Shown in pieces: positions 1-63,363 of a stretch of 63,363 nucleotides of DNA. Each line of letters starts with the position of its first letter. Position 1 is the stretch's first letter. The notes under the pieces are model-generated. The model saw only the letters and a list, made by a program, of their open reading frames with translations, did not search any database and was not told where the DNA came from. The position numbers and the translations under genes were made by a program. Origin of the DNA: Priapulus caudatus (taxonomy: Eukaryota); the NCBI RefSeq assembly GCF_000485595.1, contig NW_014577073.1, positions 388,427-451,789 of the forward strand, in the 5' to 3' direction.

Positions 1-132
1 ATTAATCGTTTGCAATTTCATATCTCTCTGTATATCGCTTTAAGTGTTCTCAGTAGAGCATTTTTTGCGGTACATGGGTGATGGTACGTATAGTGTAAAA
101 ATGTGGGGAAGGGAGCGAAAGTGGAGGCGAAG

Positions 133-177
133 CACTGATCTCTATAATATAATCAGATTATATTATAGAGATCAGTG
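133..177. mobile_element. 45-bp perfect palindromic insertion (micro-MITE or internally deleted transposon) with target-site duplication
   Basis: CACTGATCTCTATAATATAATC-A-GATTATATTATAGAGATCAGTG: 22-bp perfect arms, 1-nt loop; flanked by AGGCGAAG at 125-132 and 178-185. Confidence 0.7.
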
Positions 178-206
178 AGGCGAAGCCGAAGGGAAAGAAT
201 TTTGCA

Positions 207-410
207 CAGGGGAGAGATCACAGAAATAGTGATCCGCTAGAGGACGGCTCTGATTGGCTAATTTTGTCTCTTATTTATTTTATTTATTATTATATTTTGC
301 TAATTTTGTTTTATTTTAGAATTAGGGATATGGTTAGGGTTAGGATTAGGGTTAGGGTTAACTGATTTCTATATCCACAACTTATTTCTATATTCACTAT
401 CTCTCCCCTG
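207..410. mobile_element. Small MITE containing TTAGGG-like repeats
   Basis: Terminal inverted repeats CAGGGGAGAGAT / ATCTCTCCCCTG; internal GGTTAGGGTTAGGATTAGGGTTAGGG at ~331-360. Confidence 0.5.
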
Positions 411-1048
411 AAACCTACTAGGGAAAGAGGAGAGGCAATGGAGATATGGGTTGCAGGAAAGGAGAAAGGGGAAGGGAGGGAAGAAGGGAGGGAGGGAATG
501 ACAGACGCACACGTACGCTCAACCACACGAGCAATTACGCATGCACATACACAGACAAATTCAGCGATACACACAAGCACATAAGTCACAAGTGCCTATA
601 TGCACGCACGCACGCACGCACGAGTGTTAAAGACATTTAATATGTCTGTGTATGTGCCTACAAATACAATAAACGTACGTACGTGCGTGCCTGTGCATAT
701 GTGCATCCGTGCCTGTGTATGTGCGGCACATTGGTACGTGCGTTGGTATGCGCGTGTGACTGCGCGAACGTATGCGCATCTCCCGCTTCATTCCTCCTTC
801 CCTCCTTTCTCTCCTCTTTGCTTCCTCTTCTCCTCTCACTCATTTTCTCTCAGTTTTTGGCCCCCTCTCCCAAATGGTGTCGCCTACGACCTTCTAATTC
901 TTCGATCCATAAACAACAAGCAGGCGCGAATTCTGCGTATCACTTAGCACCGACTCACCCACCAGTATATATGGTCATACTATATTCATTAATTTTAATT
1001 ACATTACTGCGGTGCGATTTATTTGACCGCATTATCATTGTTTTACAG

Positions 1049-1665
1049 ACCCATGATGCACAGGGTGAGCTTCGTTACGTAGATATGACCAGGTATGACC
1101 AAAGTCTTTAAAACGTTGTCAGTGACATTTGGCGTTCTATGTAAGAAGACGAAGAAGGAGAGGAGGAGGAGGAGGAGGAAGAGGAAGGAGAAGAAGAGGA
1201 CTAAAACGAACAAGAAAATGGAGAAGAAGGATGTGAGAAGGCAGAGGAAAAGGAGAAAAGGAACAAGAAGAAGAAAAAAAAGAGAGGAAGAGGGGGAGGA
1301 GTAGCAAGATGATGAACAAAAGTTGTGCTTCAGACAATCACTGCGTCGCTGTCAGCAAGTGAGATCAACTCAATGAATCGGCGTAACAAACACTTAAGAA
1401 CGAAATAACAGCTCATCGGCTCTACAGATCAGCAGATCGGATGAAGGAGCTTGAAATGCTAGAGATATTACAACTGCAGCCTCACTATGTAAAAGATGGT
1501 GTCTCCAGAGAGGATTCCGACAGAGTGATACATTACATTATGTTATGTTCCGATACTTATGTCAAGTTGAGCTGCTCTACTTGGGATATAATGACAAGGT
1601 ATTGTGTAAACTCCTTTGTGTTTGTCATCGCAACAAATTCTCCCTACAGATCCCGGCACATGTAA
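1049..1665 (+). CDS. Possible terminal exons of an unidentified host gene (1049-1092, 1428-1598, 1650-1665)
   Basis: AG/GT boundaries join in phase to give THDAQGELRYVDMTR-SADRMKELEMLEILQLQPHYVKDG...WDIMTR-SRHM*; no recognisable homology; weak acceptor at 1427. Confidence 0.2.
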
Positions 1666-2601
1666 CATGATAACATGCGTGATAGCGTGCTCAAATTCTC
1701 CTCCCATTTGTTGTTCCGGTGAGGAGTAGTCTGTCTGCGGGTGAACAACTAAACGTTGACTCACTCAAGCCACGGCCCACTCCTACATGCTAGCAGTTCT
1801 GAGTCAGAGTAACGTAGTGCGGTATCACGCAGTTTATCACAACATAAGTAATTCGGATGTGCAATTATTGTTGTTGTATTTGTTTACTATAAATTATGCA
1901 CCTGTTCTTTGAAGATAGAGAATATTTCCTAATGGGTTTCCGTCCCTGACAAGTATTGGAACATAACGTAACGTAGCGCAGCGTAATGTAGCATGAAAAA
2001 GGTTTCATGGTGAACTGATACCTGAAATAATATATAACGCCATGTTTATAGTAGTCAAACATTATTATTATCATTGTAAGGGCCAAATTTCAGGTAAAGC
2101 TAAGTATACGACTATAGAGGGCGACTCACGCTTATTGTGGTAGTCACGCATGTAATCACATGACTGGTAGTGCTTCGTAACAGATATGACAAATGGCCTT
2201 GCATACGTGTCAGTCAGGTGGAGAATGCAGGCAGTACGCCACAGTTGCGAATATGTTTTAGTTAGTGTACTCTGCCGCCATGTAATGTTACCGTAGCCAT
2301 AAAACATGGTAAGTCATAGTTTACATACTCATATTGCGATACTTAAAGTCTTCATTTATGTTAAAGAAATGTTATACGAATTTGTTACTTATCTTTATAT
2401 TATGTTGTGTTAGCTGAGTTTGAATTATGTTAGGTAATATGCATACTGTATAAGAGTATATTCATGTTTATGCTATTGTACTGAATATGGAATCGTTTGT
2501 AAATTACAGTAATCTATGGAACGAAGTAATAAATGATTAAAGAATAAAAACGACTTTGAGGAATTACTGAGCCACGGCGGTAACGAGAGCATAAGCGCTA
2601 C

Positions 2602-2612
2602 AATCATTATTA

Positions 2613-2670
<58 letters not shown>

Positions 2671-2752
2671 TAAGAGAGAGAGAGAGAGAGAGAAAGAGAG
2701 TAAGAGAAAAANNNNNNNNNNNNNNNNNNNNNNNNNNNNNNNNNNNNNNNNN

Positions 2753-2818
<66 letters not shown>

Positions 2819-3110
2819 AAGAGAGGAAGTTGGGAGCGACAGAAAGATACAGAGAGAGAACGCGCGCGAAAGAGAGGACGAGAGCGAAAGAAGGAGAGAG
2901 AGAGGGATATGTGAAACGAAAGAGGCAGAGGCACAGGGCGCGGGCGAGTGTGAGAGCGTGCGGGAGATACACACACAGAGAGAGATGATCTGAGAGAGGT
3001 GACGAGAGAGAGAGAGAGCGGGTGTGAGTGAGAGGAAGGCGAGAGCGAGCCAAAGATAGATGAAAGTGAGTCAGCGAGAGAGAGAGAGAGAGAGGGGGGC
3101 GAGAGCGAGA
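2602..3110. repeat. (ATT)n and (AG)n microsatellite tract with N gap
   Basis: ATT repeats 2602-2670, AG repeats 2673-2815 and degenerate beyond; N gap 2711-2752. Confidence 0.95.
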
Positions 3111-3585
3111 GAGAAGAGAAGAGAGAACGCGCGCGAAAGTGGGCGAGAGTGAGAGATGCAGCGACACAGAGAGCGCAGGCGAGAGTGAGTGTAAAAATCG
3201 GAAAGAAACTGGTAAATTAATTGTTGATGCAGTTTATGTGTGAATTAACCGCACACACCCACGCGCGCATACACGTGTGCGCGCAGCGCGTTGGCTTGTA
3301 ACGCATGCGTGCACGCGTGTAACGCGTTGCGTGTAAAGCATGCGCGTGTGCGTGTAACGGGTGCTCGTGGGCGCGTCATTAGCTACCCCGGATAATATAC
3401 TATAGTAACAATATTAAAATAATAAAGAATAGATACTATGTAGTCCATTTTTTATATTAAGAATCTGGACTTATAGAGGTCGGCGGTCGCCAGTAGCTAG
3501 CGTGACGTGAAGCTATTTTGGTATTTCCCCACCAACTGGCCGTACGAGCAGTCGTGCTATGTGTTTGATTGTGAGTAAGGCTCAA

Positions 3586-3828
3586 GGGGTCGTTGTCGTA
3601 TCAGGTACTACAGATATGTACCCGAGGTACATATATGTATACACAAAGTGTACCAGACTTGTACTACAGAAGTGTACCCTAGCCCTAACACTAACCCTAA
3701 CCTTAACCCGAACCCTAACCCTAACTCTAATTTAAACATACCTCATATAAAAATATAAACATAATACTAAACAATCTAAAACTACCTCGGGTACATATCT
3801 GTAGTATACCTGATACGACAATGACCCC
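3586..3828. mobile_element. MITE with ~45-bp TIRs and CCCTAA-like core
   Basis: GGGGTCGTTGTCGTATCAGGTACTACAGATATGTACCCGAGGTA ... TACCTCGGGTACATATCTGTAGTATACCTGATACGACAATGACCCC; another copy starts at 63329. Confidence 0.8.
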
Positions 3829-3839
3829 ATCTGCGTGAG

Positions 3840-4380
3840 TAAGACATAAGCCTTAAAACTTAATAGCGTAACACCGTATTAATTAAGATTTCACGATTAA
3901 ATACATATTCTCAACTATGTAAGAAACTTAGTTTTGAATTTTAGTTAATCTATGTTTGATTCAACTCGCAAATATTGTACATTCTTCGTATTTGTCCTAT
4001 TTTTACAGGGTGGATTTATCGACGTGGTAGTTGGTGCACGCTGGATTTTCACATGAAACTGATGATGAAAGTAAGTATATTACGCAGATTTACGAGTAAT
4101 GGCTATAACATATTAGAGGAGTGGGTAAAAGGAAAACGCCCCATTTTTCTTTGTATCGTCTAAGCACTTGTCTTGTACTCTATGCAAACTATGAACTAAA
4201 TTGTAAAGTAAAGATGAAACCGTTATTAATACATTTCTGGTTTGACAATGGCTGGTTTGACTATAAACTTCTACAAAAATGGGTTGCTGCGAGAAAATCC
4301 CGCGATCAAAACGAGTTCGTCCTCTACAGTACACTGTAGCTCGCTAGATACACACATACACACGCACATACACGCACGCA

Positions 4381-4449
<69 letters not shown>

Positions 4450-4930
4450 CCGTATCACGCCAGTTCTGGTCGTTTGAGATTTTACTAAGAGAAAATATGA
4501 GAGTAAATATATTACATAAATATTTGAGTTTTATTTTTGCTTAATCTACTATAGATTCTTTGCGACAAAATACATAAGTAAGTAAAACATAAACGTAATA
4601 ACATCACACCGCACCATGTCAATATTGTTCGATTATGATTTTACTATTGAATATAGAGAGTTCACTACATAAATATTTGAGAACGTTGCCGTTTGATTTT
4701 TGGTTAATCTATAGATTGTATCTATAGATAAAGTACTACGTAAGGTACAATATAAATGGGTCATGCGAGAAAATTACGTGATCAAAATGGCTTCGTCCCC
4801 TACAGTACACTCTGGTTATTTACCGGACGTACCGCGCACACACACACTCACACACGCACACACGCACACGCGCACACGCACACGCACACGCACACGCACA
4901 CGCACACGCACACGCACACGCACACGCACA
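3840..4930. repeat. Interspersed repeat family with (CA)n/(CACG)n cores; paralogous to 8820-9948 plus 20314-20410
   Basis: Blocks such as CCGTACCATGTCAATATTGTTCGATT, TTTTTACAGGGTGGATT.ATCGACGTGGTAGTT and CCTCTACAGTACACTGTAGCTCGC recur at 3860-4830 and 8840-9940. Confidence 0.75.
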
Positions 4931-4934
4931 AGTT

Positions 4935-5997
4935 TCATATAATATTTTTCACAGGTGTTCTACCGGCGTTCTTTGACCCTAAAAACAATTTTATTATTGT
5001 ATTGTTAATTGAAGATGTATGTTAGATAATTTTGTTTCCCATCGGGTTCCTGACATACCAAAAATTTCAAAACAGGTATAGAATAACCTAGATCCTGGTA
5101 CACGGGCACTATAGCCATTTTATGGCAAAGAAATGCGTTGTGGCAGGCCATTTTTGGAATTTTAAATTTTTTTGGCGGGAAGATGTTATGATAGACACAT
5201 TGTGTGCATATACCGTTCTATATGGGGTGGCATTGACCTCTAAAAAACAACATGTATAGAGACCAAGTCATGGTACTTGGGGGCACTTACAGCTGATTTA
5301 ATCGGCAAACTGGTTTGTGAGCGGCGATTTTGAATTTGTCATAACTTTTGGCGCGAAGATATATCTTATGATTTTTGACATGGTTGATTGCTTCTTTGAC
5401 TTCAAAAAACATAGTATAGGCCACGCAGATCATTGTAATCGAGCACTTACAGCTGATTTATGGGCAAAAACATGTTTTCTGCGTGGCCATTTTTTATTTT
5501 TGGATTTTTTGCGGAACGTTGAGTGGACATCCGGGTTTCCGCGCAAATTTTTGAAATCGGCATACTCAAAAACCCCCTTAGGGCAAACATTTTCATGCTT
5601 CTTTCCAGAAGTGCACACCTCAGACACATATCCGCCTCAGCTGATGTATTATGTTGCATTCCCCACAGGTATCCCAGCGAATTCGTAAAACTGTAAAGAA
5701 AGGTCACGTGATCATATCTTCAAACATTTTCTAGACAGAATACAAATATCATATATATCAGTTCCAAGTTTATTTTGTACTCTAAGCCTGTTTTTAGGCA
5801 ATTAAATTTTCAGCTCGTCCTGTCCATGTCCGCGATTTTAGGACATGCGCAGATCTCGAGTCCAGAGCTTAACCTAGCTTGGATCCATATCACAATTGTT
5901 TGTTACATGGTTAGAGTAATTGTGCAAAGTTTCATGCTTTTTATCACAAAAGTGAACAATCAGCTAGTTTTTTGCGACGATAGCAAGCCTGTAACTA
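4935..5997 (+). mobile_element. Non-coding end of an Academ-like DNA transposon
   Basis: Subterminal GGCCATTTT/GGCACTTACAGCTGATTTA repeats; terminus ...GCCTGTAACTA (TAG..CTA termini typical of Academ); reverse complement of 5660-5997 recurs at 7019-7400 next to AcademX coding remnants. Confidence 0.5.
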
Positions 5998-6174
5998 TAT
6001 GAGGCATCGTGGTCGTCTTGTTGATTGTGAGTAGACACCAGGGCTGATGCAGGGGGGGGGTCCAGGGGTCCGGACCCCCCCCCCGCTCGGCAGANNNNNN
6101 NNNNNNNNNNNNNNNNNNNGCACACACAGACACACACACGCCCTATCAACACAAGACACACACCACGGCCCTAT

Positions 6175-6205
<31 letters not shown>

Positions 6206-7018
6206 CACACACAGCCACACACACACACACAACACACGCACATTCTGCGCGCGTGCAGACACAGACACTCACCACATCAAACACACACACAGGTTTGCGC
6301 GCGTCAGACACAGACACACATACACAACCACACCACCATCAACACACACACACGCCCTATCACACACACACCACACACACTACAGCACACACACACACCA
6401 CACACACACCACACACACAACACACACACACCACACACACACACACACGCATACACACACACACACACAACACCGCCTCGGCGCAGCGCACACATCACAC
6501 ACAACAAAATGTTCATGGTCACTCGGTAGGACCTGCCTATGAAAACAGCTTTAGTAAGGGTCGCTTTGCTGTGATTTGAATGGTCAGAATTCACGGAAGA
6601 AACGGCCATATGCAGTATCATCTCTGGGCTAAATGAATTTTTCTCTTGACAAAAAATGTGTTAGAAAAAAAATATATAATTCCATCTTCTCCCTGCTATA
6701 CTTATTAGGCCCCACCTCTACGCCTTAGTGCATTTAACTGTCTGCGCTCCCTCCCCCGTCTCTTACTCCCAACCGACGCTTCATTATTTAAAAGCCTTCC
6801 ATTACATGTCAAAGATCATTCGGTAATAATTGTAATGACTATGTGCTTTTTTGAGATGAGATTCATTGCCCGATATCCTTACATGTGTATACCCATCAAG
6901 TTGATTTGTTACATTTGAGTTTATTTGTATTGTTGTATTGTTCGGCGCAGTACAGTGCGAATATGTTGAGTTTGTTTCTAGCTTCAGTGGTATTGTTTCC
7001 CGCCAACTGGGCCGTATT

Positions 7019-8680
7019 TAGTACAAGCTGGTTCTCTAAGTTCGTCCAAAAATTGCTTCACTTTTGTGATAAAAGATGAAAACTTTTGCACTAATTTATA
7101 TTTTCTAAACATTCGTAACACAACAATTTGTGATGATGGATCCAAAGCCTAGAGTTAAGCTCATGTGACTCGAGATCTGTCGCGCATGTCCTAAAATCGC
7201 GGAACATGGAAACGGAGGGCTAGAAAATTTAGATGCCATAAAACTAGGCCTTGAGATGGTAGCAAAAAGTAACTTCTGGGAACTTGATATACTTAGCTTG
7301 ATATTTGGTATTCGGTGCTAGAAATATGTTGAAGACTATGATCACAGTGACCTTTCTTTACAGTTTTTACGAATTCGCTGGTCGGCGGGTACCTGTGGGT
7401 GTGCAATTGTCCAAGACATGAGATATCACTGGCACTTAAAATTAGCACTAGTCTGAAACGCACTCAATTCTATTTTTATCATTTTAGATGATAGAAAAAA
7501 GCTTCCATGGGTTCCAAGACATCCTGAATAATTCCATCAATCCTCCAATTGGCCTTAAAGCGCTCTATACATGCTTCATCCCTCACATATGCCATTTTAG
7601 GCTTTTAGGCTAGATAGCCAAAGTTGCTTGTTGAACTCACAAAATTTACTATTTGCTTCCTGATTAATTCTTTCTTTCGCCTTCTTGAGTGGTTTATCGG
7701 GATTCTGCTACCGTGATCGTGTCAATAGTACCATATAGAGTCTAGTATAACTTGGCTGTCGAGATAGCTGGTGCAAAACTGTTTTTAACATTAACGATGC
7801 TCTTGGCAAGTTGCAACACCAGTCAATTAACCTTTATACTTGGCTACTCTAGGCATACCCATAGCTAGTTGCCGAGTTGCCTCTACAGTTCACAACCAGT
7901 GCAGGTAAATTAGTCTTTCTGGCGATTTGCCAGCGTTCTGCAACACAGCTCTCTGCATCACATCGATATGAGTACATAGCAGGGCAGTCCTTGGGCTTGC
8001 TGATGAGTGTACGTCCAAGTAAGGCCACTCCCAGCGATCCATCCCTTTCTCAGCTTGCCGAGTCTCTCAAATCTTCAGGCCACTCTGGGTTAACGTGGCT
8101 TCGTTTTTATTTTAACAGGGTTTCTGGCCCCATACATGAACATCTTTGGAATGGAAGAACATAGCTCTGCGTTTGACATGTTCTCTGGTGTACTACAGAA
8201 TGCCGTTTGAAGCTTGGAAGGATGTTTCGTCGAGCGTGATTCACACACTTTTCTTTGAGAACAAGAATCATTGCCTGACTTCGGGGTTACTCTTCACTTG
8301 ATGGGCAGCTCGTTTTCCCGCGTGTCATTAGTAAATGAGTACCATAATCGCCTCAGAATGACATCGCATGCTTTCGGTATCAGTCCAACAGTCCTCTGGC
8401 GGGGGCAGTCATCACAAGCTGCCTTTCAAGGTATACAGGTGGTGAGTGCTTTGGGAACACATTTCCATATGTCTCGTAATGCGTCGTCTTTCCTCTTCCA
8501 CGAAAAATATTGAAAACCGTTATCACACCATGATTAGATGCATGAAGACATCGGGGGTAACACACGCCCTTTCTCTCGACCCAGGGATGTAGCTATGGTA
8601 TGCGCTGGAAGTTTACGGACATTGCTTGGATAAGAACATATGAAGATCCAAGCCTCACTCTGAACGGAGAACTGGAGATC
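7019..8680 (-). mobile_element. Degraded AcademX DNA transposon 3' fragment (XPG-like nuclease region + Cys8 finger + terminal repeat)
   Basis: Broken minus-strand reading gives (G)CDTV-FRGRGKTT-YETW-FP, then LFSKK-L-NI-P..HVKRA..HVWGQ, then a C-terminal Cys cluster near 7870-7960; terminus TAG at 7019; many indels. Confidence 0.55.
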
Positions 8681-8682
8681 CC

Positions 8683-8813
8683 AAACGCATCTAAGGGGGT
8701 CTAATATCAAAAATTTTCAGGGGGAGAGCTACCCAGACCCCCCCTTCGCGTGCTCGCAACTTTGGGTTATGGTTAGACCCCCCCCCCCTGGTACAAATTC
8801 TGTACATGCCCCT
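8683..8813. mobile_element. hAT-like MITE (CAGGG..CCCTG), right half; left half at 6039-6094
   Basis: The two halves are contiguous in the duplicate copy at ~26546-26742. Confidence 0.6.
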
Positions 8814-9948
8814 GAGACATAGGCCTAAACTTAATAGAGTAACACCGTACCATGTAAATACTGGTTAATTAAGAGCTTACAATTAAATACATAGTATTAA
8901 ATTTTCAACTATGTCAGAAATTTAGTTTTCAATTTTAGTTAATCAATTCAACTCAACAAATATTGTACATTCTTCGTTTTGTCTTATTTTTACAGGGTGG
9001 ATTCATCGACGTGGTAGTTTGTTGTAAAGTAAAGATGAAATAGTAACTATTGTTAATACATTTCTAGTTTGACAATGGCTTCTCGAGAAATACTAAACTT
9101 CAACAAAAATGGGTATGCAAGAAAATGTCGCGATCAAAACTGTTTCGTCCTCTACAGTACACTGTAGCTCGCCAGAGACACACATACACACGCACGCACA
9201 TGCACGCACGCACGCACGCATATATACTATACACACGCACACACACATACACACGCGCACACATACACACACACGCACGAACGCACTCACGCACGCACGC
9301 ACGCACGCACTCACGCACGCACGCACGCACGCGCACACACACACACACCGTACAACGTCAGTTCTGTTCGATTGAGATTTTACTATTAAATATCGAAAGT
9401 TATGTAATAAATATACCACATAAATATTTGAGAAAGTTTTATTTACTTTTTGGTTAATCTAATAGGCCCTAGATTGTTTGTTACAGATCAAATAGGTTAA
9501 AATAAACGTAATAACACAACACCGTACCATGTCAATATTGTTCGATTAGGATTTTAGTATTAAATATAGAGAGTTCACTACATACTTATTTGAGAAAGTT
9601 GGAGTTTGATTTTTGGCTAATCTGTAGGTTGTTGGCTTCAAATCAAAATTGCCGTTCATTGTTCGTTTTTGTCTTATTTTTACAGGTTGAACTCATCGAC
9701 GTGGTAGTTGGCACACGCTGGATTATCGCTTAAAAGTAAGAATATTAAGAAATTTATTAGTAATAACTGTAATGCAGAAATTCAAAGAAATGTAAAGGAG
9801 AAATTCTCTATGCCTTATTTGTAAATGTCCGGGCACGTGTTGTGTACTCCACGTAAACTACTAGTAAATAGCAACTAGACTGTAATGTGAATATAAAACA
9901 ATTTTCTAAACATTTCTATGATAAAATTACGTGATAAAATCGGCTTCG

Positions 9949-10515
9949 TGTAATAAGGAATAATCATAATAAGAAGTTAGAAGAATTACTCGGAAAATAG
10001 TCAGTAACATAAAATAGAGACAAAGGGCTTTGTCTCCTGCGGGAGGCAGGGCGTAGGGCGTGTCGACCTGCCGCTAGGGAACGAAGAACAAAGGAAGGGT
10101 TTAGTCACGTGCTCGACCAGTGGTCACGCGGGCGGCAGTGACCACTGGGAGAGATGGACTTAGGACAAAGAACGAGCGGGAGTATAAAAACAGTGAGAGC
10201 CGGGAAACACCCCGACTAGTTTGATCTCGAGTTACGACACGTCACGCTACCTGTACCGTTGCTACAATCTAGACTACCTATCAATATGTAAGTTTTCTGT
10301 TTCTATGTCGCGTACCTATCTGTATTCGTCGGCTCATTCCGTGGGCACATATTATATGTAGAGTCAGGCTGGAATAGTAAAGATGTTGTTGTCTGAAATA
10401 TAGTATCTAGCGTTATGTGCTTTATATGAAGTTGTGCACGACGGTACTCCTAATACACTACGCATTACTACTAGACGATCACGGATAACGAGAGAGTAAG
10501 AGAATCGTTATTACA
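9949..10515 (+). repeat. 5' LTR of element A (567 bp)
   Basis: TG..CA with 8-bp inverted termini; 10214-10515 matches 20012-20313 with about 5 substitutions. Confidence 0.92.
10184..10222 (+). promoter_or_regulatory. LTR core promoter: TATA box and initiator-like site
   Basis: TATAAAA at 10184-10190; CTAGTT initiator-like motif ~30 nt downstream; CACGTG E-box at ~10107. Confidence 0.55.
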
Positions 10516-10517
10516 AT

Positions 10518-10533
10518 TGGTGCCGAGTGACCA
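10518..10533 (+). promoter_or_regulatory. Primer binding site (tRNA-His or tRNA-Phe-like)
   Basis: TGGTGCCGAGTGACCA begins 2 nt after the 5' LTR. Confidence 0.75.
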
Positions 10534-10861
10534 ATGCGTATGGAGATATCGTTGTAGCACAGTATGTTCTATGTGTGTTTCGTGTATATTAACATGTGTG
10601 TTCTTTCTGAGATATTGTAAGTCGCCGAGGCTGCATTGACGTCGACCTACGACTCGACTGCACTCATTCCGATATCATCGTCTGCGTCTACGACCTACCG
10701 TCATCGCCGTAATATGTAAGTGCATCAAATTTGTTTATAATCTATGGAGCTCGCCTTATAGTTGTGATATATTGTGCGGAATATTATTAGCTGTTGTTTG
10801 AAGTACGTTGGGGGATACGGACGCTTGTTTGACGGACGATTACGTTTTAAATACGTTCAAA

Positions 10862-11587
10862 ATGGCGACCAAGCGGCCGACGCTTGATCCTTTGTTGGCA
10901 AATTTATCTGATTTCAACATAGATAAACCGATCTTGACAACGGACGGACATTTAGACGATACGCGGTCGCCTGACGATTTGGAAGTCAGTTTTCCTGATT
11001 CGAGTTTCAAAATATTGCTCAAGGAGATTCAATCTTTAGTGTTATTAGGACGGTATTTACCGTTCGACGGCACAGATAATTCTCCGATATTTTTCGGCGA
11101 TTGGCTGGTCCATTTGGAACAGTTGTTTTTGATTTTAAACGAGCATGATGATGTTCGTAGAGTACGCCTCGCTCTAAGGCTTCTCCAGGGCGAACAAGCG
11201 CAATATCTTGCCGAAGTATTGAGCGTACACCCAGCAATCAGCTGGATTCATGTTTCACAAATATTTCGGCAAAGATACGCGGACGCGGCAGCTGCCGTAA
11301 TTGCGAAACAAAAATTTAAACGAGCGACACAAAAACACGGTGAATCTATTCAAGCCTTTGCAAAGCGCTTAGAGGCGAGTTCACGCATAGCGTTTGGGGT
11401 TCAGCTTGAGACGGATGTGATGCATAATGGACGTATGACGGATCAGTTTGTGGACGGACTTCTCAGTGATGCTCTACGGGGAAAATTAATTAAGAATAAA
11501 CCTCCGACGGAATTGAACCTGACCGGACCGGACCGGTCCTGCTCCTGCTCCTGCTCCTCTGCCTCCTGTCCCTCTGGTTCCGGTTGA
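10862..11587 (+). pseudogene. gag: Gag (capsid) truncated at ~11520 by the inversion junction
   Basis: ATG 10862; PFDG..W..LE, L.GE..W..F..RY, QKHGESIQAFAKRL (MHR-like), QFVDGL; ends in junction-derived residues. Confidence 0.85.
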
Positions 11588-12838
11588 TCGCTCTCCGTGT
11601 TGTGCGCAGCTCCGACGTCGTCTGCTTCCTGCTCTGTAGTTAATCTTGACAACAAATCAGCAGTCGCATTTTCGACCCCCTTTCGGTACACAATGGTAGG
11701 GCTATATTCGCTAATGATCATGGCCCATCACAACAGCTTCAGGTTTTGCAACTTCGGTGATGTTAGCAAGAATTTAAGTGGTAAATGATCACAGATTATC
11801 GTAAATCTACTGCCAGCTAAAAAATGCCTGCTTTTCGTTAGTGCAAACACTATAGCTAAAGCTTCACGTTCGGCAGTTGGCCACCTCGCCTGTGTAGGAG
11901 TTAACCTAGCACTAATATATAAAATGACAACCTCGTGCCCCTGCGCATCCTTTTGCGACAATGCGGCACCGACGGCGTATGCACTAGCATCTGTATACAA
12001 GAAATAAGGGTCATTAACTTGCGGATAAGCGAGAATTGGTGCTGTCAACAACGCCTGTTTTAATGCGTCGAAAGCACGCTGCGCATCGTCATTCCACACA
12101 AACCGTGCGTGCTTCTTGGTGAGGTGGGCCAACCAGCTTTGCAAAATCCTTAATGTGATTTCTATAATAATTAGCCATCCCGAGAACACGACGCATCTGC
12201 TTGACTGTCGTGGGCTCCTTCATCGCTTGAATGGCTGCGACTTTAAGCGGTTCTGGCTTCACTCCGTCCCTGCTGATCACATGTCCTAAATAACTAACAG
12301 ATTGCTTAAGAAATTCACACTTAGACGGATTTAATGTTAAACGCGCCTCACGCAGACGATCGAACACTACCTGTATATCTATAAGATGTTGCTCAAACGT
12401 CGGGGAGTGTACCACGATATCGTCAATATACGGTACAGCACATCTCTCCGTAAGCCCCTTTAACACGTTATTTAACAGTTGCTGAAAGACACTAGGCGAA
12501 TTTTTCAAGCCAAATGGGACGAAATGGTAGATGTACGTAGCCTTATGCGTGATGATAGCCGTCTTGTGTTGGTCGTCAGGATGCACAGGTATCTGAAAAT
12601 AACCACTCTTCAAATCCAACGTGGTAAAATATTTAGCGTTGGCTAATGAAGCCAAAATATCTTCAATCCTTGGTAACGGATACACGATGGCTTCGGTAAC
12701 TGCGTTAAGAGCCCTGTAATCGGCTACCAATCGACCGGTAGAGCTTCCTTTCTTAGGTACGATAAACACGGGCGTCGTCCAATCACTTGTGGCTTCCGAA
12801 ATAATTCCCGCTTCCAACAAAGCATTGATATGCTCCGT
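11568..12838 (-). pseudogene. pol: Inverted copy of pol (RT N-terminus through RNase H)
   Basis: LEAGII..PVFIVPKK..RLVADYRALN, LDLKSGYFQI, PFGLKNSP, YIDD, TDAS; 8-bp deletion near 12128 causes a frameshift. Confidence 0.92.
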
Positions 12839-12950
12839 ATGATCGTATAATAAATAATGCCTTTTATTTACCAGCGTCTAACAGGTCTACAAGTAATGCT
12901 GTGAGGACACGGACATAGCTTGTGCTGCTGCAGACCGGAATATTTTCGGA

Positions 12951-15900
12951 CTAAATATTTTACCACGTTGGATTTGAAGAGTGGTTATTTTCAGATACCT
13001 GTGCATCCTGACGACCAACACAAGACGGCTATCATCACGCATAAGGCTACGTACATCTACCATTTCGTCCCATTTGGCTTGAAAAATTCGCCTAGTGTCT
13101 TTCAGCAACTGTTAAATAACGTGTTAAAGGGGCTTACGGAGAGATGACCGGTCCCGTATATTGACGATATCGTGGTACACTCCCCGACGTTTGAGCAACA
13201 TCTTATAGATATACAGGTAGTGTTCGATCGTCTGCGTGAGGCGCGTTTAACATTAAATCCGTCTAAGTGTGAATTTCTTAAGCAATCTGTTAGTTATTTA
13301 GGACATGTGATCAGCAGGGACGGAGTGAAGCCAGAACCGCTTAAAGTCGCAGCCATTCAAGCGATGAAGGAGCCCACGACAGTCAAGCAGATGCGTCGTG
13401 TTCTCGGGATGGCTAATTATTATAGAAATCACATTAAGGATTTTGCAAAGCTGGTTGGCCCATTAACCAACCTCACCAAGAAACACGCACGGTTTGTGTG
13501 GAATGACGATGCGCAGCGTGCTTTCGACGCATTAAAACAGGCGTTGTTGACAGCACCAATTCTCGCTTATCCGCAAGTTAATGACCCTTATTTCTTGTAT
13601 ACAGATGCTAGTGCATACGCCGTCGGTGCCGCATTGTCGCAAAAGGATGCGCAGGGGCACGAGGTTGTCATTTCATATATTAGTGCTAGGTTAACTCCTA
13701 CACAGGCGAGGTGCCCAACTTTCGAACGTGAAGCTTTTGCTATAGTGTTTGCGCTAACGAAAAGCAGGCATTTTTTAGCTGGCAGTAGATTTACGATAAT
13801 CTGTGATCATTTACCACTTAAATTCTTGCTAACATCACCGAAGTTGCAAAACCCGAAACTGTTGCGATGGGCCATGATCATTAGCGAATATAGCCCTACC
13901 ATTGTGTACCGAAAGGGGGTCGAAAATGCGACTGCTGATTTGTTGTCAAGATTAACTACAGAGCAGGAAGCAGACGACGTCGGAGCTGCGCACAACACGG
14001 AGAGCGATCAACCGGAACTAGAGGGACCCGTTTTCACGGAGAGTATCAATACAGTGACCATAGCAGAACCACCAGGGACAAGGGCGGACGAGGACACCGC
14101 CGCAGGTCAAGAAGCGTACGAGGCGCCACCTGGTGACGCACCAGCTACAGAGGGGAGTAGTCCAGGTATGACAAACAATACACACCTAACGCACACAGCG
14201 CCACCTGGTGGCGAAGGAGGAGGAAAGGACGGTCGGGATGCCATACGACCAGCGGAAACCGCGCCAGCTACAGAGGGAGACACCGCCGAAGAGGAGCCGG
14301 CATTCGTCCTGAACATTACGACACCGCAAGACGAAGTGGCTTTGCTTACAGCGGACATTCCAGGCAATGCCAATCAGCAACTGACAGTGCTGCCATCACT
14401 AGTCGAAATATTGGAGCAGCAATGCAAGGACCCGCTATTATACAAGATACATGTGGCATTGACATCACCGGATGCTACAATTAAGGATTTAAACGTGCTG
14501 ACTAATTACATGATTTTGGACGATTTATTGCAGCATATCACAGAGGCGACAGCAACCACGGAACCTAGCGTGCAGCTAGTAGTACCACCACACTATCAGA
14601 CGGTTATAATGGCGTATCATCACGATAACATCTATAGTGCACATTTAGGCTTCGCCAAAACATATGCTAGGATCAAGGAGAGATATTATTGGCCAAAAAT
14701 GTATTCAACGATTTACGATTATGTACGCAGTTGCCTCATCTGTAAATCACGCAAGCTAACCTATGTACGTTCACCTTTAGCAGCGGCGCCAACGCCCGGG
14801 GCGCCTTTTGAAGTGATAGCGGTGGACACATGCCAGTTTCCAGCGACGCCTCGTGGTAATCGATACGTAATTCATTTCCACGATTTATATACGAGCTGGC
14901 CGGAAGTTTATGCGGTTAAGGATAAATCGGCCGAAACAGTGGCGAATCTTTTGATTAACGAAATTATCCCGAGACATTCTTGTCCGAGGATTTTACTTTC
15001 CGATAATGGCACGGAGTTTTGCAATAAGATAATGGATAAAGTAACGGAACATTTCCAGATAAAAGCCATAACGTGCGCACCATATCATCCTGCTTCTAAT
15101 GGAGCAAACGAACGCTTTCACAGAGTTTTGAACTCGATGTTGTCGCACTATGTTGACGCGGCACAGACGTCATGGGACTTGTTGTTGCCACCACTATTGT
15201 TAGCGTATCGGTCCGCCATTCATACTACGGCGCAGCATAGTCCGTTCTATTTGTTGTACGGCCGAGCACCGGTATTACCGATGGATAATTTGTTATTACC
15301 AAGAAGGAAGGCATACGATGAGGAACCGGTTTCGCAAGCGCTGGAGAGATTCCACCAGGCGTATGCGCACATGCGAACCGCAACGCAAGAGATGAGACAC
15401 CATAATAAGAAGCTTTACGACAAGCGGGCGAGGCTTCAGCAGTTCCAGGTTGGAGATCCAGTATTCTACCACGACCCGGTACTGAAGCCAGAGACCAGCC
15501 ATAAGCTAAATAGCCCGTGGAAAGCATATTATACGGTCATCAAAGTAATAACACCTAAGAAATTTCTTTTGCAACACAAAACGACACATTGCCAGGTCAC
15601 CTCCCATGTGGATAACATGCGAGCCGCCTATCCGTGGTTGCGCTGGGACCAACCGCGAGGAGAGGTCACGACCAGACCCAGGAGGGAAGCCAGAGCTGAA
15701 GTGATCCCTGAAGCCAGAGCTGAAGTGATCCCTGAAGCTATAGCGGAATCCGCTACTGAAGCCAACAAGGAAGCCACACCTGGAGAGAGTACAACGACAG
15801 GAGCTACCAGGAAACAACCACTGCGGCCTATCCTACGGGGAGCGAAGCTGCCATATCCAGTGACGATTCGGATTCAGGGGATGAAGCCATGCCATCAAGA

Positions 15901-15952
15901 CAGAGGGCTTCATCTCAGAGTAGCTATAGCGATAGCGATCTTTTACCATTAG
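12951..15952 (+). pseudogene. pol: Pol, 5'-truncated: RT C-terminal part, RNase H, spacer, integrase (HHCC, DDE) and C-terminal tail
   Basis: TDASAYAVGAALSQ, ERE, CDHLPL, ADLLSR; HH..H..C..C; VDTC, SDNGTEF, SNGANER; lacks protease and RT N-terminus; in-frame TGA at 13145-13147 just before YIDD. Confidence 0.93.
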
Positions 15953-16382
15953 CAAGGTTGGTGCAATCGCCGTTGCAGTAATCATCTACGGCGGCCTCCC
16001 ACTCGGACACCTCTGATCAAGGACTGTACGAGTAGGCAGGAAGTCAAGCGACAGGCAACTCACAATGATGCCAACAGGACCCGGGGCCTGGGGCATTATT
16101 GACAACCATGCGACACATAGGGAGAGCCATGACGATGGCACACCGGATCGTTATAGTCATAGGGAAAGGGGAGAGGTATACAATTCAGTGGCTACATTCG
16201 TTTCAGCTAGCACTTCGAGGGACCGCTAGAGACACAGGAACTCCTTCGAGGGGAGACTATGGCAGACCGTCATTACAGTACCCAGCATGAGTGAAATATC
16301 ACAGACTTCTAAGGACCTGTTGCTTTGCAGGGACATGCCGAGCCAGGGGAAGGGGTTTCACTTGGCTAAGTAAAATGACGCC

Positions 16383-16417
16383 GACTAAATAATCTTTCCT
16401 TATTTTTGTCATTACAG
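16383..16417 (+). promoter_or_regulatory. env splice acceptor
   Basis: GACTAAAT branch-like motif, TCTTTCCTTATTTTTGTC pyrimidine tract, TACAG|G immediately before a signal-peptide reading frame. Confidence 0.75.
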
Positions 16418-18671
16418 GTATCGACTGTGTGTTGCGACTCTCATACTCGCAGTGACGGTAGTAAGAGGAGAAGTGTTTGTACCGAAAGGGACGCTCGCAA
16501 TAACACAAAGTAGTTGGACCATCGTGTTTACGTTGGATGTATCACCTGTAAAGAATTATATGAGGGGTATTGATGATCAGATAGAATATTTGTTTAATGA
16601 GCGCAGCAAACGGGCCCCGCCTGCTGCGTCGCGACACCCTATTACTATAGTGACAGGGCTCGCATGTCGACACGAAATCAACCCACATTGAGGGGGGCAT
16701 TTCAAAAATGGCTTCACCCGAATGCTACAATAGTACCACTATGGATGAACAGCACAGTAAGAATGCAACAACAGAAACAAGTCCTCGCAAACAACGAACA
16801 ATTTCGTGAGATCATTGAGGTATTTATAAAGAAGCATGCAGCTGATTTCCGAATGCGCTATCATCGGCTATCAGAGCGCATTGAGGGGTTAACGTCTATG
16901 TTTGCTAATACGGGACATCGCTTCAAGCGATCATTATTGCCGTTTATCGGCCGATTTCAAAAAGCATTGTATGGAGTGGCGACGGAAGATGATTTAAATG
17001 ACTTACAAGCTAGATTAGCCGGGTTCGAGATCACGCAAGGGGCATTTCAACATGCCATAGAGGATTCATTAACAGTCTTTAATCTGACAAAGACGCAGGT
17101 AAAATTAAATCATGACACGTTAAACGAATTAATTGACGGCGTTGAGACCATGCGAGAGTTTGTCAATGGCATCAATGATCGGCTACTGACTTTGACGATT
17201 ACGCTGAATACGAGGACAGCAGCCATAATTCGCTTACAGACAACGATTGACATGATGATGTTAACTTTACAAGACGTCACGAATATAGTCGCGGACTTAG
17301 AACATTCACTAACCAGCTGTCTTACGGGCAGATTACCAATTTCGTTAGTACCGCCAACGCATTTACTAAGTATTTTGCGGAGTATCAAACAGGTGCTACC
17401 AAATTATCTGGCGATGCCGAAAGCATTAGACGAGACCATCCTGTATTACTATAGTTTATTGCAAACGATAGTGATACCAGTGCAGAATTCATTCCATATA
17501 CTGAACGTTTCTACCACTTAAGCATGTCGGCCACATAATAATGTCGATGTAATTATGTGTTATTTTTAACATTTTTCAAATATTGCCGGCACCTCAATAT
17601 ATTAATAACACGCGGGCGCACGTGTATTATGTGTTAGATGAGGAGTACGTGGCATTTGCGCAGGATAAAACACGTTACTTTTACCCTGAGCCCAACCTGG
17701 TACGCAAGTGCCTTCATGAAACCCATAACATTTGCCAGGCGGAGTCCGAAATCTATTACGTTAGAGGGTCCAGAGACTGTTTAGTGGCATTATTTTTAAG
17801 GCAAGCCGAGCACATACAAACTTATTGCCAGAGAAGGGTGAAGATGTGTGCTAACCCAAAGCATCTAGTTACATATATTGGTAATGGTCATTGGCTTTTA
17901 TCACCGGCAAAGACGTTTCGGTTGACAGTATCATGTCAGACAACCAATGACCAGCCTCCTACCATTACGGACATAGAGATAAAGTCACGTCAACTTGTAT
18001 CGTTGCAGTCGGGTTGCAGTGCGCATTCGGCTGACCTTACCTTGCCAACCTTTTACTTTCATGATTCGTCTGTAAATCTCACCAGATCGCTAGTTCATAT
18101 GTTACCTAAGGAGCTCCAGACACCGACAATATGGGCAGACCTGGCAGAATTGGCGGTAAAACGAGGTAATGCCAATGATCTCATCCCACAGTCTATAGTT
18201 CCCCCTAAGCTCTATGAAACCCATGACTTAGATATCGCATATCAGCATCTTAAGGACGCCATAGTTAATAGCCGAAGGATTTTCGATACTAACGAGGCAG
18301 CGCAGAACAATTTTCAGAGTGCACACATTCAGTGGCATCAGATAGTGATTTATGTTGCCATCGCGGTGGTAGCGATTGTCGTATTGTACTGCTGCTGTGC
18401 GCCACCACACCTCCGACCACGCCTATGCCAATCGTTCCCTGGCACCATACCGGCTCCTACCATTATACAACCCACGGTGCAACCCCTGTTGCAACAGGTT
18501 CATGCAACAGCACCCTTCATCCCGCAGCGCTTATATCCGACGGTGCACCCTGAAGAAATGGAGCATGAAGTAAGCCACAGGGTAGGAGCACATCCATTAG
18601 AGAATGTGCAGGATGGCGAGGAAGTGGAAATGAAAACTCTCGCTCGTTCAACGCGTTATCATAAGAATTAA
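16418..18671 (+). pseudogene. env: Envelope glycoprotein, baculovirus F / errantivirus Env type, with two frame disruptions
   Basis: Signal peptide (M)YRLCVATLILAVTVVRG; furin site plus fusion peptide RFKR/SLLPFIGRFQKALYGVAT; heptad region; Cys-rich ectodomain; TM IVIYVAIAVVAIVVLY followed by CCC; breaks at ~16660-16690 and ~17510-17583. Confidence 0.88.
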
Positions 18672-19083
18672 GACTATACTAAGGAGGCTCCATAGTTTAT
18701 TAGTATAACGATGCACAGGCGACGTATTTCACCATGTATCTAACAAGCACATATTGTATCGTGCACGAGTTAAAGCACTATGTGTTCACAAGTTCTAACC
18801 ACTATATGTTCGCGCGGTAACTGTCTCGGAAGATAATCTTAATGTTGCACAAGGACACAGTCTGTGTCACATATGTATAGATAGATAGCACTATGTTCAT
18901 CATTTCAGTACCAGTAGACAGGTGCTCACGCACACGTCTTCATCATTATATTGCGTGTTGGTTTTCCTTGTTTAGAGGTGTAAGCACGATGTTGTGAATG
19001 TGCCATGTAACCAGTACTATAGGATGCATTACCATGTATGCAGCACAGTAGAATAATCTAGACCTTTTTGAGTAACAGTCAAC

Positions 19084-19824
19084 ATGGACATGAACATCGA
19101 CGTCGTGGAGGCAACGCGTCACCTCCCCTACAACGATGACGACGACTGGACGGAGGAGATGGAAGACGCCCTGCGCGATATAAGGGCGCAGGCGAGCCGC
19201 ACGATGATTCATTACGACGACCCCACGCCGACCACAACGACTCCACGCCGAGCCCACACCGAGGACGCAGACGACGAGGCCACGGACAACGAAACGCCCC
19301 GCAAGCGTTACTGTCCGCGACCCATCAGCCACTCAGGGGCCATGCTAGCGGCCGGTATAAACATTGGAGGCGGCATGCGCTACGGGCCACTGTGCACACG
19401 CTGTGCACAGTGCCCCTGCCGTCGGCGCCTCCACAGTACGCCCATCAATGCCGTGCGGCCACTCGCCGAAGTGGTACCGCACGCGCACAGAGCCATGGCA
19501 CCAGCGGCTCGCCGTTACGGGGTGCCACCGGCAACGCCGCGCCTCATCTTCGGGGGAACGGCTGGGCAGGTGGCACACACCACCTGGCGGGCGTTCCTGG
19601 ACGACGTGCTCCGGTTCAGGAGATTGAACCCGGGGTTCACAGTCGTCCACCTCAATGACAATAGGCCCACCATCAAATTGGTGCCCATCGAGGAGGCACC
19701 ACTTCCAGGCGTCGCACTGGACCACCAGACACAACCAGGGGCATGGGGGGCCATCGATGAGGAGGAAATGGAGGAAGACGAGGAGGACGACGACGAGGAG
19801 GAAGACGACTTCTGGCGACGATGA
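19084..19824 (+). CDS. ORF4: uncharacterised 246-aa accessory protein with CxxCxxCxC cluster, basic NLS-like motif and acidic tail
   Basis: Intact ORF with good start context (CAACATGG), GC-rich, between env and the 3' LTR; motif-level homology to ORF 48414-48866. Confidence 0.75.
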   Translation: MDMNIDVVEATRHLPYNDDDDWTEEMEDALRDIRAQASRTMIHYDDPTPTTTTPRRAHTEDADDEATDNETPRKRYCPRPISHSGAMLAAGINIGGGMRYGPLCTRCAQCPCRRRLHSTPINAVRPLAEVVPHAHRAMAPAARRYGVPPATPRLIFGGTAGQVAHTTWRAFLDDVLRFRRLNPGFTVVHLNDNRPTIKLVPIEEAPLPGVALDHQTQPGAWGAIDEEEMEEDEEDDDEEEDDFWRR

Positions 19825-20011
19825 GTACTACGACGACGACGAGGAGCACGGCGACAGCGACGATGACAAAGGCGGCAGCCGGAAAAATTTTTTTTTGTTG
19901 TTTGTTTGATAATTAAATACTCAAATATATATATAAAAAATAAAAAAAACTATAATCAAATAAAAATATGTGTAGAAAATAATGTAATATGAGGTAAAAT
20001 ATTAAGTTTCT

Positions 20012-20313
20012 GACTAGTTTGATCTCGAGTTACGACACGTCACGCTACCTGTACCGTTGCTACAATCTAGACTACCTATCAATATGTAAGTTTTATGTTT
20101 CTATGTCGCGTACCTATCTGTATTCGTCGGCTCATTCCGTGGGCACATATTATATGTAGAGTCAAGCTGGAATAGTAAAGATGTTGTTGTCTGAAATATA
20201 GTATCTAGCGTTATGTGCTTTATCTGAAGTTGTGCACGACGGTACTCCTAATACACTACGCATTACTACTAGACGATCACGGATAACGAGAAAGTAAGAG
20301 AAACGTTATTACA
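20012..20313 (+). repeat. 3' LTR of element A (R-U5 only; U3 and PPT absent)
   Basis: Matches 10214-10515; ends TTATTACA followed by TSD TTCG. Confidence 0.9.
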
Positions 20314-20562
20314 TTCGTCATCTACCACACTCTGGTTATTATTTGCCGGACGAATCGCGCACGCACGCACGCACACGCACGCACACACACGGACACACAC
20401 CCCCACACACATAACTAGACAGAGGGCACTCACGGAGAGTGCATACCTCAGCCAGAATGTAACATGTATGTGTTACGAGCTGGCTCACCGCTCGCTGCTG
20501 GCTGCTGCTGACTGACTCGCCGCTCGCTGGTGGTTGCTGCTGACTCACTCGCCGCTCGCTGA

Positions 20563-22965
20563 TGTAATACCGTCGAAAGATGGATAAGTAAATATCTAGG
20601 AGTAATTTATTTTTCTGGGGTGGCATATATGGCCAGCTGTGCGAGGTCGCAACGCGGGAATAGACAGGACCGGGACAGGGTAGAAGTAGCCACTTATAGA
20701 CAAGCCTGCAGTACAGTAGAGTACAGTACAGTACGGACTGACGAGAGACAATAGGTAGGCGTGTCTACCTATGTCAGTATATAACCGCGTGTGCGACCAG
20801 AGAACGACACAGAGCGATAGTGTAATAGAAATACAGGCATATAACATCTTGGTTAAAGACAGCGACTGACAGCTTATACCTCGTAAGTTATGTGAGGTTA
20901 CTCGCGTAACTACACTGTAGGCATTTGCCACGTTATGAGCGGATGCTAGTTTAAGTAGTTTCAATTAAAGAGATTCATGAATACGTCATACTGTGCGTTA
21001 TCTATCATTCTTACATTCGTTCACATTGACGCTAGCAAGGGTGTATTAAACGCGCTCACCCACTTGCAACTCGGGAGAATAACGCTCCGATTGAAATGAA
21101 ACCGTTGGCGCGTACTAAGAATTAATGCAAGAATAGCAAAACTAGAATACCGCCAAGTCATAAGAATAGTAGCTACGTGCGCATGTTTTGTCAATGTGTT
21201 CACCGATAATGCACTAAATGGTTTACTATGTTACAATGTATTCACTATATTAACTATAATGCCACGCTGGACGCCGACTCTTATGCTTACCTATGTTTCA
21301 CGACACAATATCTGTACGTCGCATCCTTAAGAACGCACTAAATCACAGAGTTTTAATGCATATATGTACGTTTGTTGTATTCCATAGCACGCATGCTGTG
21401 AGTGGCCACTAACACCGTTTTCGTATTACGATCAACAATGGAATAACCATAGCCTTTTTAAAGCTAACATGAGCATCACCACGGAAACGCAGGCCACCTC
21501 CCCCTGCGATGACCGAGAAGATTCGTGAGGAAAAGCAAGCTGCAGCCGGCGCTGCAGCCAGTCAAGCACGCGAAGAGACCAACGACGCGGGGCGCCGTCC
21601 CACGAGCAGTGCAACGGCGCGGACGTGCAGAAAGAGCCGCCCCACCAAGCGGTAACTGCGAGCCGACCGCCGCGCCACCCACCGCGCGCCGCCCGACCGA
21701 CCGACGACGTTGCGCGACACAGTTCATCCGCAACGCCCCCCGCCCATCGCTGTGCACGCAGTGTACACGTGTGCCCGTGCGATCGCCGCCGTACACGCCA
21801 CACCGCCCGTTCGTCACAGTCAGCCGGGTCGTCACGCCAGGCCGGTGACCACCGCTACCATCGCTGCCGAGCTTCCGCTACGACAGAAGGACCCGAGGAA
21901 AGAAGAGGAGCGACGCTTCTACAGCGTGGTACCGCCTGAGGACCCAGATGACAGCTGTCGACACACCCCACGATGGACGGCCGAGGACCCCCACGAGACG
22001 GCGAGACCCCACGATGACGCGCGAGGACCACGACGACGACCACACGGACGACGCTGCAAGCGCCAGACTATTAATGTTTTTCTTTTTTGATGTGCGCAAG
22101 AAAACGAAAGAAAAGAAGATCGATAAAAGTAAAATAAAATAAAAAAAATAAGAGATAAAACTCAAATAAAAAGCAAACTGGGCTTAGTTACGTTAGTTAG
22201 TTAAGTTAAAGAGGTGATGGGTGCACTGAAAAAAAATCAAAATAATAAAATAACAGAACGAAAAATTCACAAGAAAGATATATAAAAATTAATATAAAAA
22301 CGTATTAAAAGTACAGCGTAACATTCGGCTTCTAAACAACGATGTTCGCGGGCATAGCCGTGCGGCTTCCAACTTTTTCCTTAAGGGGGGGATAATTAAT
22401 AGCCGCGAAAGACGAAAGTAAATATCTAGCAGTAATCCTATTGTTTCTGGGGGCATATATGGCAGCTGTGTGAGGTCGCAACGCGGATATAGACAGGACC
22501 GGACAGGTAGAAGTAGCCACTATAGACAACCTGCGTACGGACTGACGAGAGACAATAGTAGTGTCTACCTATGTCCGTATATAACCGCGTGTGCGACAGA
22601 GAACGACACAGAGCGATAGTGTAATAGAAATACAGGCATATATACATCTGTTAAGAGACTAGCGACTGACAAGCTTATACCTCTAAGTTATGTGAGGTTA
22701 CTCGCGTAAACTACACTTACCATTCGCCAAAACGTTATGCGGATCAGTTAAGTATTTCAATTAAAGTAGATTCATGAATACGTCATCCTGTCGTATCTAT
22801 CATTCTTACATCGTTCACATAGACCTAGCAAGGGTGATTAAACGGCGACCACCCCACTTGCAACTCGGGAGAATAACGCTCCGATTGAAATGAAACCGTG
22901 GCGCGTTACCAAGAATTATGCTAAGAAGTATGCAGACTATAAAAAGAAAATCTTGTGTGGTTATA
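20563..22965 (+). mobile_element. Second LTR family (element B): LTR - ORF4 homologue - PPT - LTR, lacking PBS/gag/pol/env
   Basis: LTR 20563-~21149 starting TGTAATAC; ORF4-like 21469-21939 (indels); PPT AAGGGGGGGATAA 22383-22395; 3' LTR 22396-22965; cleaner LTR end GTGTTACA at 23679-23686. Confidence 0.8.
21469..21939 (+). pseudogene. ORF4 homologue of element B, frameshifted (probably read errors; intact version at 48414)
   Basis: Aligns base by base to 48414-48866 with scattered single-base indels; retains LCTQCTRVP. Confidence 0.7.
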
Positions 22966-24439
22966 GCTCGATTAGTGCTCTAGTCACTCATACACACCAA
23001 CAACCACATTTGTTCATAAGTGCCCATCGCCTCGCAGTAACCAGATAAATACGGGCCTATAGGACAGAGAGGATCAACGGAAGAATCGAACACGACGAGG
23101 CATCTTCGGCACCCAATGAGTGGTTACCGATCTCCTAGTTAAACACAGGAGGCCATGCAAAAAATATAACGAAAATTACGTAAAATTAATGATAAAAAAC
23201 AGATCATCGTTTTCATTCACGTCCTGAACCAAGAAGCGTTGCACCTGTTCCACAGCAAACGTTTCACCACAAAGTTTTTCACTGGTACGATTATTAAGGG
23301 AAATCACACTACATCTAACCCCCTATTCGGTTCCGATTCACCTATTTTTGATATCGCGAACATTCCTCAACAACATGACTATCGGTAAACCAAGAGTTAA
23401 CTGACATGTACTTCTTACATTTGCATTTTTAAAATAGTATTATGATAGATTGTTAAAATTACACGCATGAAACAGGTAATAAGTGTGCGTAAAAACAGAT
23501 GTTCGGTAAGAAAAAAAAGATTCGTTACGAAATTCAGCTGCATGACATGAGTTCTCACGTCCTATATCGTCGCTTACGATNNNNNNNNNNNNNNNNNNNN
23601 NNNNNAAATGAAACCGTTGGCGCGTACTAAGAATTATGCTAAGAAGTATGCAGACTAGAATATAATGAAAATCTGTGTGTGTTACAGCTCGATTTAGTGC
23701 TCTAGTCTCCATACTCACCAACAATCACATTTGTTTTTCAGTGCCAATCGCCTCGCTGTAACCAGATGAATAGGGCCTATAGGGACTAGAGAAGACACGA
23801 AGAATCAACACGACTTCGAGGCATCTTCGAGCAGCAATTGAGTGGTTACCGATCTCTAGTTAAACACAGGAGCCATTGCAAAAAAATAACGAAAATTACG
23901 TAAAATTAATGATTAAAAACAGATCATTCGTTTTCATTCACTCCTGATACCAAGAGGCGTGCACTGTTCTCAGCAAACGTTTTCACAAAGTTTTCACTGG
24001 TACGATATTAGGGAAGATCACAATAATCTAACCCCCTATTCGGTTCGATTCACCTATTTTTGATATGAGCGAACATTCTCAACAACATGATTATCGCGTA
24101 AACCAAGAGTTAACTGTACATGTACTTCTTACATTTTCATTATTTAAATATTATTAGTGGATAGATTGGTTAAATTACAGCATGAAACAGGTAATATAGT
24201 GGTCGTAAAATAGATTGTTCGTTAAGATAAAAAAGATTCGTTACAATTATTCGCTGGCATGACATGTGTTCTCACGTCTATATCGTCGTTTACGATTGAA
24301 ATGCTTTGTAATAAAATTAATATACTCTAACTAAAATCTCCGAGGTATTTATTATTTACTAAAATCGCTTTAGATAATTCAGTAAAATGTACATTGCCGT
24401 GAATCACTGGTTGCGGTGGTGGGGATCGAACTCCACATG

Positions 24440-24875
24440 TAGAGCAAAATAAAGTAGAGCAGTGGAGCAGTATAGCTGTAGAGCTATAGAGCAGTAGAGC
24501 AGAGTATAGAGGAGTAGAGTACAGTGCAGTAGAGCAGTATAGTAGAAGAGTACAGTGCAGTAGAGCAGAGTAGAATGCAGGAGTTGTTGTTGTTGTTGTT
24601 GTAGAAGTTGTTGTTGCGTGGACCTTGACCCTGACCTTGACCGTGACATTGTCCTTGAACGTGGCCTCGACCAATTTTCCCATTTCTAAACTTTCAGTGG
24701 CCTTGAGTTCAAGGCCACGGCCTTGGGCTCAAGGCCATTACATTTTCCAATTTCTAAAATTTTCAGTGGCCTTGAGCCATGGCCTCAAGGCCATTACATT
24801 TTCCAATTTTAAAATTGCTCCATAACTCGGCCAAGGCCACAGCCTTGAGCTCAAGGCCATATCCTTGAGCCATTT
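24440..24875. repeat. Short tandem arrays (AGAGCAGT)n, (GTT)n and GGCCTTGAGC/CAAGGCC inverted-repeat cluster
   Basis: Directly visible periodic motifs. Confidence 0.7.
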
Positions 24876-25309
24876 TCAAAATGTTTACATCACTCGATTA
24901 TAGTCATGGTCATGGTCAAGTTGTGTTTACATTTCGCCTAACAACATGATTCTCGAAAATATCTTTCCGTGGTAATTGACAAGATTTGAACCGGGAATTA
25001 TTGAGTACCAGCCCAGCACGCTACGCTTGCACCCAAACTCACCATTTCTTATATGGTCGGATCCAATCTATGTGTTACATTTGGTTTACCAACAGTTAAC
25101 AGAAAATTTTACTCTGTTCCCCGGCAAGAATTGAACTCACGACAACTGTCTAACAGTCCAACACGTTACGCACTCACCTATACTTACAATTTAAATATTT
25201 TGATCTTAGATGTGTGCGTTCATTAAGAACAAATGATAAGAATGAATTCATCGCCTAGTATATATTTCAAGGCGAATATTTTTATTTATAAACAGAATAG
25301 AACTCCTTG

Positions 25310-25394
25310 TGCAGTTCACACACATACACACGCACACGCACACAGGAACGCACGCACGCGCGCACACACGCACGCACACACACACGCACGCGCG

Positions 25395-25428
<34 letters not shown>

Positions 25429-28400
25429 AAGTTTTCATCATTAATTTTTTCACGTGTTCTACCGAGTTCTTTGACCTAAAAAATTCTTATTATTGTATTG
25501 TTAATTGAAGTGTATGCTTAGGATAATTTTTGTTTCCCATCGGGTTCCTGGAATAAATTCAAAACAGGTATATGATACCTAGATCCTGGTACCGTGGCAC
25601 GTATAGCCATTTTATGGCAAAAGAAATGCGTTTGTGGCAAGCCATTTTGATTTTAAATTTTTTTGGCGGGAAGATGTTATGATAGATCACATGTGGTTCT
25701 ATAACCGTTTTCTATTGGGGTCATTGACCTCTAAAAAACACATGTATAGAGACCAAGTCATGGTACTTGGGGGCCACTTACAGCTGATTTATCGGCCAAA
25801 CTGGGTTTTGTGAGCGGCGTTTTGAATTTGCAACTTTTGGCGGCGAAGATATATCTTATGATTTTGACATGGTTTGATTGCTTCTTTGACTTCAAAAAAC
25901 ATAGGCTATAGGCCACCAAGATCATTTAATCGAGCACTTACAGCTGATTTATGGGCAAAAACATGTTTTCTGCCGTGGCCCATTTTTTATTTTTGGATTT
26001 TTTGCGGGAAACGTTGGGTGGACATCGCGGGTTTCCCGAAATTTTTGAAATCGGCATACTCAAAAACCCCCTAGGGCAAACTTTTCATGCTTCTTTCAGA
26101 ATGTGCACACTCAGACACATATCCGCCTCACTGATGTATTATGTTCGATTCCCACAGGTATCCCAGCGAATTCGTAAAAACTGTAAAGGAAAGGTCCGTG
26201 ATCATATCTTCAAACATTTTCTAGACAGAATACAAAAATATGCCATATATATCAGTTCCAGTTTATTTTTGTACTCTAAGCCTGTTTTTAGGCAATTAAA
26301 TTTCAGCTCGTTTCCATGTCCGGACTCCGGAAACACTCCGCGATTTTAGGACATGCGCAGATCTTCGAGTCAGAGCTTAACTAGCTTGGATCCATATCCA
26401 ATTGTTTGTTACATGGTTAGAGTAATTGCTGCAAAGTTTCTGCTTTTTATCACAAAAGTGAACAATTCAGCTAGTTTTTTGCGACGATAGCAGCCTGTAA
26501 CTAATATGAGGCATCGTGCTGATCGTGTTGATTGTGAGTAGACACCAGGGCGCGTGATGCAGGGGGGGGGTCAGGGGTCCGGACCCCCCCCCCGCTCGGC
26601 AGAAAACGCATCTAAGGGCGGTCTAATTATCACAAAAATTTGTCAGGGGGAGAAAGCTACCCACGGACCCCCTTCGCCGTGCTTCGCACTTTGGGTTATG
26701 GGTTAGACCCCCCCTGGTACAGAATTCTGTTACAACGCCCTGAGACATAGGCCTAAACTTATATGAGTAACACCGTACCCTGTATTACTTGGTTAATGAG
26801 AGGTTTTAACAATTAAAATACATGTATTAAATTCTCAAACTTATGTCAGAAATTTTAGTTTTCATTTTAGTTATCAATTCAACTCAACAAATATTGTACA
26901 TTTCGTTCGTTTTGTCTTTATTTTTATCAGGGTGGATTTCATGCGACGTGGTAGTTTGTTGGTATAATGTAAAGATGAAATTAGTAACTATTGTTAATAC
27001 TTTCTAGTTTGGACCAATGGCTTCTCGAGCAAATACTAAACTTCAAACAAAAATGCCGGTTGCAAGCATAATGTCGCCGATCAAACTGTTTCACATCTAC
27101 AGTACACTGTAGCTTGCCCAGAGACAACAAACACGCAACGCAATGCCGCCGCACGCATATATACTACACAGCACACACACACATACACACGCACACCACA
27201 CACACACGCACGTCACGCACTCACGCACGCACGCCACTGCACGCACGCACGCGACGCAGCGCGCCGCACACACACACAACACACACCGTATCAACGGTCG
27301 AGTTCTGTTCGATTGAGATTTTGACTATTAAATATCGAAGTTAGTGTATAAATACAGCATACAATATTTGAGAAGTTTTATTTACTTTTGGTTAATCTAA
27401 TTAGGCGCCCTAGATTGGTTTGTATAAGATCAAATAGGTTAAAATAACCGTAATACACAACCGTACCTTGTCAATATTGTTCGGATTAGAATTTTTAGTA
27501 TTAATGTAATAAGAGAGTTCACTAATACTTATTGAGAAGTTGGAGTTTGATTTTTGGCTATCTGTAGGTTTTTGGCTTTCAAATCAAAACTGTCGTTCAT
27601 GCTTCGTCTTTTGTCTTATTTTTACAGGTTGAAGCTCATCGACGTGCGGTTAGTTGGCACACGGCTGGATTATCGCCCTTAAAAGTAAGCAATATTAAGG
27701 AATTTATTAGTATAACTGCTAATTGCCAGAGATTCAATCAAATGTAAGGAGAAATTTCTATGCCTTATTTGTAAATGTCCGCGGCAGTGTTGTGTACTCC
27801 ACGCTTAAACTACTGTAATAGCCAACTAGACTGTATGTGAAGATAAAACAATTTTCTAAACTTTTCTATTGTAAATTAAGTGATAAAATCGGCTTCGTGT
27901 AATAAGGAATAAATCTTATACAGAAGTTAGAAGATTACGCGGAGAATAGCTCATTAACATAAATATAGACAAGGGTTTGTTCTCTGCGGGAGGCAGGCGT
28001 AGGCGTATCGACCTGCGCTTAGGGAACGAAAACAAAGGAAGGTTTAGTCACGTGCTCGACAGGGTCACGGCGGGCGGCAGTGCCAGCTGGGAGAGAGCGA
28101 TTTAGGACAAGCAAACGCAGCGGGGTATAAAACGGGGAGCCGGGAACACCCGACTAATTGATCTCGAGTTAGCGACACGTCACGTTTACTGATTACCGTT
28201 GCCTACAATCTAGATTACCTTAATATGTAGTTTCTGTGTTCTATGTCGCCGTACCTATCTTGTATTTCGTCGGCTCATTTCCGTGGCGCAATATTATATG
28301 TAGAGTCAAGCTTGGAATAGTAAAGATGTTGTTGTCTGAAATATAGTATCTAGCGTTTTTGTGCTTTATATGATAGTTGTGCCGACGGTACGTCCTAATA

Positions 28401-31400
28401 CACTACGCTTACTACTTAGGGACCGATCACGGATAACGAGAGAGTAGGAACGGTTATTACAGATTGTGCGAAGTGACCATGCGTATTGAAGATCTCGTTG
28501 CCTAGCACAGTATGTTTATGTGTGTTTCGTGTATATGAAATGGTGTGTTCTTGTTTGAGATATTGTAAGTCGCCGAGGGTGCATTGACGGGTCGAACTAC
28601 GACTCGAATGCACTTCATTCCGATATCACGTCTGCGTCTTACGGACCTACGTATCGCGCTAATATGTAGTGCCATGAATTTGTTTATAATCTATGGAGCT
28701 CGCCTTATAGTTGTGACTATATTTGCTCGCGGAATTTATTATGTTGTTGTTTGGAGTACGTTGGGGGAGTACGGACGCTTGTTTGACGGCGATGACGTTT
28801 TAATATACGTTCAAATGGCGCCAAGCGGGGCGACGCTTGATCCTTTGTTTGGCGAATTTATCTGATTTGAATACGACAACCAATTTTGACTAAATGCGAC
28901 TTCAGACGGCCTACCGCTCGACTGGGCCGCTTTGGAAATTCACTTTACCTGATTCGAGTTCAAATTTATTGCTCAAGGAGATGGCAATCATTAGTGTTAT
29001 AGGCGGTATCTACATTCGACGGCACAGATATTCTCTGATATCTTTGGCGAATGGCTGGTTCATTTGCGGACAGTTGCTTTTTGATTTTAAACGGCGATGA
29101 TGTGTTCGTAGAGTACGCCTTAGACCTCTAGGCTTCTCCAGGCGAACCAGCGCAGATATTGCCGATGTCATGAGCGTAACCAGCAAATCAGCTGGGATTC
29201 ATGTTTCGCACAAATTATTTCGGCAAGATCGCGGAGCGGCACAGCCGCCGTAATGCGAATCAAAAATTTAAAGAAAGCGAGCGACAAAAACACGCTGTGA
29301 AGCTATTCAGCTTTGCGAAGCGTTTAGAGGGCGAGTTCACGCATAGCGTTTGGGGTTCAGCTTGAGACGGATGGTGGATGCATAATGAACGTTGAACGGA
29401 TCAGTTTGTGGACGGACTTTCTCAGTGATGCTCTGCGGGCAGAAAATTATTATAGAAAAAACCTCACGACGGAATTGAAACCTGACCGGGAACCGGACCG
29501 CGTCCTGCTCCTGCTCCTGCTCCTCTGCCTTCTGTCCCTCTGGGTTCGTTGATCGCTTCTCGTTGTGTGTGGCGCAGCTCGACGTCGTCTGCTTCCTGCT
29601 CTGTTAGTTTAATTTGAAACAATATCGCGATTCGCATTTTCGACCCTTTCGATACACATATGGTAGGGCTATATTTCGCTAATGATCTGGCCATCACAAC
29701 GCTTCAGGTTTTTGCAACTTCGGTGATGTTAGCAAGATTTCAGTGGGTAAATGATCACAGATTATTCGTAAAGGCTTACTGCCAGCTAAAAAATGCCTGC
29801 TTTTCGTGTGCAAACACTATAGCTAAAGCTTCACTTCGGCGTTGGCCACCTCGCCTGTGTAGGAGTTAACTAGCATATATATAAATGACAACTCTGTGCC
29901 CACTGCGCATCCTTTTGGCAATACAGCTCACGGGTATGCACCTAGCATCTGCTATTACAAGAATAATGGTTCATAAACTTGCGGACTAAGCGAGACATTT
30001 GCGTGCTGTCAACAACGCCTGTTTTAATGCGTCGAAGCACGCTGCGCATCGTCATTCCCACAAACGTGCGTGCTTCTTGGTGAGGTGAGGCAACAGCTTT
30101 GCCAAATCCTTAATGTTGATTTCTATATAAGTGCATTCGAGAGCGACGATGTTGCTTGACTGTCGGTGGGCTCCTTCATCGCTTGAATGGCTGCGACTGT
30201 GAAGCGGATTGGCTTCACTCGCTCCCTGCTTGAATCATCATGTCCTAAGATACTAACAGATTGCTTAGAAATTACATTAGACGGATTTAATGTTAAACGC
30301 GCTTCACGCAGACGGATCGAACACTACCTGTATATCTATAAGATGTTGCTCAAGTTCGGAAGTGTACCACGATATCGTTCATATACGTACAGAATCTCTC
30401 CGTAGCTCCTTTTAAACACGTTATGTAAAGTTGGCTGAAAGACACTAGGGCGATTTTTCAAGCAAATGGACGAAATGGTAGATGTTACGTAAACTTATGC
30501 GTGATGATAGCCGCTCTTGTGTTGGTCGTCAGGATGCCACAGGTAGTCTTGAATAATACTCTTTGCAAATCCAACGTGTAAAATATTTGCATTGGCCTAA
30601 TGAACCAAAATATCTTCAATCCTTTGGGTAACGGATACCACGATGGCTTCAGTAACTTGCCGTTAAGAGCCCGGCCTAATCGGCGCGCCAATCGGACGGT
30701 AGAGCTTGCCTTTCTTAGGTACGATAAACACGGGCGTCGTCCAATCACTTTGGGGCTTCTGAAATTTATTTCCGTTTCAACAAAGCAGTTGATATGCTCC
30801 GTATGATCGTATAATAATAATGCCTTTATTTACCAGCGTCTATACAGTCTACAAGGTATGCTGTTGATGGGGACACGGACATTAGCTTGTGCTGCTGCAG
30901 ACGGACTATTTTCGGACTAAATATTTTTACCACGTTGGATTGCAAGAGTGGTTATTTCAGATACCTGTGCATCCTGACGACCACACAAGACGGCTTATCA
31001 TCACGCATAAGTTACGTGACAGTTCTCCATTTTGTCCCATTTAGCTTGAAAAATTCGCTAGTGTCTTTCAGCAACTGCTTAAATACGTGTTAAAGGGGTT
31101 ACGGCAGGATGTGAATGTCCCGTATATCGGACGATATCGCTGGTACACTCCCTGATCGTTTGAAGCAACATCTTATAGATACAGGTTAGTGTTCTCATGT
31201 TGCGTGAAAGCGCGTTTAACATTTAAATCGTCTAAGTGTGAATTTCTTTTAAGCATCTGTTAGTCTATTTAGGGACATGTGATCAGCAGGGACGGAGTTG
31301 AAGCCAGATCCGCTTAACAGTCGCAGCCATATCAAGATGAAGGAGCCCACGACAGTCAAGCAAGCGCATCGGTGTTCTCGAATGGGCTATTATTATAGAA

Positions 31401-34400
31401 ATCAGAAACAATTTTGTAGGGATTTGCAAAGCTGGATTGCGCCGTTACCCAACCTCACCAAGAACACTCACGGTTTGTGTGGAATGGCGATGCGCAGCGT
31501 CGCTTGACGCATTAAATACAGGCAGTGATGTGACAGCACCAATTCTCGCTTTATCCGCCAGTTTTAATGACCCTTGATTTCTGTGTATACAGATTGTAGT
31601 GCTATGCCGTCGGGCAAGCGTATTGTCGCAAAAGGATGCGCAGGGGCCGAGGTTGTCTATACATTCATATATTAGTGCTAGGTTAACTCAACACAGGCGA
31701 GGTGTGCAACTGTTCGAACGTGAGCTTGTGCTAAGGTTTGCGCTAACAAAGCAGGCATTTTTTGTAGCGGCAGTAGATTTACGATAATCTGTGTATTTAC
31801 ACTGAAATTCTTGCTAAATCACCGAAGTTGCAAAACCCGAAGCTGTGTTCCGATGGCATGGATCATTGCTGGTATTTATTGCCCTTATCTTATTGTGTAT
31901 CGAAAGGGGGTTCGTCTGAAATGCGAATGCTGAGTTTTGTTGTTCAAGATTAACTACAGGCAGGAAGCAGACGAAGTCGGATGCTCGCACAACACGGAGA
32001 GCGATCAAACCGGAACCAGAGGGACCGTTTTCAGGAGTAGTATTAATACAGTGCATGCAGAACCGAGGACAAGGGCAGAAACGCAGGACACCGGCGCAGG
32101 TCAAGGGCGTCGAGGCGCACCTGTGGAGACGCCCACAGTACAGAGGGAGTAGTCCAGGTATGACAACATACAATCCTAAAGCACACAGCGGCACCTTGGG
32201 GGCGTAGGAGGAAGGAAAGGACGGTCGAGAGTGCCATTACGCAGCCTGGCAAAACGCGCGCTCAGCTCAGAGGAGACACTGCGATAGAGGAGGCGGCATT
32301 CGTCCTGAACATTACGACACCGCCAAACGAAGTGGCTTTGCTTACAGCGGGACATTCCAGGGGCCAAAAAAAATTGCCAATCGCAACTGACAGTGCTGCA
32401 TTCATCTTAGTCGAGAATTTTGGAGCAAGCAATGCAAGACCCGCTATTTATACAAGATACATGTGGGCATTGACATCACGGATGCTACATTAAGGATTTA
32501 ACGTTGCTGACTAATTACATGATTTTAGGACGATTATTTGCAGCATATCACAGGAGGCACAGCAACACGGACCTAGCGTGCAGCTGGTAGCTACCCACCT
32601 ATCGCGTTATAATGGAGTATCATCACGTACATCTTTAGTGCGACATTTGGCTTCGCCAAACATATTGCTAGGATCAAGGAGGATTATTGGCCAATGGTAT
32701 TCAACGTTTACGATTATGTACGCAGTTGCCTCATCTGTTAAATCACGCAAAGTAACCTATCGTACGTTCACTTTAGCAGCGGACGCATACGCGCAGGGCG
32801 CCTTTTGAAGTGATAGCGGTGACACATTGCAGTTCTCAGCGACGCTCGCGTGGTAATCGTAGGCTAATTCATTTTCGCGATTTATATACGAGCTGGGCCC
32901 CGGCGATGTTTATGCGGTTAAGATAAATCAGCGAAAACAGTGGTTGACGAATCTCTTGATTAACGAAATCATCCCGAGACATTCTTGTCCCCGGGCGAGG
33001 ATTTTTTTCGATTAATTGGCACGGAGTTTTGCAATAAAGATAATGGATAAAGTAACAGACATTTCCAGATAAAAGCCATAACGTGCGACCATATTATCCT
33101 GCTTTTATGGGGCAAACGACGCTTCACATAGTTTTGAACTCGATGTTGCTCGCCATTGTGACGCGTGCACGGACGTCATGGGACTTTGTTGTTGCCACTA
33201 TTGTTAGGTATTCGTCCGCTATCAATACTACGGCGCATCATAGTCCTTGTCTATTTGTTGTCGGCCGAGCACCGGGTATTGCCTATGGATAATTTGTTAT
33301 TACCACAGAAGGGAAGGTACGATGAGGAACGAGTTTCGCATGCTCTGGAGAGATATCCACCGGTATGTGCACAGTGCGAACCGCCACGCAGAGATGAGCG
33401 CCATAAGAAGCTTTTACGGACAAGGGCGAGGCTTCATGCAGTTCTGGGTTGGAGATCCAGATTTCTACACGACCCGCGTACTGAGCCAGAAACCGAGCAA
33501 TAGCTAAATAGCCCGTGGAAAGCATATTATACGCGTCTCAAAGTAAGAACACTTAAGAAATTTCTTTTGCAACACAAAACGACGACATTGCCAGGTCACC
33601 TTCCCATGTGATAACATCCGAGCGCCTATCCGTGGTTGCGCTGGGACAACGCGAGGAGAGGTCACGACCAGACCTGAGGAGAGCAGAGCTGAAGTATCCT
33701 GAAGCAGAGCTGAAGTTAGTCCTGAGCATAGCGGCGAAGCGCTACTGAAGCAGCAAGGAAGCAACCTAAGGGAGCGATACCACGACAGGAGTACAGGAAA
33801 CACCTGCCGCCTATTCTACGGGGAGCGAAGCTTGCCATATCCAGTGACGATTTCGGCATTCAGCGGGATGAAGCCATGCATCAGAGACAGAGGGCTTCAT
33901 CTCAGAGTAGCTATAGCGATAGGGGTTAGCGATCTTTTACCATAGCACGGTTGGTGCAATCGCCGTTGCAGTATCATCTACGGCGCGGCCTCCCACTCGG
34001 ACACCTCTGATCAAGGACTGTACGAGTTAGGCAGGAAGTCAAGCGACTCAGCAACTCACAATGATGCACAGGACCGGGAGCCTGCGGTGGCTTATGACAC
34101 CATGCGACACATTAGGGAGGCCATGACGATGGCACACCGGTCGTTATAGTCATAGGAAAGGGGAGGTATCAATTCAGTGGCTACCTTCGTTTCAGCTCGA
34201 ACTTCGAGCGACCGCTAGAGACAAGGAATCCTTCGATGGGAGACCTTGGCAGTATTCACCGTCAACTTACAGTACACAGCATGAGTGAAATATCACAGGA
34301 CTTCTAAGAACCTGTTGCTTTGCGGGACAGTGCGAGCAGGGGAAGGGTTTACACTTGGCACTACGTAAAATGAGGTCGACTAAATAATTTCTTTCCTTGT

Positions 34401-37400
34401 TTATTTGCTCATTACAAGTTATCGAGCTGTGTGTTTGCGACTCTGGTACTCGCAGTGACGTTATAAGAGAGAAGTGTTTGCCCTACCAAAAGGGACGCTC
34501 GCCAATAACAAAAGTAGTTGCGACCATTCGTGTTTTACGTTGGATTTATCGCCTGGAAGATTATATTAGGAGGGGATTGTGATCAGATAGATATTTGTTA
34601 ATGAACGCAGCAAACGCGGCCGCCTGCTGCGGCACGACCGCCTATACTAGTAACAGGGCTCGGCATGTCGACACGAAATCTACCCACATTTGAGGGGGTA
34701 TTCGGAAAATGGCTGCACCGGCGAATGCTACACTAGCTACCATATGGATGAACAGCACAGTAAGACTGCAACAACAGCACATGTCACGCAACAACGACAA
34801 ATTCCGTGAGATTATTGATGGTATTTATAAAGAAGCATGCAGGCTGTATTTTCGACTTCGCTATGATCGGCTATAGAGCGCATTGAGGGGCTACGTCTTA
34901 TGTTTTAATTTACGGGACATCGGCTCAAGCGATCATTATTGCCGTTTATCGAGCCGATTTTCAAAAAAGCATTGTTAGAGTTGGCGACGGAAGTATGATT
35001 TAAATGACTTGCAAGCGCTTAGAGTTATCCGGGTTCGAGATTACGCAGGGCATTTCAACATTTTTTTTACCATAGAGGATTCATTGACATCTTTAATCTG
35101 ACAAAAGACGCAGGTAAATTGAATCATGACACTTTACGGAATTAATTGACGGCGTTGAGGCCATGCGCAGTTTGTCATAGATAACGATCGGCTACTGACT
35201 TTGACGATTACACTGAATCGAGCGACGGCCAGCATAATTCGGTGTACAGACAACGTTTGACATGATGATGTTGCTTTAGACGTCACGAATATAGTCTGCG
35301 GCACTTAGAAATTCACTAACCAGCTGTCTTCCGGGCGGGATTTTTACCAATTTCGTTAGTAGCCGCCAACGGCATTAACTAAGTATTTTGCCGGAGTTAT
35401 CAAACAAGTGCTACCAAATTATCTGCATTGCTGAAAGCTTGGACGGATCATTGTATTAATATAAAATGTATTTGCAAACGATAGTGATACCAGTGCAGAA
35501 TTCATTCCATTACTGAACGTTTCTTACCACTTAAAGCATGTCGGCCACTAATAAATGTCGATGTAATTATGTGTTATTTTTAAACATTTTTCAATTTGCC
35601 GGCACCTCGATATATTAATTGGACACGCGGGCGCCCACGTGTATTATAGTGTTAGATAAGGAGTACGTGGCATTTTGCGCGCAGGATATCACGTTACTTT
35701 TACCTTGGCCCAACCTGGCCTACGCAAGTGCTCATGAACCATAAATCTTGGCAGGCGGAGTCGGAGTCTATTACGTTAGGGGGGTCCAGGATGATTTTTT
35801 TTTTTTTTTTAAAATATGCATTATTTTTTAAGCAAGCGAGCAATACAACCTATTGACAGAGAAGGCATGAAGATGTTGTAACCCCAAAGATTAGTTAATA
35901 TATATTGGGCAATGCGTCATTGGCTTTTATCACCGGCAAACGTTTCGGTTGACGAGTATGCATGTAGGACAATCATGACCAGCCTTTCATTACGGACATA
36001 GAGATAAAGTCACTTCAACATGTATCGTTGCAGTTCGCGGTTTGCAGTGCGCATTCGGCTGGACCTTACCTTTGCCAACCTTTTATTTCAGGGATTCGTT
36101 CTGTAAATCTCAACAGTCGCTTTCATATTTTACTAAGGAGCTCCAGGACACAAATATGGGCAGACTGGCAGATTGGCGGATAACGAGCGTTAATGCCACA
36201 GATTCTCATCACGTCTATCGTTCCCCTAGCTCTATATGAACCATGTTAGATATCGCCTATGGATCTTAAGGATGCCATAGCTAATAGCCGAAGGATTCTC
36301 GATACTACGAGGCAGCGCAGAACAATTTTTAGGTGCACACATCTCAGTGCGCACCAGATAGTGATTTATGCTTTGCCATCGCGGTAGCTAGCGTTGGTGT
36401 ATTGTCTGCTGCTGTGCGCCACCACACTCCGACCACGCTATGCAATCGTTCACCTGGCACCATACCGGCTCCTACATTATTTACAACCACGGTGCAACCC
36501 CTGTTGCAACAGGTTCATGCAACAGACCCTTCATTCCGGAGCGGCTTATATCCGCGGTTGCACCTGAGAAATGCGAGCATATTATTTAGTCACGGGGCGT
36601 AAGAGCCACAGTCCGTGTAGAGAATGTGCAGGATGGCGAGAAGTGGAAATGAAACTTCTCGCTCGCTTCAACGCGGTTCCATAAGTAATTAGGACTTCTA
36701 AGGAGCTCCAGAGTTTATTAGTATATAACGATGCACAGGCGACGTATTTCATCCATGTATCTTAAACAATGCACTATTGTATCGTGCACGGTTAATGCCT
36801 ATGTGTTCACAAGTTCTAACCACTATATGTTCGCGCGGTAACTGTCTCGGAGATATCTTAATGTTGCACACGGCACACAGTTGTGTAACTATGCTATTAG
36901 ATTGATAGCACTATATTCATCATTTCAGTTCCAGTAGACAGGTGCTCACGCAGCACGTTTTCATCGTTATATTGCGTGTTTGGTTTTCTTGTTTATGAGG
37001 TGTAGCACGATGTTGTGATGTGCATGTATACCAGTATATAGGATGCAATTCCATGTTACGCAGCCAAGTGATAATCTGACATTTTTTGGAGTACAGTCAA
37101 CATGGACATGAAATCGACATGCGGGGAGGCGACGAGTCACCTCCCCTACAACGATGACCGACGAATGGGGACGAGGAGATGGAAGGAACCGCGCTGGCCG
37201 GATATAAGGGGCGCGGCGCGCACTCGATGTTCATCACGACGACCCACGCGCCACGAGCGACTCCACGCGAGCCACACGAGCGACGCGACGACGAAGGCCG
37301 ACAACGAAACGGCCCGCAAGGCGTTACTGTCCGCAGACCAATAGCCACGCGGGGCGTGCTAGCGGCGGTATAAACATTTGGAGGCGGCATGCGGACTATC

Positions 37401-39034
37401 GGGCACTGTTCACACGCTGCTGCACGTCTCTGCCGGCGGCGCTCGACAGTACGCAATCAATGCCGTGCGGCACTCGCCGAGTCGTGCGCACGCGCACAGC
37501 GACATGCACCAGCGGCTCGCCGTTACGGGGTGACCACCGCACGCCGCGCCTCATCTTCGCAAGGGAAACTGGCTGGGCAGGGGGCGTACACCACTGGCGG
37601 GCGTTCCCGGACGCGTGCTCGGTTCAGGAGATTGAACGGGTCACAGTCGTCCACCTCAATGACAATGAGGCTACCATCAAGTGTGCGATCGAGGAGCACA
37701 TTTCAGGCGTTCGCAATGGACCACAGATCAACGCGCGGGGCATGGGGGCCTCGATTGAGGGGAATGCGAGAAGACGAGGAGGAGGCGACGACGAGGAGAA
37801 AGACGACGTCTTGGCGCGCATGAGTTACTAGGACGACGACGACGGCGCAGGGCACGGGACAGCTGCGCGGACGAAGGCGGCAGCCGGAAATTTTTTTGTT
37901 GTTTGTTGTTTGGTGATAATTAAGATTACTCAAATCTATATATTATAAAAAAATAAAAATAATATATTAAATAAAATATGTGCTAGACAAATGTTAATAT
38001 GAGGGTAATATATTAGTTTTGACTAGTTTTTGATCTCCGAGTTACGACACGTCACGTTACCCGTACCGTTGCTACAATCTATGACTGACTAATCATTATG
38101 TAAGTTTATGTTTCTATGTCGCGTACCTATCGTGTATTCGTCGGCTCTTCGTGGGCACATATTATATGTAGAGTCAAGATCTGGAATAGTGAGATGTTGT
38201 TGTCTTGAATATAGTATCTAGCGTTATTGCTGCTTTATCTGAAGTTGTGCACGACGGCTATCCTAATACACTAGATACTACTAGACGATCACGGAAAACG
38301 AGAGAGTAGGAAACGTTATTACATTTTCGGTCATCTACAACTCTGGTTATTTATTTGCGACGAACGGCCGACGCACGCACCGACGCACACACACGGACAC
38401 ACACCCCACAGATAACTACACAGAGGGCACTCACGGGAGTGCTACCTCGCCGATGTAACATGTATGTGTACGGAGCTGGCTCACGCTCGCTGCTGGCTTG
38501 CTGGGCTGACTGACTCGCGTCAGCTGGTGGTTGCTGCTGACTCACTTCGCCGCTCCCTGATGTATTACCGTCGAAAGACGGATAGTAAATATCTAGAGAT
38601 AATTTATTTTTCTGGTGGCATATTGGCCAGCTGTGCGAGTCGCAACGCGGAATAGACTCAGGACGGGCGGGCTAGAGTAGCACTTATTAGACAAGCCTGT
38701 CAGTACAGAGGCTACAGTACAGTAGGCTGACGAGGACAATAGGTAGGGTGTCTACCTATGTTCAGTATATTAACGCGTTGTGGCGACCAGAGACGACCAA
38801 GGGCGATTAAGTGTAATAGAATACAGGAATAACATCTTTGTTAAGACAGCGACTGACGCTTATCACTCGTAAGTTATGGGAGGTTACTCGCCGTACTACA
38901 CTGTGTAGGCATTATGCACGTTATGAGCGGATGCTAGTTTAAGTAGTTTCATTAGAGTTCTGAATAGTCATTACTGTGCGTTATCTTCTTCCTTACTTTT
39001 GTTCACATTGACGCCTAGCCAAAGGGTGTATTAA
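25310..39034 (+). other. Indel-riddled duplicate of ~4830-6094 plus 8683-21050, including a second copy of element A (27898-38323); probable long-read gap-fill artefact
   Basis: Colinear with the first copy, same TSD, flanks, inversion and U3 loss; differences are mostly 1-bp indels; ends at a 25-N gap. Confidence 0.85.
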
Positions 39035-39062
39035 NNNNNNNNNNNNNNNNNNNNNNNNNCAC

Positions 39063-39132
<70 letters not shown>

Positions 39133-39829
39133 CACAGGTAAGATGATATTAAGGCGCTGAGACATAAGGCATTACATTTCCACTATGATAACACTGATTT
39201 ACAGAAAGAATCTACACCTATTGTCGGTTATATTGAACAACAGGAAGGATTCTTTACGACCAAACATAACCAACCCTGTCAACAACCGCAGGGTTAGCGT
39301 ATGAGTTTAGATTATTAATTAATACCACAGTGTAACAAACATATACACACATACAAAACTACAGTATAATATACATCAAAATCTGTAAGCCCCGTAGCAC
39401 TTCATAACGTACAGATAAATGTCTTCAAGCACTTACTCATATGTATTCGTAATAGTATGTGCTACGTGGGACATCATGATTCACACTCATACGCATCAAG
39501 TGAGCGATGAATACGATCCACTATCATTTGTGGAGCGACGCGACACAAGTACACATCGATTACATTCTTACCTATATAGGTACCAATTATAGCGAATTGT
39601 CAACATTTAAATTTTGACTGCCCAGTGTTTTGTGAAATTGGTTTTTATCACGACAAGCACTGGAGACAGCCAATGATAATTAGGTAGCTTTCGCGGTAAA
39701 AACAATTAAACTTTCCTCGAATAACATATTTACTACAGTACTAAATAACATACAGGTAGTTGTATATACCGTACTAATATAAAATACACGTAGTTGTATA
39801 CCGTACTTAAATAACATGCATAACGATAA

Positions 39830-41285
39830 AATTAAGGCAGAGTCGATGAAGGATAAAAGGACAAGATTCGGCTGTAAACAGAAGATCTTCCTCTTTCCAA
39901 ACACTTGACAGCGTTCTACCTGCAGTGAAATGAGCTGTTTATAAATTCACGGTCAGCTGCAATGAGGAGCGGTATAGGTACATGCGTCGATGTCGTGGGC
40001 ATGGAAAAACAAACAACAAAAGAAGGTATCTGTACGGGAATCTCCAGTCGGGCGTCCGGTTCCTATTGTCAAAGTGCGCGAAAGGCTGGTTAAAAGGCCA
40101 CAGTCGAACCAGCCTAACCTGGCAGGATAATGCCAACAGCACAGAAAATGGGTATGCAAAGACACATAGAGCAGCGAAGACTGCATACTATCAGCAAGAT
40201 TCGGTTGACAGTTTTTGTCTAAAGATACAGCAGCAGCAGCGAGCGGCGACGGCTGGCGGCGGCGTTGACGGCCAGCCGCAAGGAGCAACCACAAAAACCA
40301 GTTGCGGCATAGTTCCAAGATATGCAGTTGAGAATGCCAACAGAAGATGACTAATTAAAATCTCGATTCTCAACAGAGCAAATAAACTGTGAACACCTTC
40401 CCTGACATATTGCTTCAGCATATATAATCAAATATGGCAAGTGGAAACATTCTTAGATGTTCTCGCGGCAATGAGAATGGAATACCAGAGAGTGCCAAAA
40501 TAATTTCCACAGATCACCTACAATTGATTCAAACACTAAGGGTACTACACGCATTATATTCTTATATTATCAGATTCTATCAGCGCCAGACAATTTGTTG
40601 GTCTTTTTTTGTCACCATGCCCTCTTAGTGGCTATTTGACTGCACCATGAGGAGGACCTTTGAAAACAACAGAAACGCCATTCGCTCGGTCCTGTAGAGA
40701 CACAGCTGGGAGACTCGTCCATTACTGACCACCGTTTAGCTAGCCGTGGTCCCACGGGCACCAACAGATACGAGAAGAAAACGGCAGAACGCGAAACCAC
40801 GTCATTACAACTAGGACTCAGTATTTTTAAAAAAATGGTGCGTAAAGCCTTCAAAACCAGCAAGTCAAAACACTTCAGCCATCCCTACGGCTCAAGCCAC
40901 ATCGAGGTCAATAAAAGCAACAATAGAGACATTCTAATTCTTTGTCGGGCATGGAAGTGCCCGAGACGTATTCTTCAGATTAAGTTATTGATAAGACTAA
41001 CACTGCAAATGCAGCAACACTTCTGTGCTTTGAAAATACACAGTCGCGGTAGAGCTTAGGAGGGCAAATCTTTAACCTTTCGGTAGTGAGGTCTATAGAA
41101 TACCACCGTCAACATACTAACAGTTCTATATTGCGAACACGCAAAGGGAAAATTTAAAGAAGAGGCGCCGAAGAATAACCGTAACACTCAATACACGGGA
41201 AGATTGAAGACGATGTAAAGATCCACTGCCTCCCAACAGGTGCGATGGAAAGTTGGCGGCCTATTATATACTTATGACTAAATCT
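39830..41285 (+). mobile_element. Degraded RTE-clade LINE, error-rich duplicate of 50890-52290
   Basis: Colinear with 50890-52290. Confidence 0.6.
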
Positions 41286-42286
41286 TATTAGCTAATACTA
41301 AAACTTTTTTAAACTTAAACTTTAAACTAAACTAATACTTTAGAAACATTTCTAAGAAGGACGCTAATTGTTTTGCGCAGGTTGCGTCCCTCGAAAATAT
41401 AGCATTGTTCCTGGTAACAACAGCCTGGTGTTTGTAAAGTTAACTATTACACGCAATGTGCTACCATAACTAGAACTTATCATGATGCATAACTTACGAT
41501 ACATACTGCGTTAACTTTGAATATAGAAATGTTACTTTTAACAGTTCACACGACTCTTTCAATTGCATCTAACTAAATTTTGCTGTGAACAATCTTTTTT
41601 CGCAGTGTTCAGCACTGTCATGTCAATTAAAGGTGTGCCGAGAAATGCATTTTTTTTCTTGGCAACGATGGCAAATAAAATACACATAAAATTACATCGT
41701 TTTCTCTGCTTATGTTACCACTACTGCAGATTCGTGGAAGTATCAAACATGGATAAAGGGATGAGCAATTATTACCCTAATTTAATTCCCCTTTTCCATT
41801 TTGCAAAACAACTTCCAAACACAATTGCATCAAAGGAAGACGTGCACAACGTACAAGACAAAGCATTTTTCCAAGACGTTTTCCAAGGTTATTTTGATTA
41901 CTTTAGAGGCCCATCTTCTTATGACCTCACGGTTTAAGCAAAATACAATCTTTATACCTCCTCATTTCAATCAACTTTCGTGAACAAACTGTTGCCTCAA
42001 GCAGTTTTGATTGCCACCTCAGACAGATAAGCAGTTCTGGTCTTCAGTCAATTATCATTATTATCAGTATTATCAGTTGTATTTCATTCGTAAAATGCTA
42101 CACGTAGACACGTACCGTACTCAATATCCGCACAACTTCTTCCCGTGTCCGCGCGAAATTCCGCGTAGGTGCAGAATACAAAGATATTAGGACTAGCGAG
42201 ATACCCGGCGTTGCGCAGAGAATAGTTGGTCGTTATCAGTTGGTGACCGCTTGGTCTGAAAGGAAATACCAAAACTATCTATCTAT

Positions 42287-42470
42287 CCCATGCATCCATC
42301 CATGCATCCATCCCATTTCCATGCCATCCCATCCCATCCCATCGACGCATCCCATTCCATTCATTGTCATCGCATCTCATGCCATCCAATGCATTGCATG
42401 CCATGCCATGCCTGCCATGCCATCCCATCCCATGCATCGCACTGCCTCCATCCCATCCATGCCATCCTCC
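42287..42470. repeat. (CCATC/CCATG)n pentamer satellite; also at 53281-53521
   Basis: Directly visible. Confidence 0.9.
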
Positions 42471-42577
42471 AATATCAAATAATAAGAAATCAAAGATAAA
42501 AGACATTAAATATAAAAAATAAAATAAAAAATAAAAATAAAAAATAATACTTACTAAAAGGAAAAAGGCGGAAAATA

Positions 42578-42647
42578 AGTTCCAGCTGGCACTCAAACCG
42601 GATCCGGGTGTAGGAGACGGATTTCTAGCGATTAGGCCACTGCGCCG
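42578..42647 (-). mobile_element. tRNA-derived SINE head (putative)
   Basis: Reverse strand GGCGCAGTGGCCTAATCGCTAG (A-box-like) ... CCGGTTTGAGTGCC (B-box-like); no complete cloverleaf. Confidence 0.35.
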
Positions 42648-42659
42648 TTAAGGGTATAC

Positions 42660-42840
42660 CAGGGCCGTACGCAGCGGGGGGGGGGGGCAGCAGGGGCAGT
42701 TGCCCCCTAGAGATTTTCAGAGTATGCCTTTAATGGGACAAATAGGCAAAATAGAGGGCGTGGGGAGTACTTTGCCCCACCTACAGAACAATTTCCTGCG
42801 TAATTTGCCCCCTACAGAAAATTTCCTGCGTACGGCCTTG
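42660..42840. mobile_element. hAT-like MITE
   Basis: TIRs CAGGGCCGTACGCAG / CTGCGTACGGCCTTG; absent from the paralogous site at ~55224-55232. Confidence 0.75.
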
Positions 42841-43585
42841 CCGGTTACCTCATGGATTCACACGTACGTGATGTTATCTGTACGGCCCGCCATCTATTGA
42901 TGAATTAGATTTTTATGAATTTTTAACTTTTGTAACTTTTTTAAATTTTTGCTGTCAGCAGAACCACCTCCCAGACGTGCTGAATGGCTGACATATTTGT
43001 TTCCGGCAGGCCTGCGGAGTTCTCTCGTTATTGCTAGTACGATAATTTCGGTGAACAACTTTATATATATAGATACGTATGTGCATCATGCCGACCCGGG
43101 ACCAATCACAGCTCAGTCCTTTGTGTTACGATAGTTGTGTACACTTGGACGAACACAAACTTGTCAATTGAAGGTTTGTATTAAAATGTGTAATGTTTTA
43201 TATTTAGTTCGAGTTTAGAGTCTGATAGGTAGAGATTGTAGTTGATATTCTTATTGGTTGCTAAGTGTGGTCAATTCAGACTGCATCGCATACGCATCCG
43301 TATATCATTTATTTCACAGGACAGAAATTTCGCACACAAAGACGAGCTGTGATTTGGTCGGGTCAGGGACAAGTGCGCATACACATCCTATTCATGTATT
43401 CCCAAGCAGGGAATTTTCGCGACACCAGGGAACCAAGCATCATAGAACCCTATTTCACAGGCCAACCGGCCTGGAAAATGCCATTTAAAAAAATCAACAA
43501 CCTTTCGGGTGTTCCAGAACTGACCGAACCCCAAATCGTCCCGAACAACGCCCCACACCCGCGAGTCATGAACTCGTGGCACGCA

Positions 43586-46500
43586 TCACCTGTGCGTCTT
43601 GCAGCCACGGCCGATCTGGTAAGCCTCGTGAGCAGCTGATCAAACGTCGCCACGTGATCGCAAGACGTCGTAGCATCTCCAGCTCATCGGATGCACGTTA
43701 ACCCGCGAACGACCACGGAGTGCAGCGGCAGGCCCCATTGTCAACTTGTCGCCATCTGTGGAGAGTGCCGGCTGCAGCAGCTTCTCGGTGTCGCTGCGAT
43801 GCGGCCGGCGACGCAGATCGTGTTTCGTTCAAAGGGCTGCGCAACAGTACACGTGTAATCACAGGGCTGGCATACTCAACAACGCTCTTTAGTGATTTCT
43901 TGTTCATCTTAAGGGCGGGAGGGGAGGAGGCAATCACGCTTAAAATGTCGTTATATCGGCTCGAACCTCAAGGGCAAAGTATAGAGGCCCATTTTGTCAG
44001 AATGATCGTTAAGATTAATCCGGTGTAAAAGTCCCCATATGGTAACATACACATGCCACATGTAAAGTTCTACCATTTTGGATTTAAATGCAGAGACAAT
44101 TCCGGCTGATTTCTTAGGGGTGTTTAATGATGACCATAAACAAAATTACAATATGATTGCGCCACAGTTTGCATTGGGCTGTGCCTTCCTCTACCCTGAT
44201 TTGATGGGTGTACCAGATGGTAGGGGCCTCCTTAGGTGGGACCATATCCTATGCGCATCTAAATCTGAGATTTTCAACCTTCAAGTTATTATTCACTACT
44301 CTAATGGAACAGTTCTAAAGAGGCACGAAACCTTATGCATTTAAAAACATGCTTACTTTCACATAGGGTACCATACAGTTATATTCACTTTAGCACAGAA
44401 AAAGAGCAAGAAATTTACATTTTGCTGATTTTAGTCAAATTTGTCCTATTCAGGTCATTGCATGTTCCATCACTATACCATTTTCAAGGGTGACTTTAAA
44501 ATATGCTGTTTATATAAAAAGAAGCACTCTTACCTAAATTAGATAGCCCTTCATTCTCGTTTCTTTTTCAACAACCTGGCAGCAACTGTGTGGCTGCTCC
44601 TCCACATTCATGTAGCGGGTGGCTCATAAATCTTTTTTCCTCTGACGACGACAAGAACAAAAAAGTAAAAGGTAACACGAATAATAAAAATAACAGCTGC
44701 GCACATATTAAGTAAGTTACAAAATGACAAGAGTGAATGAAACCCGGCACAAGTGTCTCAGGAGCGAGCTGCCTCTTGTTTCACGTCAAATCGGGCGGAA
44801 AAGACCGCGCCAATTTAACCATAGTCAATGAATAAAACCATCTCTGATGTTGAAGCTATAACTACATAATAATAAAAGGTTATCGATACAAGAGTAATGT
44901 GAGAGGGCAATGGATGTATAACGTTAGTTCTGAGGATCATTTTTATTGGGTTTAACGCAATAAATCGTAGGTATGATAGGACATCTGAAATGTGAATTCT
45001 TGTGTTTCGAGTGAGTCATACTCTCTCTATTTATTATGACACTCTGATTACTCACGTTAGTATGGATAAGACTTGTTGAACATGCATGGAATTTTACGGG
45101 CACAGACAATAAGAATTTATCCGCAAAATATTCACTTAGCAGAAGCTTACTGTCACTCAGGTTTTCCAAGGACTGCTCCTTAACTTGATATTCTGGAAAA
45201 AATTGTATGAAGCCCACCTAGTTATCATTTGCCAGTTTTCACTGGCTTGAATCGGTAGGCTACTAGCTGTCACCCCATACCATGGACAAAGCATTTCCTA
45301 TTCTGCCATGCCGCATCTCCATCTGTACCATTTCTTTGAGAGTTATGTGTTATGTTATATGAGGCTCATGGACATCAACAGTCAACCTTCACCAAATAAA
45401 ATTTAAATTTAAATGGCACTGCTTTACACAAGCATTAGTGTTGCCTAGTAGAACATTAGAGACGTAAATTGTTATTCATTGTAGCTATATAAATGTTCAT
45501 GGTGATCATTATTTAAGTTATAAATGCATAAGTATCTAAGCATATAAAAAGATAATAGTATTTGTGCCTGTCCCGTACTGCTGGCTAATTCCCTAACTCA
45601 ATGTTTTCATTTAACCTTATTCATTATTGTGATTTCACTAATTCATCGCATTTTCAAGGAAAATAAATTTTTCCAGGAATTGCTTCAGGCGATAAGCAAT
45701 AAATTATGTATGGAATCATTTTGATTCTGTACAACTTACCTTACAACAACAGAGTGTGAAAACCCATTGTTTTCTATTTACTGAAATCTTGTCACAGAAC
45801 TGTCTGGTTTCCATGTATCCAGTCAAAATACGATGGAGACTGTCTCCCCAAAGTATATATAGCTGACATAAGCGAGGAAAGAGTACAATGGCTAGCATAA
45901 AATATGCAACAGACGGGTGCAATGAATGGTTGGCAGTTGTTCTGTATGCATGCAGTACCATATGTGTTAATCCATATCCTTTAAACCATTACTGGTTAGT
46001 CAATAATTTCGATTATATTTGTTAGTCATCAATGATATGTTAGCAAACAGAATCGGATTAAAGTAGCATGAGCGCATACTGATATTTTTGAAAATGCTTG
46101 TGTTTTTTTATGCTGCTTAATTATCATACAATATATATTAACACTACCTGTAGCCCAAAACAGCCAACTGCATTCAAGATGGCAGGCATTGTGAATGACT
46201 TTGTATGACACTCCTTCTTGCAATGCAGTAGTATGAGGTCAGAATGCGTAGTTGCCCTGAACAAGACATTTTTGATGAACAAGCGAATATAACATAGTGA
46301 ACACAACACAGTGTAATATGGGCGCGCCACATGTTCTCGACAAGCATTGGTTTAACTACTATGAAGATTATATTTCCAATATTATCAATAATTAATTAGA
46401 AAATATAATTAAAAACAATTATGCAGTAATTCAGGACAAAAATAAAATCCAGTAATTATAGGGAACATTTAATGTTAATTTGTATTCCTATTGGAGCCTT

Positions 46501-46973
46501 TGCACACATTTAGAAGACAGAGGAGATGAAGAAACATGCAGCTCTAGGTTTTGCACAATTATTGATTACCTTACGATTAACAACCTCACCCAAAAGGATC
46601 ACCCACAACAAGAAAGGGCTATGTCTGTAGTCTTTGCATCTTCAGCATGGCATCTATCAAATGAAAGCAGTTTGTTAACTATTATCTACACATTACACTT
46701 ACAGCTCCAAAAGATATTCTGGATCAAATTGATTTAGATTAGTAAATAATTTCCTAAAATAAAATAAAACTGTTGGTGTAGTATATAAGCGAAGGAGCAT
46801 AGATTTGGCTTGGTCAGTTGGAGAAAACTGGAATAATGCGTGAATGTTTGGCAAATTTACTGGGGTTCATTGCAGCGACAGAGCTTTTAATTGACTGTAT
46901 GTATTACATACCGACTTGGCTGTCCACAAACTCCCTATTGCAATTGGTGATGGTTCTTCCATAAAAACTCTTC
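43586..46973 (-). pseudogene. DPH5: DPH5 copy A, coding exons 2-8 with many indels (low-quality consensus or pseudogene)
   Basis: Colinear with 56043-59366; fragments [24 protein letters not shown] visible in the ORF track. Confidence 0.8.
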
Positions 46974-48413
46974 CTGAAAAACATAATCATGAATGATTAG
47001 GCACATTAAATACATTAATGCATGCGATTCAAATGCTCCTCTGCAACACACAATTAATGTACACTGCACATTGCACAACATAAAATATTATAGCCAGGTA
47101 GCGTACACTAATCGCGTTTATTCCGGTTGGCCTACTCCCATTTGCCTACGGCAAAATTCGCATTTCGCCTACGCAAGATTCCCAGTTGCCTACACCAGTC
47201 GCTACTTCACCAATTCGTCTACGCTCAAAATACTACCCCATTCCCATTTCGCCTGCGATCGGTGTGTTCACTAAATAATCATTTATAATAAATTAAATAT
47301 GGTTTTTATGGCGTCTACATAGACTACAGGAACCAAAAGAAAGTGCGCGAAGGAGCAGCGTCATCTACGTCTACTGCGGTGCATCTGTGGTGGAGTGGTG
47401 GGATTACTACTTCCTAGTAAACCCTGTTAGTCCCAAATGTGTTCACAATTACACGCCGAAACAGTGGATAGGCACAGGGATGGTATCAGGAACCTTAATT
47501 CTCAAAAAGGAATGCTTTCGTTTGGGATCGTATGAAAGTTGCACGAGGATGGCGCGTACGTTTAGGGAAGGGGTTTCAGATTAAAGATGGAAGCTCCCAG
47601 TCGTACGTAGTAGTACAACTATTTGCAAGACCAGAAGTAGTAAGACACATCCATTTACACTACGCCAAGGCCTACAGGGCTGAATAGGAGAGCTGCACCT
47701 GTACGTTATCAATTAACGCAGGCAAAAACCACACCAGTACCAGCAGCCCCGCGCGCACCCGCCCCCCACACCATCGCCATGGCACTGGCATGGCCACTGG
47801 CAGTGGCAGTACCCGTTACATGTAACATACTGACAGTACAGAATGCCATACGAACATTACTCACGACTCTTCAAGGGCATAACCTTCTTCAACCAAATTT
47901 ATCTTTTGAGAATCTTCATATCCCTGTGAATTGTAGCCTCATACATCCAGGCATGGTATAGATTCGACTAGCAAACCGGCAGTGAAAACTCTTTCTATCT
48001 CCGCGCTCACCCACTTGCAACTCGGGAGAATAACGCTCCGATTGAAATGAAACCGTTGGCGCGTACTAAGAATTATGCTAAGAAGTATGCAGACTAGAAT
48101 ACGCCATAGTCATAAGAATAGTGATGTACGTGCGATGTTTTGGTCAATGTGTTTCACGATAATGCACTAAATGTTTTACTATGTTACAATGTATTCACTA
48201 TATTATACTATATGTCTCACGTGTGACGCACTCTATGTTACTTATGTTTCACACAATATTTGTTACGTCGCATCCTTAAGACGCACTAACTCACAGGTTT
48301 TTAATGCATATATGAACGTTTGTTGTTTTAAGCACGCTATATGTTGAGTGCCACTAACCACCGTTTTCGTATTATGTATCACAATGGAATAACCTAGCCT
48401 TTTTTAAAGCAAC

Positions 48414-48866
48414 ATGAGCATCACCCGGAAAACGAGCCACTCCCCCTGCGATGACCGAGAAGATTGGGAGGAAGAGCTGCAGGCGGCGCTGAGCCAGGTC
48501 AGCACGCGGAGCAACGACGCGGGGCGCCGTCCCCACGAGCAGGCAACGGCGCGGGACATGCAGGAAGAACCGCCCCACAAGCGGTACTGCGAGCCGACCG
48601 CCGCCGCCATGCCACCGCCGCCGCCGCCGACCGCCGACGACGGTTGCGCGACACAGTCGATCCGCAACGCCCCCGCCACGCTGTGCACGCAGTGTACACT
48701 GTGCCCGTGTCGACGCCGCGTTCACGCCACGCCGCCCGTCGTCACAGTCAGGCCGGGCGTCACGGCCGCGCCGGTGACCACCGCTACCATCGCTGCCGGA
48801 GCTGTCGCTACCGACGAGAACGCCGAGGAAGAAGAGGAGCGACGCTTCTACAGCGGGTACCGCTGA
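48414..48866 (+). CDS. ORF4-family accessory protein of element B (150 aa)
   Basis: Intact ORF, CAACATGA start; DDREDWEEELQAAL, PPHKRYC, LCTQCTLCPCRRRVHATP, EEEEERRFY. Confidence 0.72.
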   Translation: MSITRKTSHSPCDDREDWEEELQAALSQVSTRSNDAGRRPHEQATARDMQEEPPHKRYCEPTAAAMPPPPPPTADDGCATQSIRNAPATLCTQCTLCPCRRRVHATPPVVTVRPGVTAAPVTTATIAAGAVATDENAEEEEERRFYSGYR

Positions 48867-48960
48867 GGACCCCACGATGACGGCGAGCACCCCACGATGA
48901 CGGCGAGGACCCCACGAGGACGGCGAGGACCCCACGATGACGGCGAGGACCCACGACGAC
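48866..48960 (+). repeat. 20-bp tandem repeat GAGGACCCCACGATGACGGC, ~4.5 copies
   Basis: Directly visible right after the ORF stop. Confidence 0.85.
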
Positions 48961-50123
48961 GACGACGACGGCTGCAACGCCAGACTAGTTATTTTTTTTC
49001 TTGTTTTGTATTGTCCAAGAAACGAAAGGAAGAAAAGATCGATAAATGTAAAATAAAATAAAATAAAATAAAATAAAACAAAATAAAGAACTGTGTGCTT
49101 AGTTAAGTTAGTTAGTTAGTTAAGAGGGTGATGGGTGCACTGAAAAAAAAATCAAATATAAAATAACAGAACGAAAAACTCAAAGAAAAATAATAATAAA
49201 AATTAATATAAAATACGTATTAAAAGTACAGGGTACATTTCGGCTTAACAACGTTGTTCGCCGCATAGCTGCGGCTTCCAACTTTTTCCTAAGGGGGGGG
49301 GGATAATGTAATACCGTCGAAAGATGGATAAGTAAATATCTAGGAGTAATCTATTGTTCTGGGGTGGCATATATGGCCAGCTGTGTGAGGTCGCAACGCG
49401 GGAATAGACAGGACCGGGACAGGGTAGAAGTAGCCACTTATAGACAAGCCTGCAGTACGGACTGACGAGAGACAATAGGTAGGCGTGTCTACCTATGTCA
49501 GTATATAACCGCGTGTGCGACCAGAGAACGACACAGAGCGATAGTGTAATAGAAATACAGGCATATAACATCTTGGTTAGAGACAGCGACTGACAGCTTA
49601 TACCTCGTTAGTTATGTGAGGTTACTCGCGTAACTACACTGTACGCATTCGCCACGTTATGGGCGGATGCTAGTTTAAGTAGTTTCAATTAAAGAGATTC
49701 ATGAATACGTCATACTGTGCGTTATCTATCATTCTTACATTCGTTCACATAGACGTTAGCAAGGGTGTATTAAACGCGCTCACCCACTTGCAACTCGGGA
49801 GAATAACGCTCCGATTNNNNNNNNNNNNNNNNNNNNNNNNNNNNNNNNNNNNNNNNNNNNNNNNNNNNNNNNNNNNNNNNNNNNNNNNNNNNNNNNNNNN
49901 NNNNNNNNNNNNNNNNNNNNNNNNNNNNNNNNNNNNNNNNNNNNNNNNNNNNNNNNNNNNNNNNNNNNNNNNNNNNNNNNNNNNNNNNNNNNNNNNNNNN
50001 NNNNNNNNNNNNNNNNNNNNNNNNNNNNNNNNNNNNNNNNNNNNNNNNNNNNNNNNNNNNNNNNNNNNNNNNNNNNNNNNNNNNNNNNNNNNNNNNNNNN
50101 NNNNNNNNNNNNNNNNNNNNNNN

Positions 50124-50206
<83 letters not shown>

Positions 50207-50780
50207 CACAGGTAAGATGATATAAGGGCTGCGAATAGGCATTACATTTCCACTTGAAAGCCACTGATTTACAGAAAGAATTACACCTATTGTCGTTAAT
50301 ATTGAACAAAGGGAAGATCTTTACACCCAAACATAACCACCTGTCAACAAACGCAGGGTTAGGTATGAGTTAGAGTTATAATAATACCACAGTAACAAAC
50401 ATATGCAACATATACAAAACTACAGTAATAATATCTCAAAATCTTAAGCCCCGTAGCACTTCATACGTACAGATAAATGTTTCAAGCACTTACTCATATG
50501 TATTCGTAATAGTATGTGCACGTGGACATCATGATTCACTCATACGTCATCAATAGCATGAATACGATCACTATCATTGTGGAGCGACGGACACAAGTAC
50601 ACATCGATTCATTCTCTACCTATTAGGTACAAAATTATAGCGATATGTCAACATTTAATTTTTGCTGCCCAGGTTTTGTGAAATTTGGTTTTTATCACGA
50701 CAGCACTGGAGACAGCCAATTGATAGATAGGTAGCTTCGCGGTAAACAATTAAACTTTCCTCGATAACATATTTACTACA

Positions 50781-50887
50781 GTACTAAATAACATACAGGT
50801 AGTTGTATACCGTACTAAATAACATACACGTAGTTGTATACCGTACTAAATAACATACACGTAGTTGTATACCGTACTAAATAACAT
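50781..50887. repeat. ~31-bp minisatellite GTACTAAATAACATACACGTAGTTGTATACC, ~3.5 copies
   Basis: Directly visible; the duplicate at 39739-39815 has one unit fewer. Confidence 0.8.
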
Positions 50888-50889
50888 GC

Positions 50890-52290
50890 ATAACATAAAA
50901 TAAAGGCAAGAGTCGATGAAGGATAAAAGGACAAGCATTCGGTGTAAAGAAGATCTCTCTTTCCAAACACTTGCAGCGTTCTACCTGACATTGAAATGAG
51001 CTGTTAAATCACGGTCAGTGCAATGAGGAGCGGATAGGTACATGCGTCGATGTCGTGGGATGGAAAAACAAACAACAAAAGAAGGTGATCTGTACGGAAT
51101 CTCCAAGTCGGGGTCCGGTTGCCTATTGTCAAAGTGCGGAAAGGGTTAAAAGGCACAGTGAACCCCAGCCTAACCTGGGCAGATAATGCAACAGCACAGA
51201 AAATGTATGCAAAGACACATAGAGCAGCGAAGACTAGCACTAAAACTAATCAGCAGAGATTCGTTGACAGTTTTGTCATAAAGATACAGCAGCAGCAGCA
51301 GCGGCGGCGGCGGCGGCGGTGACGGCAGCAGCAAGGAGAACCACAAAACAGTTGCGGCATAGTTCCAAGATATGCAGTGAAATGCCAACAGCAAGATGAC
51401 TCAATTAAAATCTCGATTCTAACAGAAGCAAATAAACGTGAACACCTTCACTGACATATTGCTTCAGCTATATAATCAAATATGGCAAGTGGAAACATTT
51501 TTGATGTTCCTCGGGCAATGAGAATGGAATACCAGAGAGTACCAAAATAATCCACAGATCACCTACAATTGTTCAACACTAAGGGTACTACACGCCATTA
51601 TATTCTTATATTATCAGAGTTCTATCCAGCGCCAGACATTTGTGTCTTTTTTGTCACCATGCCCTCCTTAGTGGCTATTGACTGCACCATGAGGAAGACC
51701 TTTGAAAACAACAGGAACGCCATTCGCTGGTCTGTAGAGACACAGCTGGGAGACCTCGTCCATACTGACCACCTAGCTAGCCTGTCCCACGGGCACCAAC
51801 AGATACGAGAAGAAAACGGCAGACCGCGAAACCACGTCATTACAACTAGGACTCAGTATTTAAAAAAGAAATGGTCGTAAGCTTCAACAGCAAGTCAAAA
51901 CACTCAGCCATCCCTACGGCTCAACCACATCGAGGTCAATAAAAGCAACAATAGAAGCATTCTAATTCTTTTCCGGCGAGTGCCCGAGACGTATTCTTCA
52001 GATAAGTTATGATAAGACTAACACTGCAATGAGCAACACTGCGCTTTGAAAATACACAGTCGCGGTAGAGATTAGGAGGAGCAATCTTTAACCTTCGGTA
52101 GTGAGTCTATAGATAACCACCGTCAACATACTAACAGTTCTATATTGGAACACGCAAAGGGAAAATAAAGAAGAGGCGCCGAAGATAACGTAACACTAAT
52201 ACACGGGAGATGAAGACGAGTGAAAAGATCCACTGTCCCAACAGGGTGCGATGGAAAAGTTGGACGGCCTATATATACTTATGAGCTAAA
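50890..52290 (+). mobile_element. Degraded RTE-clade non-LTR retrotransposon (RT and C-terminus)
   Basis: LVAIDCTMRKTFENNRNAIRWSVETQLGDLVHTDHLASLSHGHQQIRE resembles RTE L.DLDFADDLALLS..QQMQEK; downstream RRILQI, WNTQG..RG.PK and NRVRW remnants. Confidence 0.7.
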
Positions 52291-53540
52291 ACTTATTAGC
52301 TAATACTAAAAAACTTTTAAAAACTTTAAACTTTAAACTAAAACTAATACTAGAAATCATTCTAAGAAGGACGCTAATGTGTTTTGCGCAGTTTGCGTCC
52401 TCGAAAGAATATAGCATTGTTCCTGCGTAACAACAGCCTGGTGTTTGTAACGTAACTATTACACGCAATGTGCTACCATAACTAGAACTATCATGATGCA
52501 TAACTTACGATACATACTGCAGTTACTTTGAATATAGAAATGTTTACTTTACAGTTCACACGACTACTTCAATTGCCATCTAACTAAATTTGCTGTGAAC
52601 AACTTTTTTCAGCATGTCAGCACTGTCATGTCAATTAAGGTGTTCCGAGAATGCATTTGGCAACGATGGAAACTAATAATACACATAAAATAACATCGTT
52701 GTCTCTGCGTTGTACCACTACTGCAGTAGTTCGTGGAAGTATCAAACATGGATAAAGGATGAGCAATTAATTACCCTAATTTAATTCCCCTTTCCATTTT
52801 GCAAAACAACGTTCCAAAACACAATTGCATCAAAGGAAGACCGTGCACACACGTACCAAGACAAAGCATTTTTCCAAGACGTTTCCAGGTTATTTTGATT
52901 ACTTTAGAGGCCCATCTTCTATGACCTCACGGTTTAAGCAAAATACAATCTTTATACCTCCTATCTTCCAATCAACATTTCGTGAACAAACCTTTGCCTC
53001 AAGCAAGTTTTATTGCACCTCAGACAGTAAGCAGTTCTGTCTTCAGTATTATCATTATTATCAGTATTATCAGTTGGTATTATCATTCGTAAAATGCATA
53101 CACATAGACACGTACGTACTCAATATCCACAACTTTTCCCCGCTGTCGCGCGAAATTCCTGACGTGTGCGAAATACAAGATATAGGACTAGCGGTATACC
53201 CGGCGTTGCCCAGAGAAATCAGTGGTGTTACTCAGTTGGTGACCGCTTGGTTGAAAGGAAAATACCCAAAACTATCTATCTATCCATGCATCCATCCATG
53301 CATCCATCCCATTCCATGCCATCCCATCCCATCCCATCGCACCGCATCCCATCCCATCCCATGTCATCGCATCTCATGCCATCCAATGCCATGCCATGCC
53401 ATGCCATGCCATGCCATGCCATCCCATCCCATGCCATCGCACTGCCTCCCATCCCATCCCATGCCATCCCAATCCCATCGCATGTCATCCCATGCCATGC
53501 CATGCCATCCCATCCCATCCCAAACAGTANNNNNNNNNNT

Positions 53541-53799
53541 AGGAAATCAGGGGGCTGAAAATAGGGCAAATTTTTTATTAAAAGTCTTCAGCCAGGAGGA
53601 ATGTGGTGTAGAGCAGAAGCACAGTTTCTACAATTTCAGTCGTCTGTTAAACCTCAACCGATACGTCCAAGAATGTGGGATTATGAGAGTTGCAGGCAAA
53701 TTGAAGTTTGCGCAGCTACACTTCGAACAACGTCACCCCGTTGTGCTGTGTGCAACGTCACATATATGTACACTGTTGGTTACACACTACCACGAATAG
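53541..53799 (+). mobile_element. BEL/Pao LTR retrotransposon pol fragment
   Basis: SRLLNLNRYVQECGIMRVAGKLKFAQLHFEQRHPVVL..SHICTLLVTHYHE matches the Pao pre-integrase motif G.LRV.GRL....L....HP.IL. Confidence 0.7.
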
Positions 53800-53999
53800 C
53801 TGCAACATGTTCAGTAAAAATGTTATGTTCATGTGTATTGTATTGTGATATGCAGTAGAAATGTTAAAGTCAATGACCAGCTTGCTTTATTAAAGAGTGG
53901 AGTTATGATTGCTGTTCTCATTGGATTACGAGCAAAAGCAAACATGAAAAATGCATGAACAGGTGTTACCAGTTCCAAGGAACATGCGCGGCACGCCTA

Positions 54000-54631
54000 A
54001 GGCCAAGACACACTGCAGCGACAGCGACCGACCGTAACGACAAACGACAAAGTCGCGGCGACTGGCGCAGCCACACTGCAGCGACAACGACCGACCGTAA
54101 CGACAAAGTTCACCCAGCACTCACGACAGTGGCACTCATGAGCAAACGGCAAAAAACTCCTGCTGCTGCTTTTAAATAAATTGCTGTAAAAACGCTCTAT
54201 GTATAACGAGAATATAATAAAGTAATATATACGGAGCATATTATACGAACGTAAACAATAATCATGTCTGATGGCTGACCGTAGCCTTGCACGTTTTGGT
54301 TAAATGGGTTCGCGGCCCCACTGTTTCTGACAGGTGGTGCGAGTTTAGCGCTGGGGACCAGTCTACTTCCTGGCTAGCATTGGTTTATAATTTTATGACG
54401 TAATGGCGATGTCACGTGCCAATGGAATCTGCTGTGATTGGCCATTTGTAAAGTGTCGCCGGCGAAAGTCGCTGGGAAATAGAAACGTTTCTAAATATTT
54501 TTGTCGTCGAGGTTGTCGCCGGTCGTCGTCGCGTCAGTGTGCAATAGCTCATAGGAAACAATAGTTTCTAATTTTCTAAAAAGTAGTTTGTCGTTACGGT
54601 CGGTCGTTGTCGCTGCAGTGTGGCTTGGCCT
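54000..54631. mobile_element. PIF/Harbinger-like MITE
   Basis: ~48-bp TIRs AGGCCAAGACACACTGCAGCGACAGCGACCGACCGTAACGACAAAC / GTTTGTCGTTACGGTCGGTCGTTGTCGCTGCAGTGTGGCTTGGCCT; TWA-like flanks. Confidence 0.75.
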
Positions 54632-54875
54632 TTAGGGAGTAGGCGTAGGCGACTCCCTAGACTCGATCGTTAGTGGAGTAGGCGTCTAGGCGAGGTACGG
54701 TCCGGCATATTAGAATTTAGATAGTACCAGCAGAGCATATAAATCACGTTGATTTATATGCTCTGTAACCAAGGTACGTTCCGGTACACCGGACCGTACC
54801 CAGGGTACGTTCCGGCAGTACCCTGGGGGACATAGACCCTCTCAGCACTAGTTAGTGTTATGAATATGATCTTAC

Positions 54876-55010
54876 CAAAGCATCTTTCCCAACTGTCAGA
54901 ATCGATGTATATGCTTCAAGATATACTTTGTCTACTCGTTTTACGATTTGCAAGCCTTTTACTGTAATATCTTCAGCATCCCCGAGACCTAACCCTATGA
55001 AATATAGCAT
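54876..55010 (-). CDS. DPH5: DPH5 first coding exon (45 codons)
   Basis: ATG at 55010; [45 protein letters not shown]; donor GTAAG at 54875. Confidence 0.95.
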
Positions 55011-56042
55011 TACGACGCAAATAAGGAATTCGTAGCGATCAGTGAATCACTAAGAATTAGCACATGGGCGCAGACATATTTAATTTGGGACTCACTAAAC
55101 TCCGAAATGTGCCGAAAACTTGAAATGCGTAGCAACGCATGAAATGCGAGCAAACCCCATACTAGTAACCTCATAAAGAATAGTCTTCAAAGGTCCAAGA
55201 GACTATAACGAAGTCGAAGAGAAGGGTATACCTCATGGATTCACACGTACGTGATGTTAATCTGTACGCACCGCCATCTATTGATGAATAGAATTTTTAT
55301 GAATTTTTAACTTTTGTAACTTTTTTAAATTTTTGCTTCAGCCAGAACCACCTCCCAGACGTGCTGATTCTGAAAATATCTTTAGTTTTCCTCTAGGCTG
55401 CGGAGTTCTCTAGTTATGCGAGTACAGACTAATTCGGCTGAACAACTTTATATATATAGATTTTCCTCTAGGCTGCGGAGTTCTCTAGTTATGCGAGTAC
55501 AGACTAATTCGGCTGAACAACTTTATATATATAGATACGTATGTGCATGCATGCCGACCCGACCAATCACAGCTCGTCTTTGTGTTACGATAAGTTGTGT
55601 ACACTTGGACGAACACAAACTGTCAATTGAAGGTTTGTATAAAATTTGTAATGTTTATATTAGTTCGAGTTTAGAGTTGATAAGTAGAGATTGTAGTTGA
55701 TATTCTCATTGATTGCTTAAGTGTGTCAATTCAGATCTGCATGCGCATACGCATCCTATATCATTTATTTCACAGGACAGAAATTTCGCACACAAAGACG
55801 AGCTGTGATTGGTCGGGTCAGGACACATGCGCATACACATCCTATATCATGTATTTCCCAAGTCAGGAATTTTGCGCGACACCAGGAACCAAGCATCATA
55901 AAACCCTATTTCACAGGACCAAACCGGCCTGGAAAATGCCATTTAAAAAAATCCACGACCTTTCGGGTGTTCCAGGAACTGACCGAACCCCAAATCGTCC
56001 CGACAACGCCCCACACCCCGCGGTCATGAACTCGTGCACGCA

Positions 56043-59000
56043 TCACTGTGCGTCTTGCAGCCACGGCCGATCCTGGAAGCGCTCGTGAAGCAGCTGATCA
56101 AACGTCGCCACGTCGATCGCAAACGTGCGTAGCATCTCCAGCTCCATTGGATGCAGGTAACCCGCGACGACCAGCGAGTGCAGCGGCAGCCCCATGTCAA
56201 CTTGTGCCATCTGGTGGAGAGTGCCGGCGAGCAGCTTCTCGGTGTCGCTGCCGATGCGGGCCAGGCCGACGCAGATCGTGTTCTCGTCAAAGGCTGCGCA
56301 ACAGTACACGTGCTAATCACAGGCTGGCATACCTAACAACGCTCTTTAGTGATTTCTTGTTCATCTTAAGGGCTAGAGGGGAGGAGGCAATCACGCCTAA
56401 AATGTCGTATATCAGCTCGAACCTCCAAGGCAAAGTACTAGAGGCCATTGTCAGAAGGATCGTAACATTAATCCTGTGTAAAAGTCCCATATGTAAACAT
56501 CCATATGCCACATGTAAAGTTCCTACCATTTTGGATTTAAATGCAGAGAACAATTCCGGCTGATTCTAGGGTGTTTAATGATGACCATAAACAAAATTTA
56601 TCAAGATGATTGGACCACAGTTTGCATTGCTTGTGCTCCTCTACCCTGATTTGAATGAATGGTGTACCAGATGGTAGGGGCCTCCTAGGTGACCATATCC
56701 TATGGATCTAAATCTGAGATATTCAAACCTTCAAAGTTATTATTCACTATCTAATGGACAGTCTAAAAGTAGGCACGAAACCATTATGCAATTTAAAGAA
56801 CATGCTTCTTTCACATGGGTACATACAGTTATATCATTAGCCCAGAAAAAGAGCAAGAAATTTACATTTTGCATGATTTTAGTCAAATTTGTCCTATCAG
56901 GTCATGCCATGTCCATCACTATACCATTTCAAGGGTGACTTTAAAATATGCTGTTTTATTAGAAAAAGAACACTCTTACCTAAATTAGATGGCCCTTCAT
57001 CTCGTTTCTTTTCAACAACCTGCAGCAACTGTGTGGCCGCCTCCTTCACATTCATGTAGCGGGGTGGCTCATAAATCTTTTTCCCTCTGACGACGACAGA
57101 ACAAAAAGGTTAAAAGGTAACACGAAAATAAAAATAAACAGCTGCACATATTAAGTAGTACAAAATGACAAAGTGAAGAAACCCGGCCAACAAGTGTCTC
57201 AGAGCGAGCTGCCTCTTGTTCACGTCAATCGGGCGGAAACGACCGCCAATTAACCATGTCAATGAATAAACCCATCTCTGATGTTGAAGCTATAACTACA
57301 TAATAATAAAAGGTATCGATACAAAGTAATGTGAGAGGGCAAGTTGGATGTATAACGTTAGTTCTGAGGTCATTTTTATTGGGTTTCACGCAATAAATCG
57401 TAGGTATGATAGGACATGGAAATGTTGAATTCCTTGTGTTTCGAGTGAGTCATACTCCTCTCTATATTATATACACTCCTGATTACATCACGTTAGTATG
57501 AGATAAGATTGTTGGAACATGCATGGAATTTTACGGGCCAGAACAATAAGAAATTTATCCGCAAATATTCACTTAGACAGAAGCTTACTTCATCAGGTTT
57601 TCCAAAGACTGCTCCTTAACTTTGATATCTGGAAAAAATGTTTGAAAGGCACAGTTATCATTTGCAGTTTTCACTGGCTTGAATCGGTAGGCCTACTGTC
57701 ACCCCATACCATGACAAGCATTTCCTAGTCTGCCATGCGCATCTCCATCTGTACCATTTCTTTGAGAGTTATGTGTTATGTTATATGAGGCTCATGGACA
57801 TCAACCAGTCAACCTTACCAAATAAATTTAAATTTAAAATGGCACTGCTATTACACAAGCTAGTGTTGCTAGTAGAACATTAGCAAACGTAAAATTGATA
57901 TTCATTCGTAGCTATTATAAATGTTCATGTGATATATTTAAGTATAATATGATTAAGTATTTAAGCATATAAAAAGAACTAATAGTATATTGTTGCTGTC
58001 CCGTACTGTGGCCTAATTCCCTTAACTCAATGTTTTCCATTTAACACTGTATTCATTATTTGTGATTTCACTAATCATGGCATTTTCAAGGAAATAATTT
58101 TCCAGGAATTGCTCCAGGGATAAGCAATAAATTACTGTATGGAATCATTTGATTCTGTACAACTTACCTAACAAACAAAGAGTGTGAAACCCATTGTTTC
58201 TATTTACTGTAATCTTGTCACAGTAACTGTCTGGTTTCCATGTATCAGTCCAAAATACGATGGAGACTGTCTCCCCAAAGTTATATAGCTGAAATAAGGA
58301 GGAAAGCATACAATGGCTAGCATAAAATATGCAACAGAAGGGTGCAAGAATGGTTGGCAGTTGTTTGTATGCATGCAGTACCATTGTGTTATCCTATATC
58401 CTTAACCATTACTGGTTAGTCAATAATTCATTTGATTGATATTTGTTATAGTCATCATGATATGTTACGACAAACAAGAATCGATTAAAAGTAGCATGAG
58501 CCATACTGAATTTGAAATGTGTAGTTTTTTTATGTGCTTAATTATCATACAATAATATAAACTACCTGTAGCCCACAACAGCCAACTGCATTCAAGATGG
58601 AGGCATTGTGAATGACTTTGTATGACACTCCTTCTTGCAATGCACGTAGTATGAGGTCAGAATGCGTAGTTGCCCTGAATCAAGACATGATGAACAAGGA
58701 ATATAACATAGTGAACACACAGTGTATATGGGCGGCACATGTCTCGCACACAGCATTGGTTTACTATGAAGATTAATATTTCCATATTATCAATAATTAA
58801 TAAGAAAATATAATTAGAAACAATTATGCAGTAATTCAGACAAAAATAAATCAGTAATTATGGGAAATTAATGTAATTTGTATCCTATTGGAGCCATTTG
58901 CACACATTTTAGAAACAGAGAGAAGATCGAAGAAACATGCAGCTCTAGGTTTTGCACAATATTGTTACCTACGATAACACCTCACCCAAAAGGATCACCC

Positions 59001-59366
59001 ACAACAAGAAAGGCTATGTCTGTAGTCTTTGCATCTTCAAGCATGCCATCTATCAATGAAAGCAGTTTGTTAACATTTATCTACACATTACACTTACAGA
59101 TCCAAAAGATATTCTGATCAAATGATTTAGATTAGAAATAATTTCCTAAAATAAAAGTAAACTGCAGTGTAGTATATAAAGCGAAGGAGCATAGATTTGG
59201 GCTTGGTCAGTTGGAGAAAACTGTGGAAATAATGGTGAATGTTTGGCAAATTTTACTGGGGTTCATTGCAAGCGACAGATGTTTTAATTGACTATGTATA
59301 CATACCGACTTGCTGTTCCACAAACTCCCTATCTGCAATGGTGATGGTTCTTCCATAAAACTCTTC
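56043..59366 (-). CDS. DPH5: Diphthine methyl ester synthase DPH5, copy B, exons 2-8 (59366-59306, 59049-58986, 58674-58566, 58288-58168, 57628-57589, 57086-56980, 56293-56043)
   Basis: All GT-AG, phases consistent: [104 protein letters not shown]; with the 135-nt exon 1 this totals 888 nt (295 aa). Confidence 0.95.
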
Positions 59367-59506
59367 CTGGAAAAATATCATGAATGATTAGGCCACATTC
59401 AAATAATTAAATGCATGCCATTCAAATGCTCCTCTGCAACACACAAGTACACTGCATGCACAAACAATAAAAATATATAGCAGGTAGCGTACACTAATCG
59501 GTTTAT

Positions 59507-61069
59507 TCCCGGTTGGCCTACTCCCATTTCGCCTACGGCAAAATTCCCATTTCGCCTACAGCAAGATTTCCAGTTGGCCTACACCTATTTCGCCTACTCC
59601 CAATTCGTCTACGCTCAAAATCTACCCCATTCCCATTTCGCCTACGATCGGTTTGTTCACTAAATAATCATTTATAAATAATAAAATATGGTTTTTATTG
59701 GCATACATAGACTACAGGAACCAGAAGACAAGTGCCGCGGAGCGACAGCGCTCATCTAACGTCTACTGCGGTGACTCTGTGGTGGAGTGGTGGGATTCTG
59801 GTAAACCCTGTTAGTCCCAAATGTGTTCACATACACGCCGAAACAGTGGAAGGCATCTAGGATTGTATCTAGGGAACCTTTAATTCTCAAGAAAGAATGT
59901 TCGTTTCGGGATCGTATGAAAGTTGCCACGAGGATGGCGGTACGTTTAAGGGTCTTCAGATTAAAGCATGGAAGCTCCCATCGTACGTAGTAGTACAACT
60001 ATTTGCAAGACCAGAAGTAGTAAGCACACATCCATTTCACTACGCAAGCTACAGGGCTGAATAGGAGAGCGTGCACCTGTAACCGTATAATTAACGCAGG
60101 CAAAAACCACACAGTCACCCCCCACCCGACACCATCGCCACTGGCAACTGGCAGAATGGCACTGGCAGTGGCCCAGTACCCGTTAACATGTAACATACTG
60201 ACAGTACAGAAATGCCATACGAACATTCTCACGACTCTTCTAAGGAGCATAACCTTCTTCAACCAAATTTATCTTTTGAAAATTTCAATCTGTGACATTG
60301 TAGCCTCGATACATCCAGGCATGGTATAGATTCACTAGCAAACCGCGCAGTGCAAACTTCTTTCTAACAGTTAAAGAAATCCCATGTATTAACCCGCCTC
60401 TGAGCGGTCAGAAATGTTATCTGGACACTTACTCTTCGCACTGTCAGAGAAATTACATTCTTCATTGTCGCTTTCTAATTAAAGCCATAAAATGCTTAGG
60501 TCACGTTGAAACAGAAAAAGTTTTTGAATCGCTTCCATCAAGACCATGTCCTCAGAAAATGTCTAAAATCTGCCCTTGTCCCCATTGACCTTTGACCCTG
60601 TGACCTCCTAATTCGGCACAGTGATGGCTTTTCCTACCATGATGCTATACATTCTGCATTTCCTCCCTATACCTTAAGTTAAGGAGGGAATGTTCCCCCT
60701 TCTTTTACACCTCTTGACCTTTGACCTTTGACCCCCAGCTTCGACATCCCAACTCGTTTTGACGATCCCCCCCCGACGTCCCGAATATCGTGACCGTACG
60801 TCAAGCGGTTAAGATTTGTGCCCAACTGTTGACGCACGGCCGGACGCACGCTCATGCGATTCTACAAGCTGCATCTGACTATGTCAGATGAGCTAAAAAC
60901 ATAGATACAAATAATGAGAACAAAACTTGACAAAAATAGAAAATACAGTAGCATATAGGAGTAGGCGAAATGGGAATATTGCCGATTCTAAGAGTAGACG
61001 AAATGGGAGTAGTCGAAATGGGACGTAGGCGAAATGGGTGTAGGCGAAATGAGCATAGGCCAACTGGGA
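59507..61069. mobile_element. ~1.55-kb TIR element with CCCATTTCGCCTAC subterminal repeats
   Basis: TCCCGGTTGGCCTA ... TAGGCCAACTGGGA; repeat arrays inverted at the two ends; left end also at ~47122. Confidence 0.55.
60536..60899 (+). mobile_element. Helentron-associated (HINE/DINE-like) non-autonomous element, putative
   Basis: TGACCTTTGACC repeats, GACG-rich tract, 3' hairpin CATCTGAC-TAT-GTCAGATG followed by an A-run. Confidence 0.45.
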
Positions 61070-61089
61070 TGTTACCCACTAATGCTGAG

Positions 61090-61849
61090 AGGGTCTATGT
61101 CCCCCAGGGTACTGCCGGAACGTACCCTGGGTACGGTCCAGTATACCAAAACGTACCCTGGTACTATCTAATATGCGGGACCGTACCTCGCCTACTCCAC
61201 TAACGAGTCTAGGGAGTCGCCTACGCCTACTCACTAACCCTAACTCAGGGGTCAAAATTAGATTTTTATTAGGGTATCCATTCGGGATACCAGGTATTGA
61301 AAACTGGTATCCCCCTCAAAGATCTGGTATCCCATTTTTTGGATAGTAATTTCAACAATGTTGGTATCCAAAATCTTTAAATATGCAATAATAGCATTTG
61401 AAAATTATTAATATGTAATGTAATTATTATATAAAAACATGAAAACAGATTCACAGATATGCACAGACAAGTACACTGCAGACGTATTGTCTAGACGCAT
61501 TGTCTGGTTAGCTTGATACAATGTATACACATCACATTTATGATCAGATCGCGCGCACTCACCTTACGTGCACTCGCTCAGATGTGCTGCCGTATAAAGT
61601 TGATAACTCAACAACCACTATCCCGATTTTGATGATTTTTTTTTTACTATCCTGGCGGGATACCAAGCATTGAAATCTGGTATCCAACACAAGAATCAAC
61701 TATCCCGCGGATATCGGGATACCGCTAATTTCGACCCCTGCGGGTCTAACTCTAACCATATCAAATAGTTACGTATACCAGGGTACGTTCCGGTATACCG
61801 GACCGAACCCAGGTTACGTTCCGGCAGTACCCTGGGGGACATAGACCCT
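61090..61849. mobile_element. MITE (AGGGTCTATGTCCCCCAGG TIR) with nested hAT-like MITE 61246-61740; block repeated at 62437-63155
   Basis: Outer TIRs AGGGTCTATGTCCCCCAGGGTACTGCCGGAACGTA and reverse complement; inner CAGGGGTCAAAATTAG / CTAATTTCGACCCCTG; partial relative at 54634-54840. Confidence 0.75.
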
Positions 61850-63328
61850 ATGAGCCCCACTAATGGCACTAATGATCTTAGGCGATAATTTTTTATTTTG
61901 TTGGTTTACAGATCCGCCGACCCGAATTTTCAAGAAAAACGAAAAAAAATAAAATTGAAAATCTGTATTTTTTTTATTCCTGCCGACCTTTACTCTAAAA
62001 AAAATGGAAAAAAAATTCCAATGTCAAAACAAAAACATTTCATAAACAATTAAACAGTTTATAATAAAAGTAAAAATAATTACAAGTTGAGATTTGTTTT
62101 CATTTAGTTTTCTTAAAATACTTTAATATCATGTATAACAGTATCAAGTATTTTGACTTGTTTGATCTGACAAAACATTTTTTTTTTTTTTTTACGGACG
62201 CACGCTCATGCGATTCTACAAGCTGCATCTGACTATGTCAGATGAGCTAAAAACATAGATACAAATAATGAGAACAAAACTTGACAAAAATAGAAAATAC
62301 AGTACTTAGCATATAGGAGTAGGCGAAATGGGAATATTGCCGATTCTAAGAGTAGACGAAATGGGAGTAGTCCCAATGACATGGGAGTAGGCGAAATGAG
62401 CATAGGCCAACTGGGATGTTACCCACTAATGCTGAGAGGGTCTATGTCCCCCAGGATACTGCTGGAACGTACCCTGGGTACGGTCCGGTATACCAAAACG
62501 TACCCTGTTACTATCTAATATGCCGGACCGTACCTCGCCTACTCCACTAACGAGTCTAGGGAGTCGCCTACGCCTACTCACTAACCCTAACCAGGGGTCA
62601 AAATTTGATTTTTATTATGGTATCCATTCGGGATACCAGGTATTGAAAACTGGTATCCCCCTCAAAGATCTGGTATCCCATTTTTTGGATAGTAATTTCA
62701 ACAATGTTGGTATCCAAAATCTTTAAATATGCAATAATAGCATTTGAAAATTATTAATATGTAATGTAATTATTAATATAAAAACATGAAAACAGATTCA
62801 CAGATATGCACAGACAAGTACACTGCAGACGTATTGTCTAGACGCATTGTCTGGTTCACTTGATACAATGTATACACATCACATTTATGATCAGATCGCG
62901 CGCACTCATTCTACGTGCACTCGCTCAGATGTGCTGCCGTATAAAGTTGATAACTCAACAACCACTATCCCGATTTTGATGATTTTTTTTTACTATCCTG
63001 GCGAGATACCAAGCATTGAAATCTGGTATCCAACACAAGAATCAACTATCCCGCGGATATCGGGATACCGCTAATTTCGACCCCTGCCCTAACCCTAACC
63101 ATATCAAATAGTTACCAGGGTACGTTCCGGCAGTACCCTGGGGGACATAGACCCTATGAGCCCCACTAATAGCACTAATGATCTTACCAGCAAAGCTATT
63201 CTGCACATCCAAAAATAATTCAGTATAGAATAGGGGTGTAGAAAGAGTTATCTGGTACGTACCCGATCGCACTTTTGCTTTCACACATTATTAACTCAAC
63301 TGTTAGGCCTACTGTTAGTGTTGCTGAA

Positions 63329-63363
63329 GGGGTCGTTGTTGTATCAGGTACTACAGATATGTA
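63329..63363. mobile_element. Start of a MITE of the 3586-3828 family (cut by window end)
   Basis: GGGGTCGTTGTTGTATCAGGTACTACAGATATGTA matches the 3586 TIR. Confidence 0.75.

What the first reader, a model, noticed from the sequence alone, without database searches (positions are those of the whole stretch)
19084..19824. Unrecognised accessory gene (ORF4) between env and 3' LTR, conserved across two different LTR families
Seen: the 246-aa ORF is intact although gag, pol and env of the same copy are broken. It shares ordered motifs with the 150-aa ORF at 48414-48866: HLPYNDDDDWTEEMEDAL / HSPCDDREDWEEELQAAL; TPRKRYC / PPHKRYC; LCTRCAQCPCRRRLHSTP / LCTQCTLCPCRRRVHATP; acidic tail ending in an aromatic residue (EEEDDFW / EEEERRFY). 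The linkers are unalignable and the LTRs differ, which suggests protein-level selection. Both ORFs are visibly GC-richer than their surroundings. Known: complex retroviruses keep regulators at this position (nef, tax/rex, foamy tas/bet, epsilonretrovirus orfA/B); RxL is a cyclin-docking motif and TPxK a CDK site. Inference: a nuclear zinc-binding regulator (transactivator, cell-cycle modulator or silencing suppressor). I recognise no family for it.
Basis: partly seen in the sequence, partly recalled or inferred. Interest (0 to 1): 0.9.

Follow-up and report, generated by a model that had tools for sequence, protein, structure and literature searches.

The report
Fourth gene in priapulid errantivirus-like elements
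Two related envelope-carrying retrotransposon families, likely of the marine worm Priapulus caudatus, both carry an unnamed extra gene between env and the downstream repeat that likely encodes a nuclear regulator of the element's own expression, a layout familiar from complex vertebrate retroviruses but not found in the errantivirus papers searched.

Summary
The ORF is real (19084-19824, 246 aa, GC 0.64). It sits between an F-type env and the 3' LTR of a young Ty3/gypsy provirus with a TTCG target duplication. The 150-aa ORF at 48414 lies in the same slot of a second family: env tail, spacer, ORF, polypurine tract, different LTR. That protein is the only credible homolog found. Selection shows mainly as frame preservation; overall pN/pS is not outside a neutral null. 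Being intact in this copy is uninformative (P=0.52). The RxL and CDK motifs are not conserved. Both ORFs have a splice-acceptor-like site just before the ATG, and env has the gypsy-type AT|G spliced start. RNA reads are sparse but highest over ORF4 in 3 of 3 runs. Best reading: a spliced accessory gene, most likely an LTR transactivator (0.4). Earlier scan notes report non-env third ORFs in gypsy elements of other genomes; none reports a gene after env.

The parts
9949..10515 (+). 5' LTR of element A (TGTAA...TTACA), preceded by TTCG
   Evidence: TATA-like motif at 10183
10518..10535 (+). primer-binding-site-like TGG sequence
   Evidence: tRNA identity not tested
10716..10721 (+). leader splice-donor-like GTAAGT preceded by AT (a second donor-like site lies at 10617)
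   Evidence: use is inferred
10862..11587 (+). gag, cut short by the rearrangement
   Evidence: Pfam PNMA 1e-7, Retrotrans_gag 7.5e-4
11568..12900 (-). inverted block of pol holding an RT domain on the minus strand; also present in the duplicate at 29534-32025
   Evidence: RVT_1 2.4e-37
12951..15952 (+). pol remainder, order RT - RNase H - integrase
   Evidence: best PDB hit Ty3 Gag-Pol 1.5e-47
16418..18671 (+). F-type env with no ATG in its 5' frame, acceptor AG ending 16417, furin site RFKR at 16919, membrane segment and long tail; frameshifted near 16.65 kb and 17.52 kb
   Evidence: Baculo_F 1e-5
18672..19083 (+). 412-nt spacer ending in a T-run and acceptor-like AG (19077-19078); alignable to the family B spacer; not structured
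19084..19824 (+). ORF4, 246 aa: acidic helix (about 19-39), PRKRYC (72-77), CxxCxxCPCRRR (104-115), C-terminal domain (about 150-212), acidic tail ending DFWRR
20012..20313 (+). 3' LTR of A lacking its first 265 nt and the polypurine tract; followed by TTCG
   Evidence: 297 of 302 identical to the 5' LTR
20563..21059 (+). LTR2 copy (family B) joined to an env tail
   Evidence: 468 of 478 identical to the copy at 49307; 197 DNA reads leave the window sequence at 21059
21469..21935 (+). noisy duplicate of the 150-aa ORF, likely an assembly twin
37102..37823 (+). noisy duplicate of ORF4, likely an assembly twin
48002..48097 (+). C-terminal remnant of family B env, with stop
   Evidence: score 60, 0 of 2000 shuffles
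48098..48413 (+). family B spacer with acceptor-like AG ending 48409
48414..48866 (+). 150-aa ORF: family B ORF4 with an in-frame loss of about 111 codons relative to XP_014673648.1
   Evidence: 89.6% identical over 134 residues; gap = P0001 residues 214-324
49291..49303 (+). polypurine tract
49307..49790 (+). LTR2 (3' copy), again followed by the env tail before the N gap

Best explanation
ORF4 lies between env and the 3' LTR in two sister families of F-env-carrying Ty3/gypsy elements, and is likely a functional fourth gene made from its own spliced mRNA, whose protein would enter the nucleus and most likely activate transcription from the element's LTR, as foamy-virus Tas does from the same position. 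Shown: position, two-family homology, open frames, motifs, acceptor-like sites, low-level transcription at family level. Inferred: splicing from the leader donor; nuclear import through PxKRY/RRR; metal binding by the CxxCxxCxC cluster; nucleic-acid or cofactor contact through the cluster, the adjacent arginines and the C-terminal domain; activation through the acidic-aromatic N-terminal helix and tail. Confidence that it is a real protein-coding accessory gene is about 0.85; that it regulates the element's own expression about 0.6; that it does so at transcription about 0.4.
For: Same slot in two families. Full-length homology to XP_014673648.1: 90 of 222 identical, z 54, C-terminal part alone z 34. 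Frames open in both lineages while 15 of 17 spacer gaps are not multiples of 3; neutral simulations leave the frame open in 0-30 of 2000 runs at 20% substitution and 19-250 of 2000 at 10%. Cys block pS 0.60 vs pN 0.22; its best 24-codon window (16 identical) exceeds all 200 divergence-matched neutral runs (max 15). C-domain 30 of 62 identical against a neutral 97.5% bound of 0.45 at 60% nucleotide identity. Acceptor-like AG 4-5 nt before the ATG in both families. The RefSeq model's upstream D-N residues fit a splice at that AG (inference). Env has the AT|G splice-made start described for Drosophila gypsy (PMC2585583 passages). RNA/DNA depth ratio in the first ORF4 bin is 0.12, 0.067, 0.064 against 0.031, 0.012, 0.003 over env. 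No membrane segment. That acidic-aromatic segments act as activation domains is recalled knowledge.
Against: pN/pS over the shared N-terminal region (0.815) is inside the neutral null: 35-54 of 200 runs are as low at four divergence levels. dN/dS depends on method (NG86 0.57, LWL85 0.63, YN00 0.29, from dN and dS) and rests on two sequences. At 62% nucleotide identity the null's best window reaches 18 of 24, above the observed 16. The C-domain's 48% is not above neutral if background identity were 68%, and its window was picked after seeing the alignment. No spliced RNA joint was listed (51-nt reads, about 7-13 reads in the first ORF4 bin). The RNA excess could come from 3' bias, GC bias of the DNA run, or acidic-repeat reads in the second bin. 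No fold or family supports any activity. Family B tolerated loss of the best-conserved domain in this copy. Nothing here separates activation from export or anti-silencing directly.
Confidence: 0.4

Rival explanations
1. ORF4 is a Rev/CERV-like export factor: made from the most-spliced mRNA, it would bind intron-containing genomic and env RNA through the Cys-Arg loop and license their export.
For: The element appears to use two acceptors and so must export intron-containing RNA. CERV of Cer1 is a spliced, nuclear, Cys/Arg-loop protein required for gRNA export (PMC10309623, section 9 and passages).
Against: Neither spacer is more structured than shuffles (99 of 100 and 95 of 100 shuffles fold as well); no Rfam hit in 9900-23000. 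Only a loose export-signal pattern, inside the predicted folded domain. CERV is 517 aa and shares exons with gag. Two acidic-aromatic ends are not needed for this role.
Confidence: 0.2
2. ORF4 is an anti-silencing or anti-restriction protein that blocks piRNA or heterochromatin control, for example by binding histones or silencing factors through its acidic-aromatic tail.
For: Fast-evolving, lineage-restricted and largely disordered. Foamy Bet occupies the same region and counters APOBEC3 (reference title seen in PMC7828637). Cys-rich viral silencing suppressors are recalled.
Against: No conserved GW/WG motif (1 in ORF4, 0 in the family B protein). No homology to any known suppressor.
Confidence: 0.2
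3. ORF4 modulates the host cell cycle through cyclin docking (RxL) and CDK sites.
For: ORF4 has 4 RxL and 2 full CDK patterns. Two TP sites (after the Cys block, and ATP) are conserved.
Against: 0 RxL, 0 full CDK sites and 0 LxCxE in the family B protein.
Confidence: 0.06
4. The ORF is a non-functional GC-rich stretch, or a once-captured host fragment, inherited passively by two sister families.
For: Overall pN/pS within the neutral null. Spacer aligns at similar divergence. GC and GC3 unlike gag/pol/env, suggesting a separate origin. RNA is sparse.
Against: Both frames stay open over about 250 codons while the spacer is full of frame-breaking gaps. Only 10 of 2000 base shuffles give a stop-free frame this long. 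ATG context and acceptor-like site are conserved. No host donor gene found.
Confidence: 0.14

Closest known systems
Errantiviruses (env-carrying Ty3/gypsy, Metaviridae), including the 'ancient errantiviruses' of Chary and Hayashi (PMC13524379: abstract, part 1 of section 5, passages, supplement term searches)
   Same: LTR-gag-pol(RT-RH-IN)-F-type env-LTR; furin site and fusion-peptide pattern; AT|G splice-made env start as in gypsy (PMC2585583 passages).
   Different: A fourth gene after env. That survey included the P. caudatus assembly (supplement row), but 'Priapul' occurs in no other supplement file and 'extra ORF', 'accessory', 'ORF4' were not found where searched (cells over 400 characters are cut, figures unseen). 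A 2012 review says accessory genes are not shown for errantiviruses (PMC3383448 section 9).
Foamy virus tas/bel-2 (PMC7828637 passages); other complex-retrovirus accessory genes listed in GyDB (PMC2238898 passages)
   Same: Regulator encoded between env and the 3' LTR.
   Different: No sequence similarity (no Pfam or PDB hit). Host element is Ty3/gypsy, not Retroviridae. Expression here looks spliced; an internal promoter was not tested.
CERV of C. elegans Cer1 (PMC10309623 section 9 and passages)
   Same: Accessory nuclear regulator of an invertebrate env-carrying LTR element; spliced mRNA; candidate NLS; Cys/Arg loop; lineage-restricted.
   Different: CERV is 517 aa, shares exons with gag and has three structured domains. 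ORF4 is a separate 246-259-aa gene after env and mostly low-confidence in models. Direct sequence comparison with CERV was not run.
Additional ORFs of bdelloid rotifer LTR elements (PMC5408684, abstract and outline only) and plant aORFs (PMC7264820, search listing only)
   Same: Extra ORFs in LTR retrotransposons.
   Different: The rotifer ORF3 types named in the abstract stand as the third ORF (env-like, GDSL esterase, DEDDy exonuclease). Here the gene is additional to env and has no enzyme match.
XP_014673648.1 / LOC106813918, Priapulus caudatus
   Same: Residues 83-341 are the full-length family B ORF4.
   Different: Annotated as an uncharacterised host protein with an 82-residue N-terminal extension; residues 1-74 have no match in this window.

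Membership tests
Errantivirus-like Ty3/gypsy element (element A) | Paired LTRs with TG...CA ends, target-site duplication, PBS | tested here: met
   the 3' LTR is 5'-truncated
Errantivirus-like Ty3/gypsy element (element A) | pol order RT-RNase H-integrase, closest to Ty3 | tested here: met
Errantivirus-like Ty3/gypsy element (element A) | F-type env with furin site, fusion peptide, membrane segment | tested here: met
   Baculo_F 24.8 bits vs cutoff 24.1
Errantivirus-like Ty3/gypsy element (element A) | Aspartic protease motif and gag CCHC knuckle | tested here: inconclusive
   patterns not found in 11500-13400; the region is rearranged
Errantivirus-like Ty3/gypsy element (element A) | Placement in the ancient or insect errantivirus pol clades | not tested
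   no reference alignment in hand
Foamy Tas / lentiviral Tat-type transactivators | Sequence homology | tested here: not met
   no Pfam family for ORF4 or P0001; no PDB hit below E 1.2
Foamy Tas / lentiviral Tat-type transactivators | Position between env and 3' LTR | tested here: met
Foamy Tas / lentiviral Tat-type transactivators | LTR transactivation | not testable with these tools
   needs a reporter assay
CERV / Rev-type export factors | Made from a spliced mRNA | tested here: inconclusive
   acceptor-like sites conserved; no RNA joint listed
CERV / Rev-type export factors | Structured response element in retained RNA | tested here: not met
   spacers only: z +2.25 and +1.86; the rest of the element was not folded
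CERV / Rev-type export factors | Direct homology to CERV | not tested
   CERV sequence not fetched; it was not among the database hits
Cyclin-docking cell-cycle modulators | Conserved RxL / CDK / LxCxE motifs | tested here: not met

The most novel reading that the evidence does not exclude
Priapulid F-env gypsy elements are 'complex errantiviruses': they independently evolved the complex-retrovirus layout, with a second splice acceptor feeding a dedicated regulator gene after env whose product is a new Cys-cluster protein family controlling the element's own expression.
Probability: 0.5. Interest if true: 0.78.

Novelty: new variant of a known kind. Interest (0 to 1): 0.58.

Why it matters
Complex genomes with a regulator 3' of env are treated as a vertebrate-retrovirus trait, and the errantivirus review read here says such genes are not shown for errantiviruses. 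A conserved post-env gene in two families from a deep ecdysozoan lineage would show convergence on that layout in Metaviridae. It would also give a concrete target: scan the env-to-LTR interval of the roughly 1,500 catalogued errantiviruses for overlooked genes. It reassigns an 'uncharacterised' RefSeq protein to a retroelement. Limits: one host species, two families, no functional data.

Tried and rejected
Homolog searches: word-index search with ORF4, 0 of 2004 candidates; with the 3-sequence alignment, 1 of 7996, P0001 itself. phmmer over 1.84 billion proteins gave 3 hits; P0002 (low-complexity repeat, 21 stretches) and P0003 (short acidic repeat, 24 residues) were dropped as compositional. 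Env search among longer proteins: 0 of 2304. Locus scans: 0 of 600, 0 of 594, 0 of 288, 0 of 90 for ORF4 and 0 of 2 for pol; these collections hold little animal DNA. No whole genome was available, so no copy census. Structure: mean pLDDT 45.9 and 50.5; no Foldseek match at E<=0.001 in BFVD or PDB; the LC3/Atg8 rows at E>=1.5 were rejected as noise; the wide structural search did not complete. ESM Atlas: top scores 0.77 and 0.75, all TM under 0.5. Sequencing-run search: no RNA holder listed; RNA runs came by species label. A fine-scale read lay over ORF4 was not obtained, so copy-level variation and splice junctions stay open. The env-tail protein test (95 of 1000) used the wrong frame and is superseded. 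RRE-like structure in the spacer: rejected. Cyclin/CDK reading: rejected. Intactness in this copy as evidence: rejected. Paper searches that found no description of this gene; a search on 'fourth ORF' across the library was not completed.

Full report
Observation. The 246-aa ORF at 19084-19824 and the 150-aa ORF at 48414-48866 are present as described. Both are GC-rich (0.64 and 0.70; GC3 0.74 and 0.82) against 0.42-0.49 for gag, pol and env. Their similarity is real: BLASTP E 9e-15, 0 of 1000 shuffles reach the score, and the coding frame pair scores best of 18 frame pairs.

The element. ORF4 belongs to a provirus spanning 9949-20313 with a TTCG target duplication and a TGG primer site. Its LTRs are 297 of 302 identical over the part that survives at the 3' end. 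It carries gag, a pol closest to Ty3 among solved structures with an inverted RT-bearing block, and an env that hits Baculo_F just above the cutoff, has a furin site and fusion-peptide pattern and is frameshifted twice. The window is a partly duplicated assembly: the ORF-like stretches at 37102 and 21469 differ from the clean ORFs mostly by single-base gaps, so I count two loci, not four.

The second family. The 150-aa ORF follows an env C-terminal remnant (0 of 2000 shuffles) and a 316-nt spacer, and precedes a polypurine tract and a different LTR. So both ORFs occupy the slot after env. The spacers align at DNA level (z 8.1), at a score matching about 55-60% identity. These are diverged sister families, not unrelated elements.

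The homolog. A search of 1.84 billion proteins gave 3 hits, of which one is credible: XP_014673648.1 of Priapulus caudatus. The 150-aa ORF is 89.6% identical to it over 134 residues and lacks its residues 214-324 in frame. The host is therefore inferred to be P. caudatus. The full-length protein aligns to ORF4 end to end (90 of 222 identical) and adds a conserved C-terminal domain, ATP-L-FG-QVA-W-DDV-F-LNPGFTVVH, predicted at low confidence as a helix and two strands. No other homolog, family or fold was found.

Is it under selection? For: both lineages kept about 250 codons open while 15 of 17 spacer gaps break frame; simulated neutral decay leaves the frame open in 0-30 of 2000 runs at 20% substitution and 19-250 of 2000 at 10%. 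The Cys block has pS 0.60 and pN 0.22, and the C-domain core is 30 of 62 identical against a neutral 97.5% bound of 0.45 at 60% nucleotide identity. Against: pN/pS over the shared N-terminal region is inside a simulated neutral null (35-54 of 200 runs as low); dN/dS ranges from 0.29 to 0.63 by method on two sequences; the C-domain excess vanishes if background identity were 68%. Intactness in this young copy is uninformative (P=0.52). I put a functional gene at about 0.85.

Expression. Both ORFs have a T-run and AG 4-5 nt upstream of the ATG, with in-frame stops further upstream, and this context is conserved in the DNA alignment. Env lacks its own ATG; a leader donor preceded by AT and an env acceptor followed by G reproduce the splice-made start reported for Drosophila gypsy (PMC2585583 passages). 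The RefSeq model's residues just before the ORF fit use of the family B acceptor (inference). In 3 of 3 RNA runs laid, depth relative to DNA was highest over the two ORF4 bins. Counts are small (about 7-13 reads in the first bin), reads are 51 nt at 85% likeness and appear unstranded, 16 reads in one run have loose ends in the acidic tail, and no RNA joint was listed. This shows low-level family transcription, not a spliced ORF4 mRNA.

Mechanism. Conserved features are an acidic helix with Trp, PxKRYC, LCTxCxxCPCRRR-TP, the C-domain and an acidic tail ending in aromatic residues; there is no membrane segment. RxL and CDK sites are absent from the second family, which removes the cell-cycle argument. 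The spacer is unstructured, which weakens but does not exclude a Rev/CERV-type role. Two acidic-aromatic ends, a basic import-like motif and a Cys cluster fit a transcriptional activator best (recalled architecture; inference), at 0.4. Export factor 0.2, anti-silencing 0.2, passive sequence 0.14, cell-cycle 0.06.

Comparison and novelty. The element passes the errantivirus-like tests that could be run. ORF4 works, by inference, like Tas or CERV but shows no homology to Tas-type proteins in Pfam or PDB, and direct comparison with CERV was not run. The pan-metazoan errantivirus survey included this assembly but term searches of its text and 7 supplement files found no such gene (long cells cut, figures unseen). 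A 2012 review states accessory genes are not shown for errantiviruses. Seven paper searches found no description; most subscription journals and Repbase are not covered. Earlier scan notes describe non-env third ORFs in other genomes (untested AI notes) and none after env. Verdict: new variant of a known kind, interest 0.58.

Noticed in passing
window 8683-21049 vs 26604-39034; 21051-22886 vs 48002-49816; 39065-42467 vs 50138-53469; 43012-47997 vs 55473-60366: Large 85-89% identical duplicates with mostly single-base gaps and 25-N gaps: likely noisy long-read gap fill, so copy counts in this window are inflated.
   Followed up: partly
window 10704-10725 and 16370-16431: A leader donor preceded by AT and an env acceptor followed by G would make env's start codon by splicing, as in Drosophila gypsy; the signal-peptide frame has no ATG of its own.
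   Followed up: partly
window 18400-18671 and 48002-48097: Env has a long proline-rich tail after a YCCC membrane-proximal motif; its terminal motif HPL...EMKxLAR is conserved between the two families.
   Followed up: partly
window 20563-22942 and 48002-49816: Family B is a non-autonomous, tandem-like unit (LTR2, env tail, spacer, short ORF4, PPT, LTR2, env tail) with no target duplication seen.
   Followed up: partly
window 20388-20560: High-copy, transcribed repeat between the 3' LTR of A and LTR2 (DNA depth about 555, RNA 56-74 in that bin).
   Followed up: no
window 53540-53799: Translation resembles a BEL/Pao pol fragment (recalled); no Pfam hit at E<=0.1.
   Followed up: partly
window 316-363 and 3671-3718: Short degenerate TTAGGG-like tracts in inverted orientation.
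   Followed up: no
window 19825-19880 and 48867-48985: Both ORFs are followed by GACGAC-type repeats, a T-run and an A-rich stretch with AATAAA signals upstream of the LTR; the similarity (z 9.3) may be low-complexity.
   Followed up: no
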